Assembly (NCBI GenBank): GCA_036267155.1 | Contig: DATAWP010000082.1 | Span: 35,686-99,685, forward strand | Reading direction: 5' to 3' | Origin: Tepidisphaeraceae bacterium | GTDB lineage: Bacteria; Planctomycetota; Phycisphaerae; Tepidisphaerales; Tepidisphaeraceae | DNA length: 64,000 bases | Shown here: one piece after another, positions 1 through 64,000 of the stretch | Layout of the letters: each line of letters begins with the position of its first letter | Position numbering within the stretch: position 1 is the stretch's first letter | Program-made: the position numbers and the translations under genes | The notes under the pieces: model-generated | What the model saw: only the letters and a program-made list of their open reading frames with translations | Databases searched by the model: none | Told to the model about the DNA's origin: nothing

Positions 1-579
1 GCGGATCAGCTGCAGCGTCAGGCGAAAAGGATCCACTTCGAATGCACGGCTCGACCGCAGCGCCCCGGGACGTGAAAGATTGAACGCGTCGCGCAGCGAT
101 TCTTTGTTCAGAAACTCGACGTCAATCTGCATCGATTGGCGCGCTTCGCACTCGGCGCGAAGTGGGTCAACATCTTTCTCCCTCGATGCGAGGTAAAGGC
201 TTGAGCGCGCCACCAGCCCGCAGGAATCGCCGAGTTCCGCGACCAGCGGCTCAAACGCCAACAACGATTCCACGCTCGCACGATACGCCGCCACCGCCCG
301 GTCCTTTCCAATCTTGCCGATCAATTCAATCAGCGGCGTATCGATTTCGTATTGAAGCAACCCGGTGCTCGCCGACGTGCTGCCGTGACCGACTTGGCGC
401 CGATCAACCATGATGGTGTGAATTCCCTCGCGCATCAGATGATACCCCACCAGTGCGCCGGAGATTCCCCCGCCGATGATCGCGACATCGCATTGGATGT
501 CGCGATCCAGCTTCGGAAACTGCTGCTCTGGGCCTTGGTAAATCTGCGGCCAGAAAATACAGCCCGATTTGAGTTTCAT
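1..579 (-). CDS. FAD-dependent oxidoreductase (DAO-like), 3' end cut by window edge
   Basis: Not in the ORF track because it runs off the edge. Own translation from ATG 579..577 gives MKLKSGCIFWPQIYQGPEQQFPKLDRDIQCDVAIIGGGISGALVGYHLMREGIHTIMVDRRQVGHGSTSAS... This contains a GxGxxG Rossmann dinucleotide-binding motif. The frame stays open to position 1. There is a 6-nt gap after the upstream Nramp stop. Confidence 0.7.
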   Translation of the reverse strand, partial: MKLKSGCIFWPQIYQGPEQQFPKLDRDIQCDVAIIGGGISGALVGYHLMREGIHTIMVDRRQVGHGSTSASTGLLQYEIDTPLIELIGKIGKDRAVAAYRASVESLLAFEPLVAELGDSCGLVARSSLYLASREKDVDPLRAECEARQSMQIDVEFLNKESLRDAFNLSRPGALRSSRAFEVDPFRLTLQLIR

Positions 580-585
580 CTTTTC

Positions 586-1959
586 CTAACTGTTCCAGGT
601 CACAAACAGTCCGATGGATGCGGCCAACATCGTCATCGTGGCGAGCCAACCCATCAGTCGAAGACTCTTGGAGATGTTGACGAACTGCCCCATCACTTTT
701 CGGTTATGGCACATAAGCATCATCACGACCATGATCGGCACCGCCGCCACGCCGTTAATGACCGCCGACCAGAACAGCGCTTTGATCGGCGAGAGATGCG
801 TCACCTTCTGCACCCCGGAGAAATTCAGGGCCAATCCCAACAGCGTTGCCACCGTGAGGACTCCGTAAAATCCCCTGGCGTCGAGCGGCTTGCGATCCAA
901 ACCCGTCGGCCATTTCAGCGCCTCGCCGACTGCATAGGCCGCCGATCCCGCCAACACCGGCACCGCCAGCAGACCCGTACCGATGATTCCCAGTGCGAAC
1001 AGGAAAAAGGCGAATCGTCCGGCAATCGGGCGCAGGGCCTCGGCCGCCTGCGATGAGGTCTGCACATCGGTCACTCCATGCGCGTTCAGCGTGGCGGCGG
1101 CGGCGAGGATGATCGAATACGCAACCAGATTCGAAAAGGCCATGCCGATGTATGTGTCGATGCGGATTCGGCGAAACTGGTCCCGTGATTGCTCCGGCGA
1201 GACCTTCAATGCCTGATCGTCCGGCTTACTCCTGATCTCTTCCGTTTCCTGCGATGCCTGCCAGAAAAACAGATAGGGGCTGATGGTCGTCCCAAAAACG
1301 GCAATGATGGTTGCCCAATAATTCCCCGACGTACCGATGGACGGCAGAAATGTTCCTTTCATTGCTGATTTCCAGGGGATATGAATCACCATCACCGTGG
1401 CGACGTAACTGAACAGCGAAAGCGTCAGCCATTTGAACACCTTCGAACACTTCGGATAAGACGCGAAAATTTGCAGTAATACGCACAGCGCGGCGAAGAC
1501 CGCCGCGTACACGAGCGCCGGGCCACCCACCAGAAGACGAACGGCGGCACCCATCGCACCGATGTCCGCGCCGAGATTGATCGTGTTCGCGCAGGCCAGC
1601 AGGAAGATCAACGGATAAAGCAGCCAAACCGAATAATACCGGCGCATGTTTCCGGCGATTCCCCGACCTGTGATCCGTCCGATTCGGCCGCTGATTTCCT
1701 GAATCGCCGCCATCAGCGGCAAGCAGAGGACCATCGTCCAGAGCAGCCCAAATCCAAACGCCGCGCCGGCCTGGGAATACGTGGCGATCCCGCTTGGATC
1801 ATCGTCGGAAGCGCCAGCAATAAGTCCGGGGCCCAGCCGCCGCCAAAAACCCGTCTTGGCCTCGTCGCAGGTTCGATCAGCCTTTTCCGTCCGAATATTG
1901 TCGGGGTGGGCCCCTTCCGTTTGAGGACCTAACACCGACGCGTCGGTTGGTTCAGACAT
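586..1959 (-). CDS. Nramp-family divalent metal cation transporter
   Basis: 457-aa polytopic membrane protein. The N-terminal GPGLIAGASDDDPSGIATYSQAGAAFGF motif is typical of Nramp-related transporters, and there are many hydrophobic helices. Confidence 0.8.
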   Translation of the reverse strand: MSEPTDASVLGPQTEGAHPDNIRTEKADRTCDEAKTGFWRRLGPGLIAGASDDDPSGIATYSQAGAAFGFGLLWTMVLCLPLMAAIQEISGRIGRITGRGIAGNMRRYYSVWLLYPLIFLLACANTINLGADIGAMGAAVRLLVGGPALVYAAVFAALCVLLQIFASYPKCSKVFKWLTLSLFSYVATVMVIHIPWKSAMKGTFLPSIGTSGNYWATIIAVFGTTISPYLFFWQASQETEEIRSKPDDQALKVSPEQSRDQFRRIRIDTYIGMAFSNLVAYSIILAAAATLNAHGVTDVQTSSQAAEALRPIAGRFAFFLFALGIIGTGLLAVPVLAGSAAYAVGEALKWPTGLDRKPLDARGFYGVLTVATLLGLALNFSGVQKVTHLSPIKALFWSAVINGVAAVPIMVVMMLMCHNRKVMGQFVNISKSLRLMGWLATMTMLAASIGLFVTWNS

Positions 1960-2164
1960 GAATCGAGGATACCGGCTCTGCCCGGTTGCCGTCAGGATCG
2001 AAAATCCGGCTGGGCAGGCCCTTGTCCTTTAATTTGTCGTGCAGTTCCACCAGCACGGGAAGATTCGGATTGCCCGGGCCGGCGTTGCGGAGAGGTGCTG
2101 GGGGCATGAAATTGATTCGCGCCGGTAATGCGCTTTTCATTTTTAAATTATGCATGACCCCCAA
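1952..2164 (-). CDS. possible short VOC/glyoxalase-like fragment
   Basis: 70-aa ORF ending ...LHDKLKDKGLPSRIFDPDGNRAEPV, which resembles the C-terminal beta-alpha-beta unit of glyoxalase/bleomycin-resistance proteins. It is too short for a full domain and overlaps the Nramp start by 8 nt. Confidence 0.25.
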   Translation of the reverse strand: MGVMHNLKMKSALPARINFMPPAPLRNAGPGNPNLPVLVELHDKLKDKGLPSRIFDPDGNRAEPVSSIHV

Positions 2165-2233
2165 GGCACCTGATATACATCCGGCGCTACCAGCAGTGCA
2201 AAAGATGTCGCCGCGGCAGATCGGAGGGCTTCC

Positions 2234-3040
2234 TCAGGCTCTCACTTTGATCGCCCGCATTGCCAGAAACATCGGGATTTCCTGCCGGGCGGAATTCTCC
2301 GCGGCGGCTCGCGGGCCGCTGGTGCTCTGCTTGTGGCTCGGCCATTCTTCCAGGGCATCCACCATGAAGCCCGACTGGCGAAAGGTCTTCACGTATGTGC
2401 CGATCGGGCGGTGGAAGGCCCAGGTGTACTGGTCGGGGTTGGAACCCGGATGGGTGACGATTGGAGTTTTGCGGGGAATCAGATAGCGGTCGATGCGGCG
2501 ATACTGAATCTTGGCCGATTCGTCCCAGCCCCAGCTTGTTTCCTTCGGGCCGCGAAAACAAGGGTGCATCATGACGATGACGAGCCGGGCGGTGGGCTTG
2601 AGGATTCGGGCGATGCTTCCAAAGACCGGGGGAAGCGGATGGATATTCTGGATGGCCAGCACGCAGGCTGCGGCGTCGAATTCCGCGGCGGGGAGATGGA
2701 CGAGATTCCGCGCGTCGGCGATTTGGTAATGAATATCGGCCGGCCCACGCTGGCGAGCGACGCGGATCAATTCGGCGGCGGCGTCCACACCGGTGACGGC
2801 GACGCCGCGCGCTTGCAGCGCTCGGCAGAGGACGCCCTGCCCGCAAGCGACGTCGATCACGTTCTCGCCTGGGGCGGCGGCCAATAGCCGCAGCACGCCG
2901 GGGATGACGACTCGCTGATGGAATTCGCTGCCGGATTCGCCGACGAGTTGGTCGTACCAGTCGGCGACGTTGCTCCAATCGGTGCGGAGAGAATCGCGGC
3001 GAGCGGGTTTGCGCGGAAGGCTCTTGGGTCGATGCTTCAT
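2234..3040 (-). CDS. class I SAM-dependent methyltransferase
   Basis: 268 aa. Motif I VIDVACGQGVL is followed by an acidic residue after beta-2 (VTGVDAA), a typical Rossmann methyltransferase layout. Confidence 0.75.
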   Translation of the reverse strand: MKHRPKSLPRKPARRDSLRTDWSNVADWYDQLVGESGSEFHQRVVIPGVLRLLAAAPGENVIDVACGQGVLCRALQARGVAVTGVDAAAELIRVARQRGPADIHYQIADARNLVHLPAAEFDAAACVLAIQNIHPLPPVFGSIARILKPTARLVIVMMHPCFRGPKETSWGWDESAKIQYRRIDRYLIPRKTPIVTHPGSNPDQYTWAFHRPIGTYVKTFRQSGFMVDALEEWPSHKQSTSGPRAAAENSARQEIPMFLAMRAIKVRA

Positions 3041-3176
3041 TTCTTGCGGCCGAGCATCTCGGCAGGAAGGAAGACAATACGTTCACCGGAACTCGGCTTG
3101 GGCGGCTCGTGGGCGCCGAAAAGCTGCACGCGCTGGCCAACAAGCCAGCCCTCGTCGGCGAGACGATAATACTCGG

Positions 3177-4223
3177 TTAGAACTGCTGTAGAAAGCGGAC
3201 GTCGTTTTCAACGAAAAGACGAATGTTGTTGATACCGTACTTTCGCATGGCGATGCGCTCGATGCCGAAGCCAAACGCCCAGCCGGTGAATTGTTCGGGA
3301 TCGAGGCCGACGGATTTGAAGACGTTGGGATGGACCATGCCGCAACCGCCGAATTCCACCCACCGGCTCTTGCCGCCGGGCAGGTCGAACCAGATGTCCA
3401 CCTCCGCCGACGGCTCGGTGAACGGGAAAAAGCTGGGGCGAAAGCGCACCTTGGCATCTGATCCGAAATAGGCGCGCGTGAATTGAAGGATCGTGCTTTT
3501 CAGATCGACCATGGTGATATTCCGATCGACGACGAGCGCTTCGAGCTGGTGGAACATGGACAGATGCGTGTCGTCGTGCGTATCGGGCCGATAGACGCGG
3601 CCGGGAATGACCACGCGAATCGGGGGTTTTTGTTTTTCCATCACGCGAATCTGCACCGTGCTGGTCTGGGTGCGCAGGAGCATGAGATGCTGCTGCGGGC
3701 CGTGATCCAGCGCGGTGGATTGACCTTCGCCGGTTTCAGGGGCCAGGTAGAAATTGTCGAGCGGATCGCGCGCGGGGTGGCTGAGGGGAATATTGAGGGC
3801 GATGAAGTTGTGGAACTCATCTTCCACTTCGGGGCCGGACGCGAGGGAAAAACCCATTCGGCCGAAAAGCTCGGTCAGTTCGTTGGTGACCTTCATGAGG
3901 ATATGCCGGTTGCCGATCCGGGGACGCAGGCCCGGCTCGGTAACATCTGCCGCGGTCTCGCCGCTATTGTCCGCCGCGAGGGCTGTTTTGCGCGACTCGA
4001 AGGCGGCAGTCACGCGGTCCTTGAGCGCGTTGATCTTCTGGCCAACCACCGGCTTCTGATCCTTCGGCGTCTGGCCCAGAAGACTCATGAGCCCCTTGAT
4101 GTTGCCCTTGACGCCGAGGAATTTGATGCGGAATTGTTCGAGTTGGGCGGGGTTGGCAATGGCGGCCAATTCCTCATCGGCCTGGCGGGAAATGACCTCG
4201 ATTTGTTCCAATACGTCCGCCAT
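3177..4223 (-). CDS. pheS: phenylalanine--tRNA ligase alpha subunit
   Basis: The ORF 3177..4574 contains a PheS-like sequence from the internal ATG at 4223 (MADVLEQIEVISRQADEEL...). Class II synthetase motifs are present (HPARDPLDNFYL, FRPSFFPFTEPSAEVD, GCGMVHPNV, FGFGIERIAM). The upstream 117 codons look non-coding. Confidence 0.9.
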   Translation of the reverse strand: MADVLEQIEVISRQADEELAAIANPAQLEQFRIKFLGVKGNIKGLMSLLGQTPKDQKPVVGQKINALKDRVTAAFESRKTALAADNSGETAADVTEPGLRPRIGNRHILMKVTNELTELFGRMGFSLASGPEVEDEFHNFIALNIPLSHPARDPLDNFYLAPETGEGQSTALDHGPQQHLMLLRTQTSTVQIRVMEKQKPPIRVVIPGRVYRPDTHDDTHLSMFHQLEALVVDRNITMVDLKSTILQFTRAYFGSDAKVRFRPSFFPFTEPSAEVDIWFDLPGGKSRWVEFGGCGMVHPNVFKSVGLDPEQFTGWAFGFGIERIAMRKYGINNIRLFVENDVRFLQQF

Positions 4224-4290
4224 GAAATTCTCCGCCGCGAGATACGTCCTGCAGATAGATTGAACCTGCGGCTTGGGGTCTTTACATTGA

Positions 4291-4857
4291 TTGCGCGCAG
4301 GGGTCAAGGCTGGCAGGCGTCGGAGCGATCGCATGGACCTTTCAAAGTTGCCAAAACTTTCCAAGACGCAAGAGAAGCAGCCGCCGCCGGAAGAGACCGG
4401 CGCGCCGTTTCCTGCCCGTCCGGCCGTCATCGTGCCGACCTTCGGGCTGGCCGAGGCGTGGGTCAGCATTGCGCTGGGTGTATTGCTTTTGTTTGTGTTC
4501 CCCAACACGATCCGATACCTGCATTCTTCGGCCGCGTTTGAGCAGAACAATCCGGTAACCGATGCGCAGGGCAATGCGATTCCCTACCTAAATAGCGTCT
4601 TTTTCTGGACGGACCTGGGCATTACCGTTTTTGCGGCAGCTTTGATTTTGGAAGGAATTGCGCTGGCGGCAGCGAGAAGAATTTTCCCGCTGCTGATCGC
4701 GTTCTGCGTGACGGCCGGCGCAGCGCTATTCAATGTGTTTGTGATTGTTCACGCATATTCCATCATTGGATTTCCATGGGTTTGCGGGATCGGAGTGATC
4801 GTGCTGGTATACATGGCGATAACGCAATGGCGGCTCATCGCGATATTGCGGCAATAA
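4291..4857 (+). CDS. hypothetical membrane protein (about 4 TM helices)
   Basis: 188-aa ORF with four clear hydrophobic segments. The start is uncertain; MDLSKL at 4333 is possible. Confidence 0.5.
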   Translation: MRAGVKAGRRRSDRMDLSKLPKLSKTQEKQPPPEETGAPFPARPAVIVPTFGLAEAWVSIALGVLLLFVFPNTIRYLHSSAAFEQNNPVTDAQGNAIPYLNSVFFWTDLGITVFAAALILEGIALAAARRIFPLLIAFCVTAGAALFNVFVIVHAYSIIGFPWVCGIGVIVLVYMAITQWRLIAILRQ

Positions 4858-5012
4858 AAAAGCCCCGGACGCGGGGAGGTGCGACCGGGGCACAGGGGAG
4901 GGAAAGATTGCGTCGCACGCGCCCAAATGCGCGTTGCTCTAAATTAAGCATGCGCATGGTCGCAAAAAGTTAACCGAATTCAGGGAAAATTAAGGAGGGA
5001 TGGCTGGGGGAG

Positions 5013-5903
5013 TTAGCCAAGCGTCCAGCGGACGGTCCATTGACGCCGGCCGAAGGGGTCGATTCTGCCGGCGGAGCCGTCCTTGATGGAACGGTCTATC
5101 TCATCGTAGCGGCCGGTGGTGGGCTCGATGGCGAAATGGCGATTGCCGGCCCAGCCGCCGGTGTTGACCCAAAGTCCCCAATAGGCGGGCAGGCCGTCAT
5201 CCGATTCGTATTCCACGCGTAACGAGCGCTTTCGGGTGGGATATGAAACAAGAAATGCGGATTGAATCGGATCGACGGAAAAGCTCTTCCAGCTTCGCTT
5301 CGGCGGGAGCGACTCGAGCCGGGAAAGATTCTCGTCGGGAGCGACCACCGGCCAGGAGAAATCGGTATCGTAATGTTTGCCGGTGGCATCATGGCTCCAT
5401 CGAAACGGCTTTTGCTCGACATTCAGCTCGGCCGGCTGGACCATCGACATCAGGCCATGCAGAGCCCAGACAAATCGGAATTCAAATGGGGCAAGGTTCG
5501 TCAGGTTGTACTCGGCAACGATGGATGAATCCTGAAGAAAGAGCTTGCGCGTGAGCCGGTATCCGAAGCGCAGGCCGTGCCAAACGGTTGTGATGCCGTC
5601 TTTTGTGGGGACGGCCGTGGTCGTGGGGATGCCCCACAATTCGCCGTGATCGGGCACGGCAATGCCGTTGTAGGGATGACGCGGATAGGTGCTGGGAGCG
5701 ACCGCGGGAAAACATTCATCCCACCCGCTGTACCAGTGATCGCCATAAGGAGCATCGTAGTGGGGCGAATCCGGCAACTCGGCGGGATAACTGAAAAGCA
5801 ACTCGTAATGATCGGTTTTGTCGATAATGCTGGAAACCTTTCCGCCGATTTGCGGCCAAATTTCCATAACAATGGCGTCGTTTTCAATGGTCACCGGATG
5901 CAT
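5013..5903 (-). CDS. aldose-epimerase/galactose-mutarotase-like fold protein (tentative)
   Basis: 296 aa, beta-rich and rich in Trp/aromatic residues. MEIWPQIGGKVSSIIDK...LLF and later HGELW / GLWVNTGGW segments resemble mutarotase-like domains. This is a weak call. Confidence 0.4.
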   Translation of the reverse strand: MHPVTIENDAIVMEIWPQIGGKVSSIIDKTDHYELLFSYPAELPDSPHYDAPYGDHWYSGWDECFPAVAPSTYPRHPYNGIAVPDHGELWGIPTTTAVPTKDGITTVWHGLRFGYRLTRKLFLQDSSIVAEYNLTNLAPFEFRFVWALHGLMSMVQPAELNVEQKPFRWSHDATGKHYDTDFSWPVVAPDENLSRLESLPPKRSWKSFSVDPIQSAFLVSYPTRKRSLRVEYESDDGLPAYWGLWVNTGGWAGNRHFAIEPTTGRYDEIDRSIKDGSAGRIDPFGRRQWTVRWTLG

Positions 5904-5958
5904 AGGTGGTCCGTTGGTGCTGACACCTTACCCAGCACCGCGAATATTTGCACGAAGT

Positions 5959-7368
5959 TCAGGGCTGCGTGGAGGGCGATGGCTGAGTAGCGGGCGTGAT
6001 GGATATTGCCGGCGCGGGGGCGCTCGCCGCCGTCGCCTGAACGACAATAACGGCATCCACCGGCTGGAGAATCTTGGAACCATCCGGCGACGCCGTGGAG
6101 TTGTTCACTTCGACGGGGCTGTTGGCCAAAACCGAAGAGTTCTTGTCCATTAACACGGCCGGTGAAAGTTGGCCGGGCGACGAATTCGACGGCGAAGTGG
6201 TGGGGACGGCTAGATCGGCGCTTGAATTGGCTGCTTCGGATGGCTCAGTGGCCGGGGGCGAAGCGGCGCCTGCACGAACGGCGCCGCTTTGGTCTTTATC
6301 CTGCGGTTGTGCGCTCGGCTGCGTCGTGGCCAGGACCTCCGCCGATTGCAGCGAGACCTGCACCTTGGCCAGGTTTTGCTGCACGGCCAGGGATTGCCGC
6401 AGAGCGTCGGCTTGCTGAGACGTGAAACCCGTGGCAATGTACACGTCGCTGGCCGGTTGCGTTGTCGGGACGGCGGATGCCGAAATTTCGCCGGCTTTGC
6501 GCGGGGCGATCGTAGATAACATCTGCTGATCCGAATTAACGCTCGGAAGCGTCGTGGGAATTGAATTTGCCTGGGTATCGGCCGGCACCCGCTTCCAGGA
6601 AATGCCGTTGCTGTTGCTGAGAAATTGAGTTACTTGCGCGTTGGTGGCCGGCGGATCGGTACTGTCGACGACCATCAGAACCGGCGGCGCTGCGTTGGCG
6701 GTGGCGTTCGCGATGTCGTAGCCGGAATTCTGAAGCCGCCGGCGAATGGCTTCAACATTATTCAGTTGGGCAAGCGTCACGATCTGCTGTTGAGCTTGAG
6801 ATACGAGCGAGGGGTGTTGTTCAATGGCCAACGACCCGGGCGCGACCATCGGGGGCGGTGCGGCTACGGCCTTGCGATCGTCCAATCGCGCGCCGCCGGC
6901 AGTCACTGTTTCCTGCTTTGTCGGGATGGACGGCTGGGCCGCGGAATCGATGGGCGGTGTTGCAAAGGTTGGGGAGAGCTTCGGCGGCACGTTTTCGGTG
7001 AAGACCGGCGGCCGTAGCGTAGGCCCCAAAGCTCTGTAAAGAATCAGGCAAAGCGAAGCGCACAGGAGAAATATCGCGGCGACGGCGAATATCTGCGGCC
7101 ACCGGCTGCCGCCGATGCGCTCCCGACCGGCTTCCGGCGAGTCATCCAGCAGAATGGAGCGTTCGACCTTGCCACGCAGCGATTCGCCGACATCCAGCGG
7201 AGCCTTGACGCGCGGCAATCCGCGCACGAGGTCGCGCATCGCGATCAATTCCTGGATCAGCTTTCGATGCTGAGGATTCTCCTGAAGGTGTTTTTCGATC
7301 TGGGCGCGGCCTGCGGTGTCCAGGTCCCCTTCAATGTAAGCACAGAGCATGGCTTCAATGTTTTCCAT
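5959..7368 (-). CDS. anti-sigma factor (zf-HC2 type) with TM helix and long low-complexity extracytoplasmic region
   Basis: From the internal ATG at 7368: MENIEAMLCAYIEGDLDTAGRAQIEKHLQENPQHRKL (zf-HC2-like). A TM helix follows (WPQIFAVAAIFLLCASLCLILY). It lies immediately downstream of the ECF sigma gene, whose stop is at 7373-7375. Confidence 0.8.
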   Translation of the reverse strand: MENIEAMLCAYIEGDLDTAGRAQIEKHLQENPQHRKLIQELIAMRDLVRGLPRVKAPLDVGESLRGKVERSILLDDSPEAGRERIGGSRWPQIFAVAAIFLLCASLCLILYRALGPTLRPPVFTENVPPKLSPTFATPPIDSAAQPSIPTKQETVTAGGARLDDRKAVAAPPPMVAPGSLAIEQHPSLVSQAQQQIVTLAQLNNVEAIRRRLQNSGYDIANATANAAPPVLMVVDSTDPPATNAQVTQFLSNSNGISWKRVPADTQANSIPTTLPSVNSDQQMLSTIAPRKAGEISASAVPTTQPASDVYIATGFTSQQADALRQSLAVQQNLAKVQVSLQSAEVLATTQPSAQPQDKDQSGAVRAGAASPPATEPSEAANSSADLAVPTTSPSNSSPGQLSPAVLMDKNSSVLANSPVEVNNSTASPDGSKILQPVDAVIVVQATAASAPAPAISITPATQPSPSTQP

Positions 7369-7372
7369 GATC

Positions 7373-8110
7373 TTATTTCGGCTTGACCTTGTCGGACAGA
7401 TACGGCGCCAACTCATCCCGCAATGCCAGGCGGGCTCGAAAGAGCCGGCTCTTCAGCGTTCCCAGCGGAAGGGCCAGCACGTCGGCCATTTGCTGATAAT
7501 CAAAACCTTCAACGTCCCGCATGATCAGAACCGCGCGATGTTCCCCGTCGAGCCGGCTCAGGGCGTCGAGCACCATCTGGTTCCGCTCGCGCCGCTCGGC
7601 AGCCTGCGCAGGCTGCTCACCTTTGGCCGATGCGACGCGATCCACCAAGGCCGAGGCCTGGTCGTCCCGATGGACCATTCCATTTCCGCCTCGCGAGGCG
7701 CCATCCAGGGAGAATACGCGGACCCGTTGGGAACGCCGCAGGCTGCTGATGGCGAGGTTCATGCCGATGCGGAAGAGCCAGGTGTAGGGTGACGATTCGC
7801 CGCGGAAGCTTTCTATTTTTTCGAGCCCGCGGGTAAAAGTTTCCTGGGTCAGTTCGCGGGCCTCTTCGGGTTCGCCCACCATTCTGAGCAGGGCATTGAA
7901 GAGACGATCCTGATAAAGGACGACGATTTGGCCATAAGCCGAGCGATCTCCGCCGCGGGCCTTGAGGAACAGGGCCACTTCCCGGTCGCGACTTCGGTCG
8001 CCGGCGGCGCCGGCAGCATCTCCGCTGGGCGGAACGCCTTTGGGTGGAAGCTCGGCCTCGTATTGCGCGCCGCTCAAGCTCGACATGGAATTGGATGCGG
8101 GAAGGTCCAA
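7373..8110 (-). CDS. ECF-type RNA polymerase sigma-70 family factor
   Basis: 245 aa. Region 2 (LFNALLRMVGEPEEARELTQETF, YTWLFRIGMNL) and region 4 (AVLIMRDVEGFDYQQMADVLALPLGTLKSRLFRAR) are recognisable. Confidence 0.9.
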   Translation of the reverse strand: MDLPASNSMSSLSGAQYEAELPPKGVPPSGDAAGAAGDRSRDREVALFLKARGGDRSAYGQIVVLYQDRLFNALLRMVGEPEEARELTQETFTRGLEKIESFRGESSPYTWLFRIGMNLAISSLRRSQRVRVFSLDGASRGGNGMVHRDDQASALVDRVASAKGEQPAQAAERRERNQMVLDALSRLDGEHRAVLIMRDVEGFDYQQMADVLALPLGTLKSRLFRARLALRDELAPYLSDKVKPK

Positions 8111-8244
8111 AAAGTTCCCTGAATTCCGGCCGGGAACCAGTCGCAGCCCCGGTCATCCATGACCGGATATTTCATTGGAACATCATGCCATTTGGCAGGG
8201 CTTGAGTCAACGGCGCGGAACGTCATGGATGCAAAACTCTGTGG

Positions 8245-8313
8245 GTTTAGCCGCCGCGGCGTCGGGGCGGTATCATTCCGGGAAATCCCGCCGCGAGGCC
8301 GCGGCGGCTAAAC
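8245..8313. repeat. REP-like hairpin upstream of the Y1 transposase gene
   Basis: Perfect 16-bp inverted repeat: GTTTAGCCGCCGCGGC (8245-8260) and GCCGCGGCGGCTAAAC (8298-8313), with a 37-nt GC-rich loop. It ends 4 nt before the ATG at 8318. Confidence 0.7.
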
Positions 8314-8317
8314 GTCA

Positions 8318-8908
8318 ATGGTCATCGCCTACCACGCCATTTGGAGCGCCTACGGGTTTTGGCTACCCAACGATCCGCGCGGATCGTGGTCCACGGAAGT
8401 CTGGGCCTCGCATCTGCGGCCGTTCGGACCGGCGACAAAAACGACCGCCCGGCGGTCTCTTGCAAATCGGCCACACGATCCCGCGCTGCGATGGGAAATG
8501 CGTGAAGCGCTGAAATTCCCAACCGTCCGTTTTACACGACCACAAATTGATTGCGTCGCCCGCGGGTTTGCCGACGCCATTGAGCGATTCGGAATCGTCT
8601 TGTACGCCTGCGCGATCGTTTGGAACCACGTTCATATCGTATCGCAACGGCATAGAGAGCCGATCGAATTTGTCGCCCGCGTTCTCAAATCGGCCGCGAC
8701 GAGGCGATTGACCGATGAAGGGCTGCATCCACTGGCGAGATTCGCTGGCGCCGACGGCCGCGCCCCGACGCCGTGGGCAGAGGGAGAATGGGAACGATAT
8801 CTGAACGACGATGTTGGAATCATCGAGACGTCGCAGTACGTGAACGAGAATCCGCCGAAGCATGGTTTGCCGGCACAGAATTGGGATTTTGTGGCGCCGT
8901 TCGTTTAG
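8318..8908 (+). CDS. IS200/IS605-family Y1 (HUH) transposase, REP-associated tyrosine transposase (RAYT)-like
   Basis: 196 aa. The start YHAIWSAYGFWLPNDPRGSW, the HUH motif in WNHVHIV, and a C-terminal Tyr in SQYVNENPPKHGL are typical of IS200-like/RAYT proteins. GC-rich palindromes sharing GTTTAGCCGCCGCG flank the gene on both sides. Confidence 0.8.
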   Translation: MVIAYHAIWSAYGFWLPNDPRGSWSTEVWASHLRPFGPATKTTARRSLANRPHDPALRWEMREALKFPTVRFTRPQIDCVARGFADAIERFGIVLYACAIVWNHVHIVSQRHREPIEFVARVLKSAATRRLTDEGLHPLARFAGADGRAPTPWAEGEWERYLNDDVGIIETSQYVNENPPKHGLPAQNWDFVAPFV

Positions 8909-8928
8909 CCGCCGCGACCTCGCGGCGG
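8903..8928. repeat. REP-like hairpin overlapping the transposase stop codon
   Basis: GTTTAGCCGCCGCGA-CC-TCGCGGCGG. CCGCCGCGA (8909-8917) pairs with TCGCGGCGG (8920-8928). It shares a 14-nt head (GTTTAGCCGCCGCG) with the upstream element. Confidence 0.65.
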
Positions 8929-8970
8929 TTCATTTGTCTCACGGAATGATCCGCCTTACCCTTAATCGCC

Positions 8971-10530
8971 ATGGCCGCCGAAACTCTTTCGGATTTCCTG
9001 AAACTGCTGGAGCGCGAGGGGGAGCTGGCGCGCATTTCCGCCGAGGTTGATCCGAAACTGGAAATCGCAGCGATCTGCGATCGGGTGTGCAAAATGCCCG
9101 CCCCTCACGGACATCGGGAACTGGATCGGTCCCCAGCAGCCAACCTGGGGGGAAAAGCGCTGCTGTTCGAAAACGTCCGCGGATCGGACATTCCCGTTGC
9201 CATCAACACATTCGGATCCTACTGGCGAGTGAATCAGGCATTGGGAACGGCGACCCTCGGCGACTTGGCGGAACGGGTGCAAGCGCTGGTGAAGCCGGAG
9301 ATTCCGACGACCCTGATGGAGAAGATGAAGAAGTTGCCGGACTTGCTGAAGTTGGGCAGTTTCCCGCCGAAGTCGGTTCGCAGCGGGATATGTCAGCAAG
9401 TGGTGCTCGAAGGCGAGAATGCGGATTTAGATCGCTTGCCGATCATCCAATGCTGGCCGCTGGACGGCGATCTGGACAGCGGTCAGGCTTTGGATCCAGC
9501 GGCATGCGCGGCAGTCACCGAACGCGGAAGCGGACGATACATCACGCTCGGCGGAATCTTTACCCAGGACCCCGAAACCGGCGATCGCAACATCGGGATG
9601 TATCGCGTCCAGCAATTCGGCCCCCGAAAGTGCGCGATGCACTGGCACATGCACCACGACGGGGCGCGGCATTTTCGGATGTATCAGAAAAAGGGCGAGA
9701 AAATGCCGCTCGCCATTGTGCTGGGTGGGGAAAGCGTGCTGCCCTACGCGGCCACCGCCCCGCTGCCGCCGGGGATTGAGGAGTTGCTCTTCGCCGGTTT
9801 TTTAAATGACCGCGGCATTGAACTCGTGCCCTGCCGCACGATTCCGCTGGAAGTGCCGGCCAACGCGGAGATTGTTATCGAAGGTTACGTCGATCCGAAG
9901 GAAAAACTAGTCGAAGGCCCATTCGGCGATCACACCGGATTTTACAGCCTGGCGGATTGGTATCCGGCTTTTTACGTGACAGCGATCACTCATCGGAAAA
10001 ATCCGGTGTATGCGACGACGATCGTCGGCAAGCCGCCGATGGAAGATTATTTTCTGGGAAAAGCGACGGAGCGAATTTTTCTTCCCTTGCTGCGAACCAT
10101 CGTGCCGGACCTGTTGGATTACAGCCTGCCGATCAGCGGCGTTTTTCACAACTGTGCCTTCGTGAAGATTCGCAAGGAATATCCGTATCACGCCCGGCGA
10201 ATCATGCACGCGATCTGGGGCGCGGGGCAAATGTCGTTCACCAAGTTCATCATCGTCGTGGACGAGCACGTGAACGTGCACGATGAGCAGGATGTGCTGT
10301 TCCATCTGTTTTCCAATTGCGATCCGCGGCGCGACAGCGAGATCGTGCAGGGGCCGGTGGACATTCTGGATCACGCCAGCCCCGAGCACGGAGCGGGAAG
10401 CAAGATCGGCTTCGACGCGACGGTCAAATGGCCCGGCGAGGGACAGGTGCGGACGTGGCCGAAGGAATTGGAGATGGATCAGAAGACGAAGGAGCTGATT
10501 GAGCGGAGATGGAAGGAGTATGGGGTGTAG
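8971..10530 (+). CDS. UbiD-family (prenyl-FMN dependent) decarboxylase, menaquinone/ubiquinone biosynthesis type
   Basis: 519 aa. It shows the typical UbiD length and motifs (LFENVRGSDIPVAINTFGS, NIGMYRVQ, HWHMHHDGARHFR, GPFGDHTGFYS). Confidence 0.85.
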   Translation: MAAETLSDFLKLLEREGELARISAEVDPKLEIAAICDRVCKMPAPHGHRELDRSPAANLGGKALLFENVRGSDIPVAINTFGSYWRVNQALGTATLGDLAERVQALVKPEIPTTLMEKMKKLPDLLKLGSFPPKSVRSGICQQVVLEGENADLDRLPIIQCWPLDGDLDSGQALDPAACAAVTERGSGRYITLGGIFTQDPETGDRNIGMYRVQQFGPRKCAMHWHMHHDGARHFRMYQKKGEKMPLAIVLGGESVLPYAATAPLPPGIEELLFAGFLNDRGIELVPCRTIPLEVPANAEIVIEGYVDPKEKLVEGPFGDHTGFYSLADWYPAFYVTAITHRKNPVYATTIVGKPPMEDYFLGKATERIFLPLLRTIVPDLLDYSLPISGVFHNCAFVKIRKEYPYHARRIMHAIWGAGQMSFTKFIIVVDEHVNVHDEQDVLFHLFSNCDPRRDSEIVQGPVDILDHASPEHGAGSKIGFDATVKWPGEGQVRTWPKELEMDQKTKELIERRWKEYGV

Positions 10531-10748
10531 TGTCGCGGGACACCTATAAGCTGGACGTTGCGAAGCACGGTGGCGCGCACGTTGATCGTTATCGACGCGG
10601 AAGCAATGTGGGACGATACCGTCTGGACGGCACGCCGATTCCCCATAATGGCGTGATTCCTGCGCCGATACCCGCTTCCGATCAGCAAAGGTTTCAGTCG
10701 GAAACGGCCAAGGCTAGGGGCTTGTTGGGTGGTCAAAATCGGCCATAG
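10509..10748 (+). CDS. small hypothetical ORF (uncertain)
   Basis: 79-aa ORF with an ATG start that overlaps the UbiD 3' end by 22 nt. It has a non-repetitive composition (HGGAHVDRYRRGSNVGRYRLDGTPIPHNG). No family recognised. Confidence 0.3.
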   Translation: MEGVWGVVSRDTYKLDVAKHGGAHVDRYRRGSNVGRYRLDGTPIPHNGVIPAPIPASDQQRFQSETAKARGLLGGQNRP

Positions 10749-10773
10749 ATCGTATGATTTCCGCAACGGTTAA

Positions 10774-11079
10774 TTGCAGATGAAGGTTCCTCGGATCATT
10801 CCACCCAAGACGGTTGTTCGGCTCGGCCGATATGATGACTCCACGCCCCAATGGCGCCGTCAAATCGGCCGTGAATTTCGCGTCGGCTATTATTCACGGC
10901 ACGATGGTCTGGAATGCATCTGGTTGGTAAACGATTCCGGAGATTATGAGCAAACGACTGATCGCGCCACGCTATTAATGTACTTTGATATTCTAAAATT
11001 ATCGCACGAGGTAAACGTTTTTGGTGTGAATCGTTCGCCCCTGGGCGCGCGGCGGCGGCGGCGCACCGCAGCGGCATAA
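10774..11079 (+). CDS. hypothetical protein
   Basis: 101-aa ORF with balanced composition except for an Arg-rich tail. The DNA is locally more AT-rich than its surroundings. Confidence 0.45.
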   Translation: MQMKVPRIIPPKTVVRLGRYDDSTPQWRRQIGREFRVGYYSRHDGLECIWLVNDSGDYEQTTDRATLLMYFDILKLSHEVNVFGVNRSPLGARRRRRTAAA

Positions 11080-11081
11080 AC

Positions 11082-11816
11082 TTGGGCCGAGAACAGCTTT
11101 CATGGGGAAACGTGCCGATCCAGATAATCTGTGAGTGCGGCAAGCGGTTCAGCGTCGGCGATCAATTTGCCGGCAAACGGGGACGCTGCAAAGCGTGCGG
11201 GCGAGTGGTGACGGTCCCGGCGGCGCAACCGGCCAAGCCGATGGTGAAGCCGGGTCCGTCGCCGGATGATCTTGTTGCCGCGCCAGCGCCGAAGAGGAAC
11301 AACCCGTCCTTGTTCGCCGCGTATCCGCCCTTCAGCAAGCAGGATCGCGGCGGGGAAGGGAAGCCGGCACGCGTATCGATCCATGTCAATCCAGCACTCG
11401 TTTTGCTGGTGATTTTGGCGATCGGCATTCCGAGCGGGATTTACCTCGTTGAACAGGGCCCGATCAAGGCCAAGAACCAGTGGGAAAAGATCGAGCCGAC
11501 GGCCGAGGGAAATATCACCTCGCAGATCACGCGCGCCATTCAGCATGAATACACGGCTTTCGTTGCCGACGATGAAGCGATATCACGGCGCAAGGCGTTG
11601 AACGTTGTATTTGCCGAGCCCGTGATCATGATTCGTTTACCGGAATCGGTGCAGATACAAGGTCGCACCACGGAGGGATTGTTCGTGGGCGAATTTTATC
11701 CGCACACCATGCGATTTGAGGCGAGCGTTCCCATCCTCGGCCAAATTCACAAGGTGGAGGGCAGCGTTTCCGATGAAGATCAATCGCTGAATCTCGACGG
11801 CCAAAAAATCAACTGA
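11082..11816 (+). CDS. hypothetical membrane-anchored protein with N-terminal zinc-ribbon
   Basis: 244 aa. CECGKRFSVGDQFAGKRGRCKACG is a CxxC...CxxC zinc ribbon. One TM helix follows (ALVLLVILAIGIPSGIYLV). Confidence 0.6.
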   Translation: MGREQLSWGNVPIQIICECGKRFSVGDQFAGKRGRCKACGRVVTVPAAQPAKPMVKPGPSPDDLVAAPAPKRNNPSLFAAYPPFSKQDRGGEGKPARVSIHVNPALVLLVILAIGIPSGIYLVEQGPIKAKNQWEKIEPTAEGNITSQITRAIQHEYTAFVADDEAISRRKALNVVFAEPVIMIRLPESVQIQGRTTEGLFVGEFYPHTMRFEASVPILGQIHKVEGSVSDEDQSLNLDGQKIN

Positions 11817-11837
11817 CGGTATTCGCGTGGCTGGGGG

Positions 11838-12686
11838 CTATGCGGTCTCGCGCTGCACCTTTTCGCGCAATGCACGGACTAACTTCAGAGTGATGGGACC
11901 GCAACGGCCATCGCCGACGGAGCGGCCATTCCATTGGGCGACCCATGAAATCTCGCGCGTGGTGCTGGTGATGAATAGCTCGTCGGCGTGGCGGGCTTCC
12001 TCTTCGCTGAACGCGCGCTCATCAACTGAAACTTGCAGCTTTGGGGCCAATTCCAACAGGACCGCGCGCGTGATGCCTGGCAGAACTTTGCCGCCGACGG
12101 GATGGGTCACAAGCCGGCCGCCGATGACGGCGAAAATGTTGCTGGCGGAGCACTCGGTGACCAGATCGTTTTCGACAAAGACGGCTTCATCGGCTCCGGC
12201 GGCGAGCGCCTGATTTTTGGCCAGGACGTTCGGCAGGAGGCCGATGGATTTGATCCAGCAACGCTTCCAACGCTCATCGGGAACGGTGACCAGTTTTAGG
12301 CCGTCACTGGTCGCGGCATCGGCGACGGGCGGCAGGGCGCGAACGTAAAACAGAAGCGTGGCTTGGGTCTGCGAAAATGCGTGATTTCGCGGGGCGCAGC
12401 CGCGGGTCAACTGGAGGTAAATCATCCCGTCGGGAACCGCCGCTTGAGCCAGGAATTTCCCGATCTCGGCGGTGAGAGCGGGCGCGCCGATCGGAAGAGA
12501 CAACTGGATTCCCGCGGCGGATTTTTCCAGGCGTTGGAGATGAAGATCCAGAGCGAAGGGTTTGCGTTTGTAGAGGCGAATCACCTCATAAACCCCATCG
12601 GCGAATTGGAAGCCCCGGTCTTCAACGCCGATTCGTGCATCGGCCAAGGGTTGGATTTCGCCGTTGATCCAAATCAATTCGCTCAT
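11838..12686 (-). CDS. class IV (D-amino-acid/branched-chain) aminotransferase family protein
   Basis: 282 aa. EDRGFQFADGVYEVIRLY and the ...GITR... pattern are typical of fold-type IV PLP enzymes. Confidence 0.8.
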   Translation of the reverse strand: MSELIWINGEIQPLADARIGVEDRGFQFADGVYEVIRLYKRKPFALDLHLQRLEKSAAGIQLSLPIGAPALTAEIGKFLAQAAVPDGMIYLQLTRGCAPRNHAFSQTQATLLFYVRALPPVADAATSDGLKLVTVPDERWKRCWIKSIGLLPNVLAKNQALAAGADEAVFVENDLVTECSASNIFAVIGGRLVTHPVGGKVLPGITRAVLLELAPKLQVSVDERAFSEEEARHADELFITSTTREISWVAQWNGRSVGDGRCGPITLKLVRALREKVQRETA

Positions 12687-12899
12687 TACACACCAGATTC
12701 AAAAACGGTAACGAGATGGCCCACCCACCGCAACCACTGCATGCAGGAAACATCGACGAGGGGCGCAGAGCCAAGCCGCAATAAGTTGCTGTGAGAAAAT
12801 AAGTTAGACGATATTCATTCCGTCTTGATCGAATGATTGTATTATATTGACGGTGGTTAAACGGTTAGAATTGGGTTGGTCTTTATTTGGTGAGAACTT

Positions 12900-14099
12900 A
12901 TGAAAGGACGTTTACGGGCGGGAATCATTGGCTACGGCCGGATGGGGCGCGGTTTCGTTGCCGCGATGCAGCAGAGCGACTTTTGGGAAGTGGCGGCGAT
13001 ATGTGATGTATCGGCGGATGCGCGCGACTTGGCCGGTAAGTCGGCTCCCGGCGCGAAAATCGTGTCGGATTCCGATGCGATTTTTTCGGACGGCGACATT
13101 GACGTGGTGGGACTTTTTACGTTGGCCGATGCCCGGCCGGCGCAAATCCGGCAGGCGTTGGAAGCGAAAAAACATGTGATCGCCGAGAAGCCGCTGGCGG
13201 CGGATGTGGCGACGGAATGGGAATTGGTCAGGGCAATCGAGGCGAGCGACCGCCTCGTCGCGGTGAATCTGTTCAACCGCAATGCGTGGTATCACAAGGA
13301 TATTCAGGCGTTCATCGCCGAGGGTGAAATTGGTGATCTGGCGATCATCCGCATTGGCCACATGACTCCCGGTCACATGCCGACCGAGGGGCACGAGCCC
13401 GAAGGGCCGCCGTTTCACGACTGCGGCATGCATTACGTCGACGTCGCCCGCTGGTATGCGCACAGCGAATTCGAAAAATGGCACGCGCAGGGAATTCGGA
13501 TGTGGGATTACAAGGATCCGTGGTGGGTTCAGGCGCACGGCCAATTCGCCAACGGAGTTGTTTTCGACATCACGCAGGGATTCGTCTACGGACATCTGGC
13601 CGTCGAGAAAACGCATAATTGTTACGTCGATGTCATCGGCACCAAGGGGGTGTGCCGAATGCGGCACAACTTCATCGACGCCACGATTGAGATGCACGGG
13701 GTCCATGCGACGGTGAAGAAGACGGGACTGTTCAACGACAAGAAGCTGGATGTGATGGTTGATGCGTTTGCGCGATCGGTGGCGGCGGGGAAGAACCTGG
13801 GAATGCCGTCGGCGCGTGACAGCGTTGTGGCGTCGGAAGTCGCCTGGGCGATGCTGCACGACGCGATTGCCAACGACCCGCCGGTGAAGGGAACCAAACG
13901 GGAAATGCAGCAGATTCTTCAGCATCGTCGGACATTGAGGACGGGCTTCGGCCTGCCCTCGCGGCCGCAAGGCTGTCCCGACGAGCCGATTCCGGCGGGC
14001 CAGCCGCCGCTGGCGTGCGGCGAGGAATTGTGCGGCCTTCAGGAAGCACAGGCACGCGCGACGGAGCAGGAATCTTCCGAGGCGGCTAAACGACGATAA
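12900..14099 (+). CDS. Gfo/Idh/MocA-family oxidoreductase
   Basis: 399 aa. It has an N-terminal Rossmann GIIGYGRMGRGF and the EKP motif (HVIAEKPLA). Confidence 0.85.
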   Translation: MKGRLRAGIIGYGRMGRGFVAAMQQSDFWEVAAICDVSADARDLAGKSAPGAKIVSDSDAIFSDGDIDVVGLFTLADARPAQIRQALEAKKHVIAEKPLAADVATEWELVRAIEASDRLVAVNLFNRNAWYHKDIQAFIAEGEIGDLAIIRIGHMTPGHMPTEGHEPEGPPFHDCGMHYVDVARWYAHSEFEKWHAQGIRMWDYKDPWWVQAHGQFANGVVFDITQGFVYGHLAVEKTHNCYVDVIGTKGVCRMRHNFIDATIEMHGVHATVKKTGLFNDKKLDVMVDAFARSVAAGKNLGMPSARDSVVASEVAWAMLHDAIANDPPVKGTKREMQQILQHRRTLRTGFGLPSRPQGCPDEPIPAGQPPLACGEELCGLQEAQARATEQESSEAAKRR

Positions 14100-15106
14100 A
14101 CGTCTTGCCAATTCGCGATAAACTGCGTGGCCGAAAACCGCTCCCGCGACGCCGCTTGGGCGGCGCGAATCATTTTTGATCGCAATGCCTCATCCTGTGG
14201 TAGATCCAAAACGCGCTGGGCAAGCCTGCGGGGGTTGTCGCCCGGTTCCATCAAGGCGGTCACATTATCTTCCAGAAACTCAGCGGAAGCGGACGTCTTC
14301 ACCGCGACGATGGGAAGCCCCGCGGCCATGCAATCGAACACGGGAAGCATCGGCGCGAAGGCGTGGGCGGCGACAATTGCGGCGTTAGCGGCAGGAATGA
14401 TCTGCTCGAAATCGACCGTTTTTCCGAGCCGGTTTTCAGCGTGGACCAGCAGATTCTCTTTTCGAGTGGACCGAGTGAAATGGCTTAAAGATTCGGCGCA
14501 TGTTCCGCGGCCCCAGATCAACATGCGGTAACGCGCGTCCAGAAAATTCAATATAGCCGTGGCCCAGATCGATTGCCGGTGAGCCGCCTCGCGGGATGAT
14601 TCGCCAGGCGCGAGCAAGACCACATCGGAATCCGCGATACCCAAATCCGCGCGAAGCTGGGCGTCCGGCTCGCGCAATCGGTCGAAATCGACACCGGGAA
14701 AAATAACGTGGCATCGGTCGGCGGACGCGCCGCGATTGACGAAGGCATTTCGCAACGCCGATGTGGGACAGACGATTTCAACGCGGCGGCGATGCAGGAC
14801 GAAATTGATCCAGGGAAGCCAGGCGCCACTCACGGGGGCCTGCGGACTGAAGATGATGCGGCCAAATCCCGACGCCGCCGCGGCGATCAACTCGGTCGCT
14901 CCCCACGCATGGGCGATGCCCGCGCGCGGCCGGCTGGATGAGCGCAGGGCGATGATCGCCTGGGGCATGTTGGTGAAGTCCCCACTGGGGCCGATGCTCC
15001 TGGCCGTAACCGACACGCCGTTCGTCTGATTTGTTGACAGCAGTTCGACGGAACGCATCGTCTGAAAGTCGCATCGGGCGGGGTACAGGTGCAGAATGCC
15101 GAGCAT
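14039..15106 (-). CDS. glycosyltransferase family 4-like (GT-B) protein
   Basis: 355 aa. The C-terminal half carries a GT1/GT4-like E-x7-E region (PMLPVFDCMAAGLPIVAVKTSASAEFLEDNVTALM). Confidence 0.7.
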   Translation of the reverse strand: MLGILHLYPARCDFQTMRSVELLSTNQTNGVSVTARSIGPSGDFTNMPQAIIALRSSSRPRAGIAHAWGATELIAAAASGFGRIIFSPQAPVSGAWLPWINFVLHRRRVEIVCPTSALRNAFVNRGASADRCHVIFPGVDFDRLREPDAQLRADLGIADSDVVLLAPGESSREAAHRQSIWATAILNFLDARYRMLIWGRGTCAESLSHFTRSTRKENLLVHAENRLGKTVDFEQIIPAANAAIVAAHAFAPMLPVFDCMAAGLPIVAVKTSASAEFLEDNVTALMEPGDNPRRLAQRVLDLPQDEALRSKMIRAAQAASRERFSATQFIANWQDVYRRLAASEDSCSVARACAS

Positions 15107-15162
15107 GATCGCGAGTTACGGTAGCGGAAACGTCCGGAGGTGCAACGACTCGTCGCATCTGG

Positions 15163-15609
15163 TCATTTCTCGCGGCTGTTCAGGACGAACGTGACGGGGC
15201 CGTCGTTGACCAGAGCGATTTGCATGTCGGCGCCGAACTGTCCGATCTCCGTGTTCACGCCCTGGCCGCGCACGGCGGCGACGAGTTGATCGAACGTTTC
15301 GCGGCCGGCGATTGGATCGGCCGCCGCGGACAACGACGGGCGACGGCCTTTGCGGGCGTCAGCAGCAACGGTGAAATTGCTCACCAGCAGAATCGATCCG
15401 CCGATTTGTTTGACATCCAGTTCGAAATTGCGCTGACCATCAGAAAAAATTCGCAGGGTTGCTAGTTTCTGCGCCGTCCAGGTCAGGTCTTGGGGTTCAT
15501 CCGCGGAATGGACCGCGGCCAGGACGAGCATTCCCTGACCGATCTGGCCAACAATATTGCCAGCGACGGTCACGGCGGCCTGAGTCACGCGTTGAATGAC
15601 GCAGATCAT
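15163..15609 (-). CDS. dtd: D-aminoacyl-tRNA deacylase
   Basis: From the internal ATG at 15609: MICVIQRVTQAAVTV...SNFTV...GRRPS...NDGPVTF. These are canonical Dtd motifs. There is a 4-nt overlap with the upstream gene's stop. Confidence 0.9.
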   Translation of the reverse strand: MICVIQRVTQAAVTVAGNIVGQIGQGMLVLAAVHSADEPQDLTWTAQKLATLRIFSDGQRNFELDVKQIGGSILLVSNFTVAADARKGRRPSLSAAADPIAGRETFDQLVAAVRGQGVNTEIGQFGADMQIALVNDGPVTFVLNSREK

Positions 15610-17021
15610 GCCGGGCAATGCTCCGCACGATTGGCCAGGATGGAAAGCAGCGTTCCGAAAGTTCGCGTCGGCGTGATGCGGTCGATTCGGACATCGACCA
15701 GATCGCCGGTTTGGGATGTGTCGCTGTCGAAATGTACGTCGAAGTACCGTTCGCAGCGGCCGTGGCGGATGTTGCCGTGCATGGCCCCTTCCGCTTCGCG
15801 CTCGACGAGCAACTGAACGCTTTGTCCGATGAACTTTGATCGAAAGGCGAGGCTGAATTCGTCGGCGCGGCGATGGAGCAGGTCAAGTCGATCGCCTACA
15901 ACGGGACCCCGGACGAAATCGGGTTCCCAGCGGGCGGCGGCCGTTCCGGGCCGGGGCGAAAAGGGAAAAGCGTGGATGTGGACGAAGCGGGCGCGGTCGA
16001 CGACATCGAGCGTTTGCTGAAAATCCGCGTCGGTTTCGCCGGGGAAACCGACGATGATGTCGGTTGTCAGGGCTGGGCGGTCGAATGCCAGATCAATTCG
16101 GTCGATCAGGCGAAGAAAATCATCACGGGTGTATTGGCGATTCATTTTCCGCAGGATGGCGTCGGAACCACTTTGCAGTGGTAAATGGAAATGCGGAACG
16201 ACCTGCGGATGCGATCGAAGCACTCGAAGCAACTCGTCGTCCAGATCGCCCGGCTCAAGGCTGGAAAGGCGCAGACGACGAAGTCCCGGAACGCCCGTGC
16301 AAAGCGATTCAACAACTCGCGCCAGGGGGCGGCCGGCTTCGGCCGATTGCCGGCGGCGAAGCGCGGTTTTTTGGCCGTACGCGCTGAGGAAAATGCCGGT
16401 CAAGACCAACTCAAGATGACCGGCGGCGACGAGCTGACGAGCCTCTTTGAGCATCTCATCGGGCGGTTTGCTCCAAAGCGATGGCCGAAGGCGGGGGATG
16501 ATGCAATAGGTGCAATGGGCATCGCAGCCATCCTGGATTTTGAGAAATGCCCGCTGATGTCGCGCTTGGCGTTGGCCCAGCAGCGGCAACGAGTGAGTGC
16601 CCGTTGAGCCGGGACGGACCGGTAAATCGCTGTGTATGGGGAAGTCGGACAGGAATTCTTTCAATCGCTCGGCGATATCGTCCTGGTGGGTCAGGACCAG
16701 ATCGACGCCGGGCAGCCGGCTGGCGGCTTCCCGATCGCTCGTCGCCCAACAGCCCATGACGATCACGCGGGGTTTCGCACCCTCCGGCGTTGGATTGGCG
16801 GCGGCGGATTGACCCAGAACCGGCAATTTCACCGCCCGGCGAGCGGATTGGCGGCTTTTACTGGCAGCCTCAACGGTAACACTGCAGGTGTTGACGATTC
16901 TCAATTCCGCCGCGGCTGCGTCGGATTCAACCCATCCTCGCGACCGCAATAGCGAAGCGACTTGTTCGCTTTCGTATTGGTTTACCTTGCAGCCGAGGGT
17001 TTGGATGAAGAATGTCCGCAT
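15606..17021 (-). CDS. mtaB: radical-SAM methylthiotransferase, MtaB-like (MiaB/RimO family)
   Basis: 471 aa. It has the N-terminal TLGCKVNQYES UPF0004 domain, the radical-SAM cluster motif CDAHCTYC, and a C-terminal TRAM-like segment. Confidence 0.8.
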   Translation of the reverse strand: MRTFFIQTLGCKVNQYESEQVASLLRSRGWVESDAAAAELRIVNTCSVTVEAASKSRQSARRAVKLPVLGQSAAANPTPEGAKPRVIVMGCWATSDREAASRLPGVDLVLTHQDDIAERLKEFLSDFPIHSDLPVRPGSTGTHSLPLLGQRQARHQRAFLKIQDGCDAHCTYCIIPRLRPSLWSKPPDEMLKEARQLVAAGHLELVLTGIFLSAYGQKTALRRRQSAEAGRPLARVVESLCTGVPGLRRLRLSSLEPGDLDDELLRVLRSHPQVVPHFHLPLQSGSDAILRKMNRQYTRDDFLRLIDRIDLAFDRPALTTDIIVGFPGETDADFQQTLDVVDRARFVHIHAFPFSPRPGTAAARWEPDFVRGPVVGDRLDLLHRRADEFSLAFRSKFIGQSVQLLVEREAEGAMHGNIRHGRCERYFDVHFDSDTSQTGDLVDVRIDRITPTRTFGTLLSILANRAEHCPA

Positions 17022-17278
17022 GACAATGGGGCCGAACCTGCTGGTCCAATGATGGCGGTAAACGGGGGAACTTCAAGGGGCGTTTGAACGTCTAATAAAT
17101 AACCGATTTGTTCGGGAGATAGATGGTTGTTGAAGTCATTCGGCAAAGCGGTTACATCTTAGGGTTTGCCTGGCGGCGGGTGAGTGAAGCCCGCGAGGTT
17201 TCAGACAGAGCCTAAGGTCAAGCGGCGGGTCAAAAGACGGTCCGCCGCCCTTCCAGAACGATCAGTAGAGGAGCAGGT

Positions 17279-19396
17279 ATGGCCAGCGCCCGTTTCGCCT
17301 GGGGCATCGATATCGGTAATCGTGCCCTGAAGGCAATCAAGCTCGTCCGTGGAGAGGGCGGCCTGCGGATTGATGACTTCGAGGTGATCGAGCACGAGAA
17401 CGTCCTGTCCAACGCGGGGGACAACAAAGAAGCGCTGATCCAATCCGCGCTGGCTAATTTCGTGCAGAGGCATGCGATCAAAGGGGGTGTGGCGGCGATC
17501 AGCGTCAGCGGGGTTTCCAGCTTTGCCCGGTTCATCAAGCTGCCGCCGGTGGAACCCAAGAAGATTCCGGAAATCGTCCGTTTCGAAGCGATTCAGCAAA
17601 TCCCCTTTCCACTGGACGATGTCGAGTGGAGCTACCAGCTTTTTCAGACGCCCGAATCGCCGGATGTGGAGGTCGGCATCTTCGCGATGCGGCGGGAGCT
17701 GGTGAACGCGCACATCAAGCACTTCACGGATGTGGATCTGAACGTGCAGGTCGTGCAGATGAATCCGCTGGCGGTCTACAATGCGATGTATCACGACAAC
17801 CGCTTGCAGGGCACGACGATGATCATCGACCTGGGGGCGGAAAACACGGATCTGATCATCGCGGATGGGGAGACCATCTGGCTAAGGTCGATCCCCATCG
17901 GGGGGAATAATTTCACGGAAGTGCTGGTCAAGAGCTTCAAGTTGCCGTTTAACAAGGCGGAAGACCTGAAGCGGAACGCGAACACGAGCAAATATGCTCG
18001 CCAGATTTTCCAGGCGATGCGGCCGGTTTTTGCCGATCTGGTGGCCGAGATTCAGCGGAGCATCGGGTTTTATTCCTCGGTGCATCGCGAGTCACGAATC
18101 AAGAAAGTCCTGGCCCTCGGCGGCACATTCCGCCTGGCGGGACTGCAAAAATACCTTCAGCAGAACCTGCAACTGGATGTGGAGAAGCTCAATGAGCTGA
18201 CCGCCGGCGCCCCGGCGGATGCCAAGCTGGCGGCCACGTTCAATCAGAACCTGCTGTCGCTGGTGAGCGCTTACGGCCTGGCGATCCAGGCGATGGGCGA
18301 CAGCAAGATCACCAGCAGCCTGCTCCCGATGAAGATTCGCCGGGAGAAGATGTGGAGGGACAAGACCAAGTGGTTCGGCGCCGCCGCGGCAATATTCGTG
18401 CTGGGCACCGGCATGTCTCTGCTGGGTTATTATCTGCGCGATTTGGAATATAAGAGCGCCGCGGACATCCGTGAGAACCGCATTGACCCGATCCTGAGAC
18501 AAGCGACGGACCTTAGCGATGCGTGGAGGGACAAAGTTGAAGGCAACGGCGCGACGGATCGAATGACGATTCAGAATGTGCGGTCCATGCTGGAGGGGCG
18601 CGGCTTATGGATCAATTTGCTGGGGGATGTCTTTGCTTCGCTGCCGCCGGTGCCGACCGGGTATCCCACTGCGGAATACCTTAAGACCCATCCGCGGCCG
18701 ACCCGGAATATCATCCTCATCGATAAGATCGAATCGACATATTATCCCGATCTGCTCCAAGCGCTCACGGCTGCGCCGCCGGAACTTGCAATGGCGCCCG
18801 CCGTGGCCGGTCAGCCGCCGAGCGACCCGGCGATTCCCAGCGGGTCCCGCGGTTTTATCATCACTATCAGCATAACTACGCCGCATAAAGACGGCTTTTT
18901 GTTGGCCCTGACCAGCTTCATCCCGAATTTAAAGAAACATGATCGGGCGGCGATGGATGCGTGGAATACCGCCAACCCAAAGAACCCCAAGACCTATTAC
19001 ATTGCCAAGGTCTCGGCTCCGATGCAGCAGGTCCGGATCAGCGATGACCCGACCCGGATTCAGCAAATGCAGGCTTCGTACACAGACGCTCAGAATCTGT
19101 TGGGCGTGAAGCCGGGCGACCAGCAGCCGGCGGTCAACCCGACGGGCAGATCGCCATACGGCGGTTACGGCGGTCCGCCGGGATATGGCCGCTTCGGTGG
19201 TCTGCCCAGAGGATATATCCCGCAGCCCGCCAACCAGCCGGCGGGAAACGCACCCGGAATGGACAACGGCATGTACATTGATCGCCTGACTCAGGAGGAC
19301 CGCCGTGACGATTGGGAGATGAAGGTAGAGTTGATCGTGGTCATCGATCCATCCCCGCAGGCGCCGGCCGCCCCGGCATCGCCGCAGTCGCCTTGA
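17279..19396 (+). CDS. pilM: type IV pilus assembly protein PilM fused to a TM/periplasmic (PilN-like) extension
   Basis: 705 aa. The N-terminal roughly 340 aa form an actin-like ATPase fold typical of PilM (WGIDIGNRALKAIKL..., GGTFRLAGLQKYL). A TM helix follows (WFGAAAAIFVLGTGMSLLGYYL), then a long C-terminal region with a PYGGYGGPPGYGRFGG tract. Confidence 0.8.
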   Translation: MASARFAWGIDIGNRALKAIKLVRGEGGLRIDDFEVIEHENVLSNAGDNKEALIQSALANFVQRHAIKGGVAAISVSGVSSFARFIKLPPVEPKKIPEIVRFEAIQQIPFPLDDVEWSYQLFQTPESPDVEVGIFAMRRELVNAHIKHFTDVDLNVQVVQMNPLAVYNAMYHDNRLQGTTMIIDLGAENTDLIIADGETIWLRSIPIGGNNFTEVLVKSFKLPFNKAEDLKRNANTSKYARQIFQAMRPVFADLVAEIQRSIGFYSSVHRESRIKKVLALGGTFRLAGLQKYLQQNLQLDVEKLNELTAGAPADAKLAATFNQNLLSLVSAYGLAIQAMGDSKITSSLLPMKIRREKMWRDKTKWFGAAAAIFVLGTGMSLLGYYLRDLEYKSAADIRENRIDPILRQATDLSDAWRDKVEGNGATDRMTIQNVRSMLEGRGLWINLLGDVFASLPPVPTGYPTAEYLKTHPRPTRNIILIDKIESTYYPDLLQALTAAPPELAMAPAVAGQPPSDPAIPSGSRGFIITISITTPHKDGFLLALTSFIPNLKKHDRAAMDAWNTANPKNPKTYYIAKVSAPMQQVRISDDPTRIQQMQASYTDAQNLLGVKPGDQQPAVNPTGRSPYGGYGGPPGYGRFGGLPRGYIPQPANQPAGNAPGMDNGMYIDRLTQEDRRDDWEMKVELIVVIDPSPQAPAAPASPQSP

Positions 19397-19412
19397 AAAG
19401 CGGAGACGCCAA

Positions 19413-20801
19413 ATGGAAGTGCTAAAGAAAAATCTATTCAGCATCATCTTTGGGATCATTGCGATCCTGGCCGTCGTGGCGTTGTACTGGCCGATGGACG
19501 GGTTGTACGCCACGCTGCGCACTGAACTCGACAGCCGCGTTCAGGTGAGCAGTAGCCTGGACGCGTTGACGAACGCTTCGCGGTCGATGCCGCTGTTGTC
19601 GCCGGATGAGACCAATCCCGCTCCGCTTGAGGTTTTCCCAACGCAGCCGGTCATTGACGCCGGTATAGCGGCAACCCAGCAGGTCAGCCAACAGGCTCAA
19701 AAAATGCTCGATCGCGCGGTGAGCGCCAATCAGCATTTGCCGCTGTTGCCGGATGAATTGCCCAAGCCGACCGATTCCAACCGCTATCTGTTTGCCCAGC
19801 AATATGCACGGGCAACGACGGATTACTCGCGCTGGCAGCAGATTCTGGACTCCACGGCGCCTCCAACGCCCGAAGAAGTTCAGGCGGCGAAGGACAAGCT
19901 TCTCGAGGAAATCGACAAGGCGCGGCTGGTCACCGACGCGCAGGGCAATCCAACTCCTGATTCAACGGCCGAGGCGCAGGAGGAATATGGCCTGGAATCG
20001 GCATCGGTTCAGCCGCGCATGGAGTTGGAACGGGCGCAGCGGCACCAAATATATTTGTTGCCGAATTCGCTGCCGGTGGACACGAAAATCAAGGATGGAA
20101 CGTTCCCCATGCCGGACGAGATTTGCGATGCCCAGCTTGTGATGTGGGTGTTGGATGACGTCACGCAGGCGATCGCAAAGGCGAACGAGCTTTATTCCGA
20201 TCCGGCTTCACCGGGCGGGCCGCCTCAGCACGACATCCTCCATGCCGCGGTGAAGAGCATCGAGGGAATTGACGCTCCCGCGCCGGTTCTCGCTCAGACG
20301 GGAGTGGACGCGACGGCGGGCGTCAACAGCCCCGCGCCGATGGATCCGACGGTGTCCCCCACCGGCCGGGTCTGCAACGGGCTGTATGACGCGGTGCGAT
20401 TCCGGGTCAGACTGGTAGTGGATGCGGCGAAGGTCGAAGAGGTGATGCGTCAACTGGAAGTGGGTCAGTTCATCACCGTGTTGAATGTGCAATTCAATGA
20501 AGTGGTCGACCCCGCCGCCGCAGCGTCGGCGACGACCGGCGGTTTTCGCTACGGCGATAAGCCGGTCGTGAGGGTGGAGTTCGACTGTGAGGAATTGCTG
20601 ATGCGGAAGTGGACTGACAACATTCTTCCCGAATCGAGGAAGAACGGATTAGGCAAAGGCGCGTTGGGCAACTCGCCGGAGAATGGCGCCCAGCCGGAGT
20701 ATGGGCAGCCCGGCGGTCCCCCCGGCGGCGCGCCCGGTTTTGGCGTACCCCCTAGATTTGGCGGGCCTCCCGGTGGCTTTGGTGGACCGCCGCGCCGTTA
20801 G
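19413..20801 (+). CDS. hypothetical N-terminally anchored protein in pilM operon (PilO-position)
   Basis: 462 aa. It has an N-terminal TM helix (LFSIIFGIIAILAVVALYW) and the C-terminal tail GGPPGGAPGFGVPPRFGGPPGGFGGPPRR. It starts 17 nt after the pilM stop. Confidence 0.7.
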   Translation: MEVLKKNLFSIIFGIIAILAVVALYWPMDGLYATLRTELDSRVQVSSSLDALTNASRSMPLLSPDETNPAPLEVFPTQPVIDAGIAATQQVSQQAQKMLDRAVSANQHLPLLPDELPKPTDSNRYLFAQQYARATTDYSRWQQILDSTAPPTPEEVQAAKDKLLEEIDKARLVTDAQGNPTPDSTAEAQEEYGLESASVQPRMELERAQRHQIYLLPNSLPVDTKIKDGTFPMPDEICDAQLVMWVLDDVTQAIAKANELYSDPASPGGPPQHDILHAAVKSIEGIDAPAPVLAQTGVDATAGVNSPAPMDPTVSPTGRVCNGLYDAVRFRVRLVVDAAKVEEVMRQLEVGQFITVLNVQFNEVVDPAAAASATTGGFRYGDKPVVRVEFDCEELLMRKWTDNILPESRKNGLGKGALGNSPENGAQPEYGQPGGPPGGAPGFGVPPRFGGPPGGFGGPPRR

Positions 20802-20832
20802 TTTTCTGGCGGATTTGTTGTTCGGGTGATTT

Positions 20833-22746
20833 ATGCAAAAGATTGTACGATTCCTCGAATCGAGCGTGGAGTGGGTGGTTTTGGGAATCGCCGTTCTCTT
20901 TTTGGGATGGGCGGCATTCTACTACCTGATCAGCGACCCCGTTTCCAAAACGCTGGAAGGAACCTCCGTCAACCCGGGCACCGTTGATCAATTCATTGCG
21001 GACCACGCGGCCAAGCGGTTGGGAGACAAGATTAGCGACGTGGAGGCGGTGCCGAGCTTCAACGTCGAGAATTTCACCCTCGCGCTGGATCAGAAGCTTT
21101 CATTGGACGACGACAAGCCAACGGAATTGGCGAGCGGCGATTTCGATTACTCGCCATTTGACATCGGCAATTTGCCAGGCCAGGCCAATACGCTGGGCGT
21201 TCCGGTGCAAGTGCTTCCGACCTTGCCGGCTGCGCAACCGCTGCTGATTGCCGCCGCGCTTGATACGCTTGCCCCGCCAAACGCAAACGGCGCCGCGCCC
21301 AATGCAGCGGCGCCGAACGGGGCGCAGCCGGCGATCGTGGGAAAAGACACGCGATTGGTGGTCGCGGCGTTTACGATTCCCTGGTCCAACCTTTACAATC
21401 AATGGAACAAATCGTTTGGACCGCCTCAGCCGAGCGGCCAACCGAGGCTCTCGCCGGCGGATTTCGAGATTCTGGCAATCACGGCCTATCGCGATGAGAA
21501 GATCGGTACCCAGTGGAGCAAGGGTACCGAGGTGAAGGCGTTCATTAGCGATCTGCCGAAGTATCCGAAAGCTGGTGATAAGCTCGCCGAGCAGAATTAT
21601 TTGCAGGCCCTCGCAAAAGAATCGAACGCGGTGGTTGCGCCAACGATTCCAACACCACTGGCCGGCGTGGTGTGGAAAGATCCGCTGATGTATTTGCCGT
21701 CAACTTCCGGCCAAGCCGGCAACCCCAGCCCAGCGGAACAAAACGGCTCAGGCATGCTACCGGCAACTGAACAGCCGATGGTGATCAATACATCCGAATC
21801 GTTGGGAGGAACGCTGTTGGCCCAGTATCGGGGCGGTGTAGGCGGACCTCCGGCCGGATTTGGTGGTGGCCCCCGCTTTGGCGGCCCCCCGCGACCCCAG
21901 GCGCCGCCGCAGAACACCGAGCAGACGCCGCCACCCCCGCCGACGCCCATTGCGCCCGCGCCTGGAACGGTCGATCCCGTCGTCGTGCTTGCCAAGCCGA
22001 ACGTGGCGCCCAATCCAATGCCTGTTGAGGCAGCGAAGCAGTTGAATATCGTTGCGATGCCCGCGAAAGGGCCGGATTTATGCGTGTACATCGTCGATGA
22101 TACAGCCGACGCGGGTAAAACGTATCGGTATCGCATCGTTTACAAGGTGCTCAACCCGCTGTTCAACAAGGCGCCCGAACACGCATCCAAAGCCCAGTGG
22201 GTGAATCAATTCGATCTGGTCTCCCCCATGAGCGACTTCTCGCCGGAGATCACGGTTCCGGTGCAGACTTATTTCTTTTGCGGAAAACAGCAGGGCATCA
22301 GCAAAACTTCCGCCTGTCCATTCGACGTTTTCACCTGGTCCAATGGGAAGTGGCAGCAGAAGACGTTTAACGCCAACGTGGGCGATCCGATCGGCGGAAT
22401 GGACGGCACGGTGGACTATTTCACCGGATATAGCTTCGTGGAAAAACAGTCCACGCGAAACAGCAAAACGCTGGTCACGCTGGTCGACCGCGACGGCATC
22501 GCCGATATTCGCGATGCATCGAAGGATTACGAAAGCGCGGATTACAAACAGAAAGCGCAATGGGTGGAGCAGGACAAGAACGGCGGCACACAAAATCTTG
22601 CACAGCCGCCCGGCGGAATGCCTGGTGGGTTCGGCAGACCACCTGGCTTCGGTGGCGGCCCCCCCGGCGGGCAACCAGGGTACGGCGGTCCGCCTGGCTA
22701 TGGCGGTCCCCCTGGCTACGGCGGCGCAGCGGGGCGTGGGCGATAG
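20833..22746 (+). CDS. hypothetical N-terminally anchored protein in pilM operon
   Basis: 637 aa. It has an N-terminal TM helix (WVVLGIAVLFLGWAAFYYLI), an internal GGPPAGFGGGPRFGGPPRP tract, and the C-terminal tail GGMPGGFGRPPGFGGGPPGGQPGYGGPPGYGGPPGYGG. Confidence 0.7.
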   Translation: MQKIVRFLESSVEWVVLGIAVLFLGWAAFYYLISDPVSKTLEGTSVNPGTVDQFIADHAAKRLGDKISDVEAVPSFNVENFTLALDQKLSLDDDKPTELASGDFDYSPFDIGNLPGQANTLGVPVQVLPTLPAAQPLLIAAALDTLAPPNANGAAPNAAAPNGAQPAIVGKDTRLVVAAFTIPWSNLYNQWNKSFGPPQPSGQPRLSPADFEILAITAYRDEKIGTQWSKGTEVKAFISDLPKYPKAGDKLAEQNYLQALAKESNAVVAPTIPTPLAGVVWKDPLMYLPSTSGQAGNPSPAEQNGSGMLPATEQPMVINTSESLGGTLLAQYRGGVGGPPAGFGGGPRFGGPPRPQAPPQNTEQTPPPPPTPIAPAPGTVDPVVVLAKPNVAPNPMPVEAAKQLNIVAMPAKGPDLCVYIVDDTADAGKTYRYRIVYKVLNPLFNKAPEHASKAQWVNQFDLVSPMSDFSPEITVPVQTYFFCGKQQGISKTSACPFDVFTWSNGKWQQKTFNANVGDPIGGMDGTVDYFTGYSFVEKQSTRNSKTLVTLVDRDGIADIRDASKDYESADYKQKAQWVEQDKNGGTQNLAQPPGGMPGGFGRPPGFGGGPPGGQPGYGGPPGYGGPPGYGGAAGRGR

Positions 22747-22777
22747 AATATCGCGGACTCTCCAACGCGGCTGATTG

Positions 22778-23056
22778 TCAGAGTTCATCCAACTGTATCC
22801 CAATGCCGCCGCTTTCCCCCGCAAGCTGCGAGGCCGGATATGTCCGCAACCTTTGATTATTCTGCACGGGCCGTGCAATGTGCTCGGGCAATTCCACTCC
22901 CGCTTTCGTGGCACGACGCCGGGCGTTGCGCAGGCGTGACAGAACTGCTCGCCGACTGATGTGCAGCCAGGCGGCAATCTGATTGATGGATGCCTGACGC
23001 CCGTAACGAAGCCAAAGGGCCTCTTGTTGCTTTTCCGTCAGAGCCAGTGAATTCAC
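22778..23056 (-). CDS. small sigma-70 region-4-like HTH DNA-binding protein
   Basis: GTG start at 23056, preceded by AGGAGG (23068-23063) with 6-nt spacing. The GTG overlaps the upstream TGA (GTGA). The product is VNSLALTEKQQEALWLRYGRQASINQIAAWLHISRRAVLSRLRNARRRA..., an HTH of the sigma r4/LuxR type. The longer track ORF (to 23254) has an Arg/Pro-rich, non-protein-like N-terminus. Confidence 0.65.
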   Translation of the reverse strand: MNSLALTEKQQEALWLRYGRQASINQIAAWLHISRRAVLSRLRNARRRATKAGVELPEHIARPVQNNQRLRTYPASQLAGESGGIGIQLDEL

Positions 23057-23487
23057 GCATTTCCTCCTGCTCCTGCCCGGCCGATGAAAACGCTGCCGAA
23101 TCGGGGGCGATCGTTCCGCAGACGAGCCCGTTCTTCGGCGAATTCCGGATCCTCCTCCGCTTCGACCTGGCAATCGAGGGAATAATTCGATTCCCGGACC
23201 GGCCGGGGATGGCGGCGATTGGGGAACAGCGTTCGACACGCGGGGCACGCGCATTGAAAATCCGGAGCGTACGCGGCGCTGCGGTAGAGACAGTCCTCCG
23301 CCCAGGTGGAGGAACAGGCGGTTTCTTCGATTTGGCGGCGGATGTGACGAAGCTGGCGAAGGAGCGTCGTTTCGGGTTCTGATCGGGTCTGACGATTCTG
23401 ATGCCGCCGCCCCAACCTGCCTTCGGCCTCGCCTTCGCTATCCGCATCGACTACTATGTTTGGATTATTTACAACTATTTCCGCCAT
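23053..23487 (-). CDS. hypothetical Cys-rich protein
   Basis: From the ATG at 23487: MAEIVVNNPNIVVDADSEGE... It contains C-x7-C...C-x-C-x2-C (ACSSTWAEDCLY...FQCACPAC). It is translationally coupled to the downstream HTH gene. Confidence 0.55.
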   Translation of the reverse strand: MAEIVVNNPNIVVDADSEGEAEGRLGRRHQNRQTRSEPETTLLRQLRHIRRQIEETACSSTWAEDCLYRSAAYAPDFQCACPACRTLFPNRRHPRPVRESNYSLDCQVEAEEDPEFAEERARLRNDRPRFGSVFIGRAGAGGNA

Positions 23488-23515
23488 CGAAATATCCTCC
23501 ACTGGTGCATCGGAT

Positions 23516-23911
23516 TCAGATTGAGGGCGACGCCGCCCGTCGAGAGGTCAGTTCTCCCCTTCCAAACATTTCCCGCAGCGCCCGATCGCGGTAGCCGATC
23601 CACATCTTCCAAAGCAGCCGGCCAAGTAACTCGCTGGGCGGTGGATCCGCGGATGCCCTGGACAAACCGGCCGCATCCTGGACTTCCAGAAGGGCGTCGC
23701 GTAATCGATCCGCATGGAGATTGACAAAGCGAGCCGAGACGGACTCCTGCTGATTGGCATCGCAGGCGTTCCAGAGGCGGTTTCCGCTGGCGTCACCCAA
23801 CTCATCCGCCGGTCCGTCGCAATCGGCCTGGCGGGTTTCCGCCGGCAAGCCTGGTTGCCAGGCGACGCTCAACCGCGGGAAACGCGCATAGTCCATTTGG
23901 GTTTTGCCCAT
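23516..23911 (-). CDS. hypothetical protein, first gene of operon divergent from repressor
   Basis: The track ORF is 23516..23950. The ATG at 23950 abuts the operator-like palindrome with no room for an RBS, so ATG 23911 (MGKTQMDYARF...) is preferred. No family recognised. Confidence 0.5.
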   Translation of the reverse strand: MGKTQMDYARFPRLSVAWQPGLPAETRQADCDGPADELGDASGNRLWNACDANQQESVSARFVNLHADRLRDALLEVQDAAGLSRASADPPPSELLGRLLWKMWIGYRDRALREMFGRGELTSRRAASPSI

Positions 23912-23950
23912 CGATATTTCCCGAAAGAGACTTGACAATATTCCAATCAT

Positions 23951-23967
23951 ACTCCAAACTTTGGAGT
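23951..23967. promoter_or_regulatory. operator-like palindrome in divergent intergenic region
   Basis: ACTCCAAA-C-TTTGGAGT has perfect 8-bp arms. A further GTTTGGA half-site lies at about 23991-23997 and a TCCAAT at about 23943. The intergenic region 23951-24032 is AT-rich and contains TTGACA at 23932-23937. Confidence 0.5.
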
Positions 23968-24032
23968 AGTCAACGAAAAAGTTAGGTAAATGTTTGGATC
24001 ATCAGGTTTCTCGGATATAAAGAAAGTCGGCC

Positions 24033-24743
24033 ATGGCGCGTGTCACAAAAATCTTCGGCAAACAGCTGACGGAGGCCAGGGAGAAAAAGGCGATGACCCA
24101 AAGGGAACTTGGCGAGGCGATTGGCTGCTCCGATGAAACCATCAGCAGGGTCGAACGCCACGAGGTGGCGGGCATTTGGACCAAGCGTCTTCCGAAATTG
24201 GCGTCAGCGCTGGGTTTGAGCCTTGATGACTTCAAGGCGAGATTCTGCGCAGCGGAGAACTCGCCCGCGATCAATGAGGCGGGGCGGTTGGGAATGTCCG
24301 TTGGCTTGAATATGCGCCGAGCGCGCCCGGTGCGGGTGTTACCGGAGTTCCAGATCGGCATCGCCGCCAGCCGGCGCGTGGACAAATTCTCCGAGCATCC
24401 CGATGCGAACCGGCTGGTGGCTGCCGCCGACCGCCGCGCCTTCGCCGCGCCCGTGGATGGAGATTGCCAACACCCCAAGTGGAAACACGGCGAGATCGTT
24501 GTGTTCAGCTTTGATGCCGCCGAGCGAGAAGGAATCCTGCCGGGCAAATCGTACTACCTCGCTTTTACGGATGGTTCGACGACTTTTAAACGGGTTTTCA
24601 AGGATGAGAAGGATCCCGACGTTTTCGTTCTTCGTTGCTGGAACCGCCGAAAATATCCAGCCGACCAGAGAGTTCATCGCGACGAAGTCGTGCGGATCGC
24701 ACGGGCCGTTTCCAAGCAGGTCGTCGTGGACGAGGATGAATGA
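24033..24743 (+). CDS. CI/LexA-like repressor: XRE-family HTH plus S24 peptidase-like C-terminal domain
   Basis: 236 aa. The N-terminus is MTQRELGEAIGCSDETISRVERHE (XRE HTH). The C-terminus, APVDGDCQHPKWKHGEIVVF...STTFKRVF, aligns by eye with the LexA/CI motifs G-[DNM]-S-M and [TV]-[FV]-K-[RK]-L. Cys145 (TGC at 24465-24467) occupies the nucleophile Ser position. Confidence 0.75.
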   Translation: MARVTKIFGKQLTEAREKKAMTQRELGEAIGCSDETISRVERHEVAGIWTKRLPKLASALGLSLDDFKARFCAAENSPAINEAGRLGMSVGLNMRRARPVRVLPEFQIGIAASRRVDKFSEHPDANRLVAAADRRAFAAPVDGDCQHPKWKHGEIVVFSFDAAEREGILPGKSYYLAFTDGSTTFKRVFKDEKDPDVFVLRCWNRRKYPADQRVHRDEVVRIARAVSKQVVVDEDE

Positions 24744-24776
24744 ATGGTCCGGCGATAGGCGCCGATGCAAAGGAAA

Positions 24777-24833
24777 GGCGGCGAAGCAGTGGGCGTACTC
24801 GAGTATCGTCGAGCCGCCACCCGCTTCGCCGCC
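24777..24833. terminator. hairpin between convergent genes (candidate bidirectional terminator)
   Basis: GGCGGCGAAGC (24777-24787) pairs with GCTTCGCCGCC (24823-24833). The loop contains the TACTCGAGTA palindrome. The element lies between the repressor stop and the PEP-CTERM gene stop. Confidence 0.4.
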
Positions 24834-24882
24834 GTAGTTTCAAGAAAAACAACGGTGACCCGCGCGGTTGCGAGAAACCAAA

Positions 24883-25614
24883 TTACGCGGGACGGCGCTG
24901 TTTAAGCTTCCGTCCCAATCCAATCAAGGCCAGGCCACCGAGGCCAGCCAGACTTTGCCACGCGGCTGCCGGCAGCGGAACGACGTTGCCTGGGCCACCG
25001 GGGCCGGACGAAGACAATTCCTTGAAGGAAAAATCAGATCCGGCCGGTGCGTCAATCAGGAGATTGTCGCCGCTGGCACTTGGATCGCCATTGCCCCAGA
25101 AGGACGTCACGCCGTTGCCTTGGGTTCCCGTATATGCCAGAACCGTATTCCCGGGATTGAGGGATACCGTGCTGTAGTCATACCCCGGTCCGGTCGGCGG
25201 GATGAACGTCCTGCCGACGCTGTCGAAGGTGGCCAGGGTGCTCGTTGTGTTCAACAGAACAAACGAGAACCCGTTGAACGAAGAGCCGGTATTGTTCACG
25301 ATCGTCTCATCCGGAATGACAAACTCCGTCGCAACCGTTCCGGTGTATCCGGCAATGGGCGCGAAGTTGATCTGATATCCCTGATTTGGCGCTGTGAACG
25401 TGGCTGTCTTTTCCAGATCGACCTGGTTGCCGTCCGCGGAATCCTGATTAATCGCCAGGCCGACGCCTGTGCTCCAGGATATATCCCAACCGTCGATTGC
25501 AACCGGGCTCGTATTCTGGATCTGGGCCGCCGGCGCTGACGTCGCACCGAGCATGCCCAATCCGGCGAGAACCGCACCCGCGGCTATCGCAACTTTTCTA
25601 TATCTGCTACTCAT
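24883..25614 (-). CDS. PEP-CTERM sorting-domain secreted protein
   Basis: From the internal ATG at 25614: MSSRYRKVAIAAGAVLAGLGMLGATSAPAA (signal peptide). The C-terminus VVPLPAAAWQSLAGLGGLALIGLGRKLKQRR is a PEP-CTERM-like motif followed by a TM helix and a basic tail. Confidence 0.75.
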   Translation of the reverse strand: MSSRYRKVAIAAGAVLAGLGMLGATSAPAAQIQNTSPVAIDGWDISWSTGVGLAINQDSADGNQVDLEKTATFTAPNQGYQINFAPIAGYTGTVATEFVIPDETIVNNTGSSFNGFSFVLLNTTSTLATFDSVGRTFIPPTGPGYDYSTVSLNPGNTVLAYTGTQGNGVTSFWGNGDPSASGDNLLIDAPAGSDFSFKELSSSGPGGPGNVVPLPAAAWQSLAGLGGLALIGLGRKLKQRRPA

Positions 25615-25721
25615 GTGTACCTCCTTAAAATTAAAAACTTCGGCCGCTATCCAAGTGGCCAACGATCTTCGATACCACATCGTCAGAAGCACGGTCAAGA
25701 CCGAAAAGCTTCTACAACAAC

Positions 25722-26744
25722 CTATAACGAATACCCTGCCGCTTTCAAATTCGCGTAAAGATTGCTCAGAGCCGCCTGAATGTTGGTTACATCCGTTTTA
25801 AGGTTGTTGAGCATGGTTTGCTCGTTGATCGCGTAGGTCGAATTGGCGGTCTGGCTTGTTGTCAGGTTTTGCACGGGATGGACCAAGGTGGCAGACTGGG
25901 GAGGAAACCACGTATACATCTGATACCATATATTGGTGGCACTGGTATTGCCGGAAGTTATGATCGAATATTGCGGAAAGCCGACCACGAATCCCCACAC
26001 ATATGTGCCTTCCGCCAGCGAATTTCGGCTTGCCGCTCCGTATGTTTGCTCCCACTGATTGGTGATCCAGCAATTGTCCACGGTGGGCAAGAACGCCGGA
26101 TTCAGGCTGCTGAGCGGAAATGCATACCCAAAATTGCTCCCGGTGGCGAATTGGCCCTCCACCGTTCGCCCGTAATACACGCCGCCATATGTGCTCTCAT
26201 AAGTGCCGGTAATTTTTGCGATGACGGGAAAAAGCGGCGTGTTGTCGACGTAGACGATGGTTCGTGGATTGGTTTCAGACGTGAAACCCATGACTCGCCC
26301 CACCGCGTACATCATGAACGCCGTGTTGCCCCACAGGAGATGGGTGCCGTTTACATACGGCTCCATCAGATTGATGACCAAGGCGTTATTAACCAAACTC
26401 CCATCGCTATTGGTTTGGGGAGCCGGGCCGTCCGTCGCCGACTGGTTCGTTTGAGCTTGCAACTGAAAATTATTCGATGTGTTGCCGGTGCTGTTGCCGT
26501 AAAGAATGGAACCTTGATACCGCCCGCCTCCGGTTTCCGTGCCGATAATGGCGACCAATGCCAACTCCGCTGGAGTTGATCGCAGACCGATGGTTGTGCC
26601 GCTGCCCCCACCGGTCATAAACAGCGGCGGCATCACCGCCAGCCGATCCAGGCGTTCGATATCCTCCACCATTCGGTTGTACAAATCGGCGGAGAGCGTC
26701 ACGCCGTCGCCTTCGCTGATGTTGGCGCGGGGATAGGGCTTCAA
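25722..26744 (-). CDS. phage tail-associated protein (hub/fibre-like position), hypothetical
   Basis: 340 aa, beta-rich and rich in Gly/Thr/Asn. The C-terminal ...TDVTNIQAALSNLYANLKAAGYSL resembles endings seen in phage fibre/host-specificity proteins. It starts 9 nt after the upstream gene. Confidence 0.45.
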   Translation of the reverse strand: MKPYPRANISEGDGVTLSADLYNRMVEDIERLDRLAVMPPLFMTGGGSGTTIGLRSTPAELALVAIIGTETGGGRYQGSILYGNSTGNTSNNFQLQAQTNQSATDGPAPQTNSDGSLVNNALVINLMEPYVNGTHLLWGNTAFMMYAVGRVMGFTSETNPRTIVYVDNTPLFPVIAKITGTYESTYGGVYYGRTVEGQFATGSNFGYAFPLSSLNPAFLPTVDNCWITNQWEQTYGAASRNSLAEGTYVWGFVVGFPQYSIITSGNTSATNIWYQMYTWFPPQSATLVHPVQNLTTSQTANSTYAINEQTMLNNLKTDVTNIQAALSNLYANLKAAGYSL

Positions 26745-26753
26745 GAGAACTCC

Positions 26754-27575
26754 TTACTGCAAAAGCGGGCTGAGGTCGGCGGTCGGATAAATGGTGCTGC
26801 CGTCGGAGATGCGCGTAACCTGCTGCCATGTCCCAGCCGTGCCGGAACTTTTCGCCGTTGGCTGCAAGAGATTGTTCCACCCGGTAGGAAGGTAGAGGAA
26901 TTTGTAGGTCATGTCCCAGTTCTCCGCCCCCAGCGTGGTCAATCGCCGGTCGGCGTGGGCGCCGTCAAAGAGCACCGTCCCCGCGGCTCCGCCCAGGAAC
27001 GTTGAGGAATTGACGCAACCGGCCAATCCCTGAACGTTTGCCGTGGGCAGCGATGCCAGATTCTTTCGCGTCTGCACGATCGTGACGATCCCCACCCGAA
27101 TCGGCGGGCTGTCCTGCGGCTGCAACGGAGTGCCGTCGGGAAACTGGTACGTCGGCGCGCTCTGCGGCAACGCAACAGTGTGCGTCGCATAGTCCAACGA
27201 CATCGTCCCCGTCGTCACACCCTCGAAATAATCCAGGCTCTTGTACGTGATGCGAAGACGAGCGTATTTGTAACCGACCAACCCATTGGGTCCGACGTTC
27301 AGCCCGTCTTCGCCGGGCAGCCCTTCGACGTGAATCGAATCGAACGGAAGAAACGGCGCATCGGGATAGACCTGCGACGGCGTGTAATAATAATACGCGC
27401 CGATCTCCACCCCGCCGCCGCGAATCTGCTCGATGATCGTGACCCGGTCTTCCCATGCGCACAGCATCGTGCGCACCGCCGTGCTGTTGCCGGTGCGGAC
27501 GAAATTCTCTTCGGTCCCCTCATCCCAGGCTTGCACGCCCAGAAAAGTGATCGCCGTGGTTGAATCGAGCGCCAT
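26754..27575 (-). CDS. phage tail-associated protein (distal-tail position), hypothetical
   Basis: 273 aa. It starts 3 nt after the stop of the upstream gene. It is beta-rich, and no family was recognised by eye. Confidence 0.45.
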   Translation of the reverse strand: MALDSTTAITFLGVQAWDEGTEENFVRTGNSTAVRTMLCAWEDRVTIIEQIRGGGVEIGAYYYYTPSQVYPDAPFLPFDSIHVEGLPGEDGLNVGPNGLVGYKYARLRITYKSLDYFEGVTTGTMSLDYATHTVALPQSAPTYQFPDGTPLQPQDSPPIRVGIVTIVQTRKNLASLPTANVQGLAGCVNSSTFLGGAAGTVLFDGAHADRRLTTLGAENWDMTYKFLYLPTGWNNLLQPTAKSSGTAGTWQQVTRISDGSTIYPTADLSPLLQ

Positions 27576-27578
27576 GGT

Positions 27579-28271
27579 TTAATCCTTCAGGAGTACCAGG
27601 GTCTTGGCATTGGAAAAGACCTTGTCCAGTTTTGTGGCTGCATCACCGAGCTTTCGCAGCATGTCCGAAAGAATTGAAACATCGCCGCCACCCTGCGGAG
27701 CATTAAAATCGGAATTAGCCAATTGCGACGCGGCCGCCAGGCTCGGGGCTTGGGCATTCGTCAACGGCAACGTGTGCGGCATCTCCTGCGGCGCGGCATT
27801 GCGCTCGAATTTTCCCTCATCGGCCGCTGCATTCTGAAATTGGTCTTCCTTTTCCTGCACCGCCGGGATTCGGCCGTTCGATTCCCCTTCCCGGAACTTT
27901 GCCCGATGTGCCGCATCGGATTCGGAATTGGCCGGAACCTGGCTTTGAATCATCTTGAACCCCCGGACGCGCTCTTTATCAGGGAGGTCGATGGATTCTT
28001 CTTGGGAATGGGGCTTGTTTTCCAACTCCTGCCGCCGGGCGACTATGCCATGATTTAGGCCCTGAAGTTGAAGAGAATTGAGGTGGCTGCGATCGTCATC
28101 ATGCTGATTGAGTAACGTTGTGTTCAGTTCCTGGGGACGCGACGAGCGGATCGCGCCCACGTTATTCTTAAGCCTCTGCACGTCCGAATCCGTCGCGTTG
28201 CCCCAATCATCTGTGCGTTGGTTGTCTTGGCCTTGTTCATCCATGGAATTTGTTCCTTTGACGTTTTCCAA
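27579..28271 (-). CDS. hydrophilic Gln/Asp/Asn-rich protein in tape-measure position
   Basis: 230-aa ORF directly after the G/GT-like pair. It is highly polar and has no TM helix. The start may instead be the internal Met at 28244. Confidence 0.45.
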   Translation of the reverse strand: MENVKGTNSMDEQGQDNQRTDDWGNATDSDVQRLKNNVGAIRSSRPQELNTTLLNQHDDDRSHLNSLQLQGLNHGIVARRQELENKPHSQEESIDLPDKERVRGFKMIQSQVPANSESDAAHRAKFREGESNGRIPAVQEKEDQFQNAAADEGKFERNAAPQEMPHTLPLTNAQAPSLAAASQLANSDFNAPQGGGDVSILSDMLRKLGDAATKLDKVFSNAKTLVLLKD

Positions 28272-28318
28272 GTTCGGTTAAACCTAGTTTCGACGCATAC
28301 GCGGAAATGCGATGTACG

Positions 28319-29118
28319 CTATAAGGACCCGGCCGTATAACGTCGAAGGCCGCCTAATACCGATTCAACCGCCGGACTTCGCCCGTCCCCTTCCGCGCAG
28401 ACCTGTACAACCAAATCCCCCGCCGGCATTCGCAGCAAATCGATCGGAAGACATCGCCTGCGATCGACGATGCGATCGAATATCTCATTTTGCCGGATTT
28501 TGATTTCTTCCGCACCGTCTGAATCGGCGACGACATTTAAATCAAACCCCATTGCATGCATGAGCTGCGGCCAAGTCAGCTCCGTCGCCTGGGCGTATGT
28601 CAATCCGAGCCCCTGCGGTCCGGGGCTGGTGAGGTGCGCGAAGATGCCCCGCCAGTCGATGGGGCGTTCGTCCCCGGCGCTATGGGGCCGCTCGCCGCCG
28701 GGGCTGCGGCTTTTTTTGCGGGCTTGTACCCCCACATCGACCATACCGTTCCCACTTTGGCCGCATATTCGCCATCGCACAAAAGCTGTGACGCCTCGGG
28801 CAACGTCAGCTTCGGATGCTTGATCCGCAGCAGAAGCCAGGTCAGAAACGGCGCCGCTGACATCGACAGCGCCCACTGGTCAAACGCGTGTGATCCGTAA
28901 CTGAACGGATGGACGCGCAGATTATCCACGGCCCGCTGATGAATCGCATCGCGAACCGCCGCCGGCAACCCCGCCGCCGATTTCGCGATCCCGCGCAGAT
29001 ATTGGGCGGCGGCTTCCTCTTCCGCTTCGGCGAATTCGATCAGCCGCGGCGGTGACAGCGTATGTCCAGGAAATGCCGACGAATCGCCCAGGCCCACCAA
29101 CTCCTTTAGTTCACTCAT
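28319..29118 (-). CDS. tail assembly chaperone GT-like fusion via programmed -1 frameshift (about 266 aa)
   Basis: ORF 28319..28876 is in the -1 frame relative to 28600..29118 (29118-28876=242, which is 2 mod 3). After a slip at A AAA AAA the reading continues KKSRSPGGERPHSAGDERPIDWRGIFAHLTSPGPQGLGLTYAQATELTWPQLMHAMG... The DW...LGL...LTW.QL pattern resembles the T-domain of HK97/GTA-type tail chaperones. Confidence 0.6.
28600..29118 (-). CDS. tail assembly chaperone, G-like (zero-frame product)
   Basis: 172 aa starting MSELKELVGLGD... It carries the slippery run at codons 134-136 (GCA AAA AAA). It lies directly downstream of the tube-like gene. Confidence 0.6.
   Translation of the reverse strand: MSELKELVGLGDSSAFPGHTLSPPRLIEFAEAEEEAAAQYLRGIAKSAAGLPAAVRDAIHQRAVDNLRVHPFSYGSHAFDQWALSMSAAPFLTWLLLRIKHPKLTLPEASQLLCDGEYAAKVGTVWSMWGYKPAKKAAAPAASGPIAPGTNAPSTGGASSRTSPAPDRRGSD
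28711..28717 (-). promoter_or_regulatory. -1 ribosomal frameshift slippery heptamer A AAA AAA
   Basis: The plus strand reads TTTTTTT at 28711-28717. In the zero frame the codons are GC[A AAA AAA] GCC, which fits X XXY YYZ. Confidence 0.6.
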
Positions 29119-29126
29119 CGGTCACC

Positions 29127-29543
29127 TCAAGATACCGGGGTGTAGCTGCCATTTCCCTTGGCGGTGAAACGCGTGGTGATCTTGCCGTCCACCTTCAGGC
29201 TTTGCGGTGTCGAGTCAACCACGAGCGACGAAAACGTCCAGGCCAACCCATCAAGTTGACCTGCCGCACTTTGATTCAAACACAGCTTCACGTTGGTCAG
29301 GATCGTGCCCGGCTGGATGGAATAGGGCGTTTGGAACGGATTATTCCCAAAATCAAAGTCCACGTCGATGCTTACGCTGCAATCCTTGAACGTGGCTTCG
29401 CGCAGGACATATCCCCCGCTCCTGCTGTTTTTGAATTCGGTCAATTGAGCCGTCGGCTGCACGCTCCAACTAGTGACGGAAAGCTCGTTCGTGCCGAGCG
29501 CGGCGGTGCCGAACGATCCGGAATGAAAAACTGAGGCGGCCAT
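29127..29543 (-). CDS. phage major tail tube-like protein
   Basis: 138 aa and beta-rich (MAASVFHSGSFGTAALGTNELSVTSWSVQPTAQLTEF...VDGKITTRFTAKGNG). Its size and its position immediately upstream of the frameshifted chaperone pair match siphovirus/GTA tube genes. Confidence 0.5.
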   Translation of the reverse strand: MAASVFHSGSFGTAALGTNELSVTSWSVQPTAQLTEFKNSRSGGYVLREATFKDCSVSIDVDFDFGNNPFQTPYSIQPGTILTNVKLCLNQSAAGQLDGLAWTFSSLVVDSTPQSLKVDGKITTRFTAKGNGSYTPVS

Positions 29544-29588
29544 GAAAGACTCCTGTGATGAATTGCTGGGATAAAGGTTATGACCGGC

Positions 29589-30083
29589 TTACGCCGATCG
29601 GCCGAGAATGGTGACCTTGCCCGGCACGTTCACGCCGGAGGCGGCGGAAATCTGCAGCGTGTCGCTGGTTCCAGCCACGACGGAATAGCCGGGATTGGGA
29701 TTGATGACGAAGAACGTCCCGCCATTGGCCTGGGCCGTGCCCTGATCGGTTCCCAGCACCGGATGCGTTCCGCCGCCAACGGTAAAATCCTGTCCTGACG
29801 TCGTGCTGTCATTTTCGACCAATACGGATGTCACATGCACCATTGCCAGGACATTGCCCAGGGGATCGGTCGCCGATGGAAGCGTGATGGTCAGCGGCGT
29901 ACCCGCGCTGACCGTAAACGGTTCGGAAAAACAGCCGTCCACATTCCCGGCGGAATTACCGGCGCCAAGCGTGACGACCGGCTGATGGTTCACCTGTGAG
30001 GAAACCACCGCCGGCGCCGCGCCGGCCGTGAGCTGGCATTTCAATTGGACGCTGGGCTGAGGATTGGAAAGAGTTGTGGCCAT
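29589..30083 (-). CDS. hypothetical beta-sandwich-like protein
   Basis: From the internal ATG at 30083: MATTLSNPQPSVQLKCQLTAGAAP... 164 aa, Thr/Gly/Val-rich, with no signal peptide. Confidence 0.45.
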   Translation of the reverse strand: MATTLSNPQPSVQLKCQLTAGAAPAVVSSQVNHQPVVTLGAGNSAGNVDGCFSEPFTVSAGTPLTITLPSATDPLGNVLAMVHVTSVLVENDSTTSGQDFTVGGGTHPVLGTDQGTAQANGGTFFVINPNPGYSVVAGTSDTLQISAASGVNVPGKVTILGRSA

Positions 30084-30114
30084 TGAGCGGTCTCCAAAGA
30101 ATTCACGGGACGAT

Positions 30115-31203
30115 TCAGCAAAGCGAAGCCAGCCGATCGCGCGCAATGTACATATTGACGCGAATCATCAGCACGCTGACCCATCGCTGTGTCCAGGCTA
30201 CCGTCGCGAACAAATCTGACGGCGGCGCATCGGTGAGTGAAAATGCCGTGCGCGAGGCATGTGCCGAGAAGTTTTGAAAATAGACATCGGCGGCGGGAAT
30301 CGTGTCGTCGGTCGAAGCAGTTGCACCGATCGCATTACACGCCGACGCAGAGCTAAGAGTGCCAGCCATGGCAAAAATGCAAAGGTCGGAAATCAGGTTC
30401 GCGCCCCCAAACGTCATCACCGCCCCGCTGCTGCTCGCGCCGGCGCCGCTGCTGGGGCGAGTGCTGCAAATGATCGTGCCGCCGGTCAATTCGATTTGGG
30501 CCGTGCCGGTCGCCGCGTCTCCGGCGACGAGGTTTAGCGCGTACGTTCCATTAATATCCGCGCCGCTGCTTTTCCAATAACTCGATGCGGTGAGCGATCC
30601 GAGGGTCTGGCTGAGAATCCAGTTGCCGCCGCCGTTGTTCCAGATATACCAATTTTGCTGAACGCCGAAAAGGTACGGGAACCCATTGTAGGTTGCGAAC
30701 CCGCCGGCGGCTTGTGGCGTCATCGAAAATGCGTCTGGAACCGGCCCGGTGAAATTCCCGTCTGCGGCGGTGCCCGATCCAACGAGCGAGATATTGCCGT
30801 GGCAGTTGCCAGAGCCCTTGACGTTCACGCCGGAGGGGACGAAGAGATTTCCAGCGCCGAGATCGAAGCATCCAGCCGAGACCGATACGAGATCGCCGGG
30901 TTGAGCCACGGCCAGCGCCGCGCCGATCGTGGCGAAGGGATACATTCGCGAATAGGCTTTGGCCGTCGAATCATTTCCGCCGGTACAGACAAAAATCGTG
31001 TTGAATTCCGAAACGTCCGGCGGAATCACCGCTTGGGGGAAAACGCCGCCGCTTTGCAGGGCCGGCAGATCGCCGGCGGAATTTCCGACCGTCGCCGCCG
31101 CGGCCGAGCCCAGCCCCAAATTGGTCCGCGCCGTCGCGGCGTTGGCCAGGTCGGAGAGATTGTTGGTCTTCTGAAGGCCCTCCGCCGTGTATGATCCAAG
31201 CAT
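30115..31203 (-). CDS. phage tail fibre-like protein
   Basis: From the internal ATG at 31203: MLGSYTAEGLQKTNNLSDLANAATARTNLGLGSAAA. The NLSDL-x-N-x3-AR-x-NLGLG motif is common at the N-termini of phage tail fibre proteins. The remainder is Gly/Ala/Ser-rich. Confidence 0.55.
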   Translation of the reverse strand: MLGSYTAEGLQKTNNLSDLANAATARTNLGLGSAAAATVGNSAGDLPALQSGGVFPQAVIPPDVSEFNTIFVCTGGNDSTAKAYSRMYPFATIGAALAVAQPGDLVSVSAGCFDLGAGNLFVPSGVNVKGSGNCHGNISLVGSGTAADGNFTGPVPDAFSMTPQAAGGFATYNGFPYLFGVQQNWYIWNNGGGNWILSQTLGSLTASSYWKSSGADINGTYALNLVAGDAATGTAQIELTGGTIICSTRPSSGAGASSSGAVMTFGGANLISDLCIFAMAGTLSSASACNAIGATASTDDTIPAADVYFQNFSAHASRTAFSLTDAPPSDLFATVAWTQRWVSVLMIRVNMYIARDRLASLC

Positions 31204-31284
31204 AGGCGCGCAGCTTCCTTTCCGAACATGAGGGCAATTAAACGGTGCAAGGCGCGAGCAGTCTCTTCCCGGCTTCACCGCTTG

Positions 31285-32730
31285 TTATCTAGGAATTCCT
31301 TCGAGTCCCGTGTTCCACCCATCCGGCATGCCCACGATGCTAAAGTTTTTTGTAAATCTGTTTCCCGCAGCGCCGCGCACCACGGCTTGCGCCGGTGTAA
31401 ACGTGGTCGCCCGCCAATCCCATTCGTTGCAGTGTGACGGCCGAGGATTCACGATGGCGAAATCATTGAACGTGTTGCCTGTAGCCTGATCGAGCCAGAT
31501 TCCACAGACGTTGCGCATTTCCCATGATTCAAAGACGTTCCCACTTTGCTGGACGCCGGCTGATTCCAGCCAGATTCCCTCGCCGCCGTCCACATCGAAG
31601 CAGCGAAAGACGTTGTTGCCGCCCGGCGTGTACCAGAGTTCCAGGGCCGCCCCGCGTCCCCCGTGAATCTGGACATAAGTGAACAGGCAGTTTTGAACAC
31701 CGATGCCTTTGGAGTCCTCGGCACTGATGACTTCGTTGGCATTGGTTCCCTGTATGACCCGATCGAAATCGAGCGAGTTGAAATAACTGTTGGTTGGACC
31801 TTGACGCATGACAATCCCGCGGCACGTCAGGTCCCAATTGCAGTTAATGACAGCGTTCTGATCTCCGCCGAGGATCAACTCGTTCATCGACCTCGCGGGT
31901 ACGCCGTGCCACGACATGCCATGGAGCATGGTGTGGCCCGCTGCTAGTCGGCCGCCGCAGTGGATCGTTTCGGTATCCTCAAAAAGGGCGCCGATCGAAT
32001 TGAGGCGCGCAATCTCCACGCTGATGAGCTTCAGCCGCAGAAAATTCGGATTCGTTTCCAGCGATTTATCGAGATAAAAAATGGCGCCCGGGCACGTCGT
32101 GCAATCCACCGTCAAATCGCTGATCGTCCCACCATATCCGCCTCGACCGACAAACAGAATTATGTCCGCGCCATCTTTGGCGTTACGGGTTCTTGTCAGC
32201 ACCACGAGATTCCGGTTCACACCGCGTAAACTGGCCCCCGGCGGTCGGAAAACGCTGTGCCCGATCGTATAGCAGCCCGGCGAAAGAACGACATCCGATC
32301 CCGAATTCCACGCCGCCTGAATCTGCCCGCTGTCATCGCTGCCGCTCGGCGAAAGCACCGTCGTGCGGCGAGGCACCGGCGGAAGACGGACGCTCACGCG
32401 AGTCGCCGTCTTCTGATTACCGATGACCAACCAATAGTTCCCCGCGGGGATTGTCGTCGGCAGCGTCAAGCTGGCGCCATCGCGACTGTCCTCGACAATG
32501 CCCCAGTTGGATGCGTTCAGCGTCACCGAATTACCGGCGGAATCGACCAGCGCATAGCCTTTGGCCGGCAGATTCTCCCTGACACTCCAAATGTAATCCT
32601 CCCCTCCCGGCTCGACCCACTGCCTCCACATGCCGGGATAAACGGCCGCCGGCGGGACCTGGCCATCCGCACCACACGCGACAATTGAATTGACGGCGCA
32701 CACTAAAAAAACCAAAAGCAGCCGCTTCAT
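31285..32730 (-). CDS. secreted right-handed beta-helix (pectate-lyase-fold-like) protein
   Basis: 481 aa. The signal peptide is MKRLLLVFLVCAVNSIVACGADG. Repeated short beta-rung segments carry Asn/Gly/Cys ladders (NCNWDLTCRGIVM, NCLFTYVQIHGG, NVFRCFDVDGGEGIWL). The start ATG overlaps the upstream TAA (TAATG). Confidence 0.6.
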   Translation of the reverse strand: MKRLLLVFLVCAVNSIVACGADGQVPPAAVYPGMWRQWVEPGGEDYIWSVRENLPAKGYALVDSAGNSVTLNASNWGIVEDSRDGASLTLPTTIPAGNYWLVIGNQKTATRVSVRLPPVPRRTTVLSPSGSDDSGQIQAAWNSGSDVVLSPGCYTIGHSVFRPPGASLRGVNRNLVVLTRTRNAKDGADIILFVGRGGYGGTISDLTVDCTTCPGAIFYLDKSLETNPNFLRLKLISVEIARLNSIGALFEDTETIHCGGRLAAGHTMLHGMSWHGVPARSMNELILGGDQNAVINCNWDLTCRGIVMRQGPTNSYFNSLDFDRVIQGTNANEVISAEDSKGIGVQNCLFTYVQIHGGRGAALELWYTPGGNNVFRCFDVDGGEGIWLESAGVQQSGNVFESWEMRNVCGIWLDQATGNTFNDFAIVNPRPSHCNEWDWRATTFTPAQAVVRGAAGNRFTKNFSIVGMPDGWNTGLEGIPR

Positions 32731-34631
32731 TATTTCACCTGAAATCCCGCTTGAATCCAGTTCACCACACCGGCCGCCGTGAGGCGGTCATCCCAGTTGC
32801 CAGGCCAATTGTTCTCCATTGCCGTCATTAGGCTCGGACCGTCGCTCACGCCGATGATCCCCAGTGTCTTGGCGTAGCTGCTGCAAGTGCGCGTATCGTC
32901 AACATACGCCGGCTCCGTCCCCGTCACGCCAGCGACGCCATTTACACCCGGCAACACGACCAGACCACTATAGGCAATCGCCGGCAGCGGCGGCGTGCTC
33001 TGAGAAAGGTTCACCGCATTCGACCCGCTGGCATCAAACCAATTGTGAACGATGACGTTCGGGCCGACAGTGGCGACCGTTGCCTCGGTGGGCATCCCCT
33101 CGGGATTCTTGCCCGAATCGGTGCAGTGAACGCCCACGGCGAATCCGCCGTTGTACTGAACGTCTCCGGCGTCGCTCTTGTTGATGACATACAGATTACT
33201 GATGGAGCCAGTTGTCGCACAGTCCAGATAAGCGCCCCAGCCACGGCCCGTGCCAGCGCCCGCGAGACTCAGCGCCGATCCCACCTGCCCTGAGCCTGTC
33301 GAAGGGTCGAATTCGCCGCCGCCGCCATCCACGACGCAGTTTTGGATCGTCGCCGGAAATCCACCGCCGCCGTAGAACGCGATCGGGTTCGCCAAGGACA
33401 CACAATGGTCAAAGAATCCGCCATAGTTGCTCTCGCAGCCGTCCGCCGCGGCTTCGGCGAACAGGTCGTTGATAAACCGAACCTGGGCATCCGCAGGGTC
33501 GCCGGGGTTGGGATGGTTTGGATTGATATAAACGTCGTGGGCGGTTCCATTGTTGTTTTTCGCGCCGCAGTTGGCGAAGACGCTGCGCGTCACCAAAAAG
33601 TCCCGGATGCTCACGGCGAACAAACCCGCTTGCGTCGCTCCACCGTGGCAGTCGTGGATTGAGCAACCTTCAATGACAAATGCCGTACAGTCGTCGTTGG
33701 CGTCTGTCTCATCATCCTCAAGATCGAAGCCACCCTGGAACCCGCTGGCGGCACAATCGAATATGCCAACGTGATCACTGGACTCTCCGGCAGTCTGATC
33801 CACAAATCGAATAAACCATGATGTTGCCCCCGATCCGGCGGCACCATTCAGGCCATCAATGATGAGATAGTGCATCGGACCGCCCCAGGCATGAGTGCTA
33901 GTGGGCGACCCGGCGATTCCAAATCCACTCTGCAAGATCGGGCGCGGCTGGGAATGATCGAGAAAACCGTTAACACCGATGCGGCCGACGATGAAGGGAT
34001 GCCCCGCCGTTCCCGTGGCTCCCTGAATGTTCTGGTTGACGGCGCTGGCGGGATAAACCCCGCCATCGCGGAACAGGACGCAAAGCGATCCGTTGTTGAT
34101 CGCGGCATTCTGCGCCGAATTGAAATCGGCATAATCGCTCGCCTGGTGTCCCGGTGTCGTCGCCGTGCTGATGATGCAGGCGTTTGCGGGGATCAGCGGC
34201 GTCAAATCGAGATTGCCGTTGGCGTCATATTTGAACGAATCCAGCCACTGGGTTGTGCCGTAAGTTTCGCCGGCAACGCCGGGGAGGCTCGCTAGCCACA
34301 CGGGAAGTCCGCTGGTCTGCCCTGAGCCTGTCGAAGGGGCCTGTCCTGAGCCAGCCGAGGGAGCCTGCCCTGAGCCCGTCGAACCCGATGACGCGGTTGG
34401 CTGTGTCGCCGGAGGCGTCGAGGAACCTGAGTTCCCCCCGCCGTTGGGATTGCCGCCGGTTTGGGTTGCTGTCACCGAAATCGAAAACTGCGTCGTGGCA
34501 GTTGCCACGATGTTTCCGCTGCCGTCGGTGACGCTGCTTCGAATGATATACGTTTGTGCCAATGCACGGGAAACGAAGCAAATCACAAGAATCGCCAGCA
34601 GATGCTTCGGTATTGAAACAGCGACTTTCAT
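32730..34631 (-). CDS. secreted beta-helix-like protein with Ig-like N-domain and Gly/Ser/Gln linker repeats
   Basis: From the internal ATG at 34631: MKVAVSIPKHLLAILVICFVSRALAQ (signal peptide). The STGSGQAP/SAGSGQAP/STGSGQTS linker follows. The later part has beta-helix-like rungs (IEGCSIHDCHGG, NCVVDGGGGEF). Confidence 0.6.
   Translation of the reverse strand: MKVAVSIPKHLLAILVICFVSRALAQTYIIRSSVTDGSGNIVATATTQFSISVTATQTGGNPNGGGNSGSSTPPATQPTASSGSTGSGQAPSAGSGQAPSTGSGQTSGLPVWLASLPGVAGETYGTTQWLDSFKYDANGNLDLTPLIPANACIISTATTPGHQASDYADFNSAQNAAINNGSLCVLFRDGGVYPASAVNQNIQGATGTAGHPFIVGRIGVNGFLDHSQPRPILQSGFGIAGSPTSTHAWGGPMHYLIIDGLNGAAGSGATSWFIRFVDQTAGESSDHVGIFDCAASGFQGGFDLEDDETDANDDCTAFVIEGCSIHDCHGGATQAGLFAVSIRDFLVTRSVFANCGAKNNNGTAHDVYINPNHPNPGDPADAQVRFINDLFAEAAADGCESNYGGFFDHCVSLANPIAFYGGGGFPATIQNCVVDGGGGEFDPSTGSGQVGSALSLAGAGTGRGWGAYLDCATTGSISNLYVINKSDAGDVQYNGGFAVGVHCTDSGKNPEGMPTEATVATVGPNVIVHNWFDASGSNAVNLSQSTPPLPAIAYSGLVVLPGVNGVAGVTGTEPAYVDDTRTCSSYAKTLGIIGVSDGPSLMTAMENNWPGNWDDRLTAAGVVNWIQAGFQVK
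34315..34386. repeat. three tandem ~24-nt units inside CDS (8-aa S-[TA]-GSGQ-x-x repeats)
   Basis: The units are CTGCCCTGAGCCTGTCGAAGGGG, CCTGTCCTGAGCCAGCCGAGGGA and GCCTGCCCTGAGCCCGTCGAACC. The 22-mer at 34317-34338 recurs identically at 33285-33306 in the same gene. Confidence 0.8.
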
Positions 34632-34740
34632 GCGGTCATCCCGTTCTAGCTTTTTTCTTCGCCCCGGCGAGCGTGCCAAATACGGCGGCGCGTGTCAATC
34701 TACGCTGAATTCGAACTTGGCCACTGTCACAATGTTGGTG

Positions 34741-35028
34741 TCAGCGTGTAAAGAACTGATAGGCGCAACCCCCGGCGACGGCGACAAAGATCGTGCGCCA
34801 GAGCCACCGCCAGGCCGTGGACGCCTCGACGAGTTTGCTGACTTGCCAGAGCATTCCACTCTGAGGACCCTTGTCGCCTCCGAAGACCTGGCGGTCGAGC
34901 TTTTCAACGGTCGTCGCCACACGTGCGACCTGGCTGGAAAGCTTTATCAACTCGCCCCTCAAGTCATCCAGCGCGATGCGAAGTTCATGGTTTTCCTCTG
35001 AGGTCATTTCATCCTCACGCTTGATCAT
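34741..35028 (-). CDS. small coiled-coil protein with C-terminal TM helix
   Basis: 95 aa: EENHELRIALDDLRGELIKLSSQVARVATTVEKLDRQVFG, then WRWLWRTIFVAVAGGCAYQFF. Confidence 0.5.
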   Translation of the reverse strand: MIKREDEMTSEENHELRIALDDLRGELIKLSSQVARVATTVEKLDRQVFGGDKGPQSGMLWQVSKLVEASTAWRWLWRTIFVAVAGGCAYQFFTR

Positions 35029-35120
35029 TCAACCAGCGCGGTCCCGGCGCATCAGGGCCGCTTTTGGTGATCAAAATCGGGCCCGATTACCATCGCGATG
35101 AAGTCGAATGGTCCCGTCGC

Positions 35121-35330
35121 CTATGATGGCGCTTGCGGCGTTGCAGTCGCGGCGGAAGCGGCCTGGTGAATCTGGGTAGTTGGGATTGGCTGCTGACCTA
35201 CCAGCGGCGCCAATGTGTTGAGCTGCGTCACGTCGTCGCTGTCAATGACGGCGCTTCCAACGGGAATCTGTGCCGGCTCGGCTTGGATGGCCGCGACAGC
35301 CGCTTGCGCGATAATGCCTACCTGTGTCAT
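35121..35330 (-). CDS. small Ala/Gln-rich hypothetical protein
   Basis: From the internal ATG at 35330: MTQVGIIAQAAVAAIQAEPAQIPVG... 69 aa. Coding status is uncertain. Confidence 0.35.
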   Translation of the reverse strand: MTQVGIIAQAAVAAIQAEPAQIPVGSAVIDSDDVTQLNTLAPLVGQQPIPTTQIHQAASAATATPQAPS

Positions 35331-35512
35331 GTTAAATGCTCCTGTCAATCGAAATTCCAGAACAAGAACGGGAAAACCGCTGCTGCTCCTGCGAATGCCG
35401 TGTTTGTGAAGTTCACCGAGCCGCATCATCGGATAGCCCCGGCGCTAAGGGTTCAACTTGGTCCTCTGTCAAACATTTACCGCACGGAGCGTAGCCGGCA
35501 ATCATCAACGAA

Positions 35513-35899
35513 TCAGCCCGTGTGCTGGGACGTCGGCGATGCGGCGGTGCTGGGCGCAATGTTTGAATTGAGAGTCGTAGCAGCCGCCTGCAAACCCGTC
35601 GTCACCGCGTTCACGGTCTGCTGGGCGCTGGCGCTGGAAGTTGCACTATGTGCAACGATCCCCGCGATCACTCCAACCGCGCCAAGAATCCCCGCAACGA
35701 TCGAGCCCCACGGCGCCGGAGCCGCCGCGGCCATTACTGGCGCCACCGCGCTCGTCACTGCGCTAACAGTGTCGAGCGCCTGAGTCGTCGGATTGTTCGG
35801 AGTCTGCAGAGATGCGCAAGCCGACGCCAGCGACAAAATGGCGACCGTGAATCCCATAATGCTCACAACAAAGATGCGGTTGGTCATAATGACTCCCAA
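35513..35899 (-). CDS. small membrane protein, possible lipoprotein
   Basis: 128 aa. The N-terminal hydrophobic segment ends LSLASAC (lipobox-like, imperfect). A second TM helix (WGSIVAGILGAVGVIAGIVAH) follows, and the remainder is Ala/Thr/Ser-rich. Confidence 0.5.
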   Translation of the reverse strand: MGVIMTNRIFVVSIMGFTVAILSLASACASLQTPNNPTTQALDTVSAVTSAVAPVMAAAAPAPWGSIVAGILGAVGVIAGIVAHSATSSASAQQTVNAVTTGLQAAATTLNSNIAPSTAASPTSQHTG

Positions 35900-36015
35900 A
35901 GCAAGGCGATCGACTCAAACAGCGGCAGGGCGGACGCGGTAAGGAGGTGGACCGCGACAACCGCCCCGCCGCCAAGCGGTGCGCTCAAATCTGCCGTTTT
36001 AGTGCGGTCCCTCTA

Positions 36016-36228
36016 TTAGTGGGGCCAGGAGGTGAAAGTTTTGGACGTGTTTTTCAAAAAAATCGCCGGATTTACTTCAAAAATCTCCCGGGCGACGGCT
36101 TGGATGGCTTTAGTCTCAGGTAACGCTTCCCAAAAAAGTATCGGACTTAGATCGGCAGCCCGCTTCCCCCAACCCCGACGCACCGGATTTTGACCGCGCG
36201 CCCCGTTAAGCCTTGCCCATTTACTCAT
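36016..36228 (-). CDS. hypothetical small protein
   Basis: From the internal ATG at 36228: MSKWARLNGARGQNPVRRGWGKRAADLSPILFWEALPETKAIQAVAREIFE... No family recognised. Confidence 0.35.
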   Translation of the reverse strand: MSKWARLNGARGQNPVRRGWGKRAADLSPILFWEALPETKAIQAVAREIFEVNPAIFLKNTSKTFTSWPH

Positions 36229-36267
36229 CGTCCTCGCCCCGAAACAAAATGCCAGGAACTTCACAGG

Positions 36268-36295
36268 TTGACACCGGCTCAGGACCGATCATAAT
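36268..36295 (+). promoter_or_regulatory. sigma-70-like promoter candidate for the DUF2203 gene
   Basis: TTGACA (36268-36273), 16 nt, then CATAAT (36290-36295), about 85 nt upstream of ATG 36381. Confidence 0.4.
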
Positions 36296-36380
36296 CGCTG
36301 GTGTCTATATTGCCGACGTGGGCCGCCAAACCTACGGGCGGGAGAGACCAATCGGAATACGGAGAAAGGCGGTCTGAGCA

Positions 36381-36809
36381 ATGGCCGGTCCCCAGTTCAT
36401 TACTCCTAAATCAGTAGCCCCCTCTCGGTCCACCAAGCGATTCAAGCTGGCCGAGGCGAATCGGTCGCTCCCTCTGGTGCGCCGGATTGTGTCGGATATC
36501 GTAAAGACCCACGATCAGATCACCACGCTGCAAACATCCCTCGACGGCGCCAAGTCCAAGGAGCAGCCCGTCCTGCAAACCCAACTCGACCGGGCCGTCG
36601 AACATCTGCAAAACTACGTTGAAGAGCTGCACGATGTGGGCTGCGATCTGAAAGATTATCAGATGGGCCTGGTCGACTTCATCGGCCGACACCATGGACA
36701 CGATGTTTGCCTCTGCTGGAAGCTGGGCGAAGAAACGATCTCCTATTGGCACGAAATCCAGACCGGCTTCGCCGGCCGCCAACCGGTGTCGGTCCTCGAA
36801 GAGGATTAG
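36381..36809 (+). CDS. DUF2203-family protein
   Basis: 142 aa. FKLAEANRSLPLVRRIVSDI...GCDLKDYQMGLVDFIG...VCLCWKLGEETISYWHEIQTGFAGRQPV matches my recollection of the DUF2203 pattern. Confidence 0.6.
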   Translation: MAGPQFITPKSVAPSRSTKRFKLAEANRSLPLVRRIVSDIVKTHDQITTLQTSLDGAKSKEQPVLQTQLDRAVEHLQNYVEELHDVGCDLKDYQMGLVDFIGRHHGHDVCLCWKLGEETISYWHEIQTGFAGRQPVSVLEED

Positions 36810-36813
36810 TCCC

Positions 36814-37509
36814 TCAAGTTCCTCGTCGGTTGCCATACAGTAGCACGTGCAATCTCGGGCAAAAGCGGAACGCTTCCTGCTTGCAAATGTCGCTGACCCA
36901 CGCTGACCGCGCATCCAGTGTCGCCCGGTCCGTGCCCTCGGGCATCAATTGCACATCACTTGGCCGCCACCCCTTGAGCCGTTGCAGCAGATCGCGAATT
37001 TCCCTCAAATCCGCGGGCTGGCAAACGACAAATTTCAACTGAAAATCCGGCGACGTATCCATCAACTGCTGGATCACCTCGACGTTCAGCCGCTTTTCTT
37101 CATGCACGCGGGCAAACCGCCCACCCTCCCGCTCTGTTGGCGTCGAATTCGACAGCTTTGGCGACAGGCTTGCCAAATCCAGCTTCACCACTGCGAAAAC
37201 CGTCGCCGCCGTTTCGACTGTGATGTGATAATTGCGGGCCTTTAGTGCATCACACAGTTCCGCTAGATCCGGCATGATCATCGGCTCGCCCCCCGTGATC
37301 ACCACATGCCTGCCCGAAAACTTTTCGACCCGCTGCACGATCGCACCTACAGGCACATCTTCTCCCTCGGCCTGCCAGCTCGCGTACGGCGTATCGCACC
37401 AAACGCACCGCAAATTGCATCCGCTGGTCCGCACGAACGCCGAGGGAACGCCCATCAGCTTTCCCTCGCCTTGAATTGAAAAAAAGACTTCGGCCAACCG
37501 CACGGCCAC
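36814..37509 (-). CDS. queE: 7-carboxy-7-deazaguanine synthase (radical SAM)
   Basis: 231 aa. [39 protein letters not shown] is the canonical QueE N-terminus with the Cx14CxxC-type cluster. Confidence 0.85.
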
Positions 37510-37529
37510 CTCAATCCTTCAGATGTTCG

Positions 37530-38216
37530 TCAGCGCGATTTCTCGCGCTCTGCCAGGATCTTCGGCCCGGTCGGACAATCTTTGAAAACCGCACATTTCT
37601 CACACGCCGGCCGCCGCGCCATGCAGATCGCCCGGCCATGGTAAATCAACAGGTGCGACCAAAGCGTCCACTGCTCTTGCGGAATCACTTCCATCAAATC
37701 CCGCTCGATCTTTTCCGGAGCGGCGTGCTGGGTCAAATTCAACCGTTGGCTCAGTCGCGCGACATGGGTATCGACCACCACGCCGGCATTTTTGTTGAAC
37801 ACACTACCGAGAACGACGTTCGCCGTTTTGCGCCCCACTCCCGCCAGGTCCGTAAGGTCTTCCATCGTCTGCGGGACTCGCCCGCCGTGGCTTTTCAACA
37901 GTGAGGTAGCCATCGCGCGAATGCTTTTCGCCTTGTTGCGGTAGAACCCCGTTGATTGAATCTCCCGCTCCAATTCCCCCTCGGGCGATTTCGCAAAATC
38001 AGCCGCGGTCTTGTATTTCTGAAAGAGACTTTTGGTCACCAGGTTCACCCGCACATCCGTACACTGCGCCGACAGGATTGTCGCCACTAGCAATTGCAGG
38101 GGTGTTCGATAGTTCAGGCTGCATTTGGCATCCGGATATACCGACTGAAGAACGCGCAAGATTCTCGCCGCGCGCTGGCGAGATTGCCGCAGCGTTTTGT
38201 TTGCTTTCTTGGCCAT
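37530..38216 (-). CDS. nth: endonuclease III
   Basis: 228 aa. It has the HhH-GPD region (LVATILSAQCTDVRVN, GVGRKTANVVL, VVDTHV) and the C-terminal 4Fe-4S loop C-x6-C-x2-C-x5-C (CMARRPACEKCAVFKDC). Confidence 0.9.
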   Translation of the reverse strand: MAKKANKTLRQSRQRAARILRVLQSVYPDAKCSLNYRTPLQLLVATILSAQCTDVRVNLVTKSLFQKYKTAADFAKSPEGELEREIQSTGFYRNKAKSIRAMATSLLKSHGGRVPQTMEDLTDLAGVGRKTANVVLGSVFNKNAGVVVDTHVARLSQRLNLTQHAAPEKIERDLMEVIPQEQWTLWSHLLIYHGRAICMARRPACEKCAVFKDCPTGPKILAEREKSR

Positions 38217-38226
38217 GGGATGAGTC

Positions 38227-38799
38227 TCACCCGCCGCTGTGGAACGTGATGGTACGGCTGATGCCGCCGCTGAATAGGATCATCCCGAGCAGCAAAAACA
38301 CCAATACCATTAGCAGCATTTCACTTTCCCGCTGAAGGCGATCCAGCCGTTCGCTGGCTGGGTTGGCCTTATCCGGATCGTCCGCGTTGTCGATGAACGT
38401 CTGTCGCGATTCCATTGCCCGCGGCCAGAGAAACCACCCGTCGTAAATGACGATCACCAGCGCTCCCAAAAAGAGCCCCGATCTCACGAACGCCGACGCC
38501 TTGTTCCACGGATCGGACAAATCAATCAGAAACCACTGTGAAGCCAGCGCCAAAAACAAAACCGCCGCACAGACGATTTCGATCCTCGCCAGCGCCGCGA
38601 CGAGATTTCCCACGATCGTCCCTGCCAGCAGCGTCGAATGCTGGCCGTCCAGATTGACGCTCAAGACATGCGGTAGAACCGGATTATTCTCTTTGACGGA
38701 GCGATGAATCGCCTGCGCCGCCACCCCGATGAACATCGCACCGCCGAACCACATCGACAGTGCCAGCCAGTACACCGTCTGCACGAGCTGAAATAACAT
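38227..38799 (-). CDS. hypothetical polytopic membrane protein (DUF4149-like, tentative)
   Basis: 190 aa with four hydrophobic helices. The N-terminus is LVQTVYWLALSMWFGGAMFIG. Confidence 0.5.
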   Translation of the reverse strand: MLFQLVQTVYWLALSMWFGGAMFIGVAAQAIHRSVKENNPVLPHVLSVNLDGQHSTLLAGTIVGNLVAALARIEIVCAAVLFLALASQWFLIDLSDPWNKASAFVRSGLFLGALVIVIYDGWFLWPRAMESRQTFIDNADDPDKANPASERLDRLQRESEMLLMVLVFLLLGMILFSGGISRTITFHSGG

Positions 38800-38847
38800 C
38801 CCCGAAGCGTAGAGGCGCGGACAAGAAAGTCAATCGTTGGCCATCTT

Positions 38848-39057
38848 TCATTTCGGCTTCGCGAAAAGAGCCTCCGGCTCGTGTCCAGACCGCGCTCGGG
38901 CAACGATCAACATTCGCCCGCCGGGGCGCAAACATTTGGCTATCTGTTCAGTCGCGCAAGTCCGAAGGGCCGGCGGCAACACCTGATGCGCGCACGCCTC
39001 GAAAATAAAATTAAACGCGTCCGGCCACCGAGCCGGATTCGCGCAGGCGTCGGCCAA
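38848..39057 (-). pseudogene. C-terminal remnant of a SAM-dependent methyltransferase (TPMT-like)
   Basis: 69-aa ORF. FNFIFEACAHQVLPPALR...IAKCLRPGGRMLIV resembles the post-motif-II half of class I methyltransferases. There is no motif I, and only about 40 nt remain before the moaE stop. Confidence 0.4.
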
Positions 39058-39096
39058 CTGATAATCCGCTGTACTTGCACGGAACCGCGCGCCGCG

Positions 39097-39543
39097 CTAC
39101 GGCTGTCTGCCACGGCCTTCCGCCCAGGTCGAGCTTCGATCCGACCAAACTTCCTTCTTCCAGATCGTCGCCTGCTTCTTGAGATCGTCGATCAGAAATC
39201 TGCATGCCCCAAACGCCTCAGCTCGATGCGGCGTCGATACGGCGATCAACACCGATGGCTGTCCAACATCGACCAATCCGGTTCGGTGCAGCATTACAAT
39301 TCGACTGATCGGCCAGCGCCTCCGCGCATCTTCCGCCATTTGCCGCATCTGCGTCTCCGCCATCTCTGCGTATGCCTCGTAATCCAGCGCGACTAGCTCG
39401 CGGCCTTGCGCGTTGACTTCTCCGCGCGTCGTTCCCAGGAATACAGCGATCGCTCCGCTGCCGTGATCGCCGACATCGCCGATCGCCGCGCCGATATCCA
39501 AAGCCGTCGATTGCAACGCGATGATGTCGTTTTTCCGATCCAT
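39097..39543 (-). CDS. moaE: molybdopterin synthase catalytic subunit
   Basis: 148 aa. GAIAVFLGTTRGE...LDYEAYAEMA...HRTGLVDVGQPSVLIAVSTPHRAEAFGACRFLIDDLKKQATIWKKE gives the MoaE hallmarks. Confidence 0.9.
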   Translation of the reverse strand: MDRKNDIIALQSTALDIGAAIGDVGDHGSGAIAVFLGTTRGEVNAQGRELVALDYEAYAEMAETQMRQMAEDARRRWPISRIVMLHRTGLVDVGQPSVLIAVSTPHRAEAFGACRFLIDDLKKQATIWKKEVWSDRSSTWAEGRGRQP

Positions 39544-39546
39544 CGC

Positions 39547-39792
39547 TCAACCTCCGCTGACGGGCGGGATCAGCGCCAATTCATCCCCATCGCGCAGAAT
39601 CGTCGCCGGCTTGGCGTAGCACAGATTTACCGCGGCCGCGGTGCGCGGAAGCAACTCGACAATCCCCAAAAATCGCCGCCCCACTTCTTCCATCGCGGTC
39701 GCGACCGTCGCTCCATCGGCCAGCTCAATCTCCGTCTGGGAAATCCCGCTACGATCCCGCAGAACGGCGAACATCCGCAGCCGAATTTTCAT
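39547..39792 (-). CDS. moaD: molybdopterin synthase sulfur-carrier subunit
   Basis: 81 aa with a ubiquitin-like fold. It ends in the C-terminal Gly-Gly (IPPVSGG) and sits directly upstream of moaE. Confidence 0.85.
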   Translation of the reverse strand: MKIRLRMFAVLRDRSGISQTEIELADGATVATAMEEVGRRFLGIVELLPRTAAAVNLCYAKPATILRDGDELALIPPVSGG

Positions 39793-39806
39793 CCCAACCT
39801 CGATGT

Positions 39807-40832
39807 TTAACGATCAAACTGTGCATCGAATGCGATGGCTGACGGCTCAAAATCAACCCGTTTCACAAACGCCGCCGCCTCGGTCGCGCCGTGTTCGCGG
39901 TCCATTCGACTGTCCTCCCACTCCACGCTGAGCGGGCCGCCATATCCAACGTCATTGAGCGCCACGATGATCTCCTCGAAATTGATGTCGCCATGCCCGA
40001 GGCTGCGGAAATCCCAATACCGCCGCGGATCGGCGAACGACGCGTGTCCGCCGAACACCCCCACCGTGCCGTCGCCGTGGCCCCACCAGACATCTTTCAT
40101 GTGCACATGATAAATCCGCTTTGCAAACGTGCGGATGAATTTCACGTAATCCACTCCCTGATACCCCAGATGCGACGGATCGAAATTGAACCCGAACCGT
40201 TTGTGCCCCTTCACCGCCGCGATGGCTCGCTCGGCCGTGGCGATGTCGAACGCAATTTCCGTCGGATGCACCTCCAGCCCAAAATTCACGTCCGCCTTGT
40301 CGAACGCATCAAGAATCGGCATCCACCGCCTGGCGAAATCATCAAACCCCTTCCGCCAGTATTTCTGGTCCGTCGGCGGAAACGCATAGATGCTGTGCCA
40401 GATGCTCGATCCGGTAAACCCGTTCACCACGGCCGGAAATCCGGTGGGCTCGGGCGCAGCATCAATGAACTTTCGGCACGCCTTGGCCGTGTCGATCATT
40501 CGCCTGGCCGCGCGCTTTCGGACGCCTTCGGCCTCCCCGTCGCCCCAGACATCCGGAGGCAGGATCGACTTATGACGTTCATCAATGTTGTCGCACACAG
40601 CCTGCCCCACGAGGTGCGCGCTGATCGCAAACGCCCGAAGGCCACTCCCGCGAAGAATCTCCCATCGGTCTTTGCAATAATTCTTATCCGACAACGCCGC
40701 CTGCACGTCGAAATGATCGCCCCAGCAGGCCAGTTCCACCCCGTCGTAACCAAACTTTTTTGCCTTCTGGCAAACCTGTTGGAACTTCAGATCGGCCCAC
40801 TGGCCAGTGAACAAGGTAACGGGTCGCGGCAT
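39807..40832 (-). CDS. sugar phosphate isomerase/epimerase (xylose-isomerase-like TIM barrel)
   Basis: 341 aa. [28 protein letters not shown] and HVHMKD are typical AP-endonuclease-2/xylose-isomerase-like TIM motifs. Confidence 0.75.
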
Positions 40833-40901
40833 CGCGTCTCCTTATCAAATGTCGTCCGCCCACATCTTCAGCCCAGCGAATGAGACAATTCCGGTCGACG
40901 C

Positions 40902-40928
40902 TTGTCAATTGCGGGTTCGTGATACAAT
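40902..40928 (+). promoter_or_regulatory. promoter candidate for trpB (extended -10)
   Basis: TTGTCA (40902-40907), 15 nt including TG at 40920-40921, then TACAAT (40923-40928). The -10 ends only 7 nt before ATG 40936, which would imply a leaderless or very short leader mRNA. Confidence 0.3.
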
Positions 40929-40935
40929 AAACCCA

Positions 40936-42135
40936 ATGAAAGCTGTTGGCGATTCTCTCCCCGATTCCTTCGGCCATTTCGGCGTTTACGGCGGCGTTTA
41001 CGTCCCCGAGACCCTCGTCGGCGCCCTCACCCAACTCGAAGCCGAATACGCCAAGGCCAAATCTGACCCGGCTTTTCAACGCGATCTGGAATATTACCTG
41101 CGCGATTTCGTCGGCCGTCCGTCGCGGCTCTATTTTGCCCGCCGGCTCACCGAGCATTTCGGCGGGGCGAAAATTTATCTCAAGCGAGAAGACCTCAACC
41201 ACACCGGCGCGCACAAGATCAACAACACCATCGGCCACGCACTGCTGACTCTGCGCATGGGGAAGAAGCGGGTCATCGCCGAGACCGGCGCGGGTCAGCA
41301 TGGCGTGGCCACCGCGACGGCCGCGGCCGTGTTCAATCTCCAGTGCGATGTGTATATGGGATCGGAAGACATCCGTCGCCAAAGCCTCAACGTCTTCCGC
41401 ATGCGCCTCATGGGCGCACGCGTCGTTGAAGTGACCAGCGGAAGCAAGACGCTGAAGGATGCCACCAACGAAGCGATGCGCGATTGGATGGGCTCCGTCC
41501 AGAATACGCATTACATCATCGGAAGCGTGGTCGGACCGCATCCGTTTCCCATGATGGTGCGGGACTTCCAATCGGTCATCGGCCGCGAAGCGCGGGAACA
41601 ATGCCTGGAACTCGAAGGCCGGTTGCCGAATTATATCTTGGCCTGTGTCGGCGGCGGAAGCAACGCGGCCGGCATTTTCGCGGCCTTTGTTCCCGATACG
41701 TCTGTCAAACTCATCGGCGTGGAAGCCGGCGGCCGCGGATCGGCCCTCGGCCAGCACGCCGCCACGCTCTGCGCCGGCCAGCCCGGCGTTCTGCACGGAT
41801 CGCTCTCCTACGTCCTGCAGGATGAAGATGGACAAACCGCCGACGTTCACAGCGTATCCGCCGGTCTGGATTATCCCGGCGTCGGACCCGAGCACGCATA
41901 TTGGAAAGACTCCGGCCGAGTGCAGTACGCCAGCATCACCGACCAGCAGGCGCTGGATGCGTTCCAGAAGGTTTCGCAGCTTGAAGGTATCCTTCCCGCC
42001 TTGGAATCGGCTCATGCGTTCGCCTATCTCGAACAACTCGCGCCGTGCCTGCCCAAGGACCAAATCATCATCGTCAACCTCAGCGGCCGCGGCGATAAAG
42101 ATTGCCAGGAAGTGGCGCGCCTGATCGGCAAATGA
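40936..42135 (+). CDS. trpB: tryptophan synthase beta subunit
   Basis: From the internal ATG at 40936: [27 protein letters not shown]... [16 protein letters not shown] carries the PLP lysine motif, and GGGSNAAG is present. Confidence 0.95.
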
Positions 42136-42145
42136 TGATGCTCGA

Positions 42146-42427
42146 TTATCTTCCGCAAAGGGCTTTCAAAAGCGCCCACCAGGCCTGTCCTGCGGGAATA
42201 GTCAGGAAGACCGCCCCGAGGATCGGGCAAACAATGACCATCGCGTCCCCATTGGCTCGCGCGTTCATCGCCGTTGCGATGGCCTCGACGATGAGCCCCG
42301 TGCAGAGAATCGCGGCCACGAGCGAGGGCAGCACCCGCATCAGGCGGGAATTGCCGCTGTGCCGTGTTTCCCGAATCTTGTCGTCGCTCACGAAGCCTTG
42401 CATCAATTGATCCGTGACGCGTATCAT
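42146..42427 (-). CDS. possible small membrane protein
   Basis: From the internal ATG at 42427: MIRVTDQLMQGF... It has two hydrophobic helices. It lies antisense between trpB and trpA. Coding status is uncertain. Confidence 0.3.
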   Translation of the reverse strand: MIRVTDQLMQGFVSDDKIRETRHSGNSRLMRVLPSLVAAILCTGLIVEAIATAMNARANGDAMVIVCPILGAVFLTIPAGQAWWALLKALCGR

Positions 42428-42450
42428 CGCCGACTCACCGGAAACAGCCA

Positions 42451-43257
42451 ATGCCTGTAAAATCCCGATCCATTGCTCAATCCTTCGACGATCTCCGCGG
42501 CCGCATCGGCTTGGTGCCGTTTCTGCCCGCTGGCTTTCCCGATCTTGCGACCACTTCCGCCGCACTGACAGAGGTTGATGCCGCCGGCCCCGCCGCGATC
42601 GAAATCGGATTCCCCTTTTCCGATCCCATCGCCGATGGACCGACCATTCAGCAATCGTTCACAGCCGCGCTGAGCAAGAAACTCAAGGTCCGCGACATTT
42701 TCCAGATGGTTCGCGAAACTTCGCCGCGAATCTCATCGCCGCTGCTTGCGATGCTCAGCTACAGCATCATCTTCCGTTATGGCCCGAACCGATTCTTCGC
42801 CGATGCGCGATCGGCCGGTTTCGCCGGCATGATCGTTCCCGACCTTCCGCCCCCCGCGGCGCACAAAACGTGCGAGCAGATTCGCACCGCTGGCCTCGAC
42901 ACGATTCTCCTGATCGCGCCGACAACCACCGCTGAGCGCCGCCGGGAAATCGCCCAATTGTGCAGCGGCTTCGTCTATTACCTTTCCGTTTCCGGCATCA
43001 CCGGCGCTCGCGATGAGCTGCCTTCCGATTTGGCCCAGAACGTGCGCCAGATCAAGGGCCTGACCGATCGGCCGGTCTGCGTCGGTTTTGGCATCTCCAA
43101 GCCGCAACATCTCGCCGCTCTGGCTAACATTGCTGACGGCGCCGTGGTCGGTAGCGCTATCGTCAAGCGAATGACCGATTCCGCGTCCGCCGGCCCAGCC
43201 GTCATCGCCGGCGTCATCGGCAATTACTGCCGCGAACTCATCTCCGCATCCCGCTGA
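42451..43257 (+). CDS. trpA: tryptophan synthase alpha subunit
   Basis: 268 aa. LVPFLPAGFPDL, IEIGFPFSDPIADGPTIQ and YYLSVSGITG are canonical TrpA motifs. Confidence 0.95.
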   Translation: MPVKSRSIAQSFDDLRGRIGLVPFLPAGFPDLATTSAALTEVDAAGPAAIEIGFPFSDPIADGPTIQQSFTAALSKKLKVRDIFQMVRETSPRISSPLLAMLSYSIIFRYGPNRFFADARSAGFAGMIVPDLPPPAAHKTCEQIRTAGLDTILLIAPTTTAERRREIAQLCSGFVYYLSVSGITGARDELPSDLAQNVRQIKGLTDRPVCVGFGISKPQHLAALANIADGAVVGSAIVKRMTDSASAGPAVIAGVIGNYCRELISASR

Positions 43258-43284
43258 CCGCTTCCCGATCATCCGCAACGCCCT

Positions 43285-44073
43285 GTGCGGACACCCCTGC
43301 CGTTTATCGCGTTTATATGGCGAACGGACAGGTTGAATCTGTTGGAAAACCAAGGGTTTACGACAGATTCGCCCGCCAGTTTTAAACGAGGTGCGACGGT
43401 GACGATTCTAAACTTTCCAGTTTCCTCTAACCTCCCCACCGAAACGGTGTCCTCCTATGTGACGCCGCGCCCCGCCAGTGGCCATGCGGATCGTCAGGCC
43501 GCCGGATCGACCGACGGGAATCTGGTCCAAAGAACCCTGGCAGGATGCCGCCCGGCGTTCGACGATCTGATCCGACGATACCAGCGGCAAGCCGTCGCCG
43601 TTTCCTATCGGCTTCTGGGAAACGCTCACGACGCACTAGAGGTTTCGCAGAATGCCTTCCTCAAGGCCTTCGTCAACCTGGCATCGCTGCAGAAGCCGGA
43701 GGCGTTCGGCGGCTGGCTTATGCGAATCGTTTCGAATCTTTCGCTCAATTTCCGGCGAGCGCGAAAATCGCGCAGCCATCTGCACCTGGACGATCTGCTG
43801 GTGGCCAAGGACCAAATCTCCGCGGGCGGCGATTTGCCTTCGAATCATCCGGATCCGGTCCATCAACTGGCCAGCGCCGAGATGGGCGGACGTCTACGTC
43901 AGGCACTTCGGACATTGTCCAACAAACAACGCAGTGCCGTTATTCTTTTCACGATCGAGCAGTTGCCCCAAAAGCAGGTTGCCCAAACGTTGGGCTGCAG
44001 CGTTGAAGCCGTCAAATGGCACGTGTTCCAAGCTCGAAAGAAGCTCAAGGAGATTCTCAGGGATTACCTTTAG
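43285..44073 (+). CDS. ECF-type sigma-70 family factor (start uncertain)
   Basis: Region 2 (FDDLIRRYQRQAVAVSYRLLGNAHDALEVSQNAFLKAF, GWLMRIVSN) and region 4 (SAVILFTIEQLPQKQVAQTLGCSVEAVKWHVFQARKKL) are recognisable. The first roughly 80 codons of the track ORF are probably not all coding. Confidence 0.85.
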   Translation: MRTPLPFIAFIWRTDRLNLLENQGFTTDSPASFKRGATVTILNFPVSSNLPTETVSSYVTPRPASGHADRQAAGSTDGNLVQRTLAGCRPAFDDLIRRYQRQAVAVSYRLLGNAHDALEVSQNAFLKAFVNLASLQKPEAFGGWLMRIVSNLSLNFRRARKSRSHLHLDDLLVAKDQISAGGDLPSNHPDPVHQLASAEMGGRLRQALRTLSNKQRSAVILFTIEQLPQKQVAQTLGCSVEAVKWHVFQARKKLKEILRDYL

Positions 44074-44083
44074 TTCGCTGCCA

Positions 44084-44323
44084 ATGTGTTCGGATGAATT
44101 GGAACATCTCCTGACCGAGTATCTGGACGGCACGCTCTCGCCTGCGCGGCGGTCGGCGTTGCAAAAACATCTGGACCAGGATCCCAACGCGCAGGCGCGG
44201 CTGGAACTCTATCGCGCGCTGGATGAACTGCTCCGCGTGGCTCCGCCGCTGCCGCCGATGCGATGGGACGCGCTCGCGAAACAAATTTCCGCCGCCATCC
44301 CCCGCTCGCCGCCTAAGGGCTAA
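44084..44323 (+). CDS. short zf-HC2-type anti-sigma factor (no TM helix)
   Basis: Internal ATG at 44084 in ORF 43652..44323: MCSDELEHLLTEYLDGTLSPARRSALQKHLDQDPNAQARL... 79 aa, starting 10 nt after the sigma gene. Confidence 0.7.
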   Translation: MCSDELEHLLTEYLDGTLSPARRSALQKHLDQDPNAQARLELYRALDELLRVAPPLPPMRWDALAKQISAAIPRSPPKG

Positions 44324-45984
44324 TGCGTCACGGCCCCTAAGCACGCCGGCCCAACCAGCTTCGCATATTTGGCGAGCGCCCCGTGCGTATATTTTGGCTC
44401 CGGCTGCTTCCAGCGCGACTTCCTTTTGACCAGTTCTTCGTCGCTCAGCTCCACGTCGATCGTTCCCTTCTCCGCGTCGATGCTGATCATGTCGCCATTT
44501 TGCAGCAGCGCGATCGGACCGCCGACATACGCTTCCGGCCCGACGTGCCCGACCATCAGCCCACGCGTCGCCCCGCTGAATCGGCCGTCGGTAATCAGGC
44601 ACACGTCATATCCCAATCCCTGCCCAACGATCGCCGCCGTCACGCCGAGCATCTCGCGCATCCCCGGGCCGCCCTTGGGGCCTTCATAGCGGATGATGAT
44701 GCTGTCACCTTTCTTGATCTGCTGCGCCTGCACGGCCGCCATGCACTGCTCTTCACTCTCGAACACACGAGCCGGCCCGCGATGCTGAAGCTTCTTCACG
44801 CCGGCCGTCTTGATCACGCATCCCTCCGGAGCAAGATTCCCGCGCAGGATGTGCAACCCGCCCGTCTTCTCCAGCGCCCGTGAAACCGGCACGATCACGT
44901 TCTGGTCCTGCTTCAGCTTCACCCCGTCCAGATTTTCCGCCATCGTCCTGCCGGTGCAGGTAAGGCACCCGCCATGGATCAGCTTTTCGTCGAGCAGGAC
45001 TTTCAGGATCGCCGGAATCCCGCCCGCCTTGAACACGTCGAAGGCCGTGTATCGTCCAAACGGCTTGAGATCCGCGATGATCGGCGTCCGCCGGCTGATG
45101 CGGTTGATATCGTCCAACGTCAGCGTCACGCCGCATTCGTGCGCAATCGCCGGCAAATGCAGAGCGCTGTTGGTCGATCCGCCGGTCGCCGCGGCAATCG
45201 TCACCGCATTCTCGAATGCCTCGCGGGTCATGACATCGTGGGCGCGGATATTTTTTTCCAGCAACCGCATCACCTGCCGCCCCGCTTCCACGGCGAACGC
45301 GTCGCGCTCCTCATCCACCGCCGGCGGCGAACCGCTGCCCGGCAGCGCCATCCCCAACGCCTCGGCCGCACACGCCATCGTATTGGCCGTGAATTGTCCC
45401 CCGCAACTTCCCGCCGATGGACAGGCGCTGCATTCCATCTCGTACAGATCGGCATCGTTCATCTTCCCCGCCGAATGCGCCCCCACCGCCTCGTAAACAT
45501 CCTGAATCGTGACATCGCGGCCCTTGAATTTCCCCGGCATAATCGTTCCGCCGTAAAGAAACACGGCCGGAACATTCAGCCGCCCCATCGCCATCAGCAT
45601 TCCCGGCAAACTCTTGTCGCATCCCGCCAATCCCACCAGCGCATCGTAGCCGTGCGCATTCATCATCAACTCGACGGAATCGGCAATCACTTCGCGCGAG
45701 ACCAGCGACGCCTTCATCCCCTCGTGCCCCATGGCGATCCCATCCGACACAGCGATGGTGACGAATTCCCGCGGCGTTCCGCCCGCCGCCTCCACCCCGT
45801 GCTTGGCCGCCTTCGCCTGCCGATCCAAAGTCAAATTGCACGGCGTCGCCTCGTTCCACGTGCTGGCCACGCCCACCCACGGCCGGTGAATCTCTTCATC
45901 CGTCAAACCCATGGACCGGAAAAACGCCCGCTGAGGAGCGCGCTGATCCCCTTCTGTCACGATACTGCTGCGAGGCCGATTCAT
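44320..45984 (-). CDS. ilvD: dihydroxy-acid dehydratase
   Basis: 554 aa. TWNEATPCN, CDKSLPGMLMA, TDGRFSG and the overall length are canonical IlvD features. Confidence 0.95.
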   Translation of the reverse strand: MNRPRSSIVTEGDQRAPQRAFFRSMGLTDEEIHRPWVGVASTWNEATPCNLTLDRQAKAAKHGVEAAGGTPREFVTIAVSDGIAMGHEGMKASLVSREVIADSVELMMNAHGYDALVGLAGCDKSLPGMLMAMGRLNVPAVFLYGGTIMPGKFKGRDVTIQDVYEAVGAHSAGKMNDADLYEMECSACPSAGSCGGQFTANTMACAAEALGMALPGSGSPPAVDEERDAFAVEAGRQVMRLLEKNIRAHDVMTREAFENAVTIAAATGGSTNSALHLPAIAHECGVTLTLDDINRISRRTPIIADLKPFGRYTAFDVFKAGGIPAILKVLLDEKLIHGGCLTCTGRTMAENLDGVKLKQDQNVIVPVSRALEKTGGLHILRGNLAPEGCVIKTAGVKKLQHRGPARVFESEEQCMAAVQAQQIKKGDSIIIRYEGPKGGPGMREMLGVTAAIVGQGLGYDVCLITDGRFSGATRGLMVGHVGPEAYVGGPIALLQNGDMISIDAEKGTIDVELSDEELVKRKSRWKQPEPKYTHGALAKYAKLVGPACLGAVTH

Positions 45985-46298
45985 TGAAAATCTCCGTTGA
46001 TTGAAGACGATAGATTACTTCCAGACGGGCCACGATGCCAACGGTGCGCTGATTGGCGATTGCGAATTGCCCATTTCCTATCCTTGATCTCCGCCTGCCG
46101 GGAACGCGCTTCTGAGATTCCGCTTCATCATGCTGTTCACCGTCTCGGCTTGCCATCGCTACGTGTAGCCACGGCGACGGCGGGATCGCCTAGTGGCCAG
46201 CAGCTTACGCATGTTCGCCATCAGCGGGAAATTCTAAGGGGTCGGGAGTCCCTGGAAATTCTGCCGACGGCCCTAAGAAGATTGGTCGAATCCGCGAA

Positions 46299-47324
46299 TC
46301 ATGCGGGCGCCAAGCGGAGGATCTCGCCGGCGCGGTGAAAGTATGCATCGTCAAAGCCAAGTAGTTGCTTCGCGGCGATGTCTCGCCGCAGCCAATTTCG
46401 GTCTGCCATGAGGCGGATGCTGGGGACGAGGCCGAGCAACGAGGCGGGCGGAATGGAGATGATGGGCCAGTCGCTGCCGTGGATTATTTTCTGGCGGACG
46501 ACTGGGTCGGTGAGCAGGGGTTCGAAGGCATAGGAGCGGGTGGGAAAGCAGAGGGCGGCGGTATCGCCGAAAAAGCGTTCGTGGTCGCGGGCTATGCGCA
46601 TGAAGGTCGGGAGATAGTCGGTTTCGCCAGGGACGGAGCGGGTGCCGCAGTGGGCGGCAATGACGGTGACGCCGCGTTGCAGGGCCGGGAGCAGGAGGGC
46701 GGGGTCCATCACGTTCTTATTGAGATTGGGCAACGATTTCTCTCCGCCAGTGTGGCTCAGCAGTGGCAGCTTGAAATGAGCCAGGGCCTCGTAGACGGGA
46801 ATGCAGCGCTCGTCGGCCGGGCTGAAGTTCTGAACGATCGGCAGCCATTTCAGCAGCACCGCCCCAGCCGCGGCGCAACGCTCGATTTCAGCCACGGCAT
46901 CTTTGCGGTAGGGATGGACCGACGCGCCAAAGAGCATCTTCGGATGCCGCCGGCAAACCTCGATGGCATAATCGTTGGTGACATACAGATGCGTATTCTC
47001 GGCATCGAGTCGGCCCTCTTCGTCATAGACCGCATCAAACGCCAACACGACAGCGGCATCGATCGCATCCGTCTCGGCAATGGTTCGAGCGAGCGTCGCC
47101 TCGATCGCGCGCTCGGTGCTCTCATCCTCCCCGGAAATTCCCAACCGCCACCGCATGAACCGAAACGGCAAGCTGCGGAGCAGCCGCCGCGACATCGATC
47201 CGTGACCGTCGATGAGAGCCGAGATGTGAACGTGGCAATCGATGCGCATGCGTGCAGGCCATGCTACGACCGCAGCGCGGCTCGGCAAGCCATATTCGCG
47301 GGGAAATGCCAAGGGGGCATTCAC
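46299..47324 (-). CDS. amidohydrolase-family metal-dependent hydrolase (TIM barrel)
   Basis: 341 aa. MRIDCHVHIS carries the HxH metal motif near the N-terminus, followed later by HTGG and GSDWP. The start could be the internal Met at 47249. Confidence 0.7.
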   Translation of the reverse strand: MNAPLAFPREYGLPSRAAVVAWPARMRIDCHVHISALIDGHGSMSRRLLRSLPFRFMRWRLGISGEDESTERAIEATLARTIAETDAIDAAVVLAFDAVYDEEGRLDAENTHLYVTNDYAIEVCRRHPKMLFGASVHPYRKDAVAEIERCAAAGAVLLKWLPIVQNFSPADERCIPVYEALAHFKLPLLSHTGGEKSLPNLNKNVMDPALLLPALQRGVTVIAAHCGTRSVPGETDYLPTFMRIARDHERFFGDTAALCFPTRSYAFEPLLTDPVVRQKIIHGSDWPIISIPPASLLGLVPSIRLMADRNWLRRDIAAKQLLGFDDAYFHRAGEILRLAPA

Positions 47325-47473
47325 AATTTGTCCGAGAGGGCCTTTGGCGTTCTTTTTTGCTGATTTGGATTAATTGCGTGCTGCGACGGCGGGACTTGAA
47401 CGACCAGGCGTTTTTCGGCAGCCAGATTGATTTTATTGCCATCTTTTGTGGGCCGACTCGGACTTGACGTATC

Positions 47474-47512
47474 GTAACCGTTCGGTTACTATATTGGTAA
47501 CCGATTAGTTAC
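47474..47512. promoter_or_regulatory. two tandem GTAAC-N6-GTTAC palindromes (ArsR operator candidates) overlapping a promoter
   Basis: GTAACCGTTCGGTTAC lies at 47474-47489 and GTAACCGATTAGTTAC at 47497-47512. TTGACG is at 47464-47469 and TATATT at 47490-47495. The element is 22 nt upstream of the arsR-family ATG at 47534. Confidence 0.55.
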
Positions 47513-47533
47513 GGTTAGGAAGGCAAAGGCGGA

Positions 47534-47863
47534 ATGGTTGTTGCACGACGCAAGCAGCACATGGCGGTATTCCGGGCGATCGCCGATCCGACGCGACGGG
47601 AGATTCTGGGCCTGTTGCGCGGTGGGCGGCGGACCGTCGGCGCGATTGCCGGGAACTTCCGCATGAGCCGTCCGGCGATTTCCCGACACCTTCGATTGCT
47701 GAGGTCTGCCGACTTAGTGGTGACGCGAAAGAGCGGTACGGCGAGGATTTGCGAACTCAACGCCAAGCCATTGCGGGCGGTGAATGAATGGCTCCGGGAA
47801 TACGAAGCGTTCTGGGACGAAAATCTGCGCAATCTCAAACGATACGTCGAGGAGAACCCGTGA
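47534..47863 (+). CDS. ArsR/SmtB-family transcriptional regulator
   Basis: 109 aa. VFRAIADPTRREILGLL...VGAIAGNFRMSRPAISRHLRLLRSADLV is a winged HTH of the ArsR type. Confidence 0.9.
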   Translation: MVVARRKQHMAVFRAIADPTRREILGLLRGGRRTVGAIAGNFRMSRPAISRHLRLLRSADLVVTRKSGTARICELNAKPLRAVNEWLREYEAFWDENLRNLKRYVEENP

Positions 47864-48324
47864 ATTCAGCAGATGCCAACGATGCGATCATCAAGGAAAT
47901 CATCATCAAGGCCCCGGCCCGGCGGATTTTCGAAGCGCTGGCCGATCCGCGCCAGCGCGTGGAGTGGTGGGGATCGAAGGGGCGATTCCAGGCGACGCAC
48001 ATGGAATCGGATCTGCGTGCGGGCGGAGCGTGGATGATGAGCGGCGCCGGCGTGGGCGGCAAGCCCTTCACCGTGCGCGGAGAGTATCGTTCCATCGAGC
48101 GGCCACGATTGCTCGAATTCACCTGGTTGGCCGACTGGGAGGAAAATGGCCGGCCAACAGTTGTTCGTTTCGATCTGGTTGAGAAAGACGGGGCCACCAT
48201 CGTGCGCCTGACCCACTCGGGACTCACGACCGAGCGCTCTCGCGAAAGCTATCAGGGCTGGCCCTGGCTTCTGGCGATGTTGCAAAAATATGTCGAGGCC
48301 GCGGGCTCGGATCAAACGTCCTGA
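47860..48324 (+). CDS. SRPBCC-superfamily (AHSA1/START-like) protein
   Basis: GTG at 47860 overlaps the arsR stop (GTGA). IIKEIIIKAPARRIFEALADPRQRVEWWG...LEFTW...TIVRLTHSG is typical of the Aha1-like SRPBCC domain. Confidence 0.75.
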   Translation: MNSADANDAIIKEIIIKAPARRIFEALADPRQRVEWWGSKGRFQATHMESDLRAGGAWMMSGAGVGGKPFTVRGEYRSIERPRLLEFTWLADWEENGRPTVVRFDLVEKDGATIVRLTHSGLTTERSRESYQGWPWLLAMLQKYVEAAGSDQTS

Positions 48325-48388
48325 ACGCTGCTTCGCCGTTTGGACTTCGCAGATGAAATGACTTTTACCTTCACAGAGGAGAACCATC

Positions 48389-48847
48389 GTGCAAGCACGT
48401 ATGAAAAACATAGCAATGATCGTTCCCGATGCCGTGCAGGCCCTGTACGCCCTGAACGGGTCCGCGGAAAAAGGCGGCGTGGCCTCGAAGACGCTTGGCC
48501 TTGTTCAGTTGCGCGCGAGCCAGATCAACGGCTGCAGCGTCTGCGTCGACATTCACTGCCGCGTGCTCAAGAAGGCGGGCGAGACGGACGAGCGGCTCTT
48601 CGCGGTGGCGGCCTGGCGGGATGCGCCCTACTTCACCGACGCCGAACGCGCCGCGCTGGCGCGCGCCGAGACCGTCACCCGGCTCAGCGATCGGGCGGAC
48701 CCGGTACCGGACGATATCTGGGAGAAGGCCGCCCAGCACTACGACGAGCGGGCGCTTGCGGCCCTGATCATCTCGATCGCCACGATCAACGTCTGGAACC
48801 GCTTCAACGTCGCCACCCGGCAGCTCGCGGGCGCGTGGAAGCCCTGA
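48389..48847 (+). CDS. carboxymuconolactone decarboxylase/AhpD-like family protein
   Basis: 152 aa. LRASQINGCSVCVDIH carries the CxxC motif of the AhpD-like family. Confidence 0.8.
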   Translation: MQARMKNIAMIVPDAVQALYALNGSAEKGGVASKTLGLVQLRASQINGCSVCVDIHCRVLKKAGETDERLFAVAAWRDAPYFTDAERAALARAETVTRLSDRADPVPDDIWEKAAQHYDERALAALIISIATINVWNRFNVATRQLAGAWKP

Positions 48848-48890
48848 GCGGCATTAGGCCCTGATTCCTGCGAGAAAACAGAGGACCTCA

Positions 48891-49337
48891 ATGAAAATAC
48901 GGCATATTGCATATTGGGTAACGACCGGGCTCGTTGCATTTGTATTCCTGTCGGGCGGCGTGGGCGAACTCATCCGACCCGCCGCGCTCGTGAAAGGCAT
49001 GACGCACCTTGGTTATCCCGTTTACTTTGTAAGCATCCTGGGCGTGTGGAAGGTGCTCGGGGGTGTCGCCGTCCTCGCTCCTCGATTGCCGAGGCTGAAG
49101 GAGTGGGCGTATGCCGGCATGCTCTTCGATCTCACCGGCGCAGCGGTGTCGCACGCCACGGTCGGAGACCCAGTGGGCAAAATCGCAACGCCACTCATCA
49201 TCTTGGGCATTGTCATAGCTTCCTGGGCGCTTCGCCCCGAGAGCCGCAGGCTCCGTGACGGCTCCTCAACGCCGACGGGGGATGCTTTTGCCCACGCGGT
49301 CGGCGAAAAGGCGCATACCTCGGCTCCGTCGGCGTAG
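48891..49337 (+). CDS. DoxX-like family membrane protein
   Basis: 148 aa with four TM helices. The pattern is typical of DoxX-like proteins (YWVTTGLVAFVFLSGGVGELI, LGVWKVLGGVAVLAP, EWAYAGMLFDLTGA). Confidence 0.7.
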   Translation: MKIRHIAYWVTTGLVAFVFLSGGVGELIRPAALVKGMTHLGYPVYFVSILGVWKVLGGVAVLAPRLPRLKEWAYAGMLFDLTGAAVSHATVGDPVGKIATPLIILGIVIASWALRPESRRLRDGSSTPTGDAFAHAVGEKAHTSAPSA

Positions 49338-49405
49338 GGGACATTCCGGACCATTTTTATTTTGTGCGGCGAATGAGTCTTGCCAAATCCAACCGCGATC
49401 GCTAT

Positions 49406-49427
49406 TATGCAACCTATAGGTTGCATA
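49406..49427. promoter_or_regulatory. perfect 22-bp palindrome abutting SRPBCC start codon (operator candidate)
   Basis: TATGCAACCTATAGGTTGCATA equals its own reverse complement. It ends 1 nt before ATG 49429. Confidence 0.55.
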
Positions 49428-49428
49428 T

Positions 49429-49893
49429 ATGAGCCAGTCGAGCACCGACCGCATCGAAAAGAGGATCGAGTTGAACGCCCCGCCCGCGCGGGTCTGGCGG
49501 GCGCTGACCGATCATAGGGAATTTGGCGAATGGTTCAGGGTGAACCTGGAAGCGCCGTTCGCTGCCGGAAAATCGACGCGGGGGAGAATCACGTACCCCG
49601 GATACGAGCACCTGATCATGGAGGTCGCCGTTCAGAAGATGGAAACGGAGCGGCTGTTTTCGTTCCACTGGCATCCGTATGCCGTGGACCCGAAGGTGGA
49701 TTATTCGAAGGAGCGGCCGACGCTGGTTGAGTTCAAGCTCGAAAAGACCGCGGGGGGGACGTTGCTGATCGTCACGGAGTCCGGTTTCGACTCGATCCCG
49801 GCGGCGCGGCGCGATGAGGCATTCCGGATGAACAGCGGCGGCTGGGCCGAGCAATTGAAGAACATCAAGACCTATGTCACCAATACGCCGTGA
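49429..49893 (+). CDS. SRPBCC-superfamily (AHSA1/START-like) protein
   Basis: 154 aa. IELNAPPARVWRALTDHREFGEWF...FSFHWHP...TLLIVTESGF is paralogous in type to 47860..48324. Confidence 0.75.
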   Translation: MSQSSTDRIEKRIELNAPPARVWRALTDHREFGEWFRVNLEAPFAAGKSTRGRITYPGYEHLIMEVAVQKMETERLFSFHWHPYAVDPKVDYSKERPTLVEFKLEKTAGGTLLIVTESGFDSIPAARRDEAFRMNSGGWAEQLKNIKTYVTNTP

Positions 49894-50221
49894 AAGTGCG
49901 GTTCGGAGCGTGCGCGGAAGCGCGCCGGTGTTCGCCGCGTTGGGAGACCAAACGCGGCTGACGCTGCTGACCAAACTCGGGGGAGGATCGCGATTCTCGA
50001 TCGCGCGGATCACGAAGGGCTCGTCGCTCACACGCCAGGCAATCACCAAGCACCTTCGAGTCCTCCAGGGGGCTGGCCTGGTTCGGGGCGTTCGTCGGGG
50101 ACGGGAAAACCTCTTTGAACTTCGGCCGAGGCGGGTTGATGAAGCGCGACGAGCGCTGGATCGCATCTCCCGGCAGTGGGATGAAGCGCTGGCGCGGCTG
50201 AAGTCGTTCGTGGAGGAATGA
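49874..50221 (+). CDS. ArsR/SmtB-family transcriptional regulator
   Basis: 115 aa. VFAALGDQTRLTLLTKL...ARITKGSSLTRQAITKHLRVLQGAGLV. It overlaps the upstream gene by 20 nt. Confidence 0.85.
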   Translation: MSPIRRESAVRSVRGSAPVFAALGDQTRLTLLTKLGGGSRFSIARITKGSSLTRQAITKHLRVLQGAGLVRGVRRGRENLFELRPRRVDEARRALDRISRQWDEALARLKSFVEE

Positions 50222-50277
50222 CCCGTCCTTTTAGTCAGCACGGCAATGCAAAGCGGGCGTTGGGCAACTTTGTTTTT

Positions 50278-50574
50278 TTATGTGGGCTGTAGCAAGCCGG
50301 GGGCGACGCGCCATTGAATTCCTTCATCAGTGACAAGGGTGACGGATTTGCGATTGTGCCGGGTGATCACGCCGCGGACGATCTGTCCCGATGCATTGTT
50401 GAACTGGACTCGCTGGCCGAGGCGAAAGTTCATCATCTGGCCGTGGCTGCGAATCTGCTGCATAAGCCGAAGACGCTCGATTACCACGTGGTTGAGCTGG
50501 ACCAGTTCTTCCTCGGTGAGGCGGTCGAGCACCGAAAGGACCCTTGGCAGGTTGACGCCGCTCGTTTCGCTCAT
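50278..50574 (-). CDS. hypothetical protein
   Basis: 98-aa ORF with balanced composition. No family recognised. Confidence 0.45.
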   Translation of the reverse strand: MSETSGVNLPRVLSVLDRLTEEELVQLNHVVIERLRLMQQIRSHGQMMNFRLGQRVQFNNASGQIVRGVITRHNRKSVTLVTDEGIQWRVAPGLLQPT

Positions 50575-50704
50575 GAGTTGGATGATCGTTTGCGAACGGC
50601 CGGCTGTCGAGAGGCAATTGAAGCCGGATATCCGTACTTTTGTTCCCCCTTGTGTAGCCGCCTACAATACGGGATAACCAAGCAGTCATTTTCGCCAGGG
50701 AACC

Positions 50705-51568
50705 ATGAATCGACAGGCTGTTTCACGACGCCGCATTCCGCCGAGCGCCCGGTCTTCGCGGAGGCCGGATATCCGGCTGGTTGCGGTCGATCTGGATGGC
50801 ACTCTGCTGAACGATTCCAAACAGGTCAGCGGCCAAACCGTCAAAGCCCTCGGCTGCGCGATCGATCGTGGAATCCGCGTGGTGATCGCGTCCGCTCGCC
50901 CGCCGCGCAGCGTTCGGCATATTTACAACAGCCTGAAGCTCGACACCTGGCAAATCAATTACAACGGCGCCCTCATCTGGGACGAGCCGAATAAAAAAGT
51001 CATCTTCCATCGCCCCATGCCGGGCGAGCGAGTCCGGCAAATCATCGACCGTGCACGATCGCGATTCGACTCGGTTTTGGTGAGCTGCGAAATCCTCGAC
51101 CGATGGTATACCGATCGCTTCGATCAAACCTACACAACGGAAACCGGCCGATTGTTCAAGCCCGACGTCATCGCCCCTCTGGACGATTTCTGCAAACAGC
51201 CGATCACCAAGCTGCTGCTGCTCGGCGAACGAGGCGTGATCGACAAGCTTGAATCGGCGTTGACCGGCGCCAACAACGGCGACGTCACCATCGTCCGAAC
51301 CGATCCGGAACTTTTGCAGATCATGGACAAATACGTCAGCAAAGCCGCGGCGTTGCAGGTGGTAGTGGAACACTACGGAATTCCCTTGCAAAACGTCATG
51401 GCTCTCGGCGACGCCCCCAACGACGTGGGCATTCTGAAGATCGCCGGCGTCGGCGTGGCGATGGACAACGCCAGCGACATCGTGAAAGAATGCGCCGACT
51501 GGATCGCCCCGTCCAACAACGATCACGGCGTTCACGCGGCGCTGGTAAAGTTCGGTTTGTGCGATTGA
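50705..51568 (+). CDS. Cof-type HAD-IIB family hydrolase
   Basis: 287 aa. LVAVDLDGTLL is HAD motif I, and later GDAPNDVGIL is motif IV. Confidence 0.85.
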   Translation: MNRQAVSRRRIPPSARSSRRPDIRLVAVDLDGTLLNDSKQVSGQTVKALGCAIDRGIRVVIASARPPRSVRHIYNSLKLDTWQINYNGALIWDEPNKKVIFHRPMPGERVRQIIDRARSRFDSVLVSCEILDRWYTDRFDQTYTTETGRLFKPDVIAPLDDFCKQPITKLLLLGERGVIDKLESALTGANNGDVTIVRTDPELLQIMDKYVSKAAALQVVVEHYGIPLQNVMALGDAPNDVGILKIAGVGVAMDNASDIVKECADWIAPSNNDHGVHAALVKFGLCD

Positions 51569-51780
51569 CCCGTCACTTCCACCGACCCGCGCCGCGTAAC
51601 CCAGATTATTCATCGCTCGCTTCGCTATAGGCGCAGAGAAGCTCATTGAGATTGGGTGGTAATTCACCGTCGTTCGCTGAACATTCAGTTTGGCAGAATG
51701 TGCGGCGCGATGTCCGGTGAAATTCTGTCTTGTCCGCAGCTCTAGCGCACTTGCGGGCGGTGAATCTTGAATTTTCCAGG

Positions 51781-54700
51781 CTATGCTGCGTCTTTGTCGT
51801 CGTCGTCATCCGCGGGGACTTCGGCTGCGACGGCCGAGTCCGCCGCGGCTTGGGCGAGGTCCGGCGGGAAGTCGCTTGGCTTGACGCCGCTGGCTTGGCA
51901 TTTTGCGGTCAGCTTCTCTTTCACCTCCGCCAGCCATTTTGCGTTTGGCAATGCGTAGGGGCGGAACTTTTCCATCGAGCCTTGCTCTTCGCTGTAGGCC
52001 AGAGCGCGGTTGGCGCCGAGTTTGTTCGCGGCGGGGGAATCGATCAGGTTGCTGCTGTCGGTGGCGCTCATCTGAAACAGGATGCGGTTGTCCAATTCGC
52101 GCATCGAGCCGCGATCGACTGAACGTTCCAGGGCCGTGGCTGTGTCGATCCAGGCCATGAGGTGAATTCCGTTGGCCGGGCCTTCACGCATCAGGTCGGC
52201 AAATTCCTTGCCGGGATCAGCCGGCTTTTCTTCGCCTCCCGCGGAGAAGCCGAAGGCGTCATCCGATTTCCGCAACGTGCGATAGCGCTGAAGGCCGAAG
52301 ATGAATACGAAAATCGACGGGGGATTGGATGCGTCGCTCGATTGGCGGCGCTCCAGTTCCTTGGCGAGTTCGTGAATGGCCTGCGGCACGGCGCGATAAT
52401 CGACCACTTTGGTCCGATGCGGCAGCACGGCCGCCACGCTTGGGAGAAAGCCGTGGGTGGCGGCATCTACGGGAGTGCCGTCGAGCAGATAAAAGCTCGC
52501 CGAAGCAGGTGAAAGCTGGGCGGCCAGGCCGACCATCGCCAGGGCGGTGATGGCCATCGAGCTTTCTTCGTTCTGGCCAATGATCAGGACGTTGGCGCCG
52601 CTTTGGCGGCGGAATGGGATGGAGGTCGGCGCCTTGATCGCCACGGGATCGCCGAGCCACACGGTCGGCGCGGCGGTGGATGCCACGTATTTCTCCGGCG
52701 ACAAATGGCGAAGCAACGCCGGATTCTGGCGAAAATCGGCTGGCTCGTTTCCTTCAAACACGATCGGCGGTTCAAGATTTTCGTGTTCCTGCGCGGCCTT
52801 GGCGCTGACGGCTTCCAGATATCGGTCGCGTTTTTCATCGGGCAGCCATGCAACCTGGAACGGGCTGTTGCCCTCGACCAATCCGCCGGCGTCGTTGTAG
52901 ATCGCCTCGCCGGGGCGCGAGAGCAATCGGGCGGCGGAGTTGCCGTCGCCGAGGATCATCTGCGAATCGGCGTCGCTGGTTTGCAGGGCGATTCGCACGC
53001 CGATCTGGCCGATGGTGCTGCGCGACAGGCCGGAAGATCCACCGATGGTCTGTGATCCCAGCAGCAGATGTACGCCGAACGCTCGGCCCTGACGAACGAT
53101 GCGGTCGAGCAGCAGGCCGGCATCCTGGGCCAATTTATCGTCTTCGGTGAAGAACTCCTGGAATTCGTCGATGATCAACAGGGTTCGCGGCATCTTCTTG
53201 CCGGAGGCCTCGCGATACATTTGAAGGTTCTGGGATTTGAACGGCCGGAACAAATCGGCGCGGCGACCCATTTCGGCGTCGATGCGCTGCAGCACGCTGA
53301 GACCAAATTCGCGGTCGCTTTCCACCGCGATCGCCCGAGCGTGCGGCAACTGGTGCATGGCGTAGGTCTTGAACTCGACGCCTTTTTTGAAGTCGATCAG
53401 ATACAGCTCGACTTCTTCGGGCGAATACCACATCGCCAGATTGCTGATCAACGCGTGCAGCAGCGTCGATTTACCGGAGCCGGTCTTTCCGGCCACCAGC
53501 GCGTGCTGGGCCACGCCCTTGCCGAGGCGGAAGGTCTGCACCCGCGTGGCGCCGGACCGTCCGACGGCCACCGCGACGTCGCCATCGCTCTTGAGCGTCC
53601 AGAACTGCGCCGGCTTGGGCGCGATCACGTCGAACGACACCTCGACCCGCTTGGCCTCTCGCGCTCCCTTGCCGACGAGGTGGAGAATCTTGCTCAATTC
53701 CTCATCGCTCGGAGGCGCGTCCAGCGACAGCGGGAAGCGATTGAAGACCGGGTCGCGCCAGACGAATCGGTCTCCCTGGCGCTCGAGGTTGACGCTGTGG
53801 GCTTCGAGGTCGTCGAGATGGATCGAGCCGCTGGCGGTGCTGACGCGTGTGTCCCGCGTGACCAGGGTGTAGACCCCGCAGCGCGCCCCCGTGCTAGCGA
53901 TGCTGCTCAGCCGCCGCAGGGCGTCGTCGCTGAAATTCACGGGGAAATCGGCAATCACCAGATATCGATACGGCTCGGCCAACTCGCCGGCCTGGGCGTT
54001 GTAATCGTCGATTGTCGCGTATTCGTTTCGCAGGTATTTCTGAATGACCGTTTCCATGTGCTCGGTCAGGTTCGCGAGTTTTTCATCGATCTGATCGGAA
54101 TCGGTCCAGATGCGGCCGCCCACGAGGGCCTCGTCATAGTCGGCCAGGTGCATGAACCCCGCGAAGTTCTGCCCGAGGCCGACGGGATCGATCAGCGTGA
54201 AACGAACCCGGCCCGGCGGCAGAGCCGTGAGCAGGCGGGTCATTATCATCTGCATGCCGCGAATTGAATCCACGCGACCGGGCCGATCGGTGTGAATCAG
54301 GATCGACGCCTGCTTCGGGTACGCAAACAGCGCCGGAACGCTGAACGTATCCGGCAACGGCAGCGTGAAGGGCGCACCCTTGGCCACGTCCGCGATCATC
54401 GACTTCAGATCCACCTGAAGTTCGCCAAAGCGAATGGTGGCCGGGAATTTGGTCGGACCCTTCCAATGGTCCCAGATCGGATCGCTCCAGGCGGGATAAG
54501 ATCCCCCCTCCTCCTGCATTGGCTCCTGAATGTTCTTCAGGCCTTCGCTCCACTTTTTTTCCAGTTCGGCGCGTTCCGCGGCATGCTGCTGCTGAATTTG
54601 CGCCTCCTGCGCCGTGGCGCGATCGCCAAGCTTGACGGTTTCAGAATCGAATAATTTCTTGACCTCTTCCAGCTTTCGGACGCGCCATTGCTCCAGTTCT

Positions 54701-55914
54701 GTCAGGGATTTCTTTTTCAGTGCCTCTTGCTGCGCCGTCTTGGCCTGGAAATCCACCTGCGCCGCCGCGACGGCGGCATCTCGCTTTTTCGTCGCCTTTT
54801 CCACCATCGGCGTCGCCCGGTCGCGCGCCGCCTGCACTTCGGTTTTTTGGACCTTCTTTGCAGTGGTGAGATCGGTATCGTGCTTCAGGGAAGCCTGGCT
54901 GATCATATTGTCGTTGGCGATGCGGGCCGCATCCAACGCTCGCCGCAGCGGCGTAAAAACGGCCACCACCTGCTTTCGCGCCAGCGAGCGCATGACCAGG
55001 AAAAATACGATCAGCGCGACGACCATCCCGCCGGCCCAGATGCCAATCTGCGGCCACTGCGGATTGAGCGTGCCGGCGATCACCTGCGGGATCGCCGCCG
55101 CGATCACCACGGCCAACAGCCCGATCAAAAACGGGGTGGCGCCGATGAAAAGCTTGGGAATCGAAAGGTCCGCCAGCGCTCGAATCTGCCGCTCGATCAC
55201 TTCCTTGTGCTGGTTGAACGATTCAACCGGATTGAGTGACGCCTCGGCATCCTTGACCGCCGCTAGCGCTTCGCCCGGCGGCGGCCGCTGGTTGTACCGG
55301 GCCATCAGCGACGCCTGCTCCCCTTCCTTCATGTCCACGAATTCCGTTTGCGTGGCGTTCAGCTCCGTCGCATTCTTCAACTCCTGCGAGGCCTTCTGCT
55401 CTTGGGACTCCAGAACGCTTTCCGCAAGCCAGGTCGCCTGGTCATAATCCTTCTTGGCCTGTTGCTGCGCCTGGTCGTATTCCGCGCGAGCCCGATGGCG
55501 CAGGTTCTGATCGGTGGCCTTCAACGACGCGAGCGCGTGCTGATGATGAGAGCTGATCTGCGCCTGTTTTTCCTGGACTTTTGCGGCAACCTGATCTTGA
55601 AGACTCTTGTGCTTGCGCTCGGCGTCACTAAGTTTTCGATGTCCGGTTCCCTGCGCTTCGGAGGAGGAGCTTTGGAATTTCTGCTCGATCTCGGCCTCGT
55701 GCTGGGCGCACTGGGTCGTCAACTCGAGCAGGTCCTGCAGCGCTCCCCTCTGCAAGTCGCGGTGTGTCTTGGGTTCGTTGGAGGCCTCTTCGCCGTCGTC
55801 GCCTTCTCCATCCGAGGAATCTCCGGTGGGGGGCGGTTCCTCCGGCGGCTCAGAGGGAGGACTGGAATCAGAAAGAAAACTGAGCGGATCTTTTTCGTCA
55901 AAAAGCGGGTCCAT
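51781..55914 (-). CDS. FtsK/SpoIIIE-family membrane ATPase, EssC/EccC-like (type VII secretion-like)
   Basis: 1377 aa from ATG 55914 (MDPLFDEK), with GAGG about 10 nt upstream. It has an acidic/coiled-coil N-terminus of about 260 aa and two TM helices (LFIGATPFLIGLLAVVIAAAI, IGIWAGGMVVALIVFFLVM). Three FtsK-like modules follow. Only the middle one has an intact Walker A, GKTGSGKST (53464-53490), and Walker B, LLIIDEF (53171-53191). The first module reads HTDRPGRVDS and the third GQNEESSM at the P-loop position. Confidence 0.85.
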   Translation of the reverse strand: MDPLFDEKDPLSFLSDSSPPSEPPEEPPPTGDSSDGEGDDGEEASNEPKTHRDLQRGALQDLLELTTQCAQHEAEIEQKFQSSSSEAQGTGHRKLSDAERKHKSLQDQVAAKVQEKQAQISSHHQHALASLKATDQNLRHRARAEYDQAQQQAKKDYDQATWLAESVLESQEQKASQELKNATELNATQTEFVDMKEGEQASLMARYNQRPPPGEALAAVKDAEASLNPVESFNQHKEVIERQIRALADLSIPKLFIGATPFLIGLLAVVIAAAIPQVIAGTLNPQWPQIGIWAGGMVVALIVFFLVMRSLARKQVVAVFTPLRRALDAARIANDNMISQASLKHDTDLTTAKKVQKTEVQAARDRATPMVEKATKKRDAAVAAAQVDFQAKTAQQEALKKKSLTELEQWRVRKLEEVKKLFDSETVKLGDRATAQEAQIQQQHAAERAELEKKWSEGLKNIQEPMQEEGGSYPAWSDPIWDHWKGPTKFPATIRFGELQVDLKSMIADVAKGAPFTLPLPDTFSVPALFAYPKQASILIHTDRPGRVDSIRGMQMIMTRLLTALPPGRVRFTLIDPVGLGQNFAGFMHLADYDEALVGGRIWTDSDQIDEKLANLTEHMETVIQKYLRNEYATIDDYNAQAGELAEPYRYLVIADFPVNFSDDALRRLSSIASTGARCGVYTLVTRDTRVSTASGSIHLDDLEAHSVNLERQGDRFVWRDPVFNRFPLSLDAPPSDEELSKILHLVGKGAREAKRVEVSFDVIAPKPAQFWTLKSDGDVAVAVGRSGATRVQTFRLGKGVAQHALVAGKTGSGKSTLLHALISNLAMWYSPEEVELYLIDFKKGVEFKTYAMHQLPHARAIAVESDREFGLSVLQRIDAEMGRRADLFRPFKSQNLQMYREASGKKMPRTLLIIDEFQEFFTEDDKLAQDAGLLLDRIVRQGRAFGVHLLLGSQTIGGSSGLSRSTIGQIGVRIALQTSDADSQMILGDGNSAARLLSRPGEAIYNDAGGLVEGNSPFQVAWLPDEKRDRYLEAVSAKAAQEHENLEPPIVFEGNEPADFRQNPALLRHLSPEKYVASTAAPTVWLGDPVAIKAPTSIPFRRQSGANVLIIGQNEESSMAITALAMVGLAAQLSPASASFYLLDGTPVDAATHGFLPSVAAVLPHRTKVVDYRAVPQAIHELAKELERRQSSDASNPPSIFVFIFGLQRYRTLRKSDDAFGFSAGGEEKPADPGKEFADLMREGPANGIHLMAWIDTATALERSVDRGSMRELDNRILFQMSATDSSNLIDSPAANKLGANRALAYSEEQGSMEKFRPYALPNAKWLAEVKEKLTAKCQASGVKPSDFPPDLAQAAADSAVAAEVPADDDDDKDAA

Positions 55915-55949
55915 CAACTGTGACCTCAAACGGAAGAACGAAATTGGCT

Positions 55950-55987
55950 ATTGCCTATTTTCAAATTGGAAATTAGCAATAGGCAAT
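55950..55987. other. AT-rich hairpin between WXG-like gene and ATPase gene
   Basis: ATTGCCTATT (55950-55959) pairs with AATAGGCAAT (55978-55987) across an 18-nt loop. The direct repeat AAATTGG occurs at 55941 and 55963. The local GC is far below that of the surroundings. Confidence 0.5.
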
Positions 55988-55996
55988 TCTTCTCGG

Positions 55997-56212
55997 TTAC
56001 CCTTCGCAGTCCTGCTTAATCTTCGCGAGAATCTGAGCCATGTGATCCATCGCCCCCACGGCCGTTTTCGCATCCTGTTCCAGCGGGGTCAGGTATTTGC
56101 TCTCGAACCCGCGGGCAGTGGCGTCGCTCCACTGCGATTTGGTCTCGTTCCAACGCATCATGAGTTCCTTTACGGATTTATTCACCTGAGCGCGGCCTTC
56201 GTGCATTCCCAT
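55997..56212 (-). CDS. WXG100-like small helical protein (W-S-D variant)
   Basis: 71 aa: ...VKELMMRWNETKSQWSDATARGFESKYLTPLEQDAKTAVGAMDHMAQILAKIKQD. It has a helix-turn-helix hairpin size and a central W-x-D...F motif shared with the 90-aa protein. Confidence 0.6.
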   Translation of the reverse strand: MGMHEGRAQVNKSVKELMMRWNETKSQWSDATARGFESKYLTPLEQDAKTAVGAMDHMAQILAKIKQDCEG

Positions 56213-56241
56213 TGGATTCTCCGCATTTTTTCAGTTCGGTT

Positions 56242-57312
56242 TCAAACCGCTGCGCTGCCATCCGGCTGGGCCGGATGGAGAATATTTTCGTTCTTCGCGT
56301 TGAAGACGGCCGACAGGCCGTGCGAGTCAACAATCGCCAGATATCCCACGGGCAATTTCAGCAAAGCAGCCAGATCGGGACGTCCAGCCCGCAGATCGCC
56401 TGCCGTTACGGTATTGTACACTCCCGAGTGCGGCCCTTCGACCTGGCCGAGGCACCAAACCCCGCCGGCAGTATCGAGCCGGAGCAAATAGACACTCGTC
56501 GAACCCGTCACGGCCTCCGAGATCACGATCTTCTGCTCATCCCCCGGAGGCGCGGCATTGGCGATGGCGGCGATGCCCGCCGCCTGCTGATCCCTTACCA
56601 CCCCGCATGCCGAACTCACAGGCCCGGGTTCCGCGGATCTGGAGGCGAATATGGCCTGTATAGCCTCTGGCGAAGGCGCGCTCGCCCGCAGCGCCGCTGG
56701 TTCGACGCCTTCGGCCTCCGGCGCGGCGGGGGCTTCTTCGGCAGCCCGCTTCATCGATGCGCTGGCTTCCTCCCCCGCAATTCCACCGGCAGCCCCGGAC
56801 TCGGTAGTGCCTGGGCCCGCCTGGGCCGCCGCGATTCCCAGATATTCGTCTATGTGATCCAGCGTGGTTCCCAGTTGCGCGACCGCCGCCGGCACGCCCG
56901 ACGCCACCTGAATATTAAACCGCGACACTCCGCCCCGATACAGCACGACTTCCTTTTGCAATTGCCGATTCCATCGCTTCACATTCGCCAACTTCTCCTG
57001 CGCATCGGCCAACTTCTTTTTCGCGACCTGCACGGCCTTTTGCTCTTCCACCGCCGAGGGCATCGAGCCGCTGGCATCCTTGTACAAACGCTTGAATCGG
57101 AATGCCTCTTCCGCCTTGAGCAGCTCTTCCTGCCGTTTTCGGATCGTCGAGGTCCAATGATTCATGGCCTCCCCCTCCAGCCATCGGCTGATCCGATTGA
57201 CATCCGAATCGGCGTCCCCCAGCGCGAGCGTTGCCTTCTCCTGAAACTTCGTCAGGTAAATCCGGAATTCCTTAATCGCGTCGGTGGATTCAACCCGTGC
57301 GGAATCGGACAT
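56242..57312 (-). CDS. hypothetical protein: N-terminal helical/coiled-coil domain, Ala/Glu-rich linker, C-terminal beta-rich domain
   Basis: 356 aa, encoded between the two WXG-like genes. No family recognised by eye. Confidence 0.6.
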   Translation of the reverse strand: MSDSARVESTDAIKEFRIYLTKFQEKATLALGDADSDVNRISRWLEGEAMNHWTSTIRKRQEELLKAEEAFRFKRLYKDASGSMPSAVEEQKAVQVAKKKLADAQEKLANVKRWNRQLQKEVVLYRGGVSRFNIQVASGVPAAVAQLGTTLDHIDEYLGIAAAQAGPGTTESGAAGGIAGEEASASMKRAAEEAPAAPEAEGVEPAALRASAPSPEAIQAIFASRSAEPGPVSSACGVVRDQQAAGIAAIANAAPPGDEQKIVISEAVTGSTSVYLLRLDTAGGVWCLGQVEGPHSGVYNTVTAGDLRAGRPDLAALLKLPVGYLAIVDSHGLSAVFNAKNENILHPAQPDGSAAV

Positions 57313-57342
57313 GAACGGCTCCCATCTAACACATCACTCGGC

Positions 57343-57615
57343 TCATCGCTGCTTCAGATAATCCTCGATGGCCGTCGCCTTCTTCGCCAGGAACTTCACG
57401 TGTTCCTGCGAGTTTTCCAAAAACGTTCCGATCGCCTTGACCGTCTGATCGAACGCTTCGGTGAATTTCCGTTGCTCCTGGTCGCGCCAGGTCGCTTCAA
57501 GGCCGTGAAGCTTGGCATTCAACCCGGCCACCAGACCGTGCAACTCGTTGTTAAATCGATTCAAATCCTGGGCAAAACGCCGCAACTCGCCGGGATCGAC
57601 ATTAGCTTTGGCCAT
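57343..57615 (-). CDS. WXG100-family protein (ESAT-6-like; W-R-D variant)
   Basis: 90 aa: MAKANVDPGELRRFAQDLNRFNNELHGLVAGLNAKLHGLEATWRDQEQRKFTEAFDQTVKAIGTFLENSQEHVKFLAKKATAIEDYLKQ. It has the typical length, a two-helix layout, and a central Trp turn. Confidence 0.7.
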   Translation of the reverse strand: MAKANVDPGELRRFAQDLNRFNNELHGLVAGLNAKLHGLEATWRDQEQRKFTEAFDQTVKAIGTFLENSQEHVKFLAKKATAIEDYLKQR

Positions 57616-57679
57616 ACTCGGTTCTCCAAAATCGCGATCCTCTTAATCATACGCGCCAAGCGGCTAAAGTCACCCGGTG

Positions 57680-57750
57680 GGGAAGTGGTTAGTGATGAGT
57701 GGTTGGTGTTTTTCTGAAATTCACTAACCACCAACCACTAACCACTTCCC
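57680..57750. other. long imperfect hairpin spanning the rlmB-like stop codon, upstream of the WXG operon
   Basis: GGGAAGTGGTTAGTG (57680-57694) pairs perfectly with CACTAACCACTTCCC (57736-57750). An inner GTTGGTG (57702-57708) pairs with CACCAAC (57729-57735). There is no U-tract on the minus-strand transcript. Confidence 0.5.
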
Positions 57751-58505
57751 AACCCCCTCTGCCGATTCGCCTCCGCCAGAACCACCGCCGCGGCGTGGGA
57801 CAGGGATAACGATGCCGTTCCCGGTTTCGTGGGAATCGAGACGATCCCGTTGCACAACCGCCGCACCGCGCCGGATAACCCGCGCTTCTCTCCGCCGATC
57901 GCCAGGATCACGCCCTTCGCCAAATCCACGTCGCAAATAGTCCGCCTTGCCCCCGCGACACAACCCAACAGACGTATCCCACGCGATTGCAAATCTTCGA
58001 TTATTTCCGTGCCCTCCACCTGCACCAGCGGCAGCCGTTCGAACGCCCCGGATGCCGGCCTGGCCACCTCGATCGGATCAAAATCCCACAGATGTTTTTT
58101 GATCAGCACGGCCACGGCCCCGAACGCTTCGGCGCTCCGCAGCGTGAACCCCAGATTCCTGGCATCCTCCACGCCCTCGATCAGCAACAGCAGGGGCGAA
58201 GTCTGCTTCTCCAGAATCTCCAATAAATCCGCTCCGGTGGTCCGGGGCTTGGCAGTGCACAAGGCCAGCACGCCGCCGTGGGTGGTCCCATGAGCCATGG
58301 AATCCAATTCGCGCCCGGCCACTTTTTTCACCGGCACCCCCGCAGCCAGCGCGGCTTCAAGCACATCCCGGATCTTCTCCGCGTGAGCGCCCTGATTCAC
58401 GAGGATGACTTCAAACCTTCTCTGCCTCGCCGCCAGCGCGGCTAAAACGGATTGCCGTCCTTCTAAATGCTCCATGACTTTCACTTCTCCGCCCCACTGG
58501 TCCAT
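57738..58505 (-). CDS. TrmH/SpoU-family RNA 2'-O-methyltransferase (RlmB-like)
   Basis: A Met at 58505 or 58475 is the likely start (…MEHLEGRQSVLAALAARQ...). SPOUT motifs are present: LLLIEGVEDARNLGFTLRSAEAFG, ILAIGGEKRGLS and SLSLSHAAAVVL. Confidence 0.8.
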   Translation of the reverse strand: MDQWGGEVKVMEHLEGRQSVLAALAARQRRFEVILVNQGAHAEKIRDVLEAALAAGVPVKKVAGRELDSMAHGTTHGGVLALCTAKPRTTGADLLEILEKQTSPLLLLIEGVEDARNLGFTLRSAEAFGAVAVLIKKHLWDFDPIEVARPASGAFERLPLVQVEGTEIIEDLQSRGIRLLGCVAGARRTICDVDLAKGVILAIGGEKRGLSGAVRRLCNGIVSIPTKPGTASLSLSHAAAVVLAEANRQRGLGSG

Positions 58506-58688
58506 AGCATATTCGCAGTACCGCAAATGAGCGACATGAATTATGTCCAGCGAGTCTGTGCGGAAAATCCTGACGAAACGGCACAATAAATGCAAAGAGT
58601 CTTGGCGACAGGTAGAAATCGGATGCACGCAGATCAATCAAATTCGGATTGTTTTACACCGGTGTGCTCCGATTTTTATTTGTGGCAA

Positions 58689-60512
58689 ATGTATTTTCTT
58701 CGCGGCTTCGCGGATATTTTGCGAATCGCTATAATTGCCCCTGTGGCTCGAAATCCAATCCAGCAATTGCCGGCGGCTTTGGTCAACCGCATCGCCGCGG
58801 GTGAGGTCATCGAACGGCCCGGATCTGTCGTCAAGGAACTGGTCGAAAATTCCATCGACGCTGGCGCCACGCACATCGCCGTCGAGGTCGAGGACGGCGG
58901 CCGAGCGCTGATTCGCATCATCGACGACGGCTGCGGAATCCCGGTGCGAGAGTTGCCGCTGGCTTTCGCTTCCCACGCCACGAATAAACTGCAGAGCGAT
59001 GATGATCTGTTCCGCATCGCCACCATGGGCTTTCGGGGTGAAGCGCTGGCGAGTATCGGCGCGGTTTCGCAGACTCGGCTGCTGAGCCGGACGGCCGATG
59101 ACGCGGTGGCATACGAAATCAATAATCACGGCGGACAGATCGATCAGGCCCAGGCGGCCGCAGGCAATCTGGGGACCGTCACGGAGGTTCGGAATCTTTT
59201 TTTTAATACGCCGGCTCGGCGGAAATTCCTCAAAGGGGGCGCGACGGAATTCGGGCATATCAGCGACGCCGTGATTCGGCTGGCAATCCCGCATCCGGAC
59301 GTTTCGTTTCAACTGGTTCACAATGGCCGGAACGCTTTGGAACTGCCCGCCGCCGAGCCGCGCTCACGCTGGCTTGCGGCGTGGCCCGAGGATTTTGCCG
59401 ATCTGTATCTTCCGCTGGAGGGCCGCGATGCGGAAATCTCGCTTGTCGGGTTGATCGGCTTGCCGGAACTCGCCCGGCCAGTGGCGAAGCACCAATTCTT
59501 TTTTCTCAATGGGCGGCCGATCCGTGACCGGTTCATTCAACACGCCTTGCGCGAGGCTTATCGCGGCCTCACCGAGCCGGGCCGGCATCCCGCAGCTATT
59601 CTCCTGCTCTCTTTGCCGCCGCAGGATGTCGATGTAAATGTCCATCCGACCAAGAGCGAAGTTCGCTTCCGGGACAGCTCGCGCATTCACGGTTTGGTCC
59701 TTTCCGCTGTTCGCGAAAAACTGCTCGGAAGCGATCTGGTTCCATCCGCCGTTCCGGCTCGGCAGTTTTCTGCTCCCATGGATGATCCCAATCGAGAGGG
59801 TTTACGGCAAAAGCTGGCGGATTTCTTCAAGTCCGCGATGCCGGAAGCAGCGCCCGCTCCGTTGCCCGCGCAACCCGAGATGCCTCCGGAATTATCTCAA
59901 CCCGCACTTTCATCGCCTGCGCAAACTTCCGATCGCCGCGCTCCGGCCATTCAGCTTCACAACAGTTATCTCGTGGCCGAAAGCGAAGACGGTCTGATCA
60001 TCATCGACCAGCACGCGCTGCACGAGCGGATCATGTATGAGGATTTGCTGGCCCGAGTCTCGCGCGGCCCGCTGGAAAGTCAGCGACTTCTGATTCCCCT
60101 CACGCTCCCGGCCAATGAACGGCAGCAGGAATTGCTCGAGCAGATTCAGCCGTTGCTGAATCGGCTGGGAATCGAGGCGGCCGCGATGGGGCCCGGCGCG
60201 GTGGCCGTTCACGCTTTTCCCAGTTTTCTCCAGCGGCTCGATCCGGTGGAGTTTCTACATGAAGTTCTGGAGCGCGGGGAGCAGGAAGCTCTGGATCTGA
60301 ACCATGAGGAACTCCTGCACGAGATACTTGACATGATGTCGTGCAAGGCGGCCGTCAAAGCCGGCGATCCGCTGTCGCCCGCGGAGATCGAAGCCCTGCT
60401 GGCCCGGCGTCATCTCATCGACCGCAGCAGCAACTGCCCGCATGGACGACCCACGACGCTGCGGCTGAGCCTTCGGGATTTGGAAAAGCAATTCAAGAGA
60501 ACGGGGTTCTGA
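58689..60512 (+). CDS. mutL: DNA mismatch repair protein MutL
   Basis: LVNRIAAGEVIERPGSVVKELVENSIDAGA is the GHKL ATPase motif, and the C-terminal dimerisation domain is present. The start is uncertain: ATG 58689, or the Val codon at 58743 as an alternative start. Confidence 0.9.
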   Translation: MYFLRGFADILRIAIIAPVARNPIQQLPAALVNRIAAGEVIERPGSVVKELVENSIDAGATHIAVEVEDGGRALIRIIDDGCGIPVRELPLAFASHATNKLQSDDDLFRIATMGFRGEALASIGAVSQTRLLSRTADDAVAYEINNHGGQIDQAQAAAGNLGTVTEVRNLFFNTPARRKFLKGGATEFGHISDAVIRLAIPHPDVSFQLVHNGRNALELPAAEPRSRWLAAWPEDFADLYLPLEGRDAEISLVGLIGLPELARPVAKHQFFFLNGRPIRDRFIQHALREAYRGLTEPGRHPAAILLLSLPPQDVDVNVHPTKSEVRFRDSSRIHGLVLSAVREKLLGSDLVPSAVPARQFSAPMDDPNREGLRQKLADFFKSAMPEAAPAPLPAQPEMPPELSQPALSSPAQTSDRRAPAIQLHNSYLVAESEDGLIIIDQHALHERIMYEDLLARVSRGPLESQRLLIPLTLPANERQQELLEQIQPLLNRLGIEAAAMGPGAVAVHAFPSFLQRLDPVEFLHEVLERGEQEALDLNHEELLHEILDMMSCKAAVKAGDPLSPAEIEALLARRHLIDRSSNCPHGRPTTLRLSLRDLEKQFKRTGF

Positions 60513-60553
60513 CAACATGGCGGCTGAAGCCGCCAAGCCACGCGGATGGCGGG

Positions 60554-62944
60554 TCAGTCGTCCAGCAGAAAGCGGACGACCTTCGGGGGCAGGAGCGAGG
60601 GTTTTATCGGGACTACGAAATCGACGACGATCATCTTGTTGCCGCGGCGGAACTGGCCCCAGATTTTGTACAGGCCGGGCTTGGGAAAGATCGTGCCGAA
60701 AGGGATGTCGGGACCGGCGCGGGCGTCGGGCGTGGGGGAAAGCAGTTGTTCGGGATGGCAGTGCAGAAAGACCTGAGTGTCCTGGGAAATGACGACGCAA
60801 TGAGCCATCGCGCCCATGAAGGGGCGAAGATCGTTCACGGGCCGGTCGTTCTGCATCAGCCGGAAAATAAAGTGCGTTTCGATTCCCGCCACTGGAGTGC
60901 GCGGCTGGAAGATCAATTGGGCGGTCATCGTCGGGTCGTCGGGAAGCGGCTTGGCCAGCGACGGGGACGGCTCAAGCGGATCGGAGCCCACCAAAAGCTC
61001 CGTTCGCGAATCGGCGGGGTGGACCGTCAGAGGCATGCGAAAAATCTGGGCGCGCTGGCCGACCGGGGTGACATCCGCGTAGAGCAAATAATCGCCGGGA
61101 GCGGCGAACGTGTACAGAAGCTGCAGCGAGCCATCCGGCTGGGGGAGGGGATGTACATGATTGTACGTGGACAAGTCGGCCGAGACGATAATCAGGTGCA
61201 TCGGATGTTCGTGAACGACCAGCAAGTGGCGAAAGAGTTGGCCGTGGTAGAGCGGCGTTAAGCGAAGGAGCACGGGTTTGCCGGCGACGGCGTTTGTGGC
61301 GTCGAGCCGCATGCCGTAGTCGGGAAGATGAAGGTAACTGGGCGGAGTCCACCGGATGGGCATGAGCGTCATGCCGCAGATGGGACAAACACCGGGGTTG
61401 ACGGAGATGATTCCGTCGTGCATGGGGCACTGATACCTGGCAAGTTCATTGGGCGGAACAGGGTTGATCAAATCGGAAACCCATGGATCGAAATATCCCA
61501 TTTCCATGGATGAGCCGATGGGCAACGCGACGCGGGCGGAAAAAGCGGCGATATTTTTGAGGAAGGGCGCCACGGCGGAGAAATGCGAGGCAGGTTCGCG
61601 GCCGCCGTCGGATGTCATCGGGATGCCGATCTCGCTGTATCCGCGGGAGATCAGGAGGGTCAGCTTCGCCGTAGGCACTTTGACGGGCGTTTCGGCGTAG
61701 CGATCCTTCACGCAGATATCCAGGCGCTGGGTGGACGGATCGAAATTCAGTTGGGCACGGATGGGGCCAAAGGGCGCGATGGGGGCGTGAGGATCTCTCG
61801 TACCGTCGAGATGCACTCCCCAGCGGTTGTAGCTGCCGTAGCCGATGTACCAGGGCAGACCCTCGTTGTAGGTGATGAGCAGGACGGATTCGGTACACAT
61901 CAGAACGGCGAAGAGTACGGCGAACGGCTTTTTGTAGCGCGGGACGGCATCCTGCAGGAGCCGGGCGGCGCCGATGCCCAGAGCGGTGACGCCCATGAAA
62001 ATGTGGGCGATGTAGACGCCGGCCGCAACGTTGGCGTAGGGGGCGACGGTGTGAACGTGGGTGAAGAGCATTCCGCCACCGATGAGCGCCATCACGGCGA
62101 TGACATTGGAAGGCGTGGCCATGCGCGAGGCGGTCGGGTTGTCCAGTTTGTGACGGCCGCGGATTCGCCAGAGTCCGATGGCCCCTACCGTGGCCAGGAT
62201 GATCGCCAAAGTCTTGTGCAATTGGACTTCGCGGTCGCGAAGCTGGCGCGGATCGAACAGGCGATACAGATCGAGATCGGCGAAGAAAAAGAGACTGATT
62301 CCACCGACCAGGAGGAGCAAGGGACCGACCCATTTGAGCTTGTCGGCTTTTTTGGGGAAGAGCGCGTGGACGAACAGGGAACCAGAAAGCGCAAGCGTCA
62401 GCCAACCGGCGACGTGGTGCATCAGTTCGGAATATCGCAGGTTTTCGTCAGTTTGGCGGGTGGCCAGGGTGTTGAGATCGTGCAAGGACAGCACATCGTT
62501 GGCGCGGGCGCCTATGACGGCGGCACCGTAGTTGAACACGAGCTGTCCGCCGTAGTACCCGGTCATGACCAGAAAGCCATACCAGCCGAGCCCGATCAGG
62601 ACGTAGACGGTGAGGGATTTGCGAGTGGTTTCGTTGAGGAAGAGGCGCCAAGCCATGAGAACGACGAAACCCCACGAGGCGATGTTAGCGAAGAGTTCGT
62701 GCCATTCGATGGGGTCTTCGGGGATTCCGGCGCGGGCTGCCCAGATTTCGGCGTAGATTCCGCAGATGAACGCGATCAAAAGAAAAAATGTTCCGGCGGC
62801 GGAGAGGGCCTTGCCGGATTTGTTGAACGCCGGGGAGCGGAAGACCAACCCGGCGAAATCGCATATCAGACCGGCAAGCAGCAGAACCAGCGGAAACTGA
62901 ACAAGCTTGGGGTGAAGATCGCCGATGAATTGCCAGAATTGCAT
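60554..62944 (-). CDS. large polytopic membrane protein: DUF2231-like N-terminus plus heavy-metal-binding CxxC domain plus C-terminal beta domain
   Basis: From the internal ATG at 62944: MQFWQFIGDLHPKLVQFPLVLLLAGLICDF. There are 10 or more TM helices. YQCPMHDGIISVNPGVCPICGMTLMPI matches the YxCPMHP...CPxCGMxL metal-binding module seen on Cus/Cop proteins. Confidence 0.65.
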   Translation of the reverse strand: MQFWQFIGDLHPKLVQFPLVLLLAGLICDFAGLVFRSPAFNKSGKALSAAGTFFLLIAFICGIYAEIWAARAGIPEDPIEWHELFANIASWGFVVLMAWRLFLNETTRKSLTVYVLIGLGWYGFLVMTGYYGGQLVFNYGAAVIGARANDVLSLHDLNTLATRQTDENLRYSELMHHVAGWLTLALSGSLFVHALFPKKADKLKWVGPLLLLVGGISLFFFADLDLYRLFDPRQLRDREVQLHKTLAIILATVGAIGLWRIRGRHKLDNPTASRMATPSNVIAVMALIGGGMLFTHVHTVAPYANVAAGVYIAHIFMGVTALGIGAARLLQDAVPRYKKPFAVLFAVLMCTESVLLITYNEGLPWYIGYGSYNRWGVHLDGTRDPHAPIAPFGPIRAQLNFDPSTQRLDICVKDRYAETPVKVPTAKLTLLISRGYSEIGIPMTSDGGREPASHFSAVAPFLKNIAAFSARVALPIGSSMEMGYFDPWVSDLINPVPPNELARYQCPMHDGIISVNPGVCPICGMTLMPIRWTPPSYLHLPDYGMRLDATNAVAGKPVLLRLTPLYHGQLFRHLLVVHEHPMHLIIVSADLSTYNHVHPLPQPDGSLQLLYTFAAPGDYLLYADVTPVGQRAQIFRMPLTVHPADSRTELLVGSDPLEPSPSLAKPLPDDPTMTAQLIFQPRTPVAGIETHFIFRLMQNDRPVNDLRPFMGAMAHCVVISQDTQVFLHCHPEQLLSPTPDARAGPDIPFGTIFPKPGLYKIWGQFRRGNKMIVVDFVVPIKPSLLPPKVVRFLLDD

Positions 62945-62991
62945 AGTTGTGGCGTCGAACCCGGCGACCTGCGATCGCCCGCTAAATAGTA

Positions 62992-64000
62992 TCAATCATA
63001 ATCGTCCGGGATGGAATCGAGATCGCGAACATTGCCCGGCCGGAAAACCGGCTGCGGAGCGATCGGCTCGTCATTGACCAGATGACGATCGGCTGATCCG
63101 GTTTTGGTGAGCGTCGGCGCTTCGCTTGCCCTGGGACTCTCGTGGTGTGACGACGAGGTGCTGGGCTGCGCGGGCGGCTGGCGCGTCTCGCTGGCCGGGC
63201 CGCGGCCACGGCGACCCCTGCCGCCACGACGACCACGACGACGATGTCCGGTGGGTTTGGGCTTCTGATCCGAATCTGGCTGCGCCGGCTCATGAGGCAG
63301 CGGTTCGGGCTCATCGAGCGGCAGTTGACTACCGTCGGGTTGATCCTGGAGAGGCGGTGGCTGGTTCAGCGGGCCGCGATCATTGCCGCGATTTCTTCCG
63401 CCACGGCCACGGCGTCCGCGCCGACGGCGACGGGGACGGTTGCCACCCGGTTCGTCGGCGTCAAATCCAGCGCTGGATGGCTGAGGTTCGGACGACTCGA
63501 TCGGGGATTCGCCTTCGAGATTCGCCAACGGGGCCTCGGGGAATTCATCTGGGCCGGATTCCATGTTCGGAGCCGGGCGCTGCTCCGGTCGCGCATCCGA
63601 ATCGGTGATTGCTTCGTCGCGGCGGTCCAACTCATCATCCACGTTGTCCATGTCGAACTGATCCTCGCCGTGCTCGGCCTGGGCCGAGCGAGGCGGCGGA
63701 CGATCGGGGCGCTGCTGTTGGCCGCGGCGCTGGGAATCGTCGCGCGGTCCGCGACCGGAACGGATCCGACCGTCGTGGCGGCCTTGCCGGGCCGGCGGGT
63801 GCACGGCGCCCGGTGGAATCATTCCCAGCTCTGCCAGATAGACGTGCGAATCGCGCGCGTCGAACAGATCGAATCGAGCCTCGTCGAGGGCGACGGTGGC
63901 ATCGGAGCGAATCACCACGCGCTTACCGAATTGCTCTTCGAGGTGGACGATCTGAGCTCGCTTGTTATTCTGCAGATAAAAGTTGACGTCGGGCCAAACG
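62992..64000 (-). CDS. ribonuclease E/G-family protein, C-terminal part (5' end beyond window)
   Basis: The frame stays open to the window edge. Own translation of 64000..63919 gives VWPDVNFYLQNNKRAQIVHLEEQFGKRV, continuing VIRSDATVALDEARFDLFDA (an RNase E/G catalytic-domain end). A long acidic and Arg-rich tail follows (RRRRRGRRGRGGRNRG; RRRGRRGGRGRRGRG). Confidence 0.55.
   Translation of the reverse strand, partial: VWPDVNFYLQNNKRAQIVHLEEQFGKRVVIRSDATVALDEARFDLFDARDSHVYLAELGMIPPGAVHPPARQGRHDGRIRSGRGPRDDSQRRGQQQRPDRPPPRSAQAEHGEDQFDMDNVDDELDRRDEAITDSDARPEQRPAPNMESGPDEFPEAPLANLEGESPIESSEPQPSSAGFDADEPGGNRPRRRRRGRRGRGGRNRGNDRGPLNQPPPLQDQPDGSQLPLDEPEPLPHEPAQPDSDQKPKPTGHRRRGRRGGRGRRGRGPASETRQPPAQPSTSSSHHESPRASEAPTLTKTGSADRHLVNDEPIAPQPVFRPGNVRDLDSIPDDYD

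Follow-up and report, generated by a model that had tools for sequence, protein, structure and literature searches.

The 64-kb window analysed here, the whole 64,000-nucleotide stretch of Tepidisphaeraceae DNA, very probably holds the tail half and regulatory end of a Tepidisphaeraceae phage-like element from which one deletion of about 10 kb removed the head and packaging genes. We regard the locus as a cryptic-prophage or defective-element remnant in which the deletion is recent or the remnant is tolerated. Cryptic or defective prophage remnants produced by internal deletion include Rac, e14, and Qin of E. coli. Like these, the window holds a partial phage set where relatives carry a fuller element, its junction is a chimeric ORF, capsid and packaging capacity is gone, and a repressor is retained. 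Unlike them, it derives from a parent that lacks a recognisable integrase and is apparently vertical in at least 15 species, and its retained genes are undecayed.

ORF calling in the window places seven minus-strand ORFs at 25722-31203, densely packed with intergenic gaps of 3-47 nt; a sequence-only reading of this DNA had described the seven genes there. The module proposed there is present gene for gene, but its real extent is wider, about 22778-35899. The boundaries it had named, a pilM operon and queE/nth, are also in place: a PilM_2 gene (17279-19396) lies on one side, and a radical-SAM QueE-like gene (36814-37509) and an HhH-GPD Nth-like gene (37530-38216) lie on the other. The other larger window ORFs that were sampled are housekeeping genes (PheS, UbiD, FtsK, MutL, TrpA/B, IlvD, and PilM).

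At least 15 related MAG species of the Tepidisphaeraceae/Phycisphaerales have the complete element, which is about 22-23 kb long. It opens with genes for small membrane proteins, a secreted β-helix protein, fibre proteins, a Mu-Gp36-like adaptor, and a ParB-like nuclease, followed by an ATPase/GNAT protein, a small protein, TerL, a Mu-type portal, a protease, a gene at the scaffold position, and a lambda-E-type capsid protein. After the capsid gene come g169, g164, the tube gene, G/GT, a TMP-position gene, and the genes for the 273- and 340-aa proteins; the set ends with a CI-like repressor gene, encoded on the other strand, then two small genes and a gene for a sigma-r4 protein. Complete head modules precede the orthologous tail genes in loci L003, L007/L008, L009, and L011-L025, as well as in most loci from metagenomes and IMG/VR, and the head genes of these relatives match TerL phrog_2 (3e-29), Portal_Mu, protease phrog_976, and capsid Phage_cap_E/phrog_29. 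In every complete locus head and tail form one contiguous block, and the split arrangement occurs in none of the relatives. Wherever flanks are visible, the element sits between DUF2203/queE and the pilM operon: the left flank (DUF2203/queE) is common to the window, L010, L018, L022, and L023, and the right flank (w637/w462/PilM) to the window, L007, L009, L010, L047, L056, and L068. No integrase or replication gene is recognisable in the parent element, whose genes evolve under purifying selection and which appears to have been vertically inherited across the 15 or more species. The closest relative found, L025, keeps its head genes.

A tblastn search (E ≤ 1e-5) with the TerL, portal, protease, and capsid homologues of relatives returned none in the 64-kb window, in agreement with the sequence-only reading, which had recognised no capsid, terminase, portal, or protease gene there. 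The window likewise has no tRNA or att-like repeats, and no integrase occurs among the ORFs sampled. The block from the adaptor to g169 is missing, and the fibre gene continues in frame into the end of g169. The resulting 362-aa ORF (30115-31203, minus strand) is the first gene of the module and has two parts. Its fibre-derived part (aa 1-337; 30193-31203, minus strand) carries the N-terminal tail-fibre motif NLSDLANAATARTNLGLG and matches a PHROG tail fiber family (2.4e-6, aa 7-41) and, weakly, DUF1565/β-helix (1.4e-5). About 100 database proteins share the fibre N-terminal motif only, some of them with fibre Pfam domains, and the database search found no full-length homologue. The C-terminus (30115-30192, minus strand) consists of the last 25 codons and stop of g169, a gene conserved in all complete elements: TQRWVSVLMIRVNMYIARDRLASLC* matches the g169 C-terminus, in the g169 frame, in about 20 loci, with 88% identity in L025. 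DNA homology to L025, L023, L021, and L010 resumes at window positions 30192-30194, inside the g169 3′ end, and homology to L025 ends after w649, at about 32724. By these alignments the deletion junction is placed near 30192, and the first gene is a deletion-generated chimera. Its earlier description as fibre-like thus applies to the N-terminal part, aa 1-337, but not to the gene as a whole, which carries a g169 tail and is no native fibre gene. The absence of head genes holds for the 64-kb window, and any head genes elsewhere in the genome would count against the remnant reading.

L010 displays an independent fusion, in which a fibre N-terminus runs into the final ~50 aa of the capsid protein. 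The head-less state is present in two independent lineages (the window and L010) with different junctions, among roughly 30 distinct loci; L010 also has the host gene nth fragmented, and intactness is not judgeable in that assembly. Because the head-less allele assembled identically from two datasets, it is not an artefact of assembly and must have some presence in the population. All retained genes are full length, and none of the signs of decay (stops, frameshifts, or raised dN/dS) is seen in the remaining genes of the window. Omega on the window terminal branch is 0.07-0.12, against 0.09-0.12 on the head-bearing sister branch, and the closest head-bearing relative stands at a dS of ~0.5. 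Because the tail genes are intact and omega is about 0.1 with no relaxation, either the deletion happened recently or the tail still has a use. The comparison of synteny and dN/dS across relatives that had been proposed for the module thus found selection and no decay, as the proposal would have it, but the synteny of relatives shows head genes. Undecayed tail genes with an omega like that of the head-bearing sister, as in a still-selected module, count against the remnant reading, as do the separate shedding of the head by two lineages that kept the tail and the presence of the allele in two datasets; a recent deletion would, however, give the same intact genes and low omega.

The 138-aa product of the gene at 29127-29543 (minus strand) had been called tube-like, a label borne out by its fold and remote homology. 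Its AF2 model (pLDDT 74.5) has as best Foldseek match the tail tube of siphophage R4C (8gtb_A; E 4.7e-4, TM 0.53-0.56), followed by dozens of tube/Hcp proteins that include Hcp and the diffocin, AFP, monocin, and RcGTA tubes; the RcGTA tube, at ranks 28 and 45, is one among many weak tube-fold matches. Some of its 255 remote homologues match Phage_tail_2, Phage_TTP_11, Phage_tube_2, and PHROG major tail families. Model and homologues support its assignment as a tail tube (major tail) protein with a tube/Hcp fold. Directly upstream of the tube gene, g164 (29589-30083, minus strand) encodes a β-rich protein of 164 aa that is kept at 62-86% identity in all related elements and matches phrog_22694, a family of unknown function (1.7e-10). 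Searches of g164 against PDB sequences gave no match, and hhalign found no similarity to the tube family; judged by its position, it may be a neck or tail-terminator protein.

Between the tube gene and the TMP-position gene lies the 172-aa zero-frame ORF of tail assembly chaperone G (28600-29118, minus strand), which holds the slippery heptamer A AAA AAA (28711-28717, minus strand) in the X XXY YYZ register. A -1 slip at this site would lead into the T extension (28319-28717, minus strand) and yield a 266-aa G-T fusion; the -1 frame after the slip site is open for 130 codons in the window, and related loci contain a weak homologue of the 'T' ORF of L011. Since the window contains 9 such heptamers where 8.95 are expected, a single A AAA AAA is unremarkable by itself, and its position is what counts. 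In 19 of 20 distinct orthologous loci, separated by dS values of 0.5-1.5, the slip site keeps its codon position (about 134), and at each of the 19 the -1 frame stays open for 98-136 codons. The chaperone pair with its -1 slip, as claimed from the window sequence, is thus in register and conserved, although G/GT matches no sequence family in the profile searches.

The gene at the TMP position (27579-28271, minus strand), assigned by its place after G/GT only, encodes a polar protein of 230 aa from a TTG start (221 aa in the JGI call) with no Pfam or PHROG family match. Its conservation is confined to the C-terminal ~80 aa, which share 46-53% identity with the C-terminal parts of far longer genes in L013, L025, and L035. 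In L011 this position is filled by a gene of 126 aa, and in L009/L010 by one of 419/424 aa. The 273-aa protein that follows (26754-27575, minus strand) is a conserved tail protein and a distal-tail candidate. It is 97% identical to its counterpart in L025, and none of its 47 homologues has a Pfam domain; the few whose source is named are Tepidisphaeraceae MAG proteins. Its AF2 model is poor (pLDDT 61.7), with a best PDB fold match that is not significant (E 0.067), and against BFVD it matches uncharacterised Caudovirales proteins (E 3e-4 to 1e-3). The last tail gene (25722-26744, minus strand) encodes a 340-aa tail-tip or central-fibre candidate with a C-terminal coiled-coil-like segment, kept at 48-80% identity; its last 30 aa weakly match a PHROG head-fibre family, and searches of PDB sequences and GenBank phages gave no match. 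A 271-aa protein (24883-25698, minus strand), encoded between the tail genes and the repressor, has a VPLPA-CTERM-like end with a weak TIGR03370 match; homologues occupy the same position in L009, L010, L018, L022, L023, L025, L047, L052, and L056 and are absent from it in the L011 lineage.

These features support a non-contractile (siphovirus-type) tail module: no ORF in the 22.7-35.9 kb interval matches sheath or baseplate families, and the gene sizes of the locus leave no space for a sheath gene. As in lambda and HK97 tails, the tube has the tube/Hcp fold, the G stop follows an X XXY YYZ slip site by about 35 codons, the genes run from tube through G/GT and the next gene to the tip genes, and a sheath gene is absent. 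Unlike in those phages, G/GT and the TMP-position, 273-aa, and 340-aa proteins are without detectable sequence-family membership, the TMP-position gene is short, polar, and length-variable (126 to over 420 aa in orthologues), and the adaptor gene lies far upstream, beside the fibre genes. Of the HK97/RcGTA-like order proposed from gene sizes, the tube and G/GT stand, but the tape-measure, distal-tail, and hub labels follow from position, with neither profile nor fold confirmation.

The regulatory end begins with a CI/LexA-like repressor gene (24033-24743, plus strand) that combines HTH_3 (PF01381, 1.8e-8) with a weak Peptidase_S24 match (0.009) and matches the phrog_4 transcriptional repressor family (5e-14, aa 6-209). 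It is conserved in every related element and accounts for the repressor that the sequence-only reading had placed next to the module. An operon divergent from it (22778-23950, minus strand) encodes proteins of 144, 149, and then 92 aa, in a gene order conserved in L003, L007, L009, L010, L047, L052, and L056, with a promoter-like site at 23973-23946. The 92-aa protein (22778-23056, minus strand) carries sigma-70 region 4 (Sigma70_r4, 8e-7; PHROG sigma factor, 4e-6) and is a candidate late-gene activator. If the circuit still fires, repressor inactivation would release the early operon with its sigma-r4 activator, which would in turn switch on the late operon. The product would be at most tube/TMP/tip assemblies that lack g169 and have the fibre C-terminus replaced; formation of a capsid or DNA packaging from the window locus would be impossible.

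The sequence-only reading had taken the locus for a stand-alone F-type tailocin, one piece of a dispersed GTA, or a domesticated machine, a proposal at odds with the complete element at the same site in at least 15 species, the g169 remnant, and the head genes of L025. An exapted F-type tailocin, in which selection kept the tail after head loss and non-contractile particles under the CI-like repressor and sigma-r4 protein act on competitors, is an unlikely origin for the locus. It would fit the intact tail genes and conserved slip site, the window-branch omega of about 0.1, unrelaxed relative to the head-bearing sister, the retained regulators, the recovery of the allele from two datasets, and the second head loss with tail kept in L010. 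A recent deletion, however, explains the low omega equally well, and the fragmented nth of L010 leaves the intactness of that second case not judgeable. The window does resemble the F-pyocins of Pseudomonas and the monocin of Listeria in having head-less tail genes beside a repressor and between housekeeping genes, and the monocin tube is one of the many tube-fold proteins that its tube model matches. Tailocin loci, in contrast, are head-less across strains and have lysis cassettes. Tail genes are indeed free of head and packaging genes in the 64-kb window, but this layout is not conserved among relatives, nearly all of whose loci, L025 included, have head genes. The window holds a rare, derived allele (two lineages among roughly 30 distinct loci) just dS ~0.5 away from its nearest head-bearing relative, with a crude gene-fusion junction that replaced the fibre C-terminus and removed g169, which complete elements keep; no lysis cassette was recognised, and the locus genes, which include the small membrane proteins w128 and w102 of no assigned family, match no endolysin or holin family. 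Tailocin-like activity is possible and has no positive support. Equally improbable is the broader view of the parent as a vertically inherited, domesticated PBSX-/GTA-like particle system, a reading suggested by its lack of integrase and replication genes, its fixed site, and purifying selection over a dS above 1, with the window derivative as a selected tailocin. Were it true, the locus would show a phage-like element of Planctomycetota partway through becoming a tailocin.

Less likely still is a dispersed GTA-like system whose head and packaging genes moved elsewhere in the genome and cooperate as in RcGTA accessory loci. The head search covered 64 of the 149 kb of the contig, which leaves room for it, and the parent looks vertically inherited, has no recognisable integrase or replication genes, and has a regulatory layout resembling GTA- or PBSX-like domesticated elements. 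The 25-codon g169 stub fused to the fibre gene, however, points to simple deletion and not translocation, and head and tail are contiguous throughout the complete loci, with no relative split. Nor do the tail proteins have RcGTA structural-family homology in Pfam or NCBIfam, and the head of relatives is of the Mu-portal/lambda-E type. PBSX and RcGTA do share with the parent a conserved site, a full head and tail set, the lack of recognisable integrase and replication genes, and purifying selection; they differ in that the element has no sequence homology to their families and the window copy is wholly without head genes. PBSX has Xre/Xpf, of which the parent's HTH_3 repressor and small sigma-like protein are reminiscent. 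That the locus is no tail module at all, its genes being unrelated hypotheticals merely similar in size and order, might be argued from the blank Pfam and NCBIfam results for six of the seven proteins and from the poor 273-aa model with no significant PDB fold match. This reading is effectively refuted by the tube fold with its transitive family matches, by the conservation of the -1 slip site, and by the fact that in relatives the module invariably follows the portal, protease, and capsid genes.

At the other end of the remnant, the left, DUF2203-proximal edge is formed by w128 (35513-35899, minus strand), a small lipoprotein/TM-like protein whose homologues adjoin DUF2203, ahead of the β-helix gene, in L010, L018, L022, L023, and L027. 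The small ORF w102 (35121-35429, minus strand), between w128 and the β-helix gene, is called as a gene in L001/L002. Profile searches gave no family match for w128, w102, or w481 (31285-32730, minus strand), a variable, signal-peptide-bearing protein whose sole homologue found is in L025, at 48% identity. Conserved but fast-diverging, w649 (32730-34679, minus strand) is the element's first large gene and encodes a protein with a signal peptide, a possible β-helix, and GSGQAPS repeats; its homologues in L010, L016, L018, L021-L023, L025, and L035 share 37-62% identity and its position, and its positional counterpart in L011 matches Beta_helix and PHROG tail spike.

Seven minus-strand open reading frames, separated by gaps of 3-47 nt, occupy window positions 25722-31203, as the sequence-only reading had described. 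The other landmarks of that reading are also in place: a PilM_2 gene (17279-19396) lies on one side of the block, genes for radical-SAM QueE-like and HhH-GPD Nth-like proteins (36814-38216) lie on the other, and a 236-aa CI-like repressor (HTH_3, weak S24, phrog_4) adjoins it at 24033-24743. The ORFs sampled elsewhere in the window are housekeeping genes (PheS, UbiD, MiaB-like, FtsK, MutL, TrpA/B, IlvD, and SpoU). No head genes were found within the 64 kb, the window holds no tRNA genes, and an att search returned no convincing direct repeats at the flanks. Besides the 148.9-kb contig of JGI metagenome sample 3300036820, a second dataset, SRR11836411, yielded an assembly with the same arrangement.

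The block had been read as a tail gene module. This assignment is supported for its core, the tube and the tail assembly chaperones G/GT, while the remaining genes are labelled by position and the tip proteins are only candidates. When the tail proteins were scanned against Pfam, NCBIfam, and PHROG, little more emerged than the N-terminal motif of the fibre, phrog_22694, and faint hints of major-tail families. Homologues of the 138-aa protein number 31, are 57-91% identical to it, and carry no Pfam domain (0/31); the few with a named source come from Tepidisphaeraceae or Planctomycetota MAGs. The best PDB match of its AF2 model (pLDDT 74.5) is the tail tube of siphophage vB_DshS-R4C (8gtb_A; E 4.7e-4, TM 0.53-0.56); nearly all later matches are either tube/Hcp-fold proteins, including Hcp and the diffocin, AFP, monocin, and RcGTA tubes, or parts of phage tail, neck, and baseplate complexes. 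A tube profile search of 1.84 billion representatives recovered 255 relatives, some of which match Pfam Phage_tail_2, Phage_TTP_11, and Phage_tube_2 as well as PHROG “major tail protein” families. Against PDB sequences the profile gave just a weak Hcp1 match (E 0.28), and neither the tube nor the 340-aa protein was matched in the GenBank phage collection.

The chaperone gene, a 172-aa ORF, contains an A AAA AAA heptamer at 28711-28717 in the X XXY YYZ register, where a -1 slip would yield a 266-aa fusion. Such a slip site is a classical signature of the tail assembly chaperones G/GT in long-tailed phages. Since the window contains 9 of these heptamers against 8.95 expected, a single occurrence is unremarkable and conservation is what counts: 19 of 20 distinct orthologues share the site at the identical codon and keep the -1 frame open for 98-136 codons, although synonymous divergence in these genes is 0.5-1.5.

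The 230-aa gene (27579-28271), whose polar product has no family match, is assigned as the tape measure by position only. The gene at this position varies in length among otherwise collinear elements, from 126 aa (L011:16595-16975) through 221-230 aa in the window to 419-424 aa (L009:11825-13084 and L010:12378-13652), and its C-terminal segment alone is conserved. If it truly is a tape measure, close relatives would differ severalfold in tail length. The AF2 model of the 273-aa protein (pLDDT 61.7) is of too low quality to tell whether the protein adopts a Dit fold; it has no significant PDB match and resembles solely uncharacterised Caudovirales proteins (E 3e-4 to 1e-3). Profiles of the 273- and 340-aa proteins found no match among PDB sequences, and that of the 164-aa protein found one weak, apparently irrelevant glucanotransferase (E 0.082). 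The 273- and 164-aa families showed no similarity to the tube family by hhalign. For the 340- and 164-aa proteins, family scans and profile searches gave no informative match.

In the contigs that encode homologues of the 138-aa protein, a full packaging and head module lies immediately upstream of the orthologous tail genes. It comprises a large terminase (phrog_2, 3e-29), a Mu-type portal (PF06074), a protease-like protein (phrog_976), a 235-aa gene between protease and capsid, a lambda-E-type major capsid protein (PF03864, phrog_29), and g169, a gene of 163-169 aa. Scanning GTDB species representatives with a portal alignment identified 15 loci in 15 Tepidisphaeraceae/Phycisphaerales MAGs, and scans of IMG/VR and JGI metagenomes added ~45 fragments with the same gene order. 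The consensus order, taken from tblastn synteny maps, starts at DUF2203/queE, the left host flank in the window, L010, L018, L022, and L023. It continues with w128 (named, like other window ORFs, for its length in residues), a secreted beta-helix protein of the w649 family, variable fibre genes with a 250-285-aa gene, a Mu-Gp36-like adaptor, a ParB-like nuclease (accompanied in some lineages by an extra 209-aa gene and DUF5131), an ATPase/GNAT protein (phrog_11143), and a 102-aa gene. The terminase, portal, protease, 235-aa gene, capsid, and g169 are followed by the 164-aa gene (g164), tube, G/T, the gene at the tape measure position, the 273- and 340-aa genes, and, in some lineages, a VPLPA-CTERM protein. 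Last come the oppositely oriented repressor, two small genes, and a sigma-70 region-4 protein, ahead of the right host flank, w637/w462/pilM; the pilM group occupies this side in the window, L007, L009, L010, L047, L056, and L068. No integrase, transposase, or replication genes were recognised between the flanks. The 378-aa ATPase/GNAT-acetyltransferase gene (L011:7303-8439 and orthologues; phrog_11143, E 6e-104), just upstream of the terminase genes, is kept in all complete elements, with ParB-like nuclease genes adjoining it. In two relatives (L003:14280-16690 and L070:9485-11682) the sigma-70 region-4 end adjoins DUF2203/queE, where the window lineage has the fibre end, so the entire element has the opposite orientation with respect to these host neighbours.

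Comparison with L025, the closest relative found and itself head-bearing, locates the junction. The 273-aa protein is 97% identical between the two and the tube 96-100%, and DNA homology spans w649 and then restarts only at window 30192, the 3′ end of g169 in L025. The final 25 residues of the 362-aa “fibre-like” ORF that opens the block, TQRWVSVLMIRVNMYIARDRLASLC, match the g169 C-terminus of ~20 loci in the g169 reading frame; the L025 counterpart is GTQRWVSVLTIRVSMYMARDRLASLC. Residues 1-337 weakly match DUF1565/beta-helix and carry a tail-fibre N-terminal motif that recurs in ~100 proteins with no other relationship; no full-length parent of this fibre was found, the N-terminal motif being the sole shared part. 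With a g169 C-terminus fused onto a fibre portion, the first gene of the block is thus a chimera produced by a deletion of ~10 kb, which took out the adaptor, nuclease, terminase, portal, protease, capsid, and almost all of g169.

L010 represents a second, independent deletion: its 189-aa ORF starts as the usual fibre N-terminus (MLGGYIGQFLPLSGG...) and ends in the last ~50 capsid residues. In a third damaged lineage, L003, the capsid gene is mostly gone and the entire G/T/tape measure segment is missing: only capsid residues 313-372 remain, fused behind the first 114 aa of the 235-aa gene (L003:8264-8787), and the segment is absent between the tube and a 269-aa gene (L003:10417-10484). The same structure occurs in contigs L004, L005, and L036. 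Of the loci whose length permits a judgement, the entire head module is absent only from the window (with its identical copies L001/L002) and from L010; head-less copies are the exception.

The genes retained in the window copy are all full length, and in pairwise comparison with relatives the tail genes have dN/dS values of 0.04-0.2. In a three-taxon decomposition (sister L025; outgroup L035, L021, L023, or L050), the window terminal branch (dS 0.16-0.23) has an omega of 0.07-0.12, and the head-bearing sister branch has an omega of 0.09-0.12. The likeness of the two branches gives no sign of relaxed selection. Such low values are compatible both with a deletion that is recent relative to the window branch and with ongoing selection on the tail genes, which these data do not separate.

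We therefore consider the window locus most probably a defective prophage remnant, derived from a complete, resident phage-like element by loss of its head genes; internal deletion in such an element is an ordinary process and would suffice to leave a capsid-less tail module. An ordinary intact prophage is rejected, as the window has no head genes. The sequence-only reading had suggested as possibilities a stand-alone tailocin, a piece of a dispersed GTA, or a domesticated tail-derived machine, but the complete head and tail element of the relatives and the chimeric junction make these poorer explanations. Against a tailocin evolved for its own purpose stand the crude junction, with its replaced fibre C-terminus and its loss of the conserved g169, the rarity of the head-less state, the head-bearing close relatives, and the lack of a recognisable lysis gene, so it is not our primary reading. 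Presenting the capsid-less module as a new tail-derived machine is accordingly not warranted. Head removal that spared the tail occurred twice independently, with a clean fusion junction each time, and offers a concrete starting point for studying the origin of tailocins from complete elements.

The parent element holds greater interest than the remnant. It represents an uncharacterised lineage in at least 15 Tepidisphaeraceae species: the portal of the relatives is ~22% identical to its nearest GenBank phage match (Bacillus phages), no closely related phage was found in that collection, and our literature search turned up no publication about Tepidisphaeraceae GTA or prophage elements. To our knowledge, there is almost no phage biology for the host phylum. 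Between the window and L010, dS is 1.1-1.5 for DUF2203, QueE, and w190 and 1.1-1.2 for the tube and 273-aa genes, placing element genes on the same scale of divergence as flanking host genes. Pairwise protein identities of element and flank show a positive, weak correlation (r 0.3-0.7, n 6-10), which hints at co-divergence. The element sits at one chromosomal site (inverted in L003 and L070) under purifying selection, and it encodes as regulators an HTH_3 repressor and a small protein resembling a sigma factor, a pair reminiscent of Xre/Xpf of PBSX. The fixed site, the lack of recognised integrase or replication genes, the purifying selection, and the regulators would together suit an element of long residence and possible domestication that follows a PBSX- or GTA-like logic. 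Related phages may also have recombined with it repeatedly. As an uncharacterised lineage with no recognisable integrase, held at one site under purifying selection, the parent element is a candidate domesticated element.

At window 23946-24033, an 82-bp spacer separates the divergent repressor (+) from an operon of 144-aa, 149-aa, and sigma-70 region-4 genes (-), a layout similar to that of a phage genetic switch. A promoter/terminator scan gave counts near or under the shuffled expectation, and its sole notable promoter-like match, TTGACT-16-TATGAT (23973-23946), lies in this spacer. Between the repressor and the last tail gene, a 271-aa protein with a VPLPA-CTERM-like sorting signal (24883-25698) occupies the same place in many related elements, though not in the L011 lineage, and may be the product of a passenger gene. 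Ahead of the fibre, the large genes at 32730-34679 (w649) and 31285-32730 both encode N-terminal signal-peptide-like segments, which are unusual for virion proteins. Their products are 62% and 48% identical to those of L025, compared with 97% for the 273-aa protein, and so diverge much faster than the tail core; w649 also carries tandem GSGQAPS-type repeats (34317-34386). Elsewhere in the window and unrelated to the tail locus, a 356-aa protein with an Imm33-like immunity domain (56242-57312) adjoins a 1382-aa FtsK/SpoIIIE-domain protein (51781-55929).

What the first reader, a model, noticed from the sequence alone, without database searches (positions are those of the whole stretch)
28319..29118. 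Programmed -1 frameshift signature (A AAA AAA) linking two overlapping ORFs
ORF 28600..29118 reads ...WGYKP-A-K-K-AAAP with codons GCA AAA AAA. This gives a perfect X XXY YYZ heptamer at 28711-28717. ORF 28319..28876 is exactly in the -1 frame, and from the slip point it encodes a non-random 130-aa extension (…IDWRGIFAHLTSPGPQGLGLTYAQATELTWPQLMHAMGFDL…). The pair lies between a tube-like gene and the tape-measure slot. That is the conserved position of the G/GT tail-assembly-chaperone recoding event in long-tailed phages. This is the strongest single piece of evidence that the locus is tail-derived and still under selection.
Basis: partly seen in the sequence, partly recalled or inferred. Interest (0 to 1): 0.65.

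Follow-up and report, generated by a model that had tools for sequence, protein, structure and literature searches.

The report
Conserved tail-chaperone frameshift in planctomycete prophage
The two overlapping genes are a real, conserved example of the well-known phage trick in which a ribosome slips back one base on A AAA AAA to make a short and a long tail-assembly protein, here in a previously unannotated protein family of peat-soil Planctomycetota, so the mechanism is ordinary but the family and its genomic setting are new.

Summary
On the minus strand, ORF 29118..28600 (172 aa) reads GCA AAA AAA at 28719..28711. The -1 frame then stays open for 130 codons to 28319, which predicts a 266-aa fusion.

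One sequence alone proves little: A7 runs occur at chance frequency in the window. Comparison settles it:
- Every one of more than 40 homologous loci (Tepidisphaeraceae MAGs) keeps the in-phase heptamer. The preceding codon changes amino acid but always ends in A.
- The -1 extension is conserved (dN/dS about 0.28).
- In 14 of 27 loci it has no possible start of its own.
- 13 distant relatives encode G+T as one in-frame protein that aligns end to end with the predicted fusion.
- Other relatives use C CCA AAC or G GGA AAT at the same spot. This favours ribosomal over transcriptional slippage.

The upstream gene has a tail-tube fold, and the downstream slot is a tape-measure gene in relatives. 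This is a G/GT-type tail assembly chaperone of a new, unannotated sequence family.

No stimulatory RNA structure is supported in the window.

Side finding: relatives carry a complete head-tail cluster at the same chromosomal site, which looks GTA-like. The window's copy has lost its head genes, yet its tail genes show no relaxed selection.

The parts
28600..29118 (-). G ORF (zero frame), 172 aa. It has a helical domain (about residues 15-130) and then a low-complexity tail after Lys135-Lys136.
   Evidence: The AlphaFold model has pLDDT above 90 for residues 20-130 and is disordered from residue 135, which is exactly the slip site. The tail after KK is variable in relatives.
28711..28717 (-). 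Slippery heptamer A AAA AAA, in X XXY YYZ phase (zero-frame codons GCA AAA AAA at 28719..28711).
   Evidence: It is invariant and in phase in all homologous loci. Nucleotide-level selection is shown.
28319..28711 (-). T extension in the -1 frame: 130 codons (SRSPGG...IDWRGIF...GLTYAQATELTWPQLMHAMG...RRYTAGSL) plus the TAG stop at 28321..28319.
   Evidence: Conserved at 126-136 aa in relatives. dN/dS is 0.28, and 0.21 in the overlap with the G tail. It has no own start in 14 of 27 loci.
28319..29118 (-). Predicted GT fusion product, 266 aa (G residues 1-136 plus 130 residues from the -1 frame).
   Evidence: It aligns end to end with 13 single-ORF homologues of 252-279 aa (alignment A4).
28647..28703 (-). 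Candidate downstream stem. The 5' arm CCCCGGCGG lies at 28703..28695, 7 nt after the heptamer. The 3' arm CUGGCGGGG lies at 28655..28647, in the D-W-R-G codons of T. An alternative local hairpin pairs 28703..28696 with 28679..28672. Neither is supported as a functional element.
   Evidence: The arms can pair in about 85% of cells across relatives, but with no covariation, and shuffles do equally well. The window fold has z = +0.2. Eight of 16 relatives have z at or below -1.6.
29127..29543 (-). Tail tube (major tail) protein, 138 aa, directly upstream of G. An SD-like GAGGTG at 29128..29123 serves G.
   Evidence: The AlphaFold model is an all-beta fold. The Foldseek PDB hits shown (top 50) are nearly all tail-tube, Hcp or tailocin-tube chains. 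The best is 8gtb_A, the tube of siphophage R4C (probability 1.00, E 1.4e-3).
27579..28271 (-). Tape-measure-slot protein (221-230 aa, depending on the start chosen).
   Evidence: Its C-terminus (...KLDKVFSNAKTLVLLKD) is shared with the 203-440 aa proteins in the same slot in relatives. In distant member L053 the slot holds a 650-aa protein that matches tape-measure PHROGs (E 1.6e-5) and TIGR01760 (E 2.8e-5, below its cut-off). The window's own protein has no family hit.
29589..30083 (-). 164-aa conserved tail or neck gene upstream of the tube gene.
   Evidence: 77-89% identical in the close relatives (73% in the distant L046) and syntenic. It matches phrog_22694, of unknown function (E 2.5e-10).
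25722..27575 (-). Two distal tail genes, 273 aa (27575..26754) and 340 aa (26744..25722).
   Evidence: Syntenic in all long loci, at 83-97% and 72-85% identity in the close relatives (45% and 42% in the distant L046). The C-terminus of the 340-aa protein has a weak fibre-like match.
30118..30192 (-). Deletion junction. The last 25 codons of the 362-aa ORF (31203..30118) are the remnant of the 163-aa gene that follows the capsid gene in every relative.
   Evidence: tblastn gives 64-88% identity over residues 338-362 only. No terminase, portal or capsid homologue occurs anywhere in the 64-kb window.

Best explanation
The locus encodes a tail assembly chaperone pair of the lambda G/GT type.

Proposed mechanism (inferred):
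- Most ribosomes translate ORF G in frame. They make a 172-aa protein with a folded helical domain and a disordered tail.
- A minority slip back one base while decoding A AAA AAA (28717..28711), with both tRNA-Lys re-pairing.
- These ribosomes continue in the -1 frame for 130 codons and make a 266-aa GT protein. GT has the same helical domain joined to a conserved T domain.
- By analogy with lambda, both products act transiently to assemble tube subunits around the tape-measure protein.

Shown here: the geometry; conservation of the heptamer, its phase and both reading frames; the lack of an independent start for T; the existence of the same two-domain protein as a single ORF in distant relatives; and the tube-upstream, tape-measure-downstream position.

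Inferred, not shown: that slippage is ribosomal, its efficiency, and the chaperone function itself.
For: - Geometry is confirmed.
- The heptamer is invariant and in phase in 43 loci and in 5 more distant members. The preceding codon takes 7 forms encoding 7 amino acids, all ending in A, against a background of 11.7% third-position A. Both Lys codons are always AAA against 33% elsewhere.
- The T frame is conserved at 126-136 aa with dN/dS 0.28. In the overlap, the -1 frame is the selected one (dN/dS 0.21, with its third position the most variable), while the zero-frame tail is low-complexity and variable.
- In 14 of 27 loci a -1-frame TAA lies 4 codons before the slip point, and there is no ATG, GTG or TTG before the conserved DWRG motif. 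T can only be made as a fusion, and the shift window is pinned to the A run.
- A profile search finds 173 family clusters. Thirteen are single ORFs of 252-279 aa that align with the predicted fusion over its full length, including the PIDW, LTxPQ and IFD motifs.
- Distant short members carry C CCA AAC (L058), G GGA AAT (L059) or A AAA AAA AAG (L052, L060) at the same position. Each is followed by a conserved -1 T domain whose stop abuts the next gene.
- The G model is confident up to residue 130 and disordered from 135, which is the slip site.
- The upstream gene has a tail-tube fold. In relatives the downstream slot is a tape measure, and capsid and portal genes lie upstream.
Against: - No match to any annotated tail-assembly-chaperone family in Pfam, PHROGs or NCBIfam, for the window protein or for 149 family representatives.
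- No significant match to solved structures.
- No supported stimulatory RNA structure in the window and no Rfam frameshift element.
- A AAA AAA is reported to be much less shift-prone than A AAA AAG in E. coli (Atkins et al. 2016, PMC5009743).
- No RNA or protein data could be found for this locus.
- The window's cluster has lost its head genes, so the product may have no role in this genome.
Confidence: 0.8

Rival explanations
1. The frame change is made by RNA polymerase, not the ribosome. Transcriptional slippage on the A7 template run adds one A to a fraction of mRNAs, and normal translation of these gives the identical GT protein.
For: The site is a homopolymer. Some relatives extend it to A8 (L016, L017, L029, L031, L037) or A9 (L052, L060), and those lengths favour polymerase slippage. 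The protein product would be indistinguishable. No stimulatory RNA structure is supported.
Against: A7 is short for efficient bacterial transcriptional slippage (general knowledge; the review covers longer runs). The run always contains the in-phase X XXY YYZ heptamer, which polymerase slippage would not require. Distant family members use non-homopolymeric heptamers (C CCA AAC, G GGA AAT) at the same place, and only ribosomal slippage explains those.
Confidence: 0.12
2. The recoding signal is a real inherited feature but is a relic in this genome. The cluster lost its head module, so G and GT are no longer used and simply have not yet decayed.
For: Terminase, portal, capsid and most of the 163-aa gene are absent from the whole window but present in every relative. 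Two assemblies agree on this arrangement.
Against: All seven remaining tail reading frames (164, tube, G, T, tape-measure slot, 273, 340) are intact. Changes specific to the window's branch are 20 nonsynonymous to 100 synonymous. That ratio is no higher than in head-bearing relatives (25:68 and 23:126). This is compatible with continued selection, or with a recent deletion.
Confidence: 0.35
3. T is an independent gene translated from its own start, and the overlap with G is incidental.
For: In the window the -1 frame is open for 56 codons upstream of the slip and contains GTG and ATG codons. Gene callers sometimes called it as a separate protein (P0062, P0064, P0065).
Against: In 14 of 27 loci a stop lies 4 codons upstream and there is no start codon before the conserved DWRG motif. 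The upstream part of such calls is just the out-of-frame reading of G. Single-ORF G+T proteins exist in distant relatives.
Confidence: 0.02
4. The frame break is a sequencing or assembly error at a homopolymer, or a recent inactivating mutation, and the true gene is a single ORF.
For: Homopolymer indels do occur. Three relatives show frame merges (protein P0044 and the nanopore-derived loci L009 and L011).
Against: The same frame arrangement is found in more than 40 independent assemblies from several projects, including relatives at only 45-61% identity. The A8 variants keep the two-frame layout.
Confidence: 0.02

Closest known systems
Bacteriophage lambda gpG/gpGT tail assembly chaperones and the conserved G/GT frameshift of long-tailed phages (Levin 1993; Xu, Hendrix & Duda 2004, 2013, 2014, as summarised in Atkins et al. 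2016, PMC5009743)
   Same: - Two overlapping ORFs lie between the major tail (tube) gene and the tape-measure gene.
- A canonical X XXY YYZ heptamer directs a -1 shift.
- The long product shares its N-terminus with the short one.
- The slippery sequence varies among relatives (A AAA AAA, A AAA AAG, C CCA AAC, G GGA AAT) while the position is conserved.
- There is little or no sequence similarity between families.
   Different: - No detectable sequence or fold similarity to annotated chaperone families.
- The slip lies 37 codons before the G stop, so G carries a long disordered tail that overlaps T.
- About 13 of 173 family clusters fuse G and T in frame.
- T diverges much faster than G and in step with the tape-measure gene. 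In lambda, by contrast, G binds the tape measure and T binds the tube protein. The correlation here may simply reflect linkage.
E. coli dnaX programmed -1 frameshift (A AAA AAG with an upstream Shine-Dalgarno-like element and a downstream hairpin)
   Same: It is a lysine-run heptamer decoded by tRNA-Lys. A G-rich stretch (UGGGGG) lies 11 nt upstream of the heptamer, and a GC-rich pairing can start 7 nt downstream.
   Different: The last base is A, not G. The upstream G run is the W-G codons and was not tested as a stimulator. The downstream structure is not supported in the window. The product is an extension, not a truncation.
RcGTA-type gene transfer agents (head-tail clusters domesticated by the host)
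   Same: - Relatives hold a head-tail cluster (about 21 kb in the L005/L056 genome) at one chromosomal site across diverged genomes.
- No integrase, replication or lysis genes are recognised.
- The tape-measure-slot proteins are short.
- The tube protein's best structural match is the tube of siphophage R4C.
   Different: No sequence homology to RcGTA genes was found. Packaging of host DNA is untested. The cluster carries a CI-like repressor and a ParB-like gene, and four copies are listed as viral contigs. The window's copy lacks the head genes altogether.

Membership tests
G/GT-type tail assembly chaperone with programmed -1 frameshift | Two overlapping ORFs located between the major tail (tube) gene and the tape-measure gene | tested here: met
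   The tube-fold protein lies directly upstream. The downstream slot protein shares its C-terminus with the slot proteins of relatives. In L053 that slot holds a protein matching tape-measure PHROGs and TIGR01760. The order capsid ... tube - G - T - long protein is seen in L046, L048, L052 and L054.
G/GT-type tail assembly chaperone with programmed -1 frameshift | A canonical X XXY YYZ slippery heptamer in the zero frame within the overlap, conserved among relatives | tested here: met
   A AAA AAA is in phase in all 43 close loci and in L046, L048 and L054. A AAA AAA AAG is found in L052 and L060, C CCA AAC in L058 and G GGA AAT in L059. Nucleotide-level selection is shown.
G/GT-type tail assembly chaperone with programmed -1 frameshift | The downstream ORF is in the -1 frame, is protein-coding under selection, and lacks its own translation start | tested here: met
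   dN/dS is 0.28 (T only) and 0.21 (overlap). In 14 of 27 loci there is no start codon between a -1-frame stop and the conserved motif.
G/GT-type tail assembly chaperone with programmed -1 frameshift | Both the short and the frameshifted long product are made, in a fixed ratio | not testable with these tools
   No RNA or protein data are available for this locus.
G/GT-type tail assembly chaperone with programmed -1 frameshift | The products bind the tape-measure and tube proteins and are absent from mature particles | not testable with these tools
   The only indirect evidence is that T divergence correlates with tape-measure divergence after controlling for G (partial r 0.59, permutation p about 0.001, n = 10). 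This could be due to linkage.
Annotated tail-assembly-chaperone sequence families (Pfam Phage_TAC families, PHROG and NCBIfam chaperone models) | A significant profile match | tested here: not met
   G and T have no hits in Pfam, PHROGs or NCBIfam. Of 149 family representatives, none hits a chaperone family. Two hit phrog_2115 'tail protein' weakly.
Solved tail-assembly-chaperone folds | Structural similarity of the G domain to a solved chaperone | tested here: not met
   Foldseek against the PDB finds nothing better than E = 1. A profile search against PDB sequences finds nothing. The BFVD library gives only uncharacterised Caudovirales proteins of similar size (probability 1.0, TM 0.45-0.58).
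dnaX-like stimulated -1 frameshift site | A stimulatory downstream stem-loop 5-9 nt after the heptamer | tested here: inconclusive
   The window has z = +0.2. The candidate 9-bp stem can pair in 85% of cells, but shuffles do as well and there are no compensatory changes. Eight of 16 relatives fold with z at or below -1.6.
Transcriptional slippage site | A homopolymer run long enough for slippage (usually 9 or more), with no dependence on codon phase | tested here: not met
   The window has A7. The phase is always that of X XXY YYZ. Some relatives use non-homopolymeric heptamers. There is no RNA data for a direct test.
Gene transfer agent (domesticated head-tail cluster) | Vertical inheritance at a fixed chromosomal site, without replication or integration genes | tested here: inconclusive
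   The same upstream flank (MoaE, EndoIII, QueE, DUF2203) is seen in three genomes, and the same downstream flank in 12 or more loci. No integrase or replication hits appear in the Pfam or PHROG annotations seen. Repeated integration at one attachment site is not excluded.
Gene transfer agent (domesticated head-tail cluster) | Particles package random host DNA and cannot transfer their own cluster | not testable with these tools
   This needs particles from a cultured or enriched host.

The most novel reading that the evidence does not exclude
The frameshifting chaperone may belong to a head-tail cluster that has been inherited vertically at one chromosomal site throughout Tepidisphaeraceae. 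That would make it a gene-transfer-agent-like or otherwise domesticated phage element in Planctomycetota, a phylum in which my literature search found none reported. The window would then show a derivative that has lost its head genes but keeps a selected, recoding-competent tail module next to a variable cassette of beta-helix proteins. In other words, it could be a step towards a non-contractile tailocin.
Probability: 0.25. Interest if true: 0.75.

Novelty: new member of a known kind. Interest (0 to 1): 0.35.

Why it matters
The G/GT frameshift is textbook, so the mechanism itself is not news. The result does four useful things.

1. It defines a large phage protein family with no annotation: 173 clusters at 50% identity, with no Pfam, PHROG or NCBIfam chaperone match. 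Gene callers systematically miss the long product. Recognising the family would correct the annotation of many soil and peat phage and prophage contigs.

2. The family offers a natural series for studying why the short-to-long ratio matters. It includes frameshifted forms with four different heptamers and in-frame fused forms.

3. It gives a firm functional anchor (tube, chaperone, tape measure) for a head-tail cluster that otherwise has almost no recognisable tail genes.

4. That cluster sits at one conserved chromosomal site in a family of Planctomycetota. This makes a GTA-like domestication hypothesis directly testable.

Tried and rejected
- Pfam, PHROGs and NCBIfam scans of G, T and the neighbouring tail proteins found no chaperone, tube or tape-measure hit for the window's own proteins.
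- Foldseek of the G model against the PDB found nothing. A profile of G against PDB sequences also found nothing.
- tblastn of the fusion against 50,697 phage records gave one hit at E = 9, under a 'pre-tape measure chaperone' gene of Pseudanabaena phage Pan1. The hit is on the opposite strand to that gene, so I rejected it as spurious.
- An Rfam scan of 28200..29300 gave only sub-threshold chance hits.
- The downstream structure was tested in several ways. The single-sequence fold is no better than shuffles. RNAalifold gave -0.67 kcal/mol. The named 9-bp stem shows no covariation. I therefore do not claim a stimulator.
- A search for RNA sequencing runs, to test transcriptional slippage, listed none. 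Only DNA metagenome contigs hold the locus.
- I first thought the window's 221-230 aa tape-measure-slot protein was truncated. I rejected this because relatives range from 203 to 616 aa.
- I first read the T/tape-measure co-divergence as evidence that T binds the tape measure. I downgraded this after checking that in lambda T binds the tube protein. Linkage is an equally good explanation.
- An early version of the correlation analysis used the wrong frame for G. It was corrected.
Full report
**1. The observation**

The genes lie on the minus strand. ORF 29118..28600 (ATG start, 172 aa) ends its conserved part with ...WSMWGYKPAKK. Its codons there are GCA AAA AAA at 28719..28711, so the seven A's at 28717..28711 form an in-phase X XXY YYZ heptamer. 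After a -1 slip the next codon is AGC, starting at 28711. That frame stays open for 130 codons (SRSPGGERPHSAGDERPIDWRGIF...RRYTAGSL) to TAG at 28321..28319. The predicted fusion is 266 aa with the junction ...KPAKKSRSPGG.

A single sequence proves little here. AAAAAAA occurs 9 times in the window against 8.95 expected, and long alternative-frame ORFs are abundant in this GC-rich DNA.

**2. Comparative test of the heptamer**

A protein search with the predicted fusion found 65 relatives, all from Tepidisphaeraceae or Phycisphaerales metagenome bins and all unannotated. I fetched 43 homologous loci from genome, metagenome and viral contig collections.

- All 42 of the fetched loci that reach the site (one contig ends before it), and the window itself, have at least seven A's that include the in-phase heptamer.
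- Among 27 distinct loci, the codon before the two lysines is GCA, ACA, GGA, CCA, TCA or CAA, and it is CGA in the distant L054. These are seven codons for seven amino acids, all ending in A, although only 11.7% of codons in these genes end in A.
- Both lysine codons are always AAA, although AAA is 33% of Lys codons elsewhere in these genes.

This shows selection on the nucleotide string, not on the peptide.

**3. Comparative test of the -1 frame**

The extension is 126-136 aa in relatives, with strongly conserved motifs (IDWRGIF, GLTYAQAAELTWPQLMHAMG, IFDRI, RRCLP..LLR.P, LRRY).

- Pairwise dN/dS is 0.28 in the T-only part.
- It is 0.21 in the part that overlaps the end of G. There the third position of the -1 frame is the most variable, so the -1 frame is the one under selection.
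- The zero-frame tail of G after KK is low-complexity and variable. Its only recurring motif (PSTGG.SS) is the out-of-frame shadow of PIDWRGIF.
- In 14 of 27 loci a TAA in the -1 frame lies four codons before the slip point. It is created when the Tyr codon is TAT, as in TAT AAG. No ATG, GTG or TTG follows before the conserved DWRG motif.

In those loci T cannot be translated on its own. The frame change must occur from the A run onward, and the A run is the only conserved slippery site there.

**4. Independent confirmation from distant relatives**

A profile search of 1.84 billion representative proteins found 173 family clusters.

- Thirteen are single ORFs of 252-279 aa. They align with the window's predicted fusion from end to end at 23-32% identity, including the T motifs, and they have no lysine run at the joint. 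The two-domain polypeptide therefore exists as such in nature.
- Most short members have KK or KKK just after the G domain, then a tail with STG or PTG, which is the shadow of xDW.
- DNA from five distant members shows the following heptamers, each followed by a conserved -1 T domain:
  - A AAA AAA in L054;
  - A AAA AAA AAG in L052 and L060;
  - C CCA AAC in L058;
  - G GGA AAT in L059.
- In L052 and L054 the T stop abuts the next gene.

Different canonical heptamers at one conserved position is the pattern described for G/GT genes. The non-homopolymeric heptamers argue that the family uses ribosomal rather than transcriptional slippage.

**5. What the proteins are**

- *G.* The AlphaFold model is a confident helical domain (pLDDT above 90 for residues 20-130) that becomes disordered at residue 135, exactly at the slip site. 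It has no significant match in the PDB. In the viral library it matches only uncharacterised Caudovirales proteins of similar size. No Pfam, PHROG or NCBIfam chaperone family matches G, T or any of 149 family representatives.
- *Upstream gene.* The 138-aa protein is modelled as an all-beta fold (mean pLDDT 71). Its listed PDB neighbours are nearly all tail-tube, Hcp or tailocin-tube chains, led by the tube of siphophage R4C (8gtb_A, probability 1.00).
- *Downstream slot.* The protein is 203-616 aa in relatives and shares a conserved C-terminus. In L053 it is a 650-aa protein that matches tape-measure PHROGs (E 1.6e-5) and TIGR01760 (E 2.8e-5, below its cut-off).
- *Further upstream.* Capsid, portal and terminase genes precede the tail genes in relatives.

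The pair therefore sits in the G/GT position. I file it as working like lambda G/GT, and as a member of the kind by position and recoding. It is not a member of any known chaperone sequence or fold family.

**6. Mechanism and stimulators**

- The 80 nt after the heptamer fold no better than shuffles (z = +0.2).
- A recurrent candidate stem has CCCCGCCGG starting 7 nt after the heptamer, pairing with CUGGCGGGG in the D-W-R-G codons. It can pair in 85% of cells across 25 relatives. Shuffled controls do as well, and there are no compensatory changes.
- Eight of 16 relatives do fold with z at or below -1.6. A family-level tendency to form structure is possible but unproven.
- Rfam has nothing here.
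- A UGGGGG stretch 11 nt upstream resembles the dnaX upstream stimulator, but it is the W-G codons and I did not test it.
- Transcriptional slippage on A7 cannot be excluded for this locus, because no RNA runs were listed. I give it about 0.12.

**7. Context and the 'still under selection' claim**

All relatives carry a complete cluster. The gene order is:
- beta-helix proteins (a variable cassette);
- small genes;
- a ParB-like gene;
- a terminase-like gene;
- a Mu-type portal;
- a capsid gene;
- 163-aa and 164-aa genes;
- the tube gene;
- G/GT;
- none to two reverse-strand genes;
- the tape-measure-slot gene;
- 273-aa and 340-aa genes;
- a PEP-CTERM-like protein;
- a CI-like repressor.

The window has no head gene anywhere in its 64 kb. 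The last 25 codons of its 362-aa ORF (30192..30118) are the remnant of the 163-aa gene. So the window holds a head-deleted derivative, and two assemblies agree on this.

Even so, all remaining tail frames are intact. Changes specific to the window's branch are 20 nonsynonymous to 100 synonymous, no worse than in head-bearing relatives (25:68 and 23:126). Against its closest relative, dN/dS is 0.09 for the G domain, 0.28 for T and 0.06 for the tube gene. Selection has dominated this lineage's history. Whether it continued after the deletion cannot be told.

**8. Side observation: a fixed chromosomal site**

The cluster lies at the same chromosomal site in diverged genomes.

- The upstream flank (Trp genes, AP endonuclease, ThiS, MoaE, EndoIII, QueE, DUF2203) is shared by the window and by the genomes of L005 and L046.
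- The downstream flank (HTH_3, 131 aa, a sigma-like gene, 637 aa, 462 aa) is shared by 12 or more loci.
- Identity of the host gene DUF2203 (91% and 71%) runs in parallel with identity of G (77% and 61%).
- No integrase, replication or lysis genes were recognised.

This looks like vertical inheritance of a domesticated, GTA-like element. Repeated integration of related phages at one attachment site is not excluded. My searches of the paper library found no report of such an element in this group.

**9. A caution on domain roles**

T (mean 60% identity) diverges much faster than the G domain (89%). Its divergence correlates with that of the tape-measure-slot protein after controlling for G (partial r 0.59, permutation p about 0.001, n = 10). 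In lambda, the G part binds the tape measure and T binds the tube protein (Atkins et al. 2016). The correlation may therefore reflect recombination linkage of adjacent genes rather than contact.

**10. Verdict**

It is a new, unannotated member of a well-known kind of recoding. Its interest is modest in itself. The family-wide picture and the conserved chromosomal setting raise it somewhat.

Noticed in passing
window 29589..36400, compared with L005/L056, L046/L057 and L048: The window's cluster is a head-deleted derivative. Relatives have ParB-like, terminase-like, Mu-type portal, capsid and 163-aa genes between the beta-helix proteins and the 164-aa gene. The window has none of these anywhere in its 64 kb. 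Only the last 25 codons of the 163-aa gene survive, as the end of the 362-aa ORF (30118..30192).
   Followed up: yes
window 19400..24750 and 36380..41000; loci L001-L021, L048, L056, L057: The whole head-tail cluster sits at one chromosomal site in diverged Tepidisphaeraceae genomes. The upstream flank is MoaE/EndoIII/QueE/DUF2203. The downstream flank is HTH_3/131 aa/sigma70_r4-like/637 aa/462 aa. No integrase or replication genes were recognised. The pattern is GTA-like or that of a domesticated prophage.
   Followed up: partly
window 30115..34679 (ORFs of 633-649, 481 and 362-387 aa): Three large secreted or beta-helix-like proteins lie upstream of the tail genes. The 362-387 aa ORF has a tail-fibre N-terminal motif and DUF1565. 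Only the 633-aa protein has homologues at this position in relatives (54% in L056, 31% in L057). The next genes differ between genomes, so this is a variable cassette that may be receptor-binding or depolymerase-like.
   Followed up: partly
proteins P0110, P0124, P0131, P0151, P0156, P0162, P0170, P0185, P0195, P0203, P0226, P0227, P0243: Distant family members encode the G and T domains as one in-frame ORF of 252-279 aa, with no slippery site at the joint. This raises the question of whether they make a short form at all.
   Followed up: partly
loci L001, L003, L005-L008, L010, L039, L046, L048, between GT and the tape-measure-slot gene: Most relatives carry one or two reverse-strand genes (about 145-257 aa, some membrane-like) inserted between T and the tape-measure-slot gene. 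The window and L013 have none.
   Followed up: no
window 27579..28271 and the same slot in relatives: The tape-measure-slot protein varies from 203 to 616 aa between otherwise very similar clusters, while keeping a conserved C-terminus (...KLDK..SNAKTLVLLKD). This implies large differences in tail length, or that part of the protein is dispensable.
   Followed up: partly
window 24883..25698 (minus strand): A protein with a PEP-CTERM-like C-terminus (VPLPAAAW...GLALIGLGRKLKQRR) follows the last tail gene. Its slot is syntenic in relatives at 38-86% identity, so it seems to travel with the cluster.
   Followed up: no
loci L009 and L011; protein P0044: These relatives (loci L009 and L011 from nanopore-based bins, plus protein P0044) show frame merges or breaks just after the A run or inside T. 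They look like homopolymer or indel assembly errors, not biological variants.
   Followed up: partly
window 24033..24743 (+) and 22778..23056 (-): A CI-like repressor (phrog_4, E 5e-14) and a small sigma-factor-like protein (phrog_3512) flank the distal end of the tail genes in the window and in relatives. They are candidate regulators of the cluster.
   Followed up: partly

Follow-up and report, generated by a model that had tools for sequence, protein, structure and literature searches.

Knowledge of type VII secretion system (T7SS) biology rests almost wholly on Actinomycetota and Bacillota, where EccC/EssC operates inside a large, phylum-specific membrane complex, and because of this the minimal functional T7SS unit is still unclear. 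An EccC/EssC ATPase and a WXG100 protein have been described as the two components common to all T7SSs (PMC11217815, PMC10765036). Pairs of WXG100 and FtsK genes are also known in Gram-negative bacteria, where a 2023 review calls them functionally unconfirmed (PMC10765036), in agreement with an earlier reading of the DNA analyzed here from its sequence alone (the sequence-only reading), which had held that such loci in Planctomycetes lack a functional description. One such case in a diderm is the “WXG100 secretion system” island of H. pylori, with HP0062 and the FtsK/SpoIIIE protein HP0066. HP0062 folds as a helix-hairpin and dimerizes into an antiparallel four-helix bundle, its gene clusters with an FtsK/SpoIIIE gene, and its W-R-D variant has been accepted as an equivalent of the WXG motif (PMC3397514). 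The island also encodes toxin-like cargo, namely a homolog of DnaK and a nuclease of the HNH/EndoVII type, and its paralogs are found beside TerY-P conflict systems. The planctomycete locus described here is a stripped-down, uncharacterized relative of the Gram-positive T7SS in outer-membrane bacteria, and the main new result is its conservation. Its likeness to the H. pylori island rests on HP0062; unlike that island, which is a species-level feature, the planctomycete module occurs throughout its phylum, lacks a nuclease, and includes a long-hairpin protein (p356) and a second small protein (p71).

The locus runs from position 57615 to 51781 on the minus strand of a 64,000-nt stretch of DNA from a Tepidisphaeraceae bacterium (the window, to which all coordinates refer), a source that fits the Planctomycetota-like genome recognized earlier. 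Its four genes, like all of their features given below, lie on the minus strand: p90 (57343-57615; 90 aa), p356 (56242-57312; 356 aa), p71 (55997-56212; 71 aa), and the ATPase gene (51781-55914; 1377 aa, counted from its ATG). An alternative upstream TTG at 55929 would give an ATPase of 1382 aa, but the ATG is preferred because a GAGG lies ~10 nt upstream of it. The intergenic gaps are, in this order, 30, 29, and 82 nt, and each of the four genes has a Shine-Dalgarno-like GGAG/GAGG 5-10 nt upstream of its start. The flanking genes encode a Cof/HAD hydrolase (Hydrolase_3, 221.9 bits; 50705-51568, plus strand) and a SpoU/RlmB-like methylase (57738-58637, minus strand), so that open reading frames, strand, coordinates, and flanks are all as previously given for four co-oriented genes between a Cof hydrolase gene and an rlmB-like gene. 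The p90, p356, p71, and ATPase genes are predicted to be co-transcribed as one operon. Stop and start codons of the p356-type gene and the p71 gene overlap by 4 nt in 22 of 62 loci, and these two genes appear often to be translationally coupled. A hydropathy scan of p90, p356, and p71 found no hydrophobic N-terminal segment fit for a Sec/Tat signal peptide.

By homology, p90 is a true member of the WXG100 family, in a W-R-D subfamily to which H. pylori HP0062 also belongs. This upholds the earlier description of p90 as WXG100-like. It passed Pfam WXG100 (PF06013) at 43.6 bits (gathering cut-off, 27.3) but not the stricter TIGR03930 (35.3 bits; cut-off, 44.85), and all 34 orthologs matched WXG100 (best E value, 2.4e-12). 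The central W-x-G motif, which the Pfam model does not require, is replaced by W-R-D in 34/34 orthologs; this turn motif (W43-R-D45; 57481-57489) is invariant there at W43 and D45, as are Y86 and L87 of a conserved C-terminal tail, KKAxxIEEYLxQR (57346-57381). Mean column identity across the phylum is 61%. The family profile matched HP0062 (3fx7) over its full length with an E value of 1e-12 and B. anthracis EsxB with one of 4e-10, and residues 1-89 align residue for residue to the crystallized HP0062 hairpin. Among solved structures, HP0062 (PDB 3FX7/2GTS) stands nearest to p90, the W-R-D turn and an (E/D)-Y-L tail being common to both; on the alignments to HP0062 and EsxB, p90 is predicted to be a helix-turn-helix hairpin.

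The 71-aa protein had likewise been called WXG100-like, a claim that stands only in part: p71 is best described as a divergent, N-terminally shortened WXG100 relative rather than a clear member, lacking by alignment ~15 residues of helix 1. Its score against Pfam WXG100 (14.2 bits; E value, 0.054) lies under the cut-off of 27.3, and 6 of 52 members matched that model at an E value of <0.1. Kinship with p90 is suggested by an hhalign comparison of the two families (probability, 79.8%; E value, 1.5e-5), aligned on W-x-D, and by cross-matches of the p71 HMM to p90 open reading frames in 16 loci (the p90 of the window at an E value of 0.0018); p71 also matched TIGR03930 (E value, 5e-4). Its turn reads W28-S-D30 (56123-56131), so that p90 and p71 both carry W-x-D in place of W-x-G, and a near-invariant Cys69 stands at its C terminus.

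The sequence-only reading described the 356-aa protein as helical/beta, which is consistent with the AlphaFold2 model (overall pLDDT, 80.6) of a helical hairpin and an alpha/beta domain, but it gave too little weight to a protein conserved along with the rest of the module. The N-domain (aa 1-164; 56821-57312) is modeled as one long antiparallel helical hairpin (helices 11-81 and 86-164), with pLDDT values of at least 90 in most 10-residue blocks and of 78 and 70 at the turn. It is the portion of the middle gene conserved phylum-wide, with W53 and Y157 invariant in 58 orthologs and an invariant L-E-x-Y motif at its end. The N-domain fits no described family: it had no consistent Pfam match among 43 members (LXG matches, 0/43), no detectable homology to LXG, EspB, or PE/PPE, only generic coiled-coil hairpins as Foldseek matches (best E value, 0.02), and no significant hhalign match of the p356 family to the p90 or p71 family. 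A disordered Ala/Gly/Pro/Glu-rich linker (aa 165-200; 56713-56820; pLDDT of <50 at residues 164-200), which differs in length and sequence among orthologs, leads to a C-terminal alpha/beta domain (aa 201-356 plus stop; 56242-56712) that matched the Imm33-like family PF24719 at 29.4 bits (cut-off, 27) and had no sequence match in the PDB. This domain is optional, being present in 17 and absent in 45 of 62 orthologs, and where present it is conserved rather than polymorphic; middle-protein lengths are accordingly bimodal (45 short, 108-264 aa; 17 long, 327-393 aa). As modeled, hairpin, linker, and variable C terminus follow the overall plan of substrates of the LXG or EspB type.

The ATPase is an EccC/EssC homolog in which two transmembrane (TM) helices and a long stalk, predicted to be coiled coil, precede three FtsK-like domains in tandem; this bears out its description as a 1377-aa multi-domain FtsK/SpoIIIE membrane ATPase. 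Residues 1-250 (55165-55914), which begin acidic and Pro-rich and continue as a cytoplasmic region resembling coiled coil in sequence, contain no Pfam domain and are poorly conserved (mean column identity, 26% in 41 orthologs); they occupy the position of the EssC FHA domains, and a Pfam search found no FHA domain in the ATPase. Two TM helices joined by a loop of ~10 residues follow (aa 251-317; 54964-55164), a hydropathy scan placing two segments within ~250-319; because Arg/Lys residues follow the second helix, both termini are predicted to be cytoplasmic. A long charged region (aa 318-499; 54418-54963), also reading as coiled coil, connects the membrane to the first ATPase-like domain; it belongs to no Pfam family, and its sole match was the PADLOC model of the ZorA coiled-coil tail (E value, 3e-5). 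Domain A (aa 500-775; 53590-54417) is a degenerate FtsK-like alpha/beta domain (AlphaFold2 model; Pfam FtsK_SpoIIIE, 23.2 bits, E value 5.5e-5) whose P-loop position reads S-L-L-I-x5-G-R-x-x-A, with no P-loop lysine, in 68 orthologs. Its position is that of the EccC DUF/D0 domain, itself described as “a degenerated ATPase domain” (PMC11154593), and it is specific to this ATPase family, at least 1000 clusters at 50% identity matching it at an E value of ≤1e-30. Domain B (aa 776-1029; 52828-53589; Pfam FtsK_SpoIIIE, 132.5 bits) is the sole catalytic FtsK/SpoIIIE domain, with a Walker A motif, GKTGSGKS (53467-53490), and a Walker B motif, LLIIDE (53164-53181); Walker A and D-E-F-Q are unchanged throughout the 68 orthologs, and a PDB sequence search put EccC D1 of T. 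curvata (4nh0; E value, 3e-36) first. Domain C (aa 1030-1345; 51880-52827) is again a degenerate FtsK-like alpha/beta domain (AlphaFold2 model; Pfam FtsK_SpoIIIE E value, 5.5e-3), in which G-Q-x-E-E-A replaces the P-loop and whose position is that of the EccC/EssC D2/D3 substrate-receptor domains. An acidic low-complexity tail (aa 1346-1377 plus stop; 51781-51879; pLDDT, <50) ends the protein. The earlier label of multi-P-loop ATPase has to be dropped: one of the three FtsK-like domains carries Walker A and B, domains A and C being devoid of the P-loop lysine in 68/68 orthologs, and ATP hydrolysis is predicted to be possible in the middle domain only.

As the sequence-only reading proposed, the affinities of the ATPase lie with EccC/EssC and not with FtsK or the ATPases of conjugation. 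NCBIfam E values were 3e-33 for EccCa, 1e-29 for EssC, and 4e-28 for EccCb versus 6e-5 for FtsK, and a Foldseek search with the modeled cytosolic part matched the three-ATPase EccC of T. curvata (4nh0) at an E value of 8e-30 over 889 columns, collinear with D1-D2-D3, followed by EccC D2-D3 (2e-21) and EssC D2-D3 (4e-17), versus ~6e-11 for FtsK motors. Scores stayed below the curated equivalog cut-offs of TIGR03924, TIGR03925, and TIGR03928 (115.5/509, 98/346.6, and 102.6/778 bits, respectively), the single catalytic domain alone aligning in these matches. In common with EccC of T7SSa (ESX), the planctomycete ATPase has two TM helices and, after them, FtsK-like domains in tandem that are collinear with D1-D2-D3; it shares a degenerate ATPase-like domain ahead of the catalytic one (as in the DUF) and a catalytic domain nearest to EccC D1, and it is linked to a WXG100 gene with a conserved C-terminal tail. 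In contrast to EccC, it has three P-loop-fold domains instead of four and Walker motifs in one only, whereas D1-D3 of EccC/EssC are three Walker A-containing domains; it adds a stalk of ~180 residues reading as coiled coil and the 250-residue N-terminal region, which EccC does not have; and EccB, EccD, EccE, MycP, and EspG are not linked, nor is there a YxxxD/E signal. As in T7SSb (Ess), a single operon encodes a highly conserved small WXG100 protein, a protein built of a long hairpin, a linker, and a C-terminal domain, and another small helical protein; EssC D2-D3 also gives the strong structural match noted above. Unlike T7SSb, the module lacks FHA domains and has no linked EssA, EssB, EsaA, or EsaB; the gene for the elongated N-terminal hairpin is flanked by the small helical p90 and p71 genes as in LXG/Lap loci, but unlike LXG-Lap1-Lap2 there is no detectable LXG homology in the p356 N-domain, no toxin/immunity pair, and no FxxxD.

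The sequence-only reading had suggested examining the distribution of the four-gene cassette, and the four genes stand in the same order in at least 50 of 56 informative loci, which span all major orders of planctomycetes and include those of “Ca. Kuenenia” and Singulisphaera. Each gene has dozens of conserved orthologs; because of this, and because the order is repeated in at least 50 independent loci, the locus is far beyond chance. The ATPase family comprises at least 1000 clusters at 50% identity, with one copy per locus in the stretches examined, so that it is apparently single-copy, and the canonical planctomycete FtsK is a separate gene. No further conserved neighbor of the cassette was found within ±10 kb in 80 loci, nor were EccB/D/E/MycP or EssA/EssB/EsaA linked there or among the family matches of the four products, matching the earlier remark that no other T7SS core gene was recognized; the two components held in common by T7SSs, an EccC/EssC-family ATPase gene linked to a WXG100 gene, are both present in at least 50 of the 56 loci. 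The conserved order indicates that the cassette is a vertically inherited, phylum-wide operon and not a sporadic island. Such inheritance changes the likely biology relative to that of a sporadic island, and conservation that is phylum-wide and apparently single-copy speaks for a housekeeping task connected with the envelope and not for an accessory weapon. Strict conservation throughout a phylum is unusual among known T7SSs and counts against a T7SS-like reading.

We put the probability at roughly 55% that the locus encodes a minimal module of type VII secretion-like character that is ancient, inherited vertically, and a core feature of Planctomycetota. By analogy with characterized systems, a helical complex is probably exported across the inner membrane. 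An ATPase hexamer with 12 TM helices would form the inner-membrane channel, as in EccC and FtsK; p90, p71, and the p356 hairpin would come together in the cytoplasm as a bundle of helices, like EsxA/EsxB dimers or Lap1-Lap2-LXG complexes; the invariant p90 tail (...IEEYLxQR) would dock on the C-terminal degenerate domain and so activate the single catalytic domain; and ATP hydrolysis would drive the folded helical complex through the cytoplasmic membrane. Its likely destination would be the periplasm or membrane rather than the medium, because no outer-membrane or periplasm-spanning component is linked and ~10 residues of the ATPase are predicted to be periplasmic. Several observations count against this secretion-like reading. 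The host is a diderm, and the module offers no route over the periplasm or outer membrane; one active site stands against three nucleotide-binding domains, FHA domains are absent, and the equivalog cut-offs were failed; no core EccB/D/E/MycP or EssA/EssB/EsaA gene is linked, and the p356 N-domain has no detectable LXG/EspB/PE/PPE homology. The absence of a YxxxD/E or FxxxD motif from p90, p71, and p356 likewise counts against export. A bolder version, which we regard as speculative and rather unlikely, is that of a phylum-wide housekeeping, single-ATPase “proto-T7SS,” in which the EccC-like hexamer, its protomers each having one catalytic site, would be the entire inner-membrane translocon and would export the WXG100/long-hairpin complex to the periplasm, there to build or regulate a lineage-specific envelope structure. 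Planctomycete cell biology is unusual in its enlarged periplasm, crateriform structures, and FtsZ-less budding, to which such a structure might connect. If true, a T7SS-type exporter would for the first time be seen to play an essential or structural part in a lipopolysaccharide-bearing diderm, and the EccC-WXG100 pair alone would be a sufficient, ancestral secretion unit.

The main rival is a non-secretory housekeeping machine, possible though doubtful, and the same conservation speaks for it. Here the membrane ATPase and its three helical partners would act at the cytoplasmic membrane face, in membrane or envelope remodeling, budding, division, or as a regulatory switch, with the helical proteins serving as adaptors or a stalk in the ATPase ring (cf. 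FliJ/YscO in type III ATPases) and not as cargo. Consistent with this are phylum-wide, vertical inheritance without effector polymorphism and with one copy per locus in the stretches examined, an ATPase barely exposed to the periplasm with large regions reading as coiled coil on both sides of the TM pair, the lack of a linked outer-membrane or periplasmic partner, and conservation of p90 (61% mean column identity) above that of a typical secreted effector; intracellular or developmental roles of Esx proteins have also been proposed in Bacillus (PMC11406982). However, T7SSb EsxA, itself conserved, is at once a core component and a secreted protein, and all characterized EccC/EssC-WXG100 pairs are protein exporters. 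In favor of a stalk, the nearest structural look-alikes of the p356 hairpin include YscO, CT398, and HP0958, and 3/43 members had weak Pfam YscO matches, none of these being significant; against it, the likeness to YscO/FliJ is that of generic coiled coil (E value, ≥0.02), and a globular domain that is optional and joined at the C terminus through a flexible linker resembles cargo more than a stalk.

That same domain invites comparison with T7SSb-style interbacterial toxin systems, in which p356 would be an LXG-like polymorphic effector, p90 and p71 Lap-like chaperones, and the Imm33-like part immunity-related. A hairpin-linker-C-terminal-domain gene between two small helical-hairpin genes does mirror Lap1-Lap2-LXG loci (PMC10801868), and the Pfam family matched is named for an immunity protein, yet no Pfam LXG or toxin domain was found, the C-terminal domain is missing in 45/62 orthologs and not polymorphic elsewhere, the neighbors are unrelated housekeeping genes with no adjoining immunity gene or variable cargo, and the locus has the character of a conserved core operon, not of a variable island, all of which makes this very improbable. 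Hardest to credit, and disfavored, is an FtsK/SpoIIIE-type DNA translocase for chromosome segregation or conjugation with the small genes as incidental neighbors, even though the source annotations read “DNA segregation ATPase FtsK/SpoIIIE.” The catalytic domain shares the P-loop fold and Pfam family of FtsK/SpoIIIE translocases, but with much weaker similarity than to EccC; FtsK has one motor domain, a gamma DNA-binding domain, and at least 4 TM helices, unlike the planctomycete ATPase with its two TM helices and three FtsK-like domains, in which Pfam found neither FtsK gamma nor another DNA-binding domain. The score under the NCBIfam FtsK model NF007615 was a negligible 20.9 bits (cut-off, 1566). 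Degenerate domains in tandem are characteristic of EccC, the neighborhood contains no relaxase or other gene for conjugation, and the linkage to WXG100 is kept in at least 50 loci. Planctomycetes moreover have a separate canonical FtsK, which in P. limnophila (Plim_2063) is 46% identical to E. coli FtsK and essential (PMC6952346, PMC10632474).

The operon keeps the two universal T7SS parts, ATPase and WXG100 protein, together with two helical partners, and selection has held it together across a diderm phylum that includes anammox bacteria. Were the proteins exported, as the secretion-like reading has it, a minimal translocon would be defined for which one catalytic site is enough, and how T7-type substrates deal with an outer membrane would become directly testable in genetically tractable planctomycetes; were they not, a non-secretory ancestral role of the EccC/WXG100 pair would be revealed. 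Either way, four conserved planctomycete genes now listed as “hypothetical” or by the generic “FtsK/SpoIIIE” gain names and are tied to H. pylori HP0062, which is structurally solved but functionally an orphan.

Four co-oriented minus-strand ORFs occupy positions 51781-57615 of the window, at the very coordinates that an earlier, sequence-only reading had given for a minimal type VII secretion-like locus. They encode, in order, a 90-aa protein (p90; 57343-57615), a 356-aa protein (p356; 56242-57312), a 71-aa protein (p71; 55997-56212), and a 1377-aa FtsK/SpoIIIE-like membrane ATPase (51781-55914), separated by gaps of 30, 29, and 82 nt and each with a GGAG/GAGG-type ribosome-binding site upstream of its start codon. 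One flank carries a Cof/HAD hydrolase gene (Pfam Hydrolase_3, 221.9 bits); the other carries a SpoU/RlmB-type methylase gene and then mutL. GC content was uniform through the region (~0.56 to 0.64), giving no sign of a foreign island, and the closest homologs of the ATPase were in Tepidisphaeraceae MAGs (Planctomycetota, Phycisphaerae; 76 to 91% identity), which bears out the proposed planctomycete host. Promoter and terminator scans of the locus returned nothing exceeding shuffled background, and no paralogs of the four genes were found within the 64-kb window. An ORF at 36381-36809 (+) weakly matched an HMM of the p356 N-terminal domain (E 0.0013), probably as coiled-coil noise. The longest ORF for the RlmB-like gene (57738-58637, minus strand) has a TTG start and overlaps the divergent mutL ORF (58590-60512, plus strand) by ~48 nt; because its Pfam domains start only at residue 58, translation of rlmB probably begins at an internal ATG, which would leave a short divergent promoter region between rlmB and mutL.

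The main new result is the phylum-wide distribution of this cassette, which the sequence-only reading had proposed surveying. Scanning one genome per GTDB species with an alignment of the ATPase confirmed at least 446 relatives; the best 80 of these loci, which were analyzed further, were almost all labelled Planctomycetota: Tepidisphaerales, Phycisphaerales, Sedimentisphaerales, Gemmatales, Isosphaerales (Singulisphaera sp. Ch08), Pirellulales, Planctomycetales, and “Ca. Kuenenia” were all represented, the exceptions being one truncated contig labelled Pedosphaera and one “uncultured bacterium.” ATPase identity among these best 80 was 37 to 82% over residues ~50 to 1340 and dropped with taxonomic distance, as expected under vertical descent. 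Of the 56 loci with >2.2 kb of sequence upstream of the ATPase gene, 50 (52 after correcting two coordinate-filter misses) had the order p90, middle gene (p356 or its ortholog), p71, ATPase, and a 4-nt overlap between the middle-gene stop and the p71 start, present in 22 of 62 loci, suggests that these two are translationally coupled. The locus is thus a phylum-wide core operon rather than a one-genome oddity, and the middle gene is itself conserved and integral to it; both points amend the earlier picture. All-against-all ORF clustering revealed no other neighbor shared by more than ~10 of the 80 loci, and no missing membrane or outer-membrane part; the module is therefore self-contained, in variable contexts, and the earlier statement that the locus holds no other core component of a type VII secretion system (T7SS) stands. 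The module can also be split, as in a few loci: p71 alone precedes the ATPase in a MAG contig titled Phycisphaera mikurensis (L058, 9723-13900), and none of the three small genes adjoins it in a Planctomycetaceae MAG (L043, 9917-13864), so that the absent genes may sit elsewhere in those genomes.

A broader search, of 1.84 billion representatives with the family-specific first ATPase domain (domain A, residues 500-775), recovered at least 1000 clusters (50% identity) at E <= 1e-30. Among the matches listed, proteins were typically of 1290 to 1390 aa, domain A lay at the same place in them, and almost all named ones were planctomycete. The same cassette, at ~50% identity, was also seen on a few short contigs binned as Chloroflexi, Anaerolineae, Saccharimonadales, or Verrucomicrobiota/Pedosphaera (L081, L069, P0161/P0167/P0195). 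These are likely mis-binned, given that the one contig inspected (L081, JBHIAO010000126.1, labelled Anaerolineae) has an ATPase split into several ORFs; a Uma2-family gene lies there between p71 and the ATPase.

The ATPase proved closer to EccC/EssC than to FtsK, as first proposed. Pfam FtsK_SpoIIIE matched at 132.5 bits, most strongly at residues 776-956, and the best NCBIfam models were EccCa (E 3e-33), EssC (1e-29), and EccCb (4e-28), with FtsK (6e-5), VirB4, and HerA far lower; all type VII matches fell far below the curated cut-offs because only ~200 residues align. An AlphaFold2 model of residues 480-1377 (24 homologs, mean pLDDT 70.8) showed three alpha/beta domains in succession, and over the whole of this model (889 columns) the best Foldseek alignment was with the cytoplasmic domain of Thermomonospora curvata EccC, which has three ATPases (4nh0, E 8e-30), ahead of EccC D2-D3 (2e-21), EssC D2-D3 (4e-17), and single-domain FtsK motors (6e-11). 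The ATPase had been called “multi-P-loop,” yet only a single Walker A (GKTGSGKS, residue 809) and a single Walker B (LLIIDE, residue 912) occur in its sequence. When 68 full-length orthologs spanning the phylum were aligned, the Walker A and a D-E-F-Q motif were invariant in the middle domain B (776-1029), whereas the corresponding P-loop positions read S-L-L-I-x5-G-R-x-x-A in domain A and G-Q-x-E/D-E-A in domain C (1030-1345), neither with the P-loop lysine. Taken singly, the flanking domains A and C retained a weak FtsK_SpoIIIE likeness (Pfam E 5.5e-5 and 5.5e-3), and profile searches against PDB sequences gave nothing significant for either (marginally, E 0.017 for domain C against EccC5). 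Together, fold and motif states indicate a protein that is EccC/EssC-like in fold and domain order, with one catalytic site per protomer. Its degenerate-catalytic-degenerate order resembles the DUF-D1-D(2/3) order of EccC, whose DUF is described in a passage of PMC11154593 as a degenerated ATPase domain.

Hydropathy placed two hydrophobic helices within residues 250-319; the short loop between them (~10 residues) and the basic residues after the second predict that the 250-residue N-terminal region and the ~1060-residue C-terminal part should both be cytoplasmic. FHA domains were absent from the ATPase, and two long stretches (residues 50-250 and 318-499) read as predicted coiled coil, unlike EccC/EssC, which are without these regions. 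Part of the second stretch (residues 351-467; window 54514-54864), after the transmembrane helices, matched the PADLOC model of the ZorA (MotA/ExbB-like) long tail at E 3e-5, probably through compositional coiled-coil similarity. Two other identities were tried and rejected: an anti-phage defense system, for which PADLOC gave only generic P-loop matches (SspH, HerA, mad8) and none to the small proteins, and the planctomycete “ftsK” for which conservation and essentiality are reported, since canonical FtsK is encoded by a separate gene (Plim_2063; 750 to 900 aa).

Of the two small proteins previously regarded as WXG100-like, p90 is clearly so: it scored 43.6 bits against a Pfam threshold of 27.3, and all 34 tested orthologs also passed. 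Its family profile matched Helicobacter pylori HP0062 (3fx7/2gts) over the full length at E 1e-12, followed by Bacillus anthracis EsxB (4e-10) and Staphylococcus aureus EsxA (9e-5). An invariant W-R-D replaces W-x-G at the bend, and the last 12 residues (KKAxxIEEYLxQR; window 57346-57381) are among its most conserved; HP0062 shares both the bend (SWRDARRDKF) and the tail (…LEEDYLEH). The case for p71 as a second member is moderate: library HMM matches were weak (Pfam E 0.054; TIGR03930 E 5e-4; 6 of 52 orthologs at E<0.1), but hhalign linked the p71 and p90 families (probability 79.8%, E 1.5e-5) across the W-x-D turn, invariant in p71 as W28-x-D30, and the p71 HMM cross-matched p90 ORFs in 16 loci. 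We regard p71 as a putative relative of the WXG100 proteins, divergent and with its first helix shortened. Cys69 of p71 (window 56003-56005) is near-invariant (at least 90% of 52 orthologs), two to three residues before the C terminus (…R-x-x-C-E/S); it might form a disulfide or be modified, and its oxidation, if found, could report periplasmic export.

In the model of p356 (pLDDT 80.6), helices 11-81 and 86-164 make up one very long hairpin, residues 164-200 form a disordered linker, and a small alpha/beta domain follows. Only the hairpin, with W53 and Y157 invariant, is conserved phylum-wide. It matched no Pfam family (LXG, EspB, and PE/PPE included), showed no significant relationship to either p90 or p71 by hhalign (probability 5% and <1%), and in a fold search against the PDB retrieved only generic coiled-coil hairpins (best E 0.02). 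The C-terminal domain barely passed the Pfam “Imm33-like” threshold (29.4 against 27 bits), was without a PDB sequence match, and was present in only 17 of 62 middle-protein orthologs. Invariant residues close both p90 ((I/L)-E-(E/D)-Y-L) and, in a similar form, the p356 hairpin (L-(E/D)-x-Y; window 56821-56850), and HP0062 has the E-D-Y-L tail as well; all three may carry a common recognition motif that differs from the YxxxD/E signal of mycobacteria. A hydropathy scan found no hydrophobic segment in p90, p356, or p71, so none has the N-terminal segment that a signal peptide needs.

WXG100 proteins and EccC/EssC are named in passages of PMC11217815 and PMC10765036 as the two components common to all T7SSs. 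By that minimal, system-level definition (a linked ATPase and WXG100 protein), as by fold and architecture, the module belongs with these systems; by the curated EccC/EssC models, three nucleotide-binding domains, FHA domains, and accessory core, it does not. We therefore file it as “T7SS-like,” a member of neither T7SSa nor T7SSb. A precedent is the H. pylori HP0062/HP0066 pair, which has been called a minimal T7SS set: HP0062 is a helix-hairpin forming an antiparallel four-helix-bundle dimer, has “WRD” for WXG, is clustered with an FtsK/SpoIIIE gene, and was reported as of unknown function (PMC3397514). The earlier interpretation thus holds in part: homology, host phylum, minimal composition, and its view of prior knowledge are upheld, and four points are corrected.

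An EccC-type ATPase anchored by two transmembrane helices is co-transcribed, and has been co-inherited across the phylum, with p90 as a genuine WXG100 protein, p71 as a shortened relative, and the long-hairpin protein p356. The function that we infer for the four, by analogy and with a probability of roughly 0.55, is that of a type VII-like exporter delivering a helical complex to the periplasm or membrane. The ATPase would form a hexamer whose 12 transmembrane helices serve as the inner-membrane conduit, as in EccC/EssC systems; p90, p71, and p356 would be pre-assembled as a bundle, like EsxA/B dimers or the Lap1-Lap2-LXG complexes covered in part of PMC10801868; the invariant p90 tail would be the recognition signal for degenerate domain C, as the EsxB tail is for EccC D3 (PDB entry 4n1a, by its title, contains EccC ATPases 2-3 complexed with a signal-sequence peptide); and the single catalytic domain would power translocation. 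Planctomycetes are regarded as diderm in a passage of PMC10632474, and with an ATPase lacking a periplasmic domain and no linked outer-membrane partner, delivery would be expected to the periplasm or membrane, not the medium.

The main rival, possible and clearly less probable, gives the same parts no role in export: they would be a housekeeping device of the cytoplasm or membrane, the p356 hairpin perhaps serving within the ATPase ring as a stalk of the FliJ/YscO kind. Conservation that is universal and apparently single-copy speaks for it, as do weak YscO-like resemblances of the hairpin; however, all characterized EccC and WXG100 pairs are exporters. A toxin/immunity system is disfavored as quite improbable, the C-terminal domain of p356 being absent from 45 of the 62 middle-protein orthologs. 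A DNA translocase, to which FtsK homology would have pointed, is slightly less probable still.

For specialists, the surprise is that a single-site EccC module is conserved in a phylum of LPS-diderms, and the module offers a testable way to define the minimal T7SS unit; prior survey-level awareness of WXG100 and FtsK pairs tempers the interest. The literature searched, which did not extend to the surveys Sutcliffe 2011 and Unnikrishnan 2017, held no description of the planctomycete operon, its four-gene composition, the single-site ATPase, or the phylum-wide conservation. Elsewhere in the window, 17279-22746 (+) encodes a 705-aa PilM-like/FtsA-like protein (PilM_2, E 4.5e-41) followed by two large ORFs (19413-20801 and 20833-22746, both plus strand), the second without a Pfam match; these genes may form an assembly cluster for a type IV pilus or of type II secretion-like kind, unrelated to the T7SS-like module.
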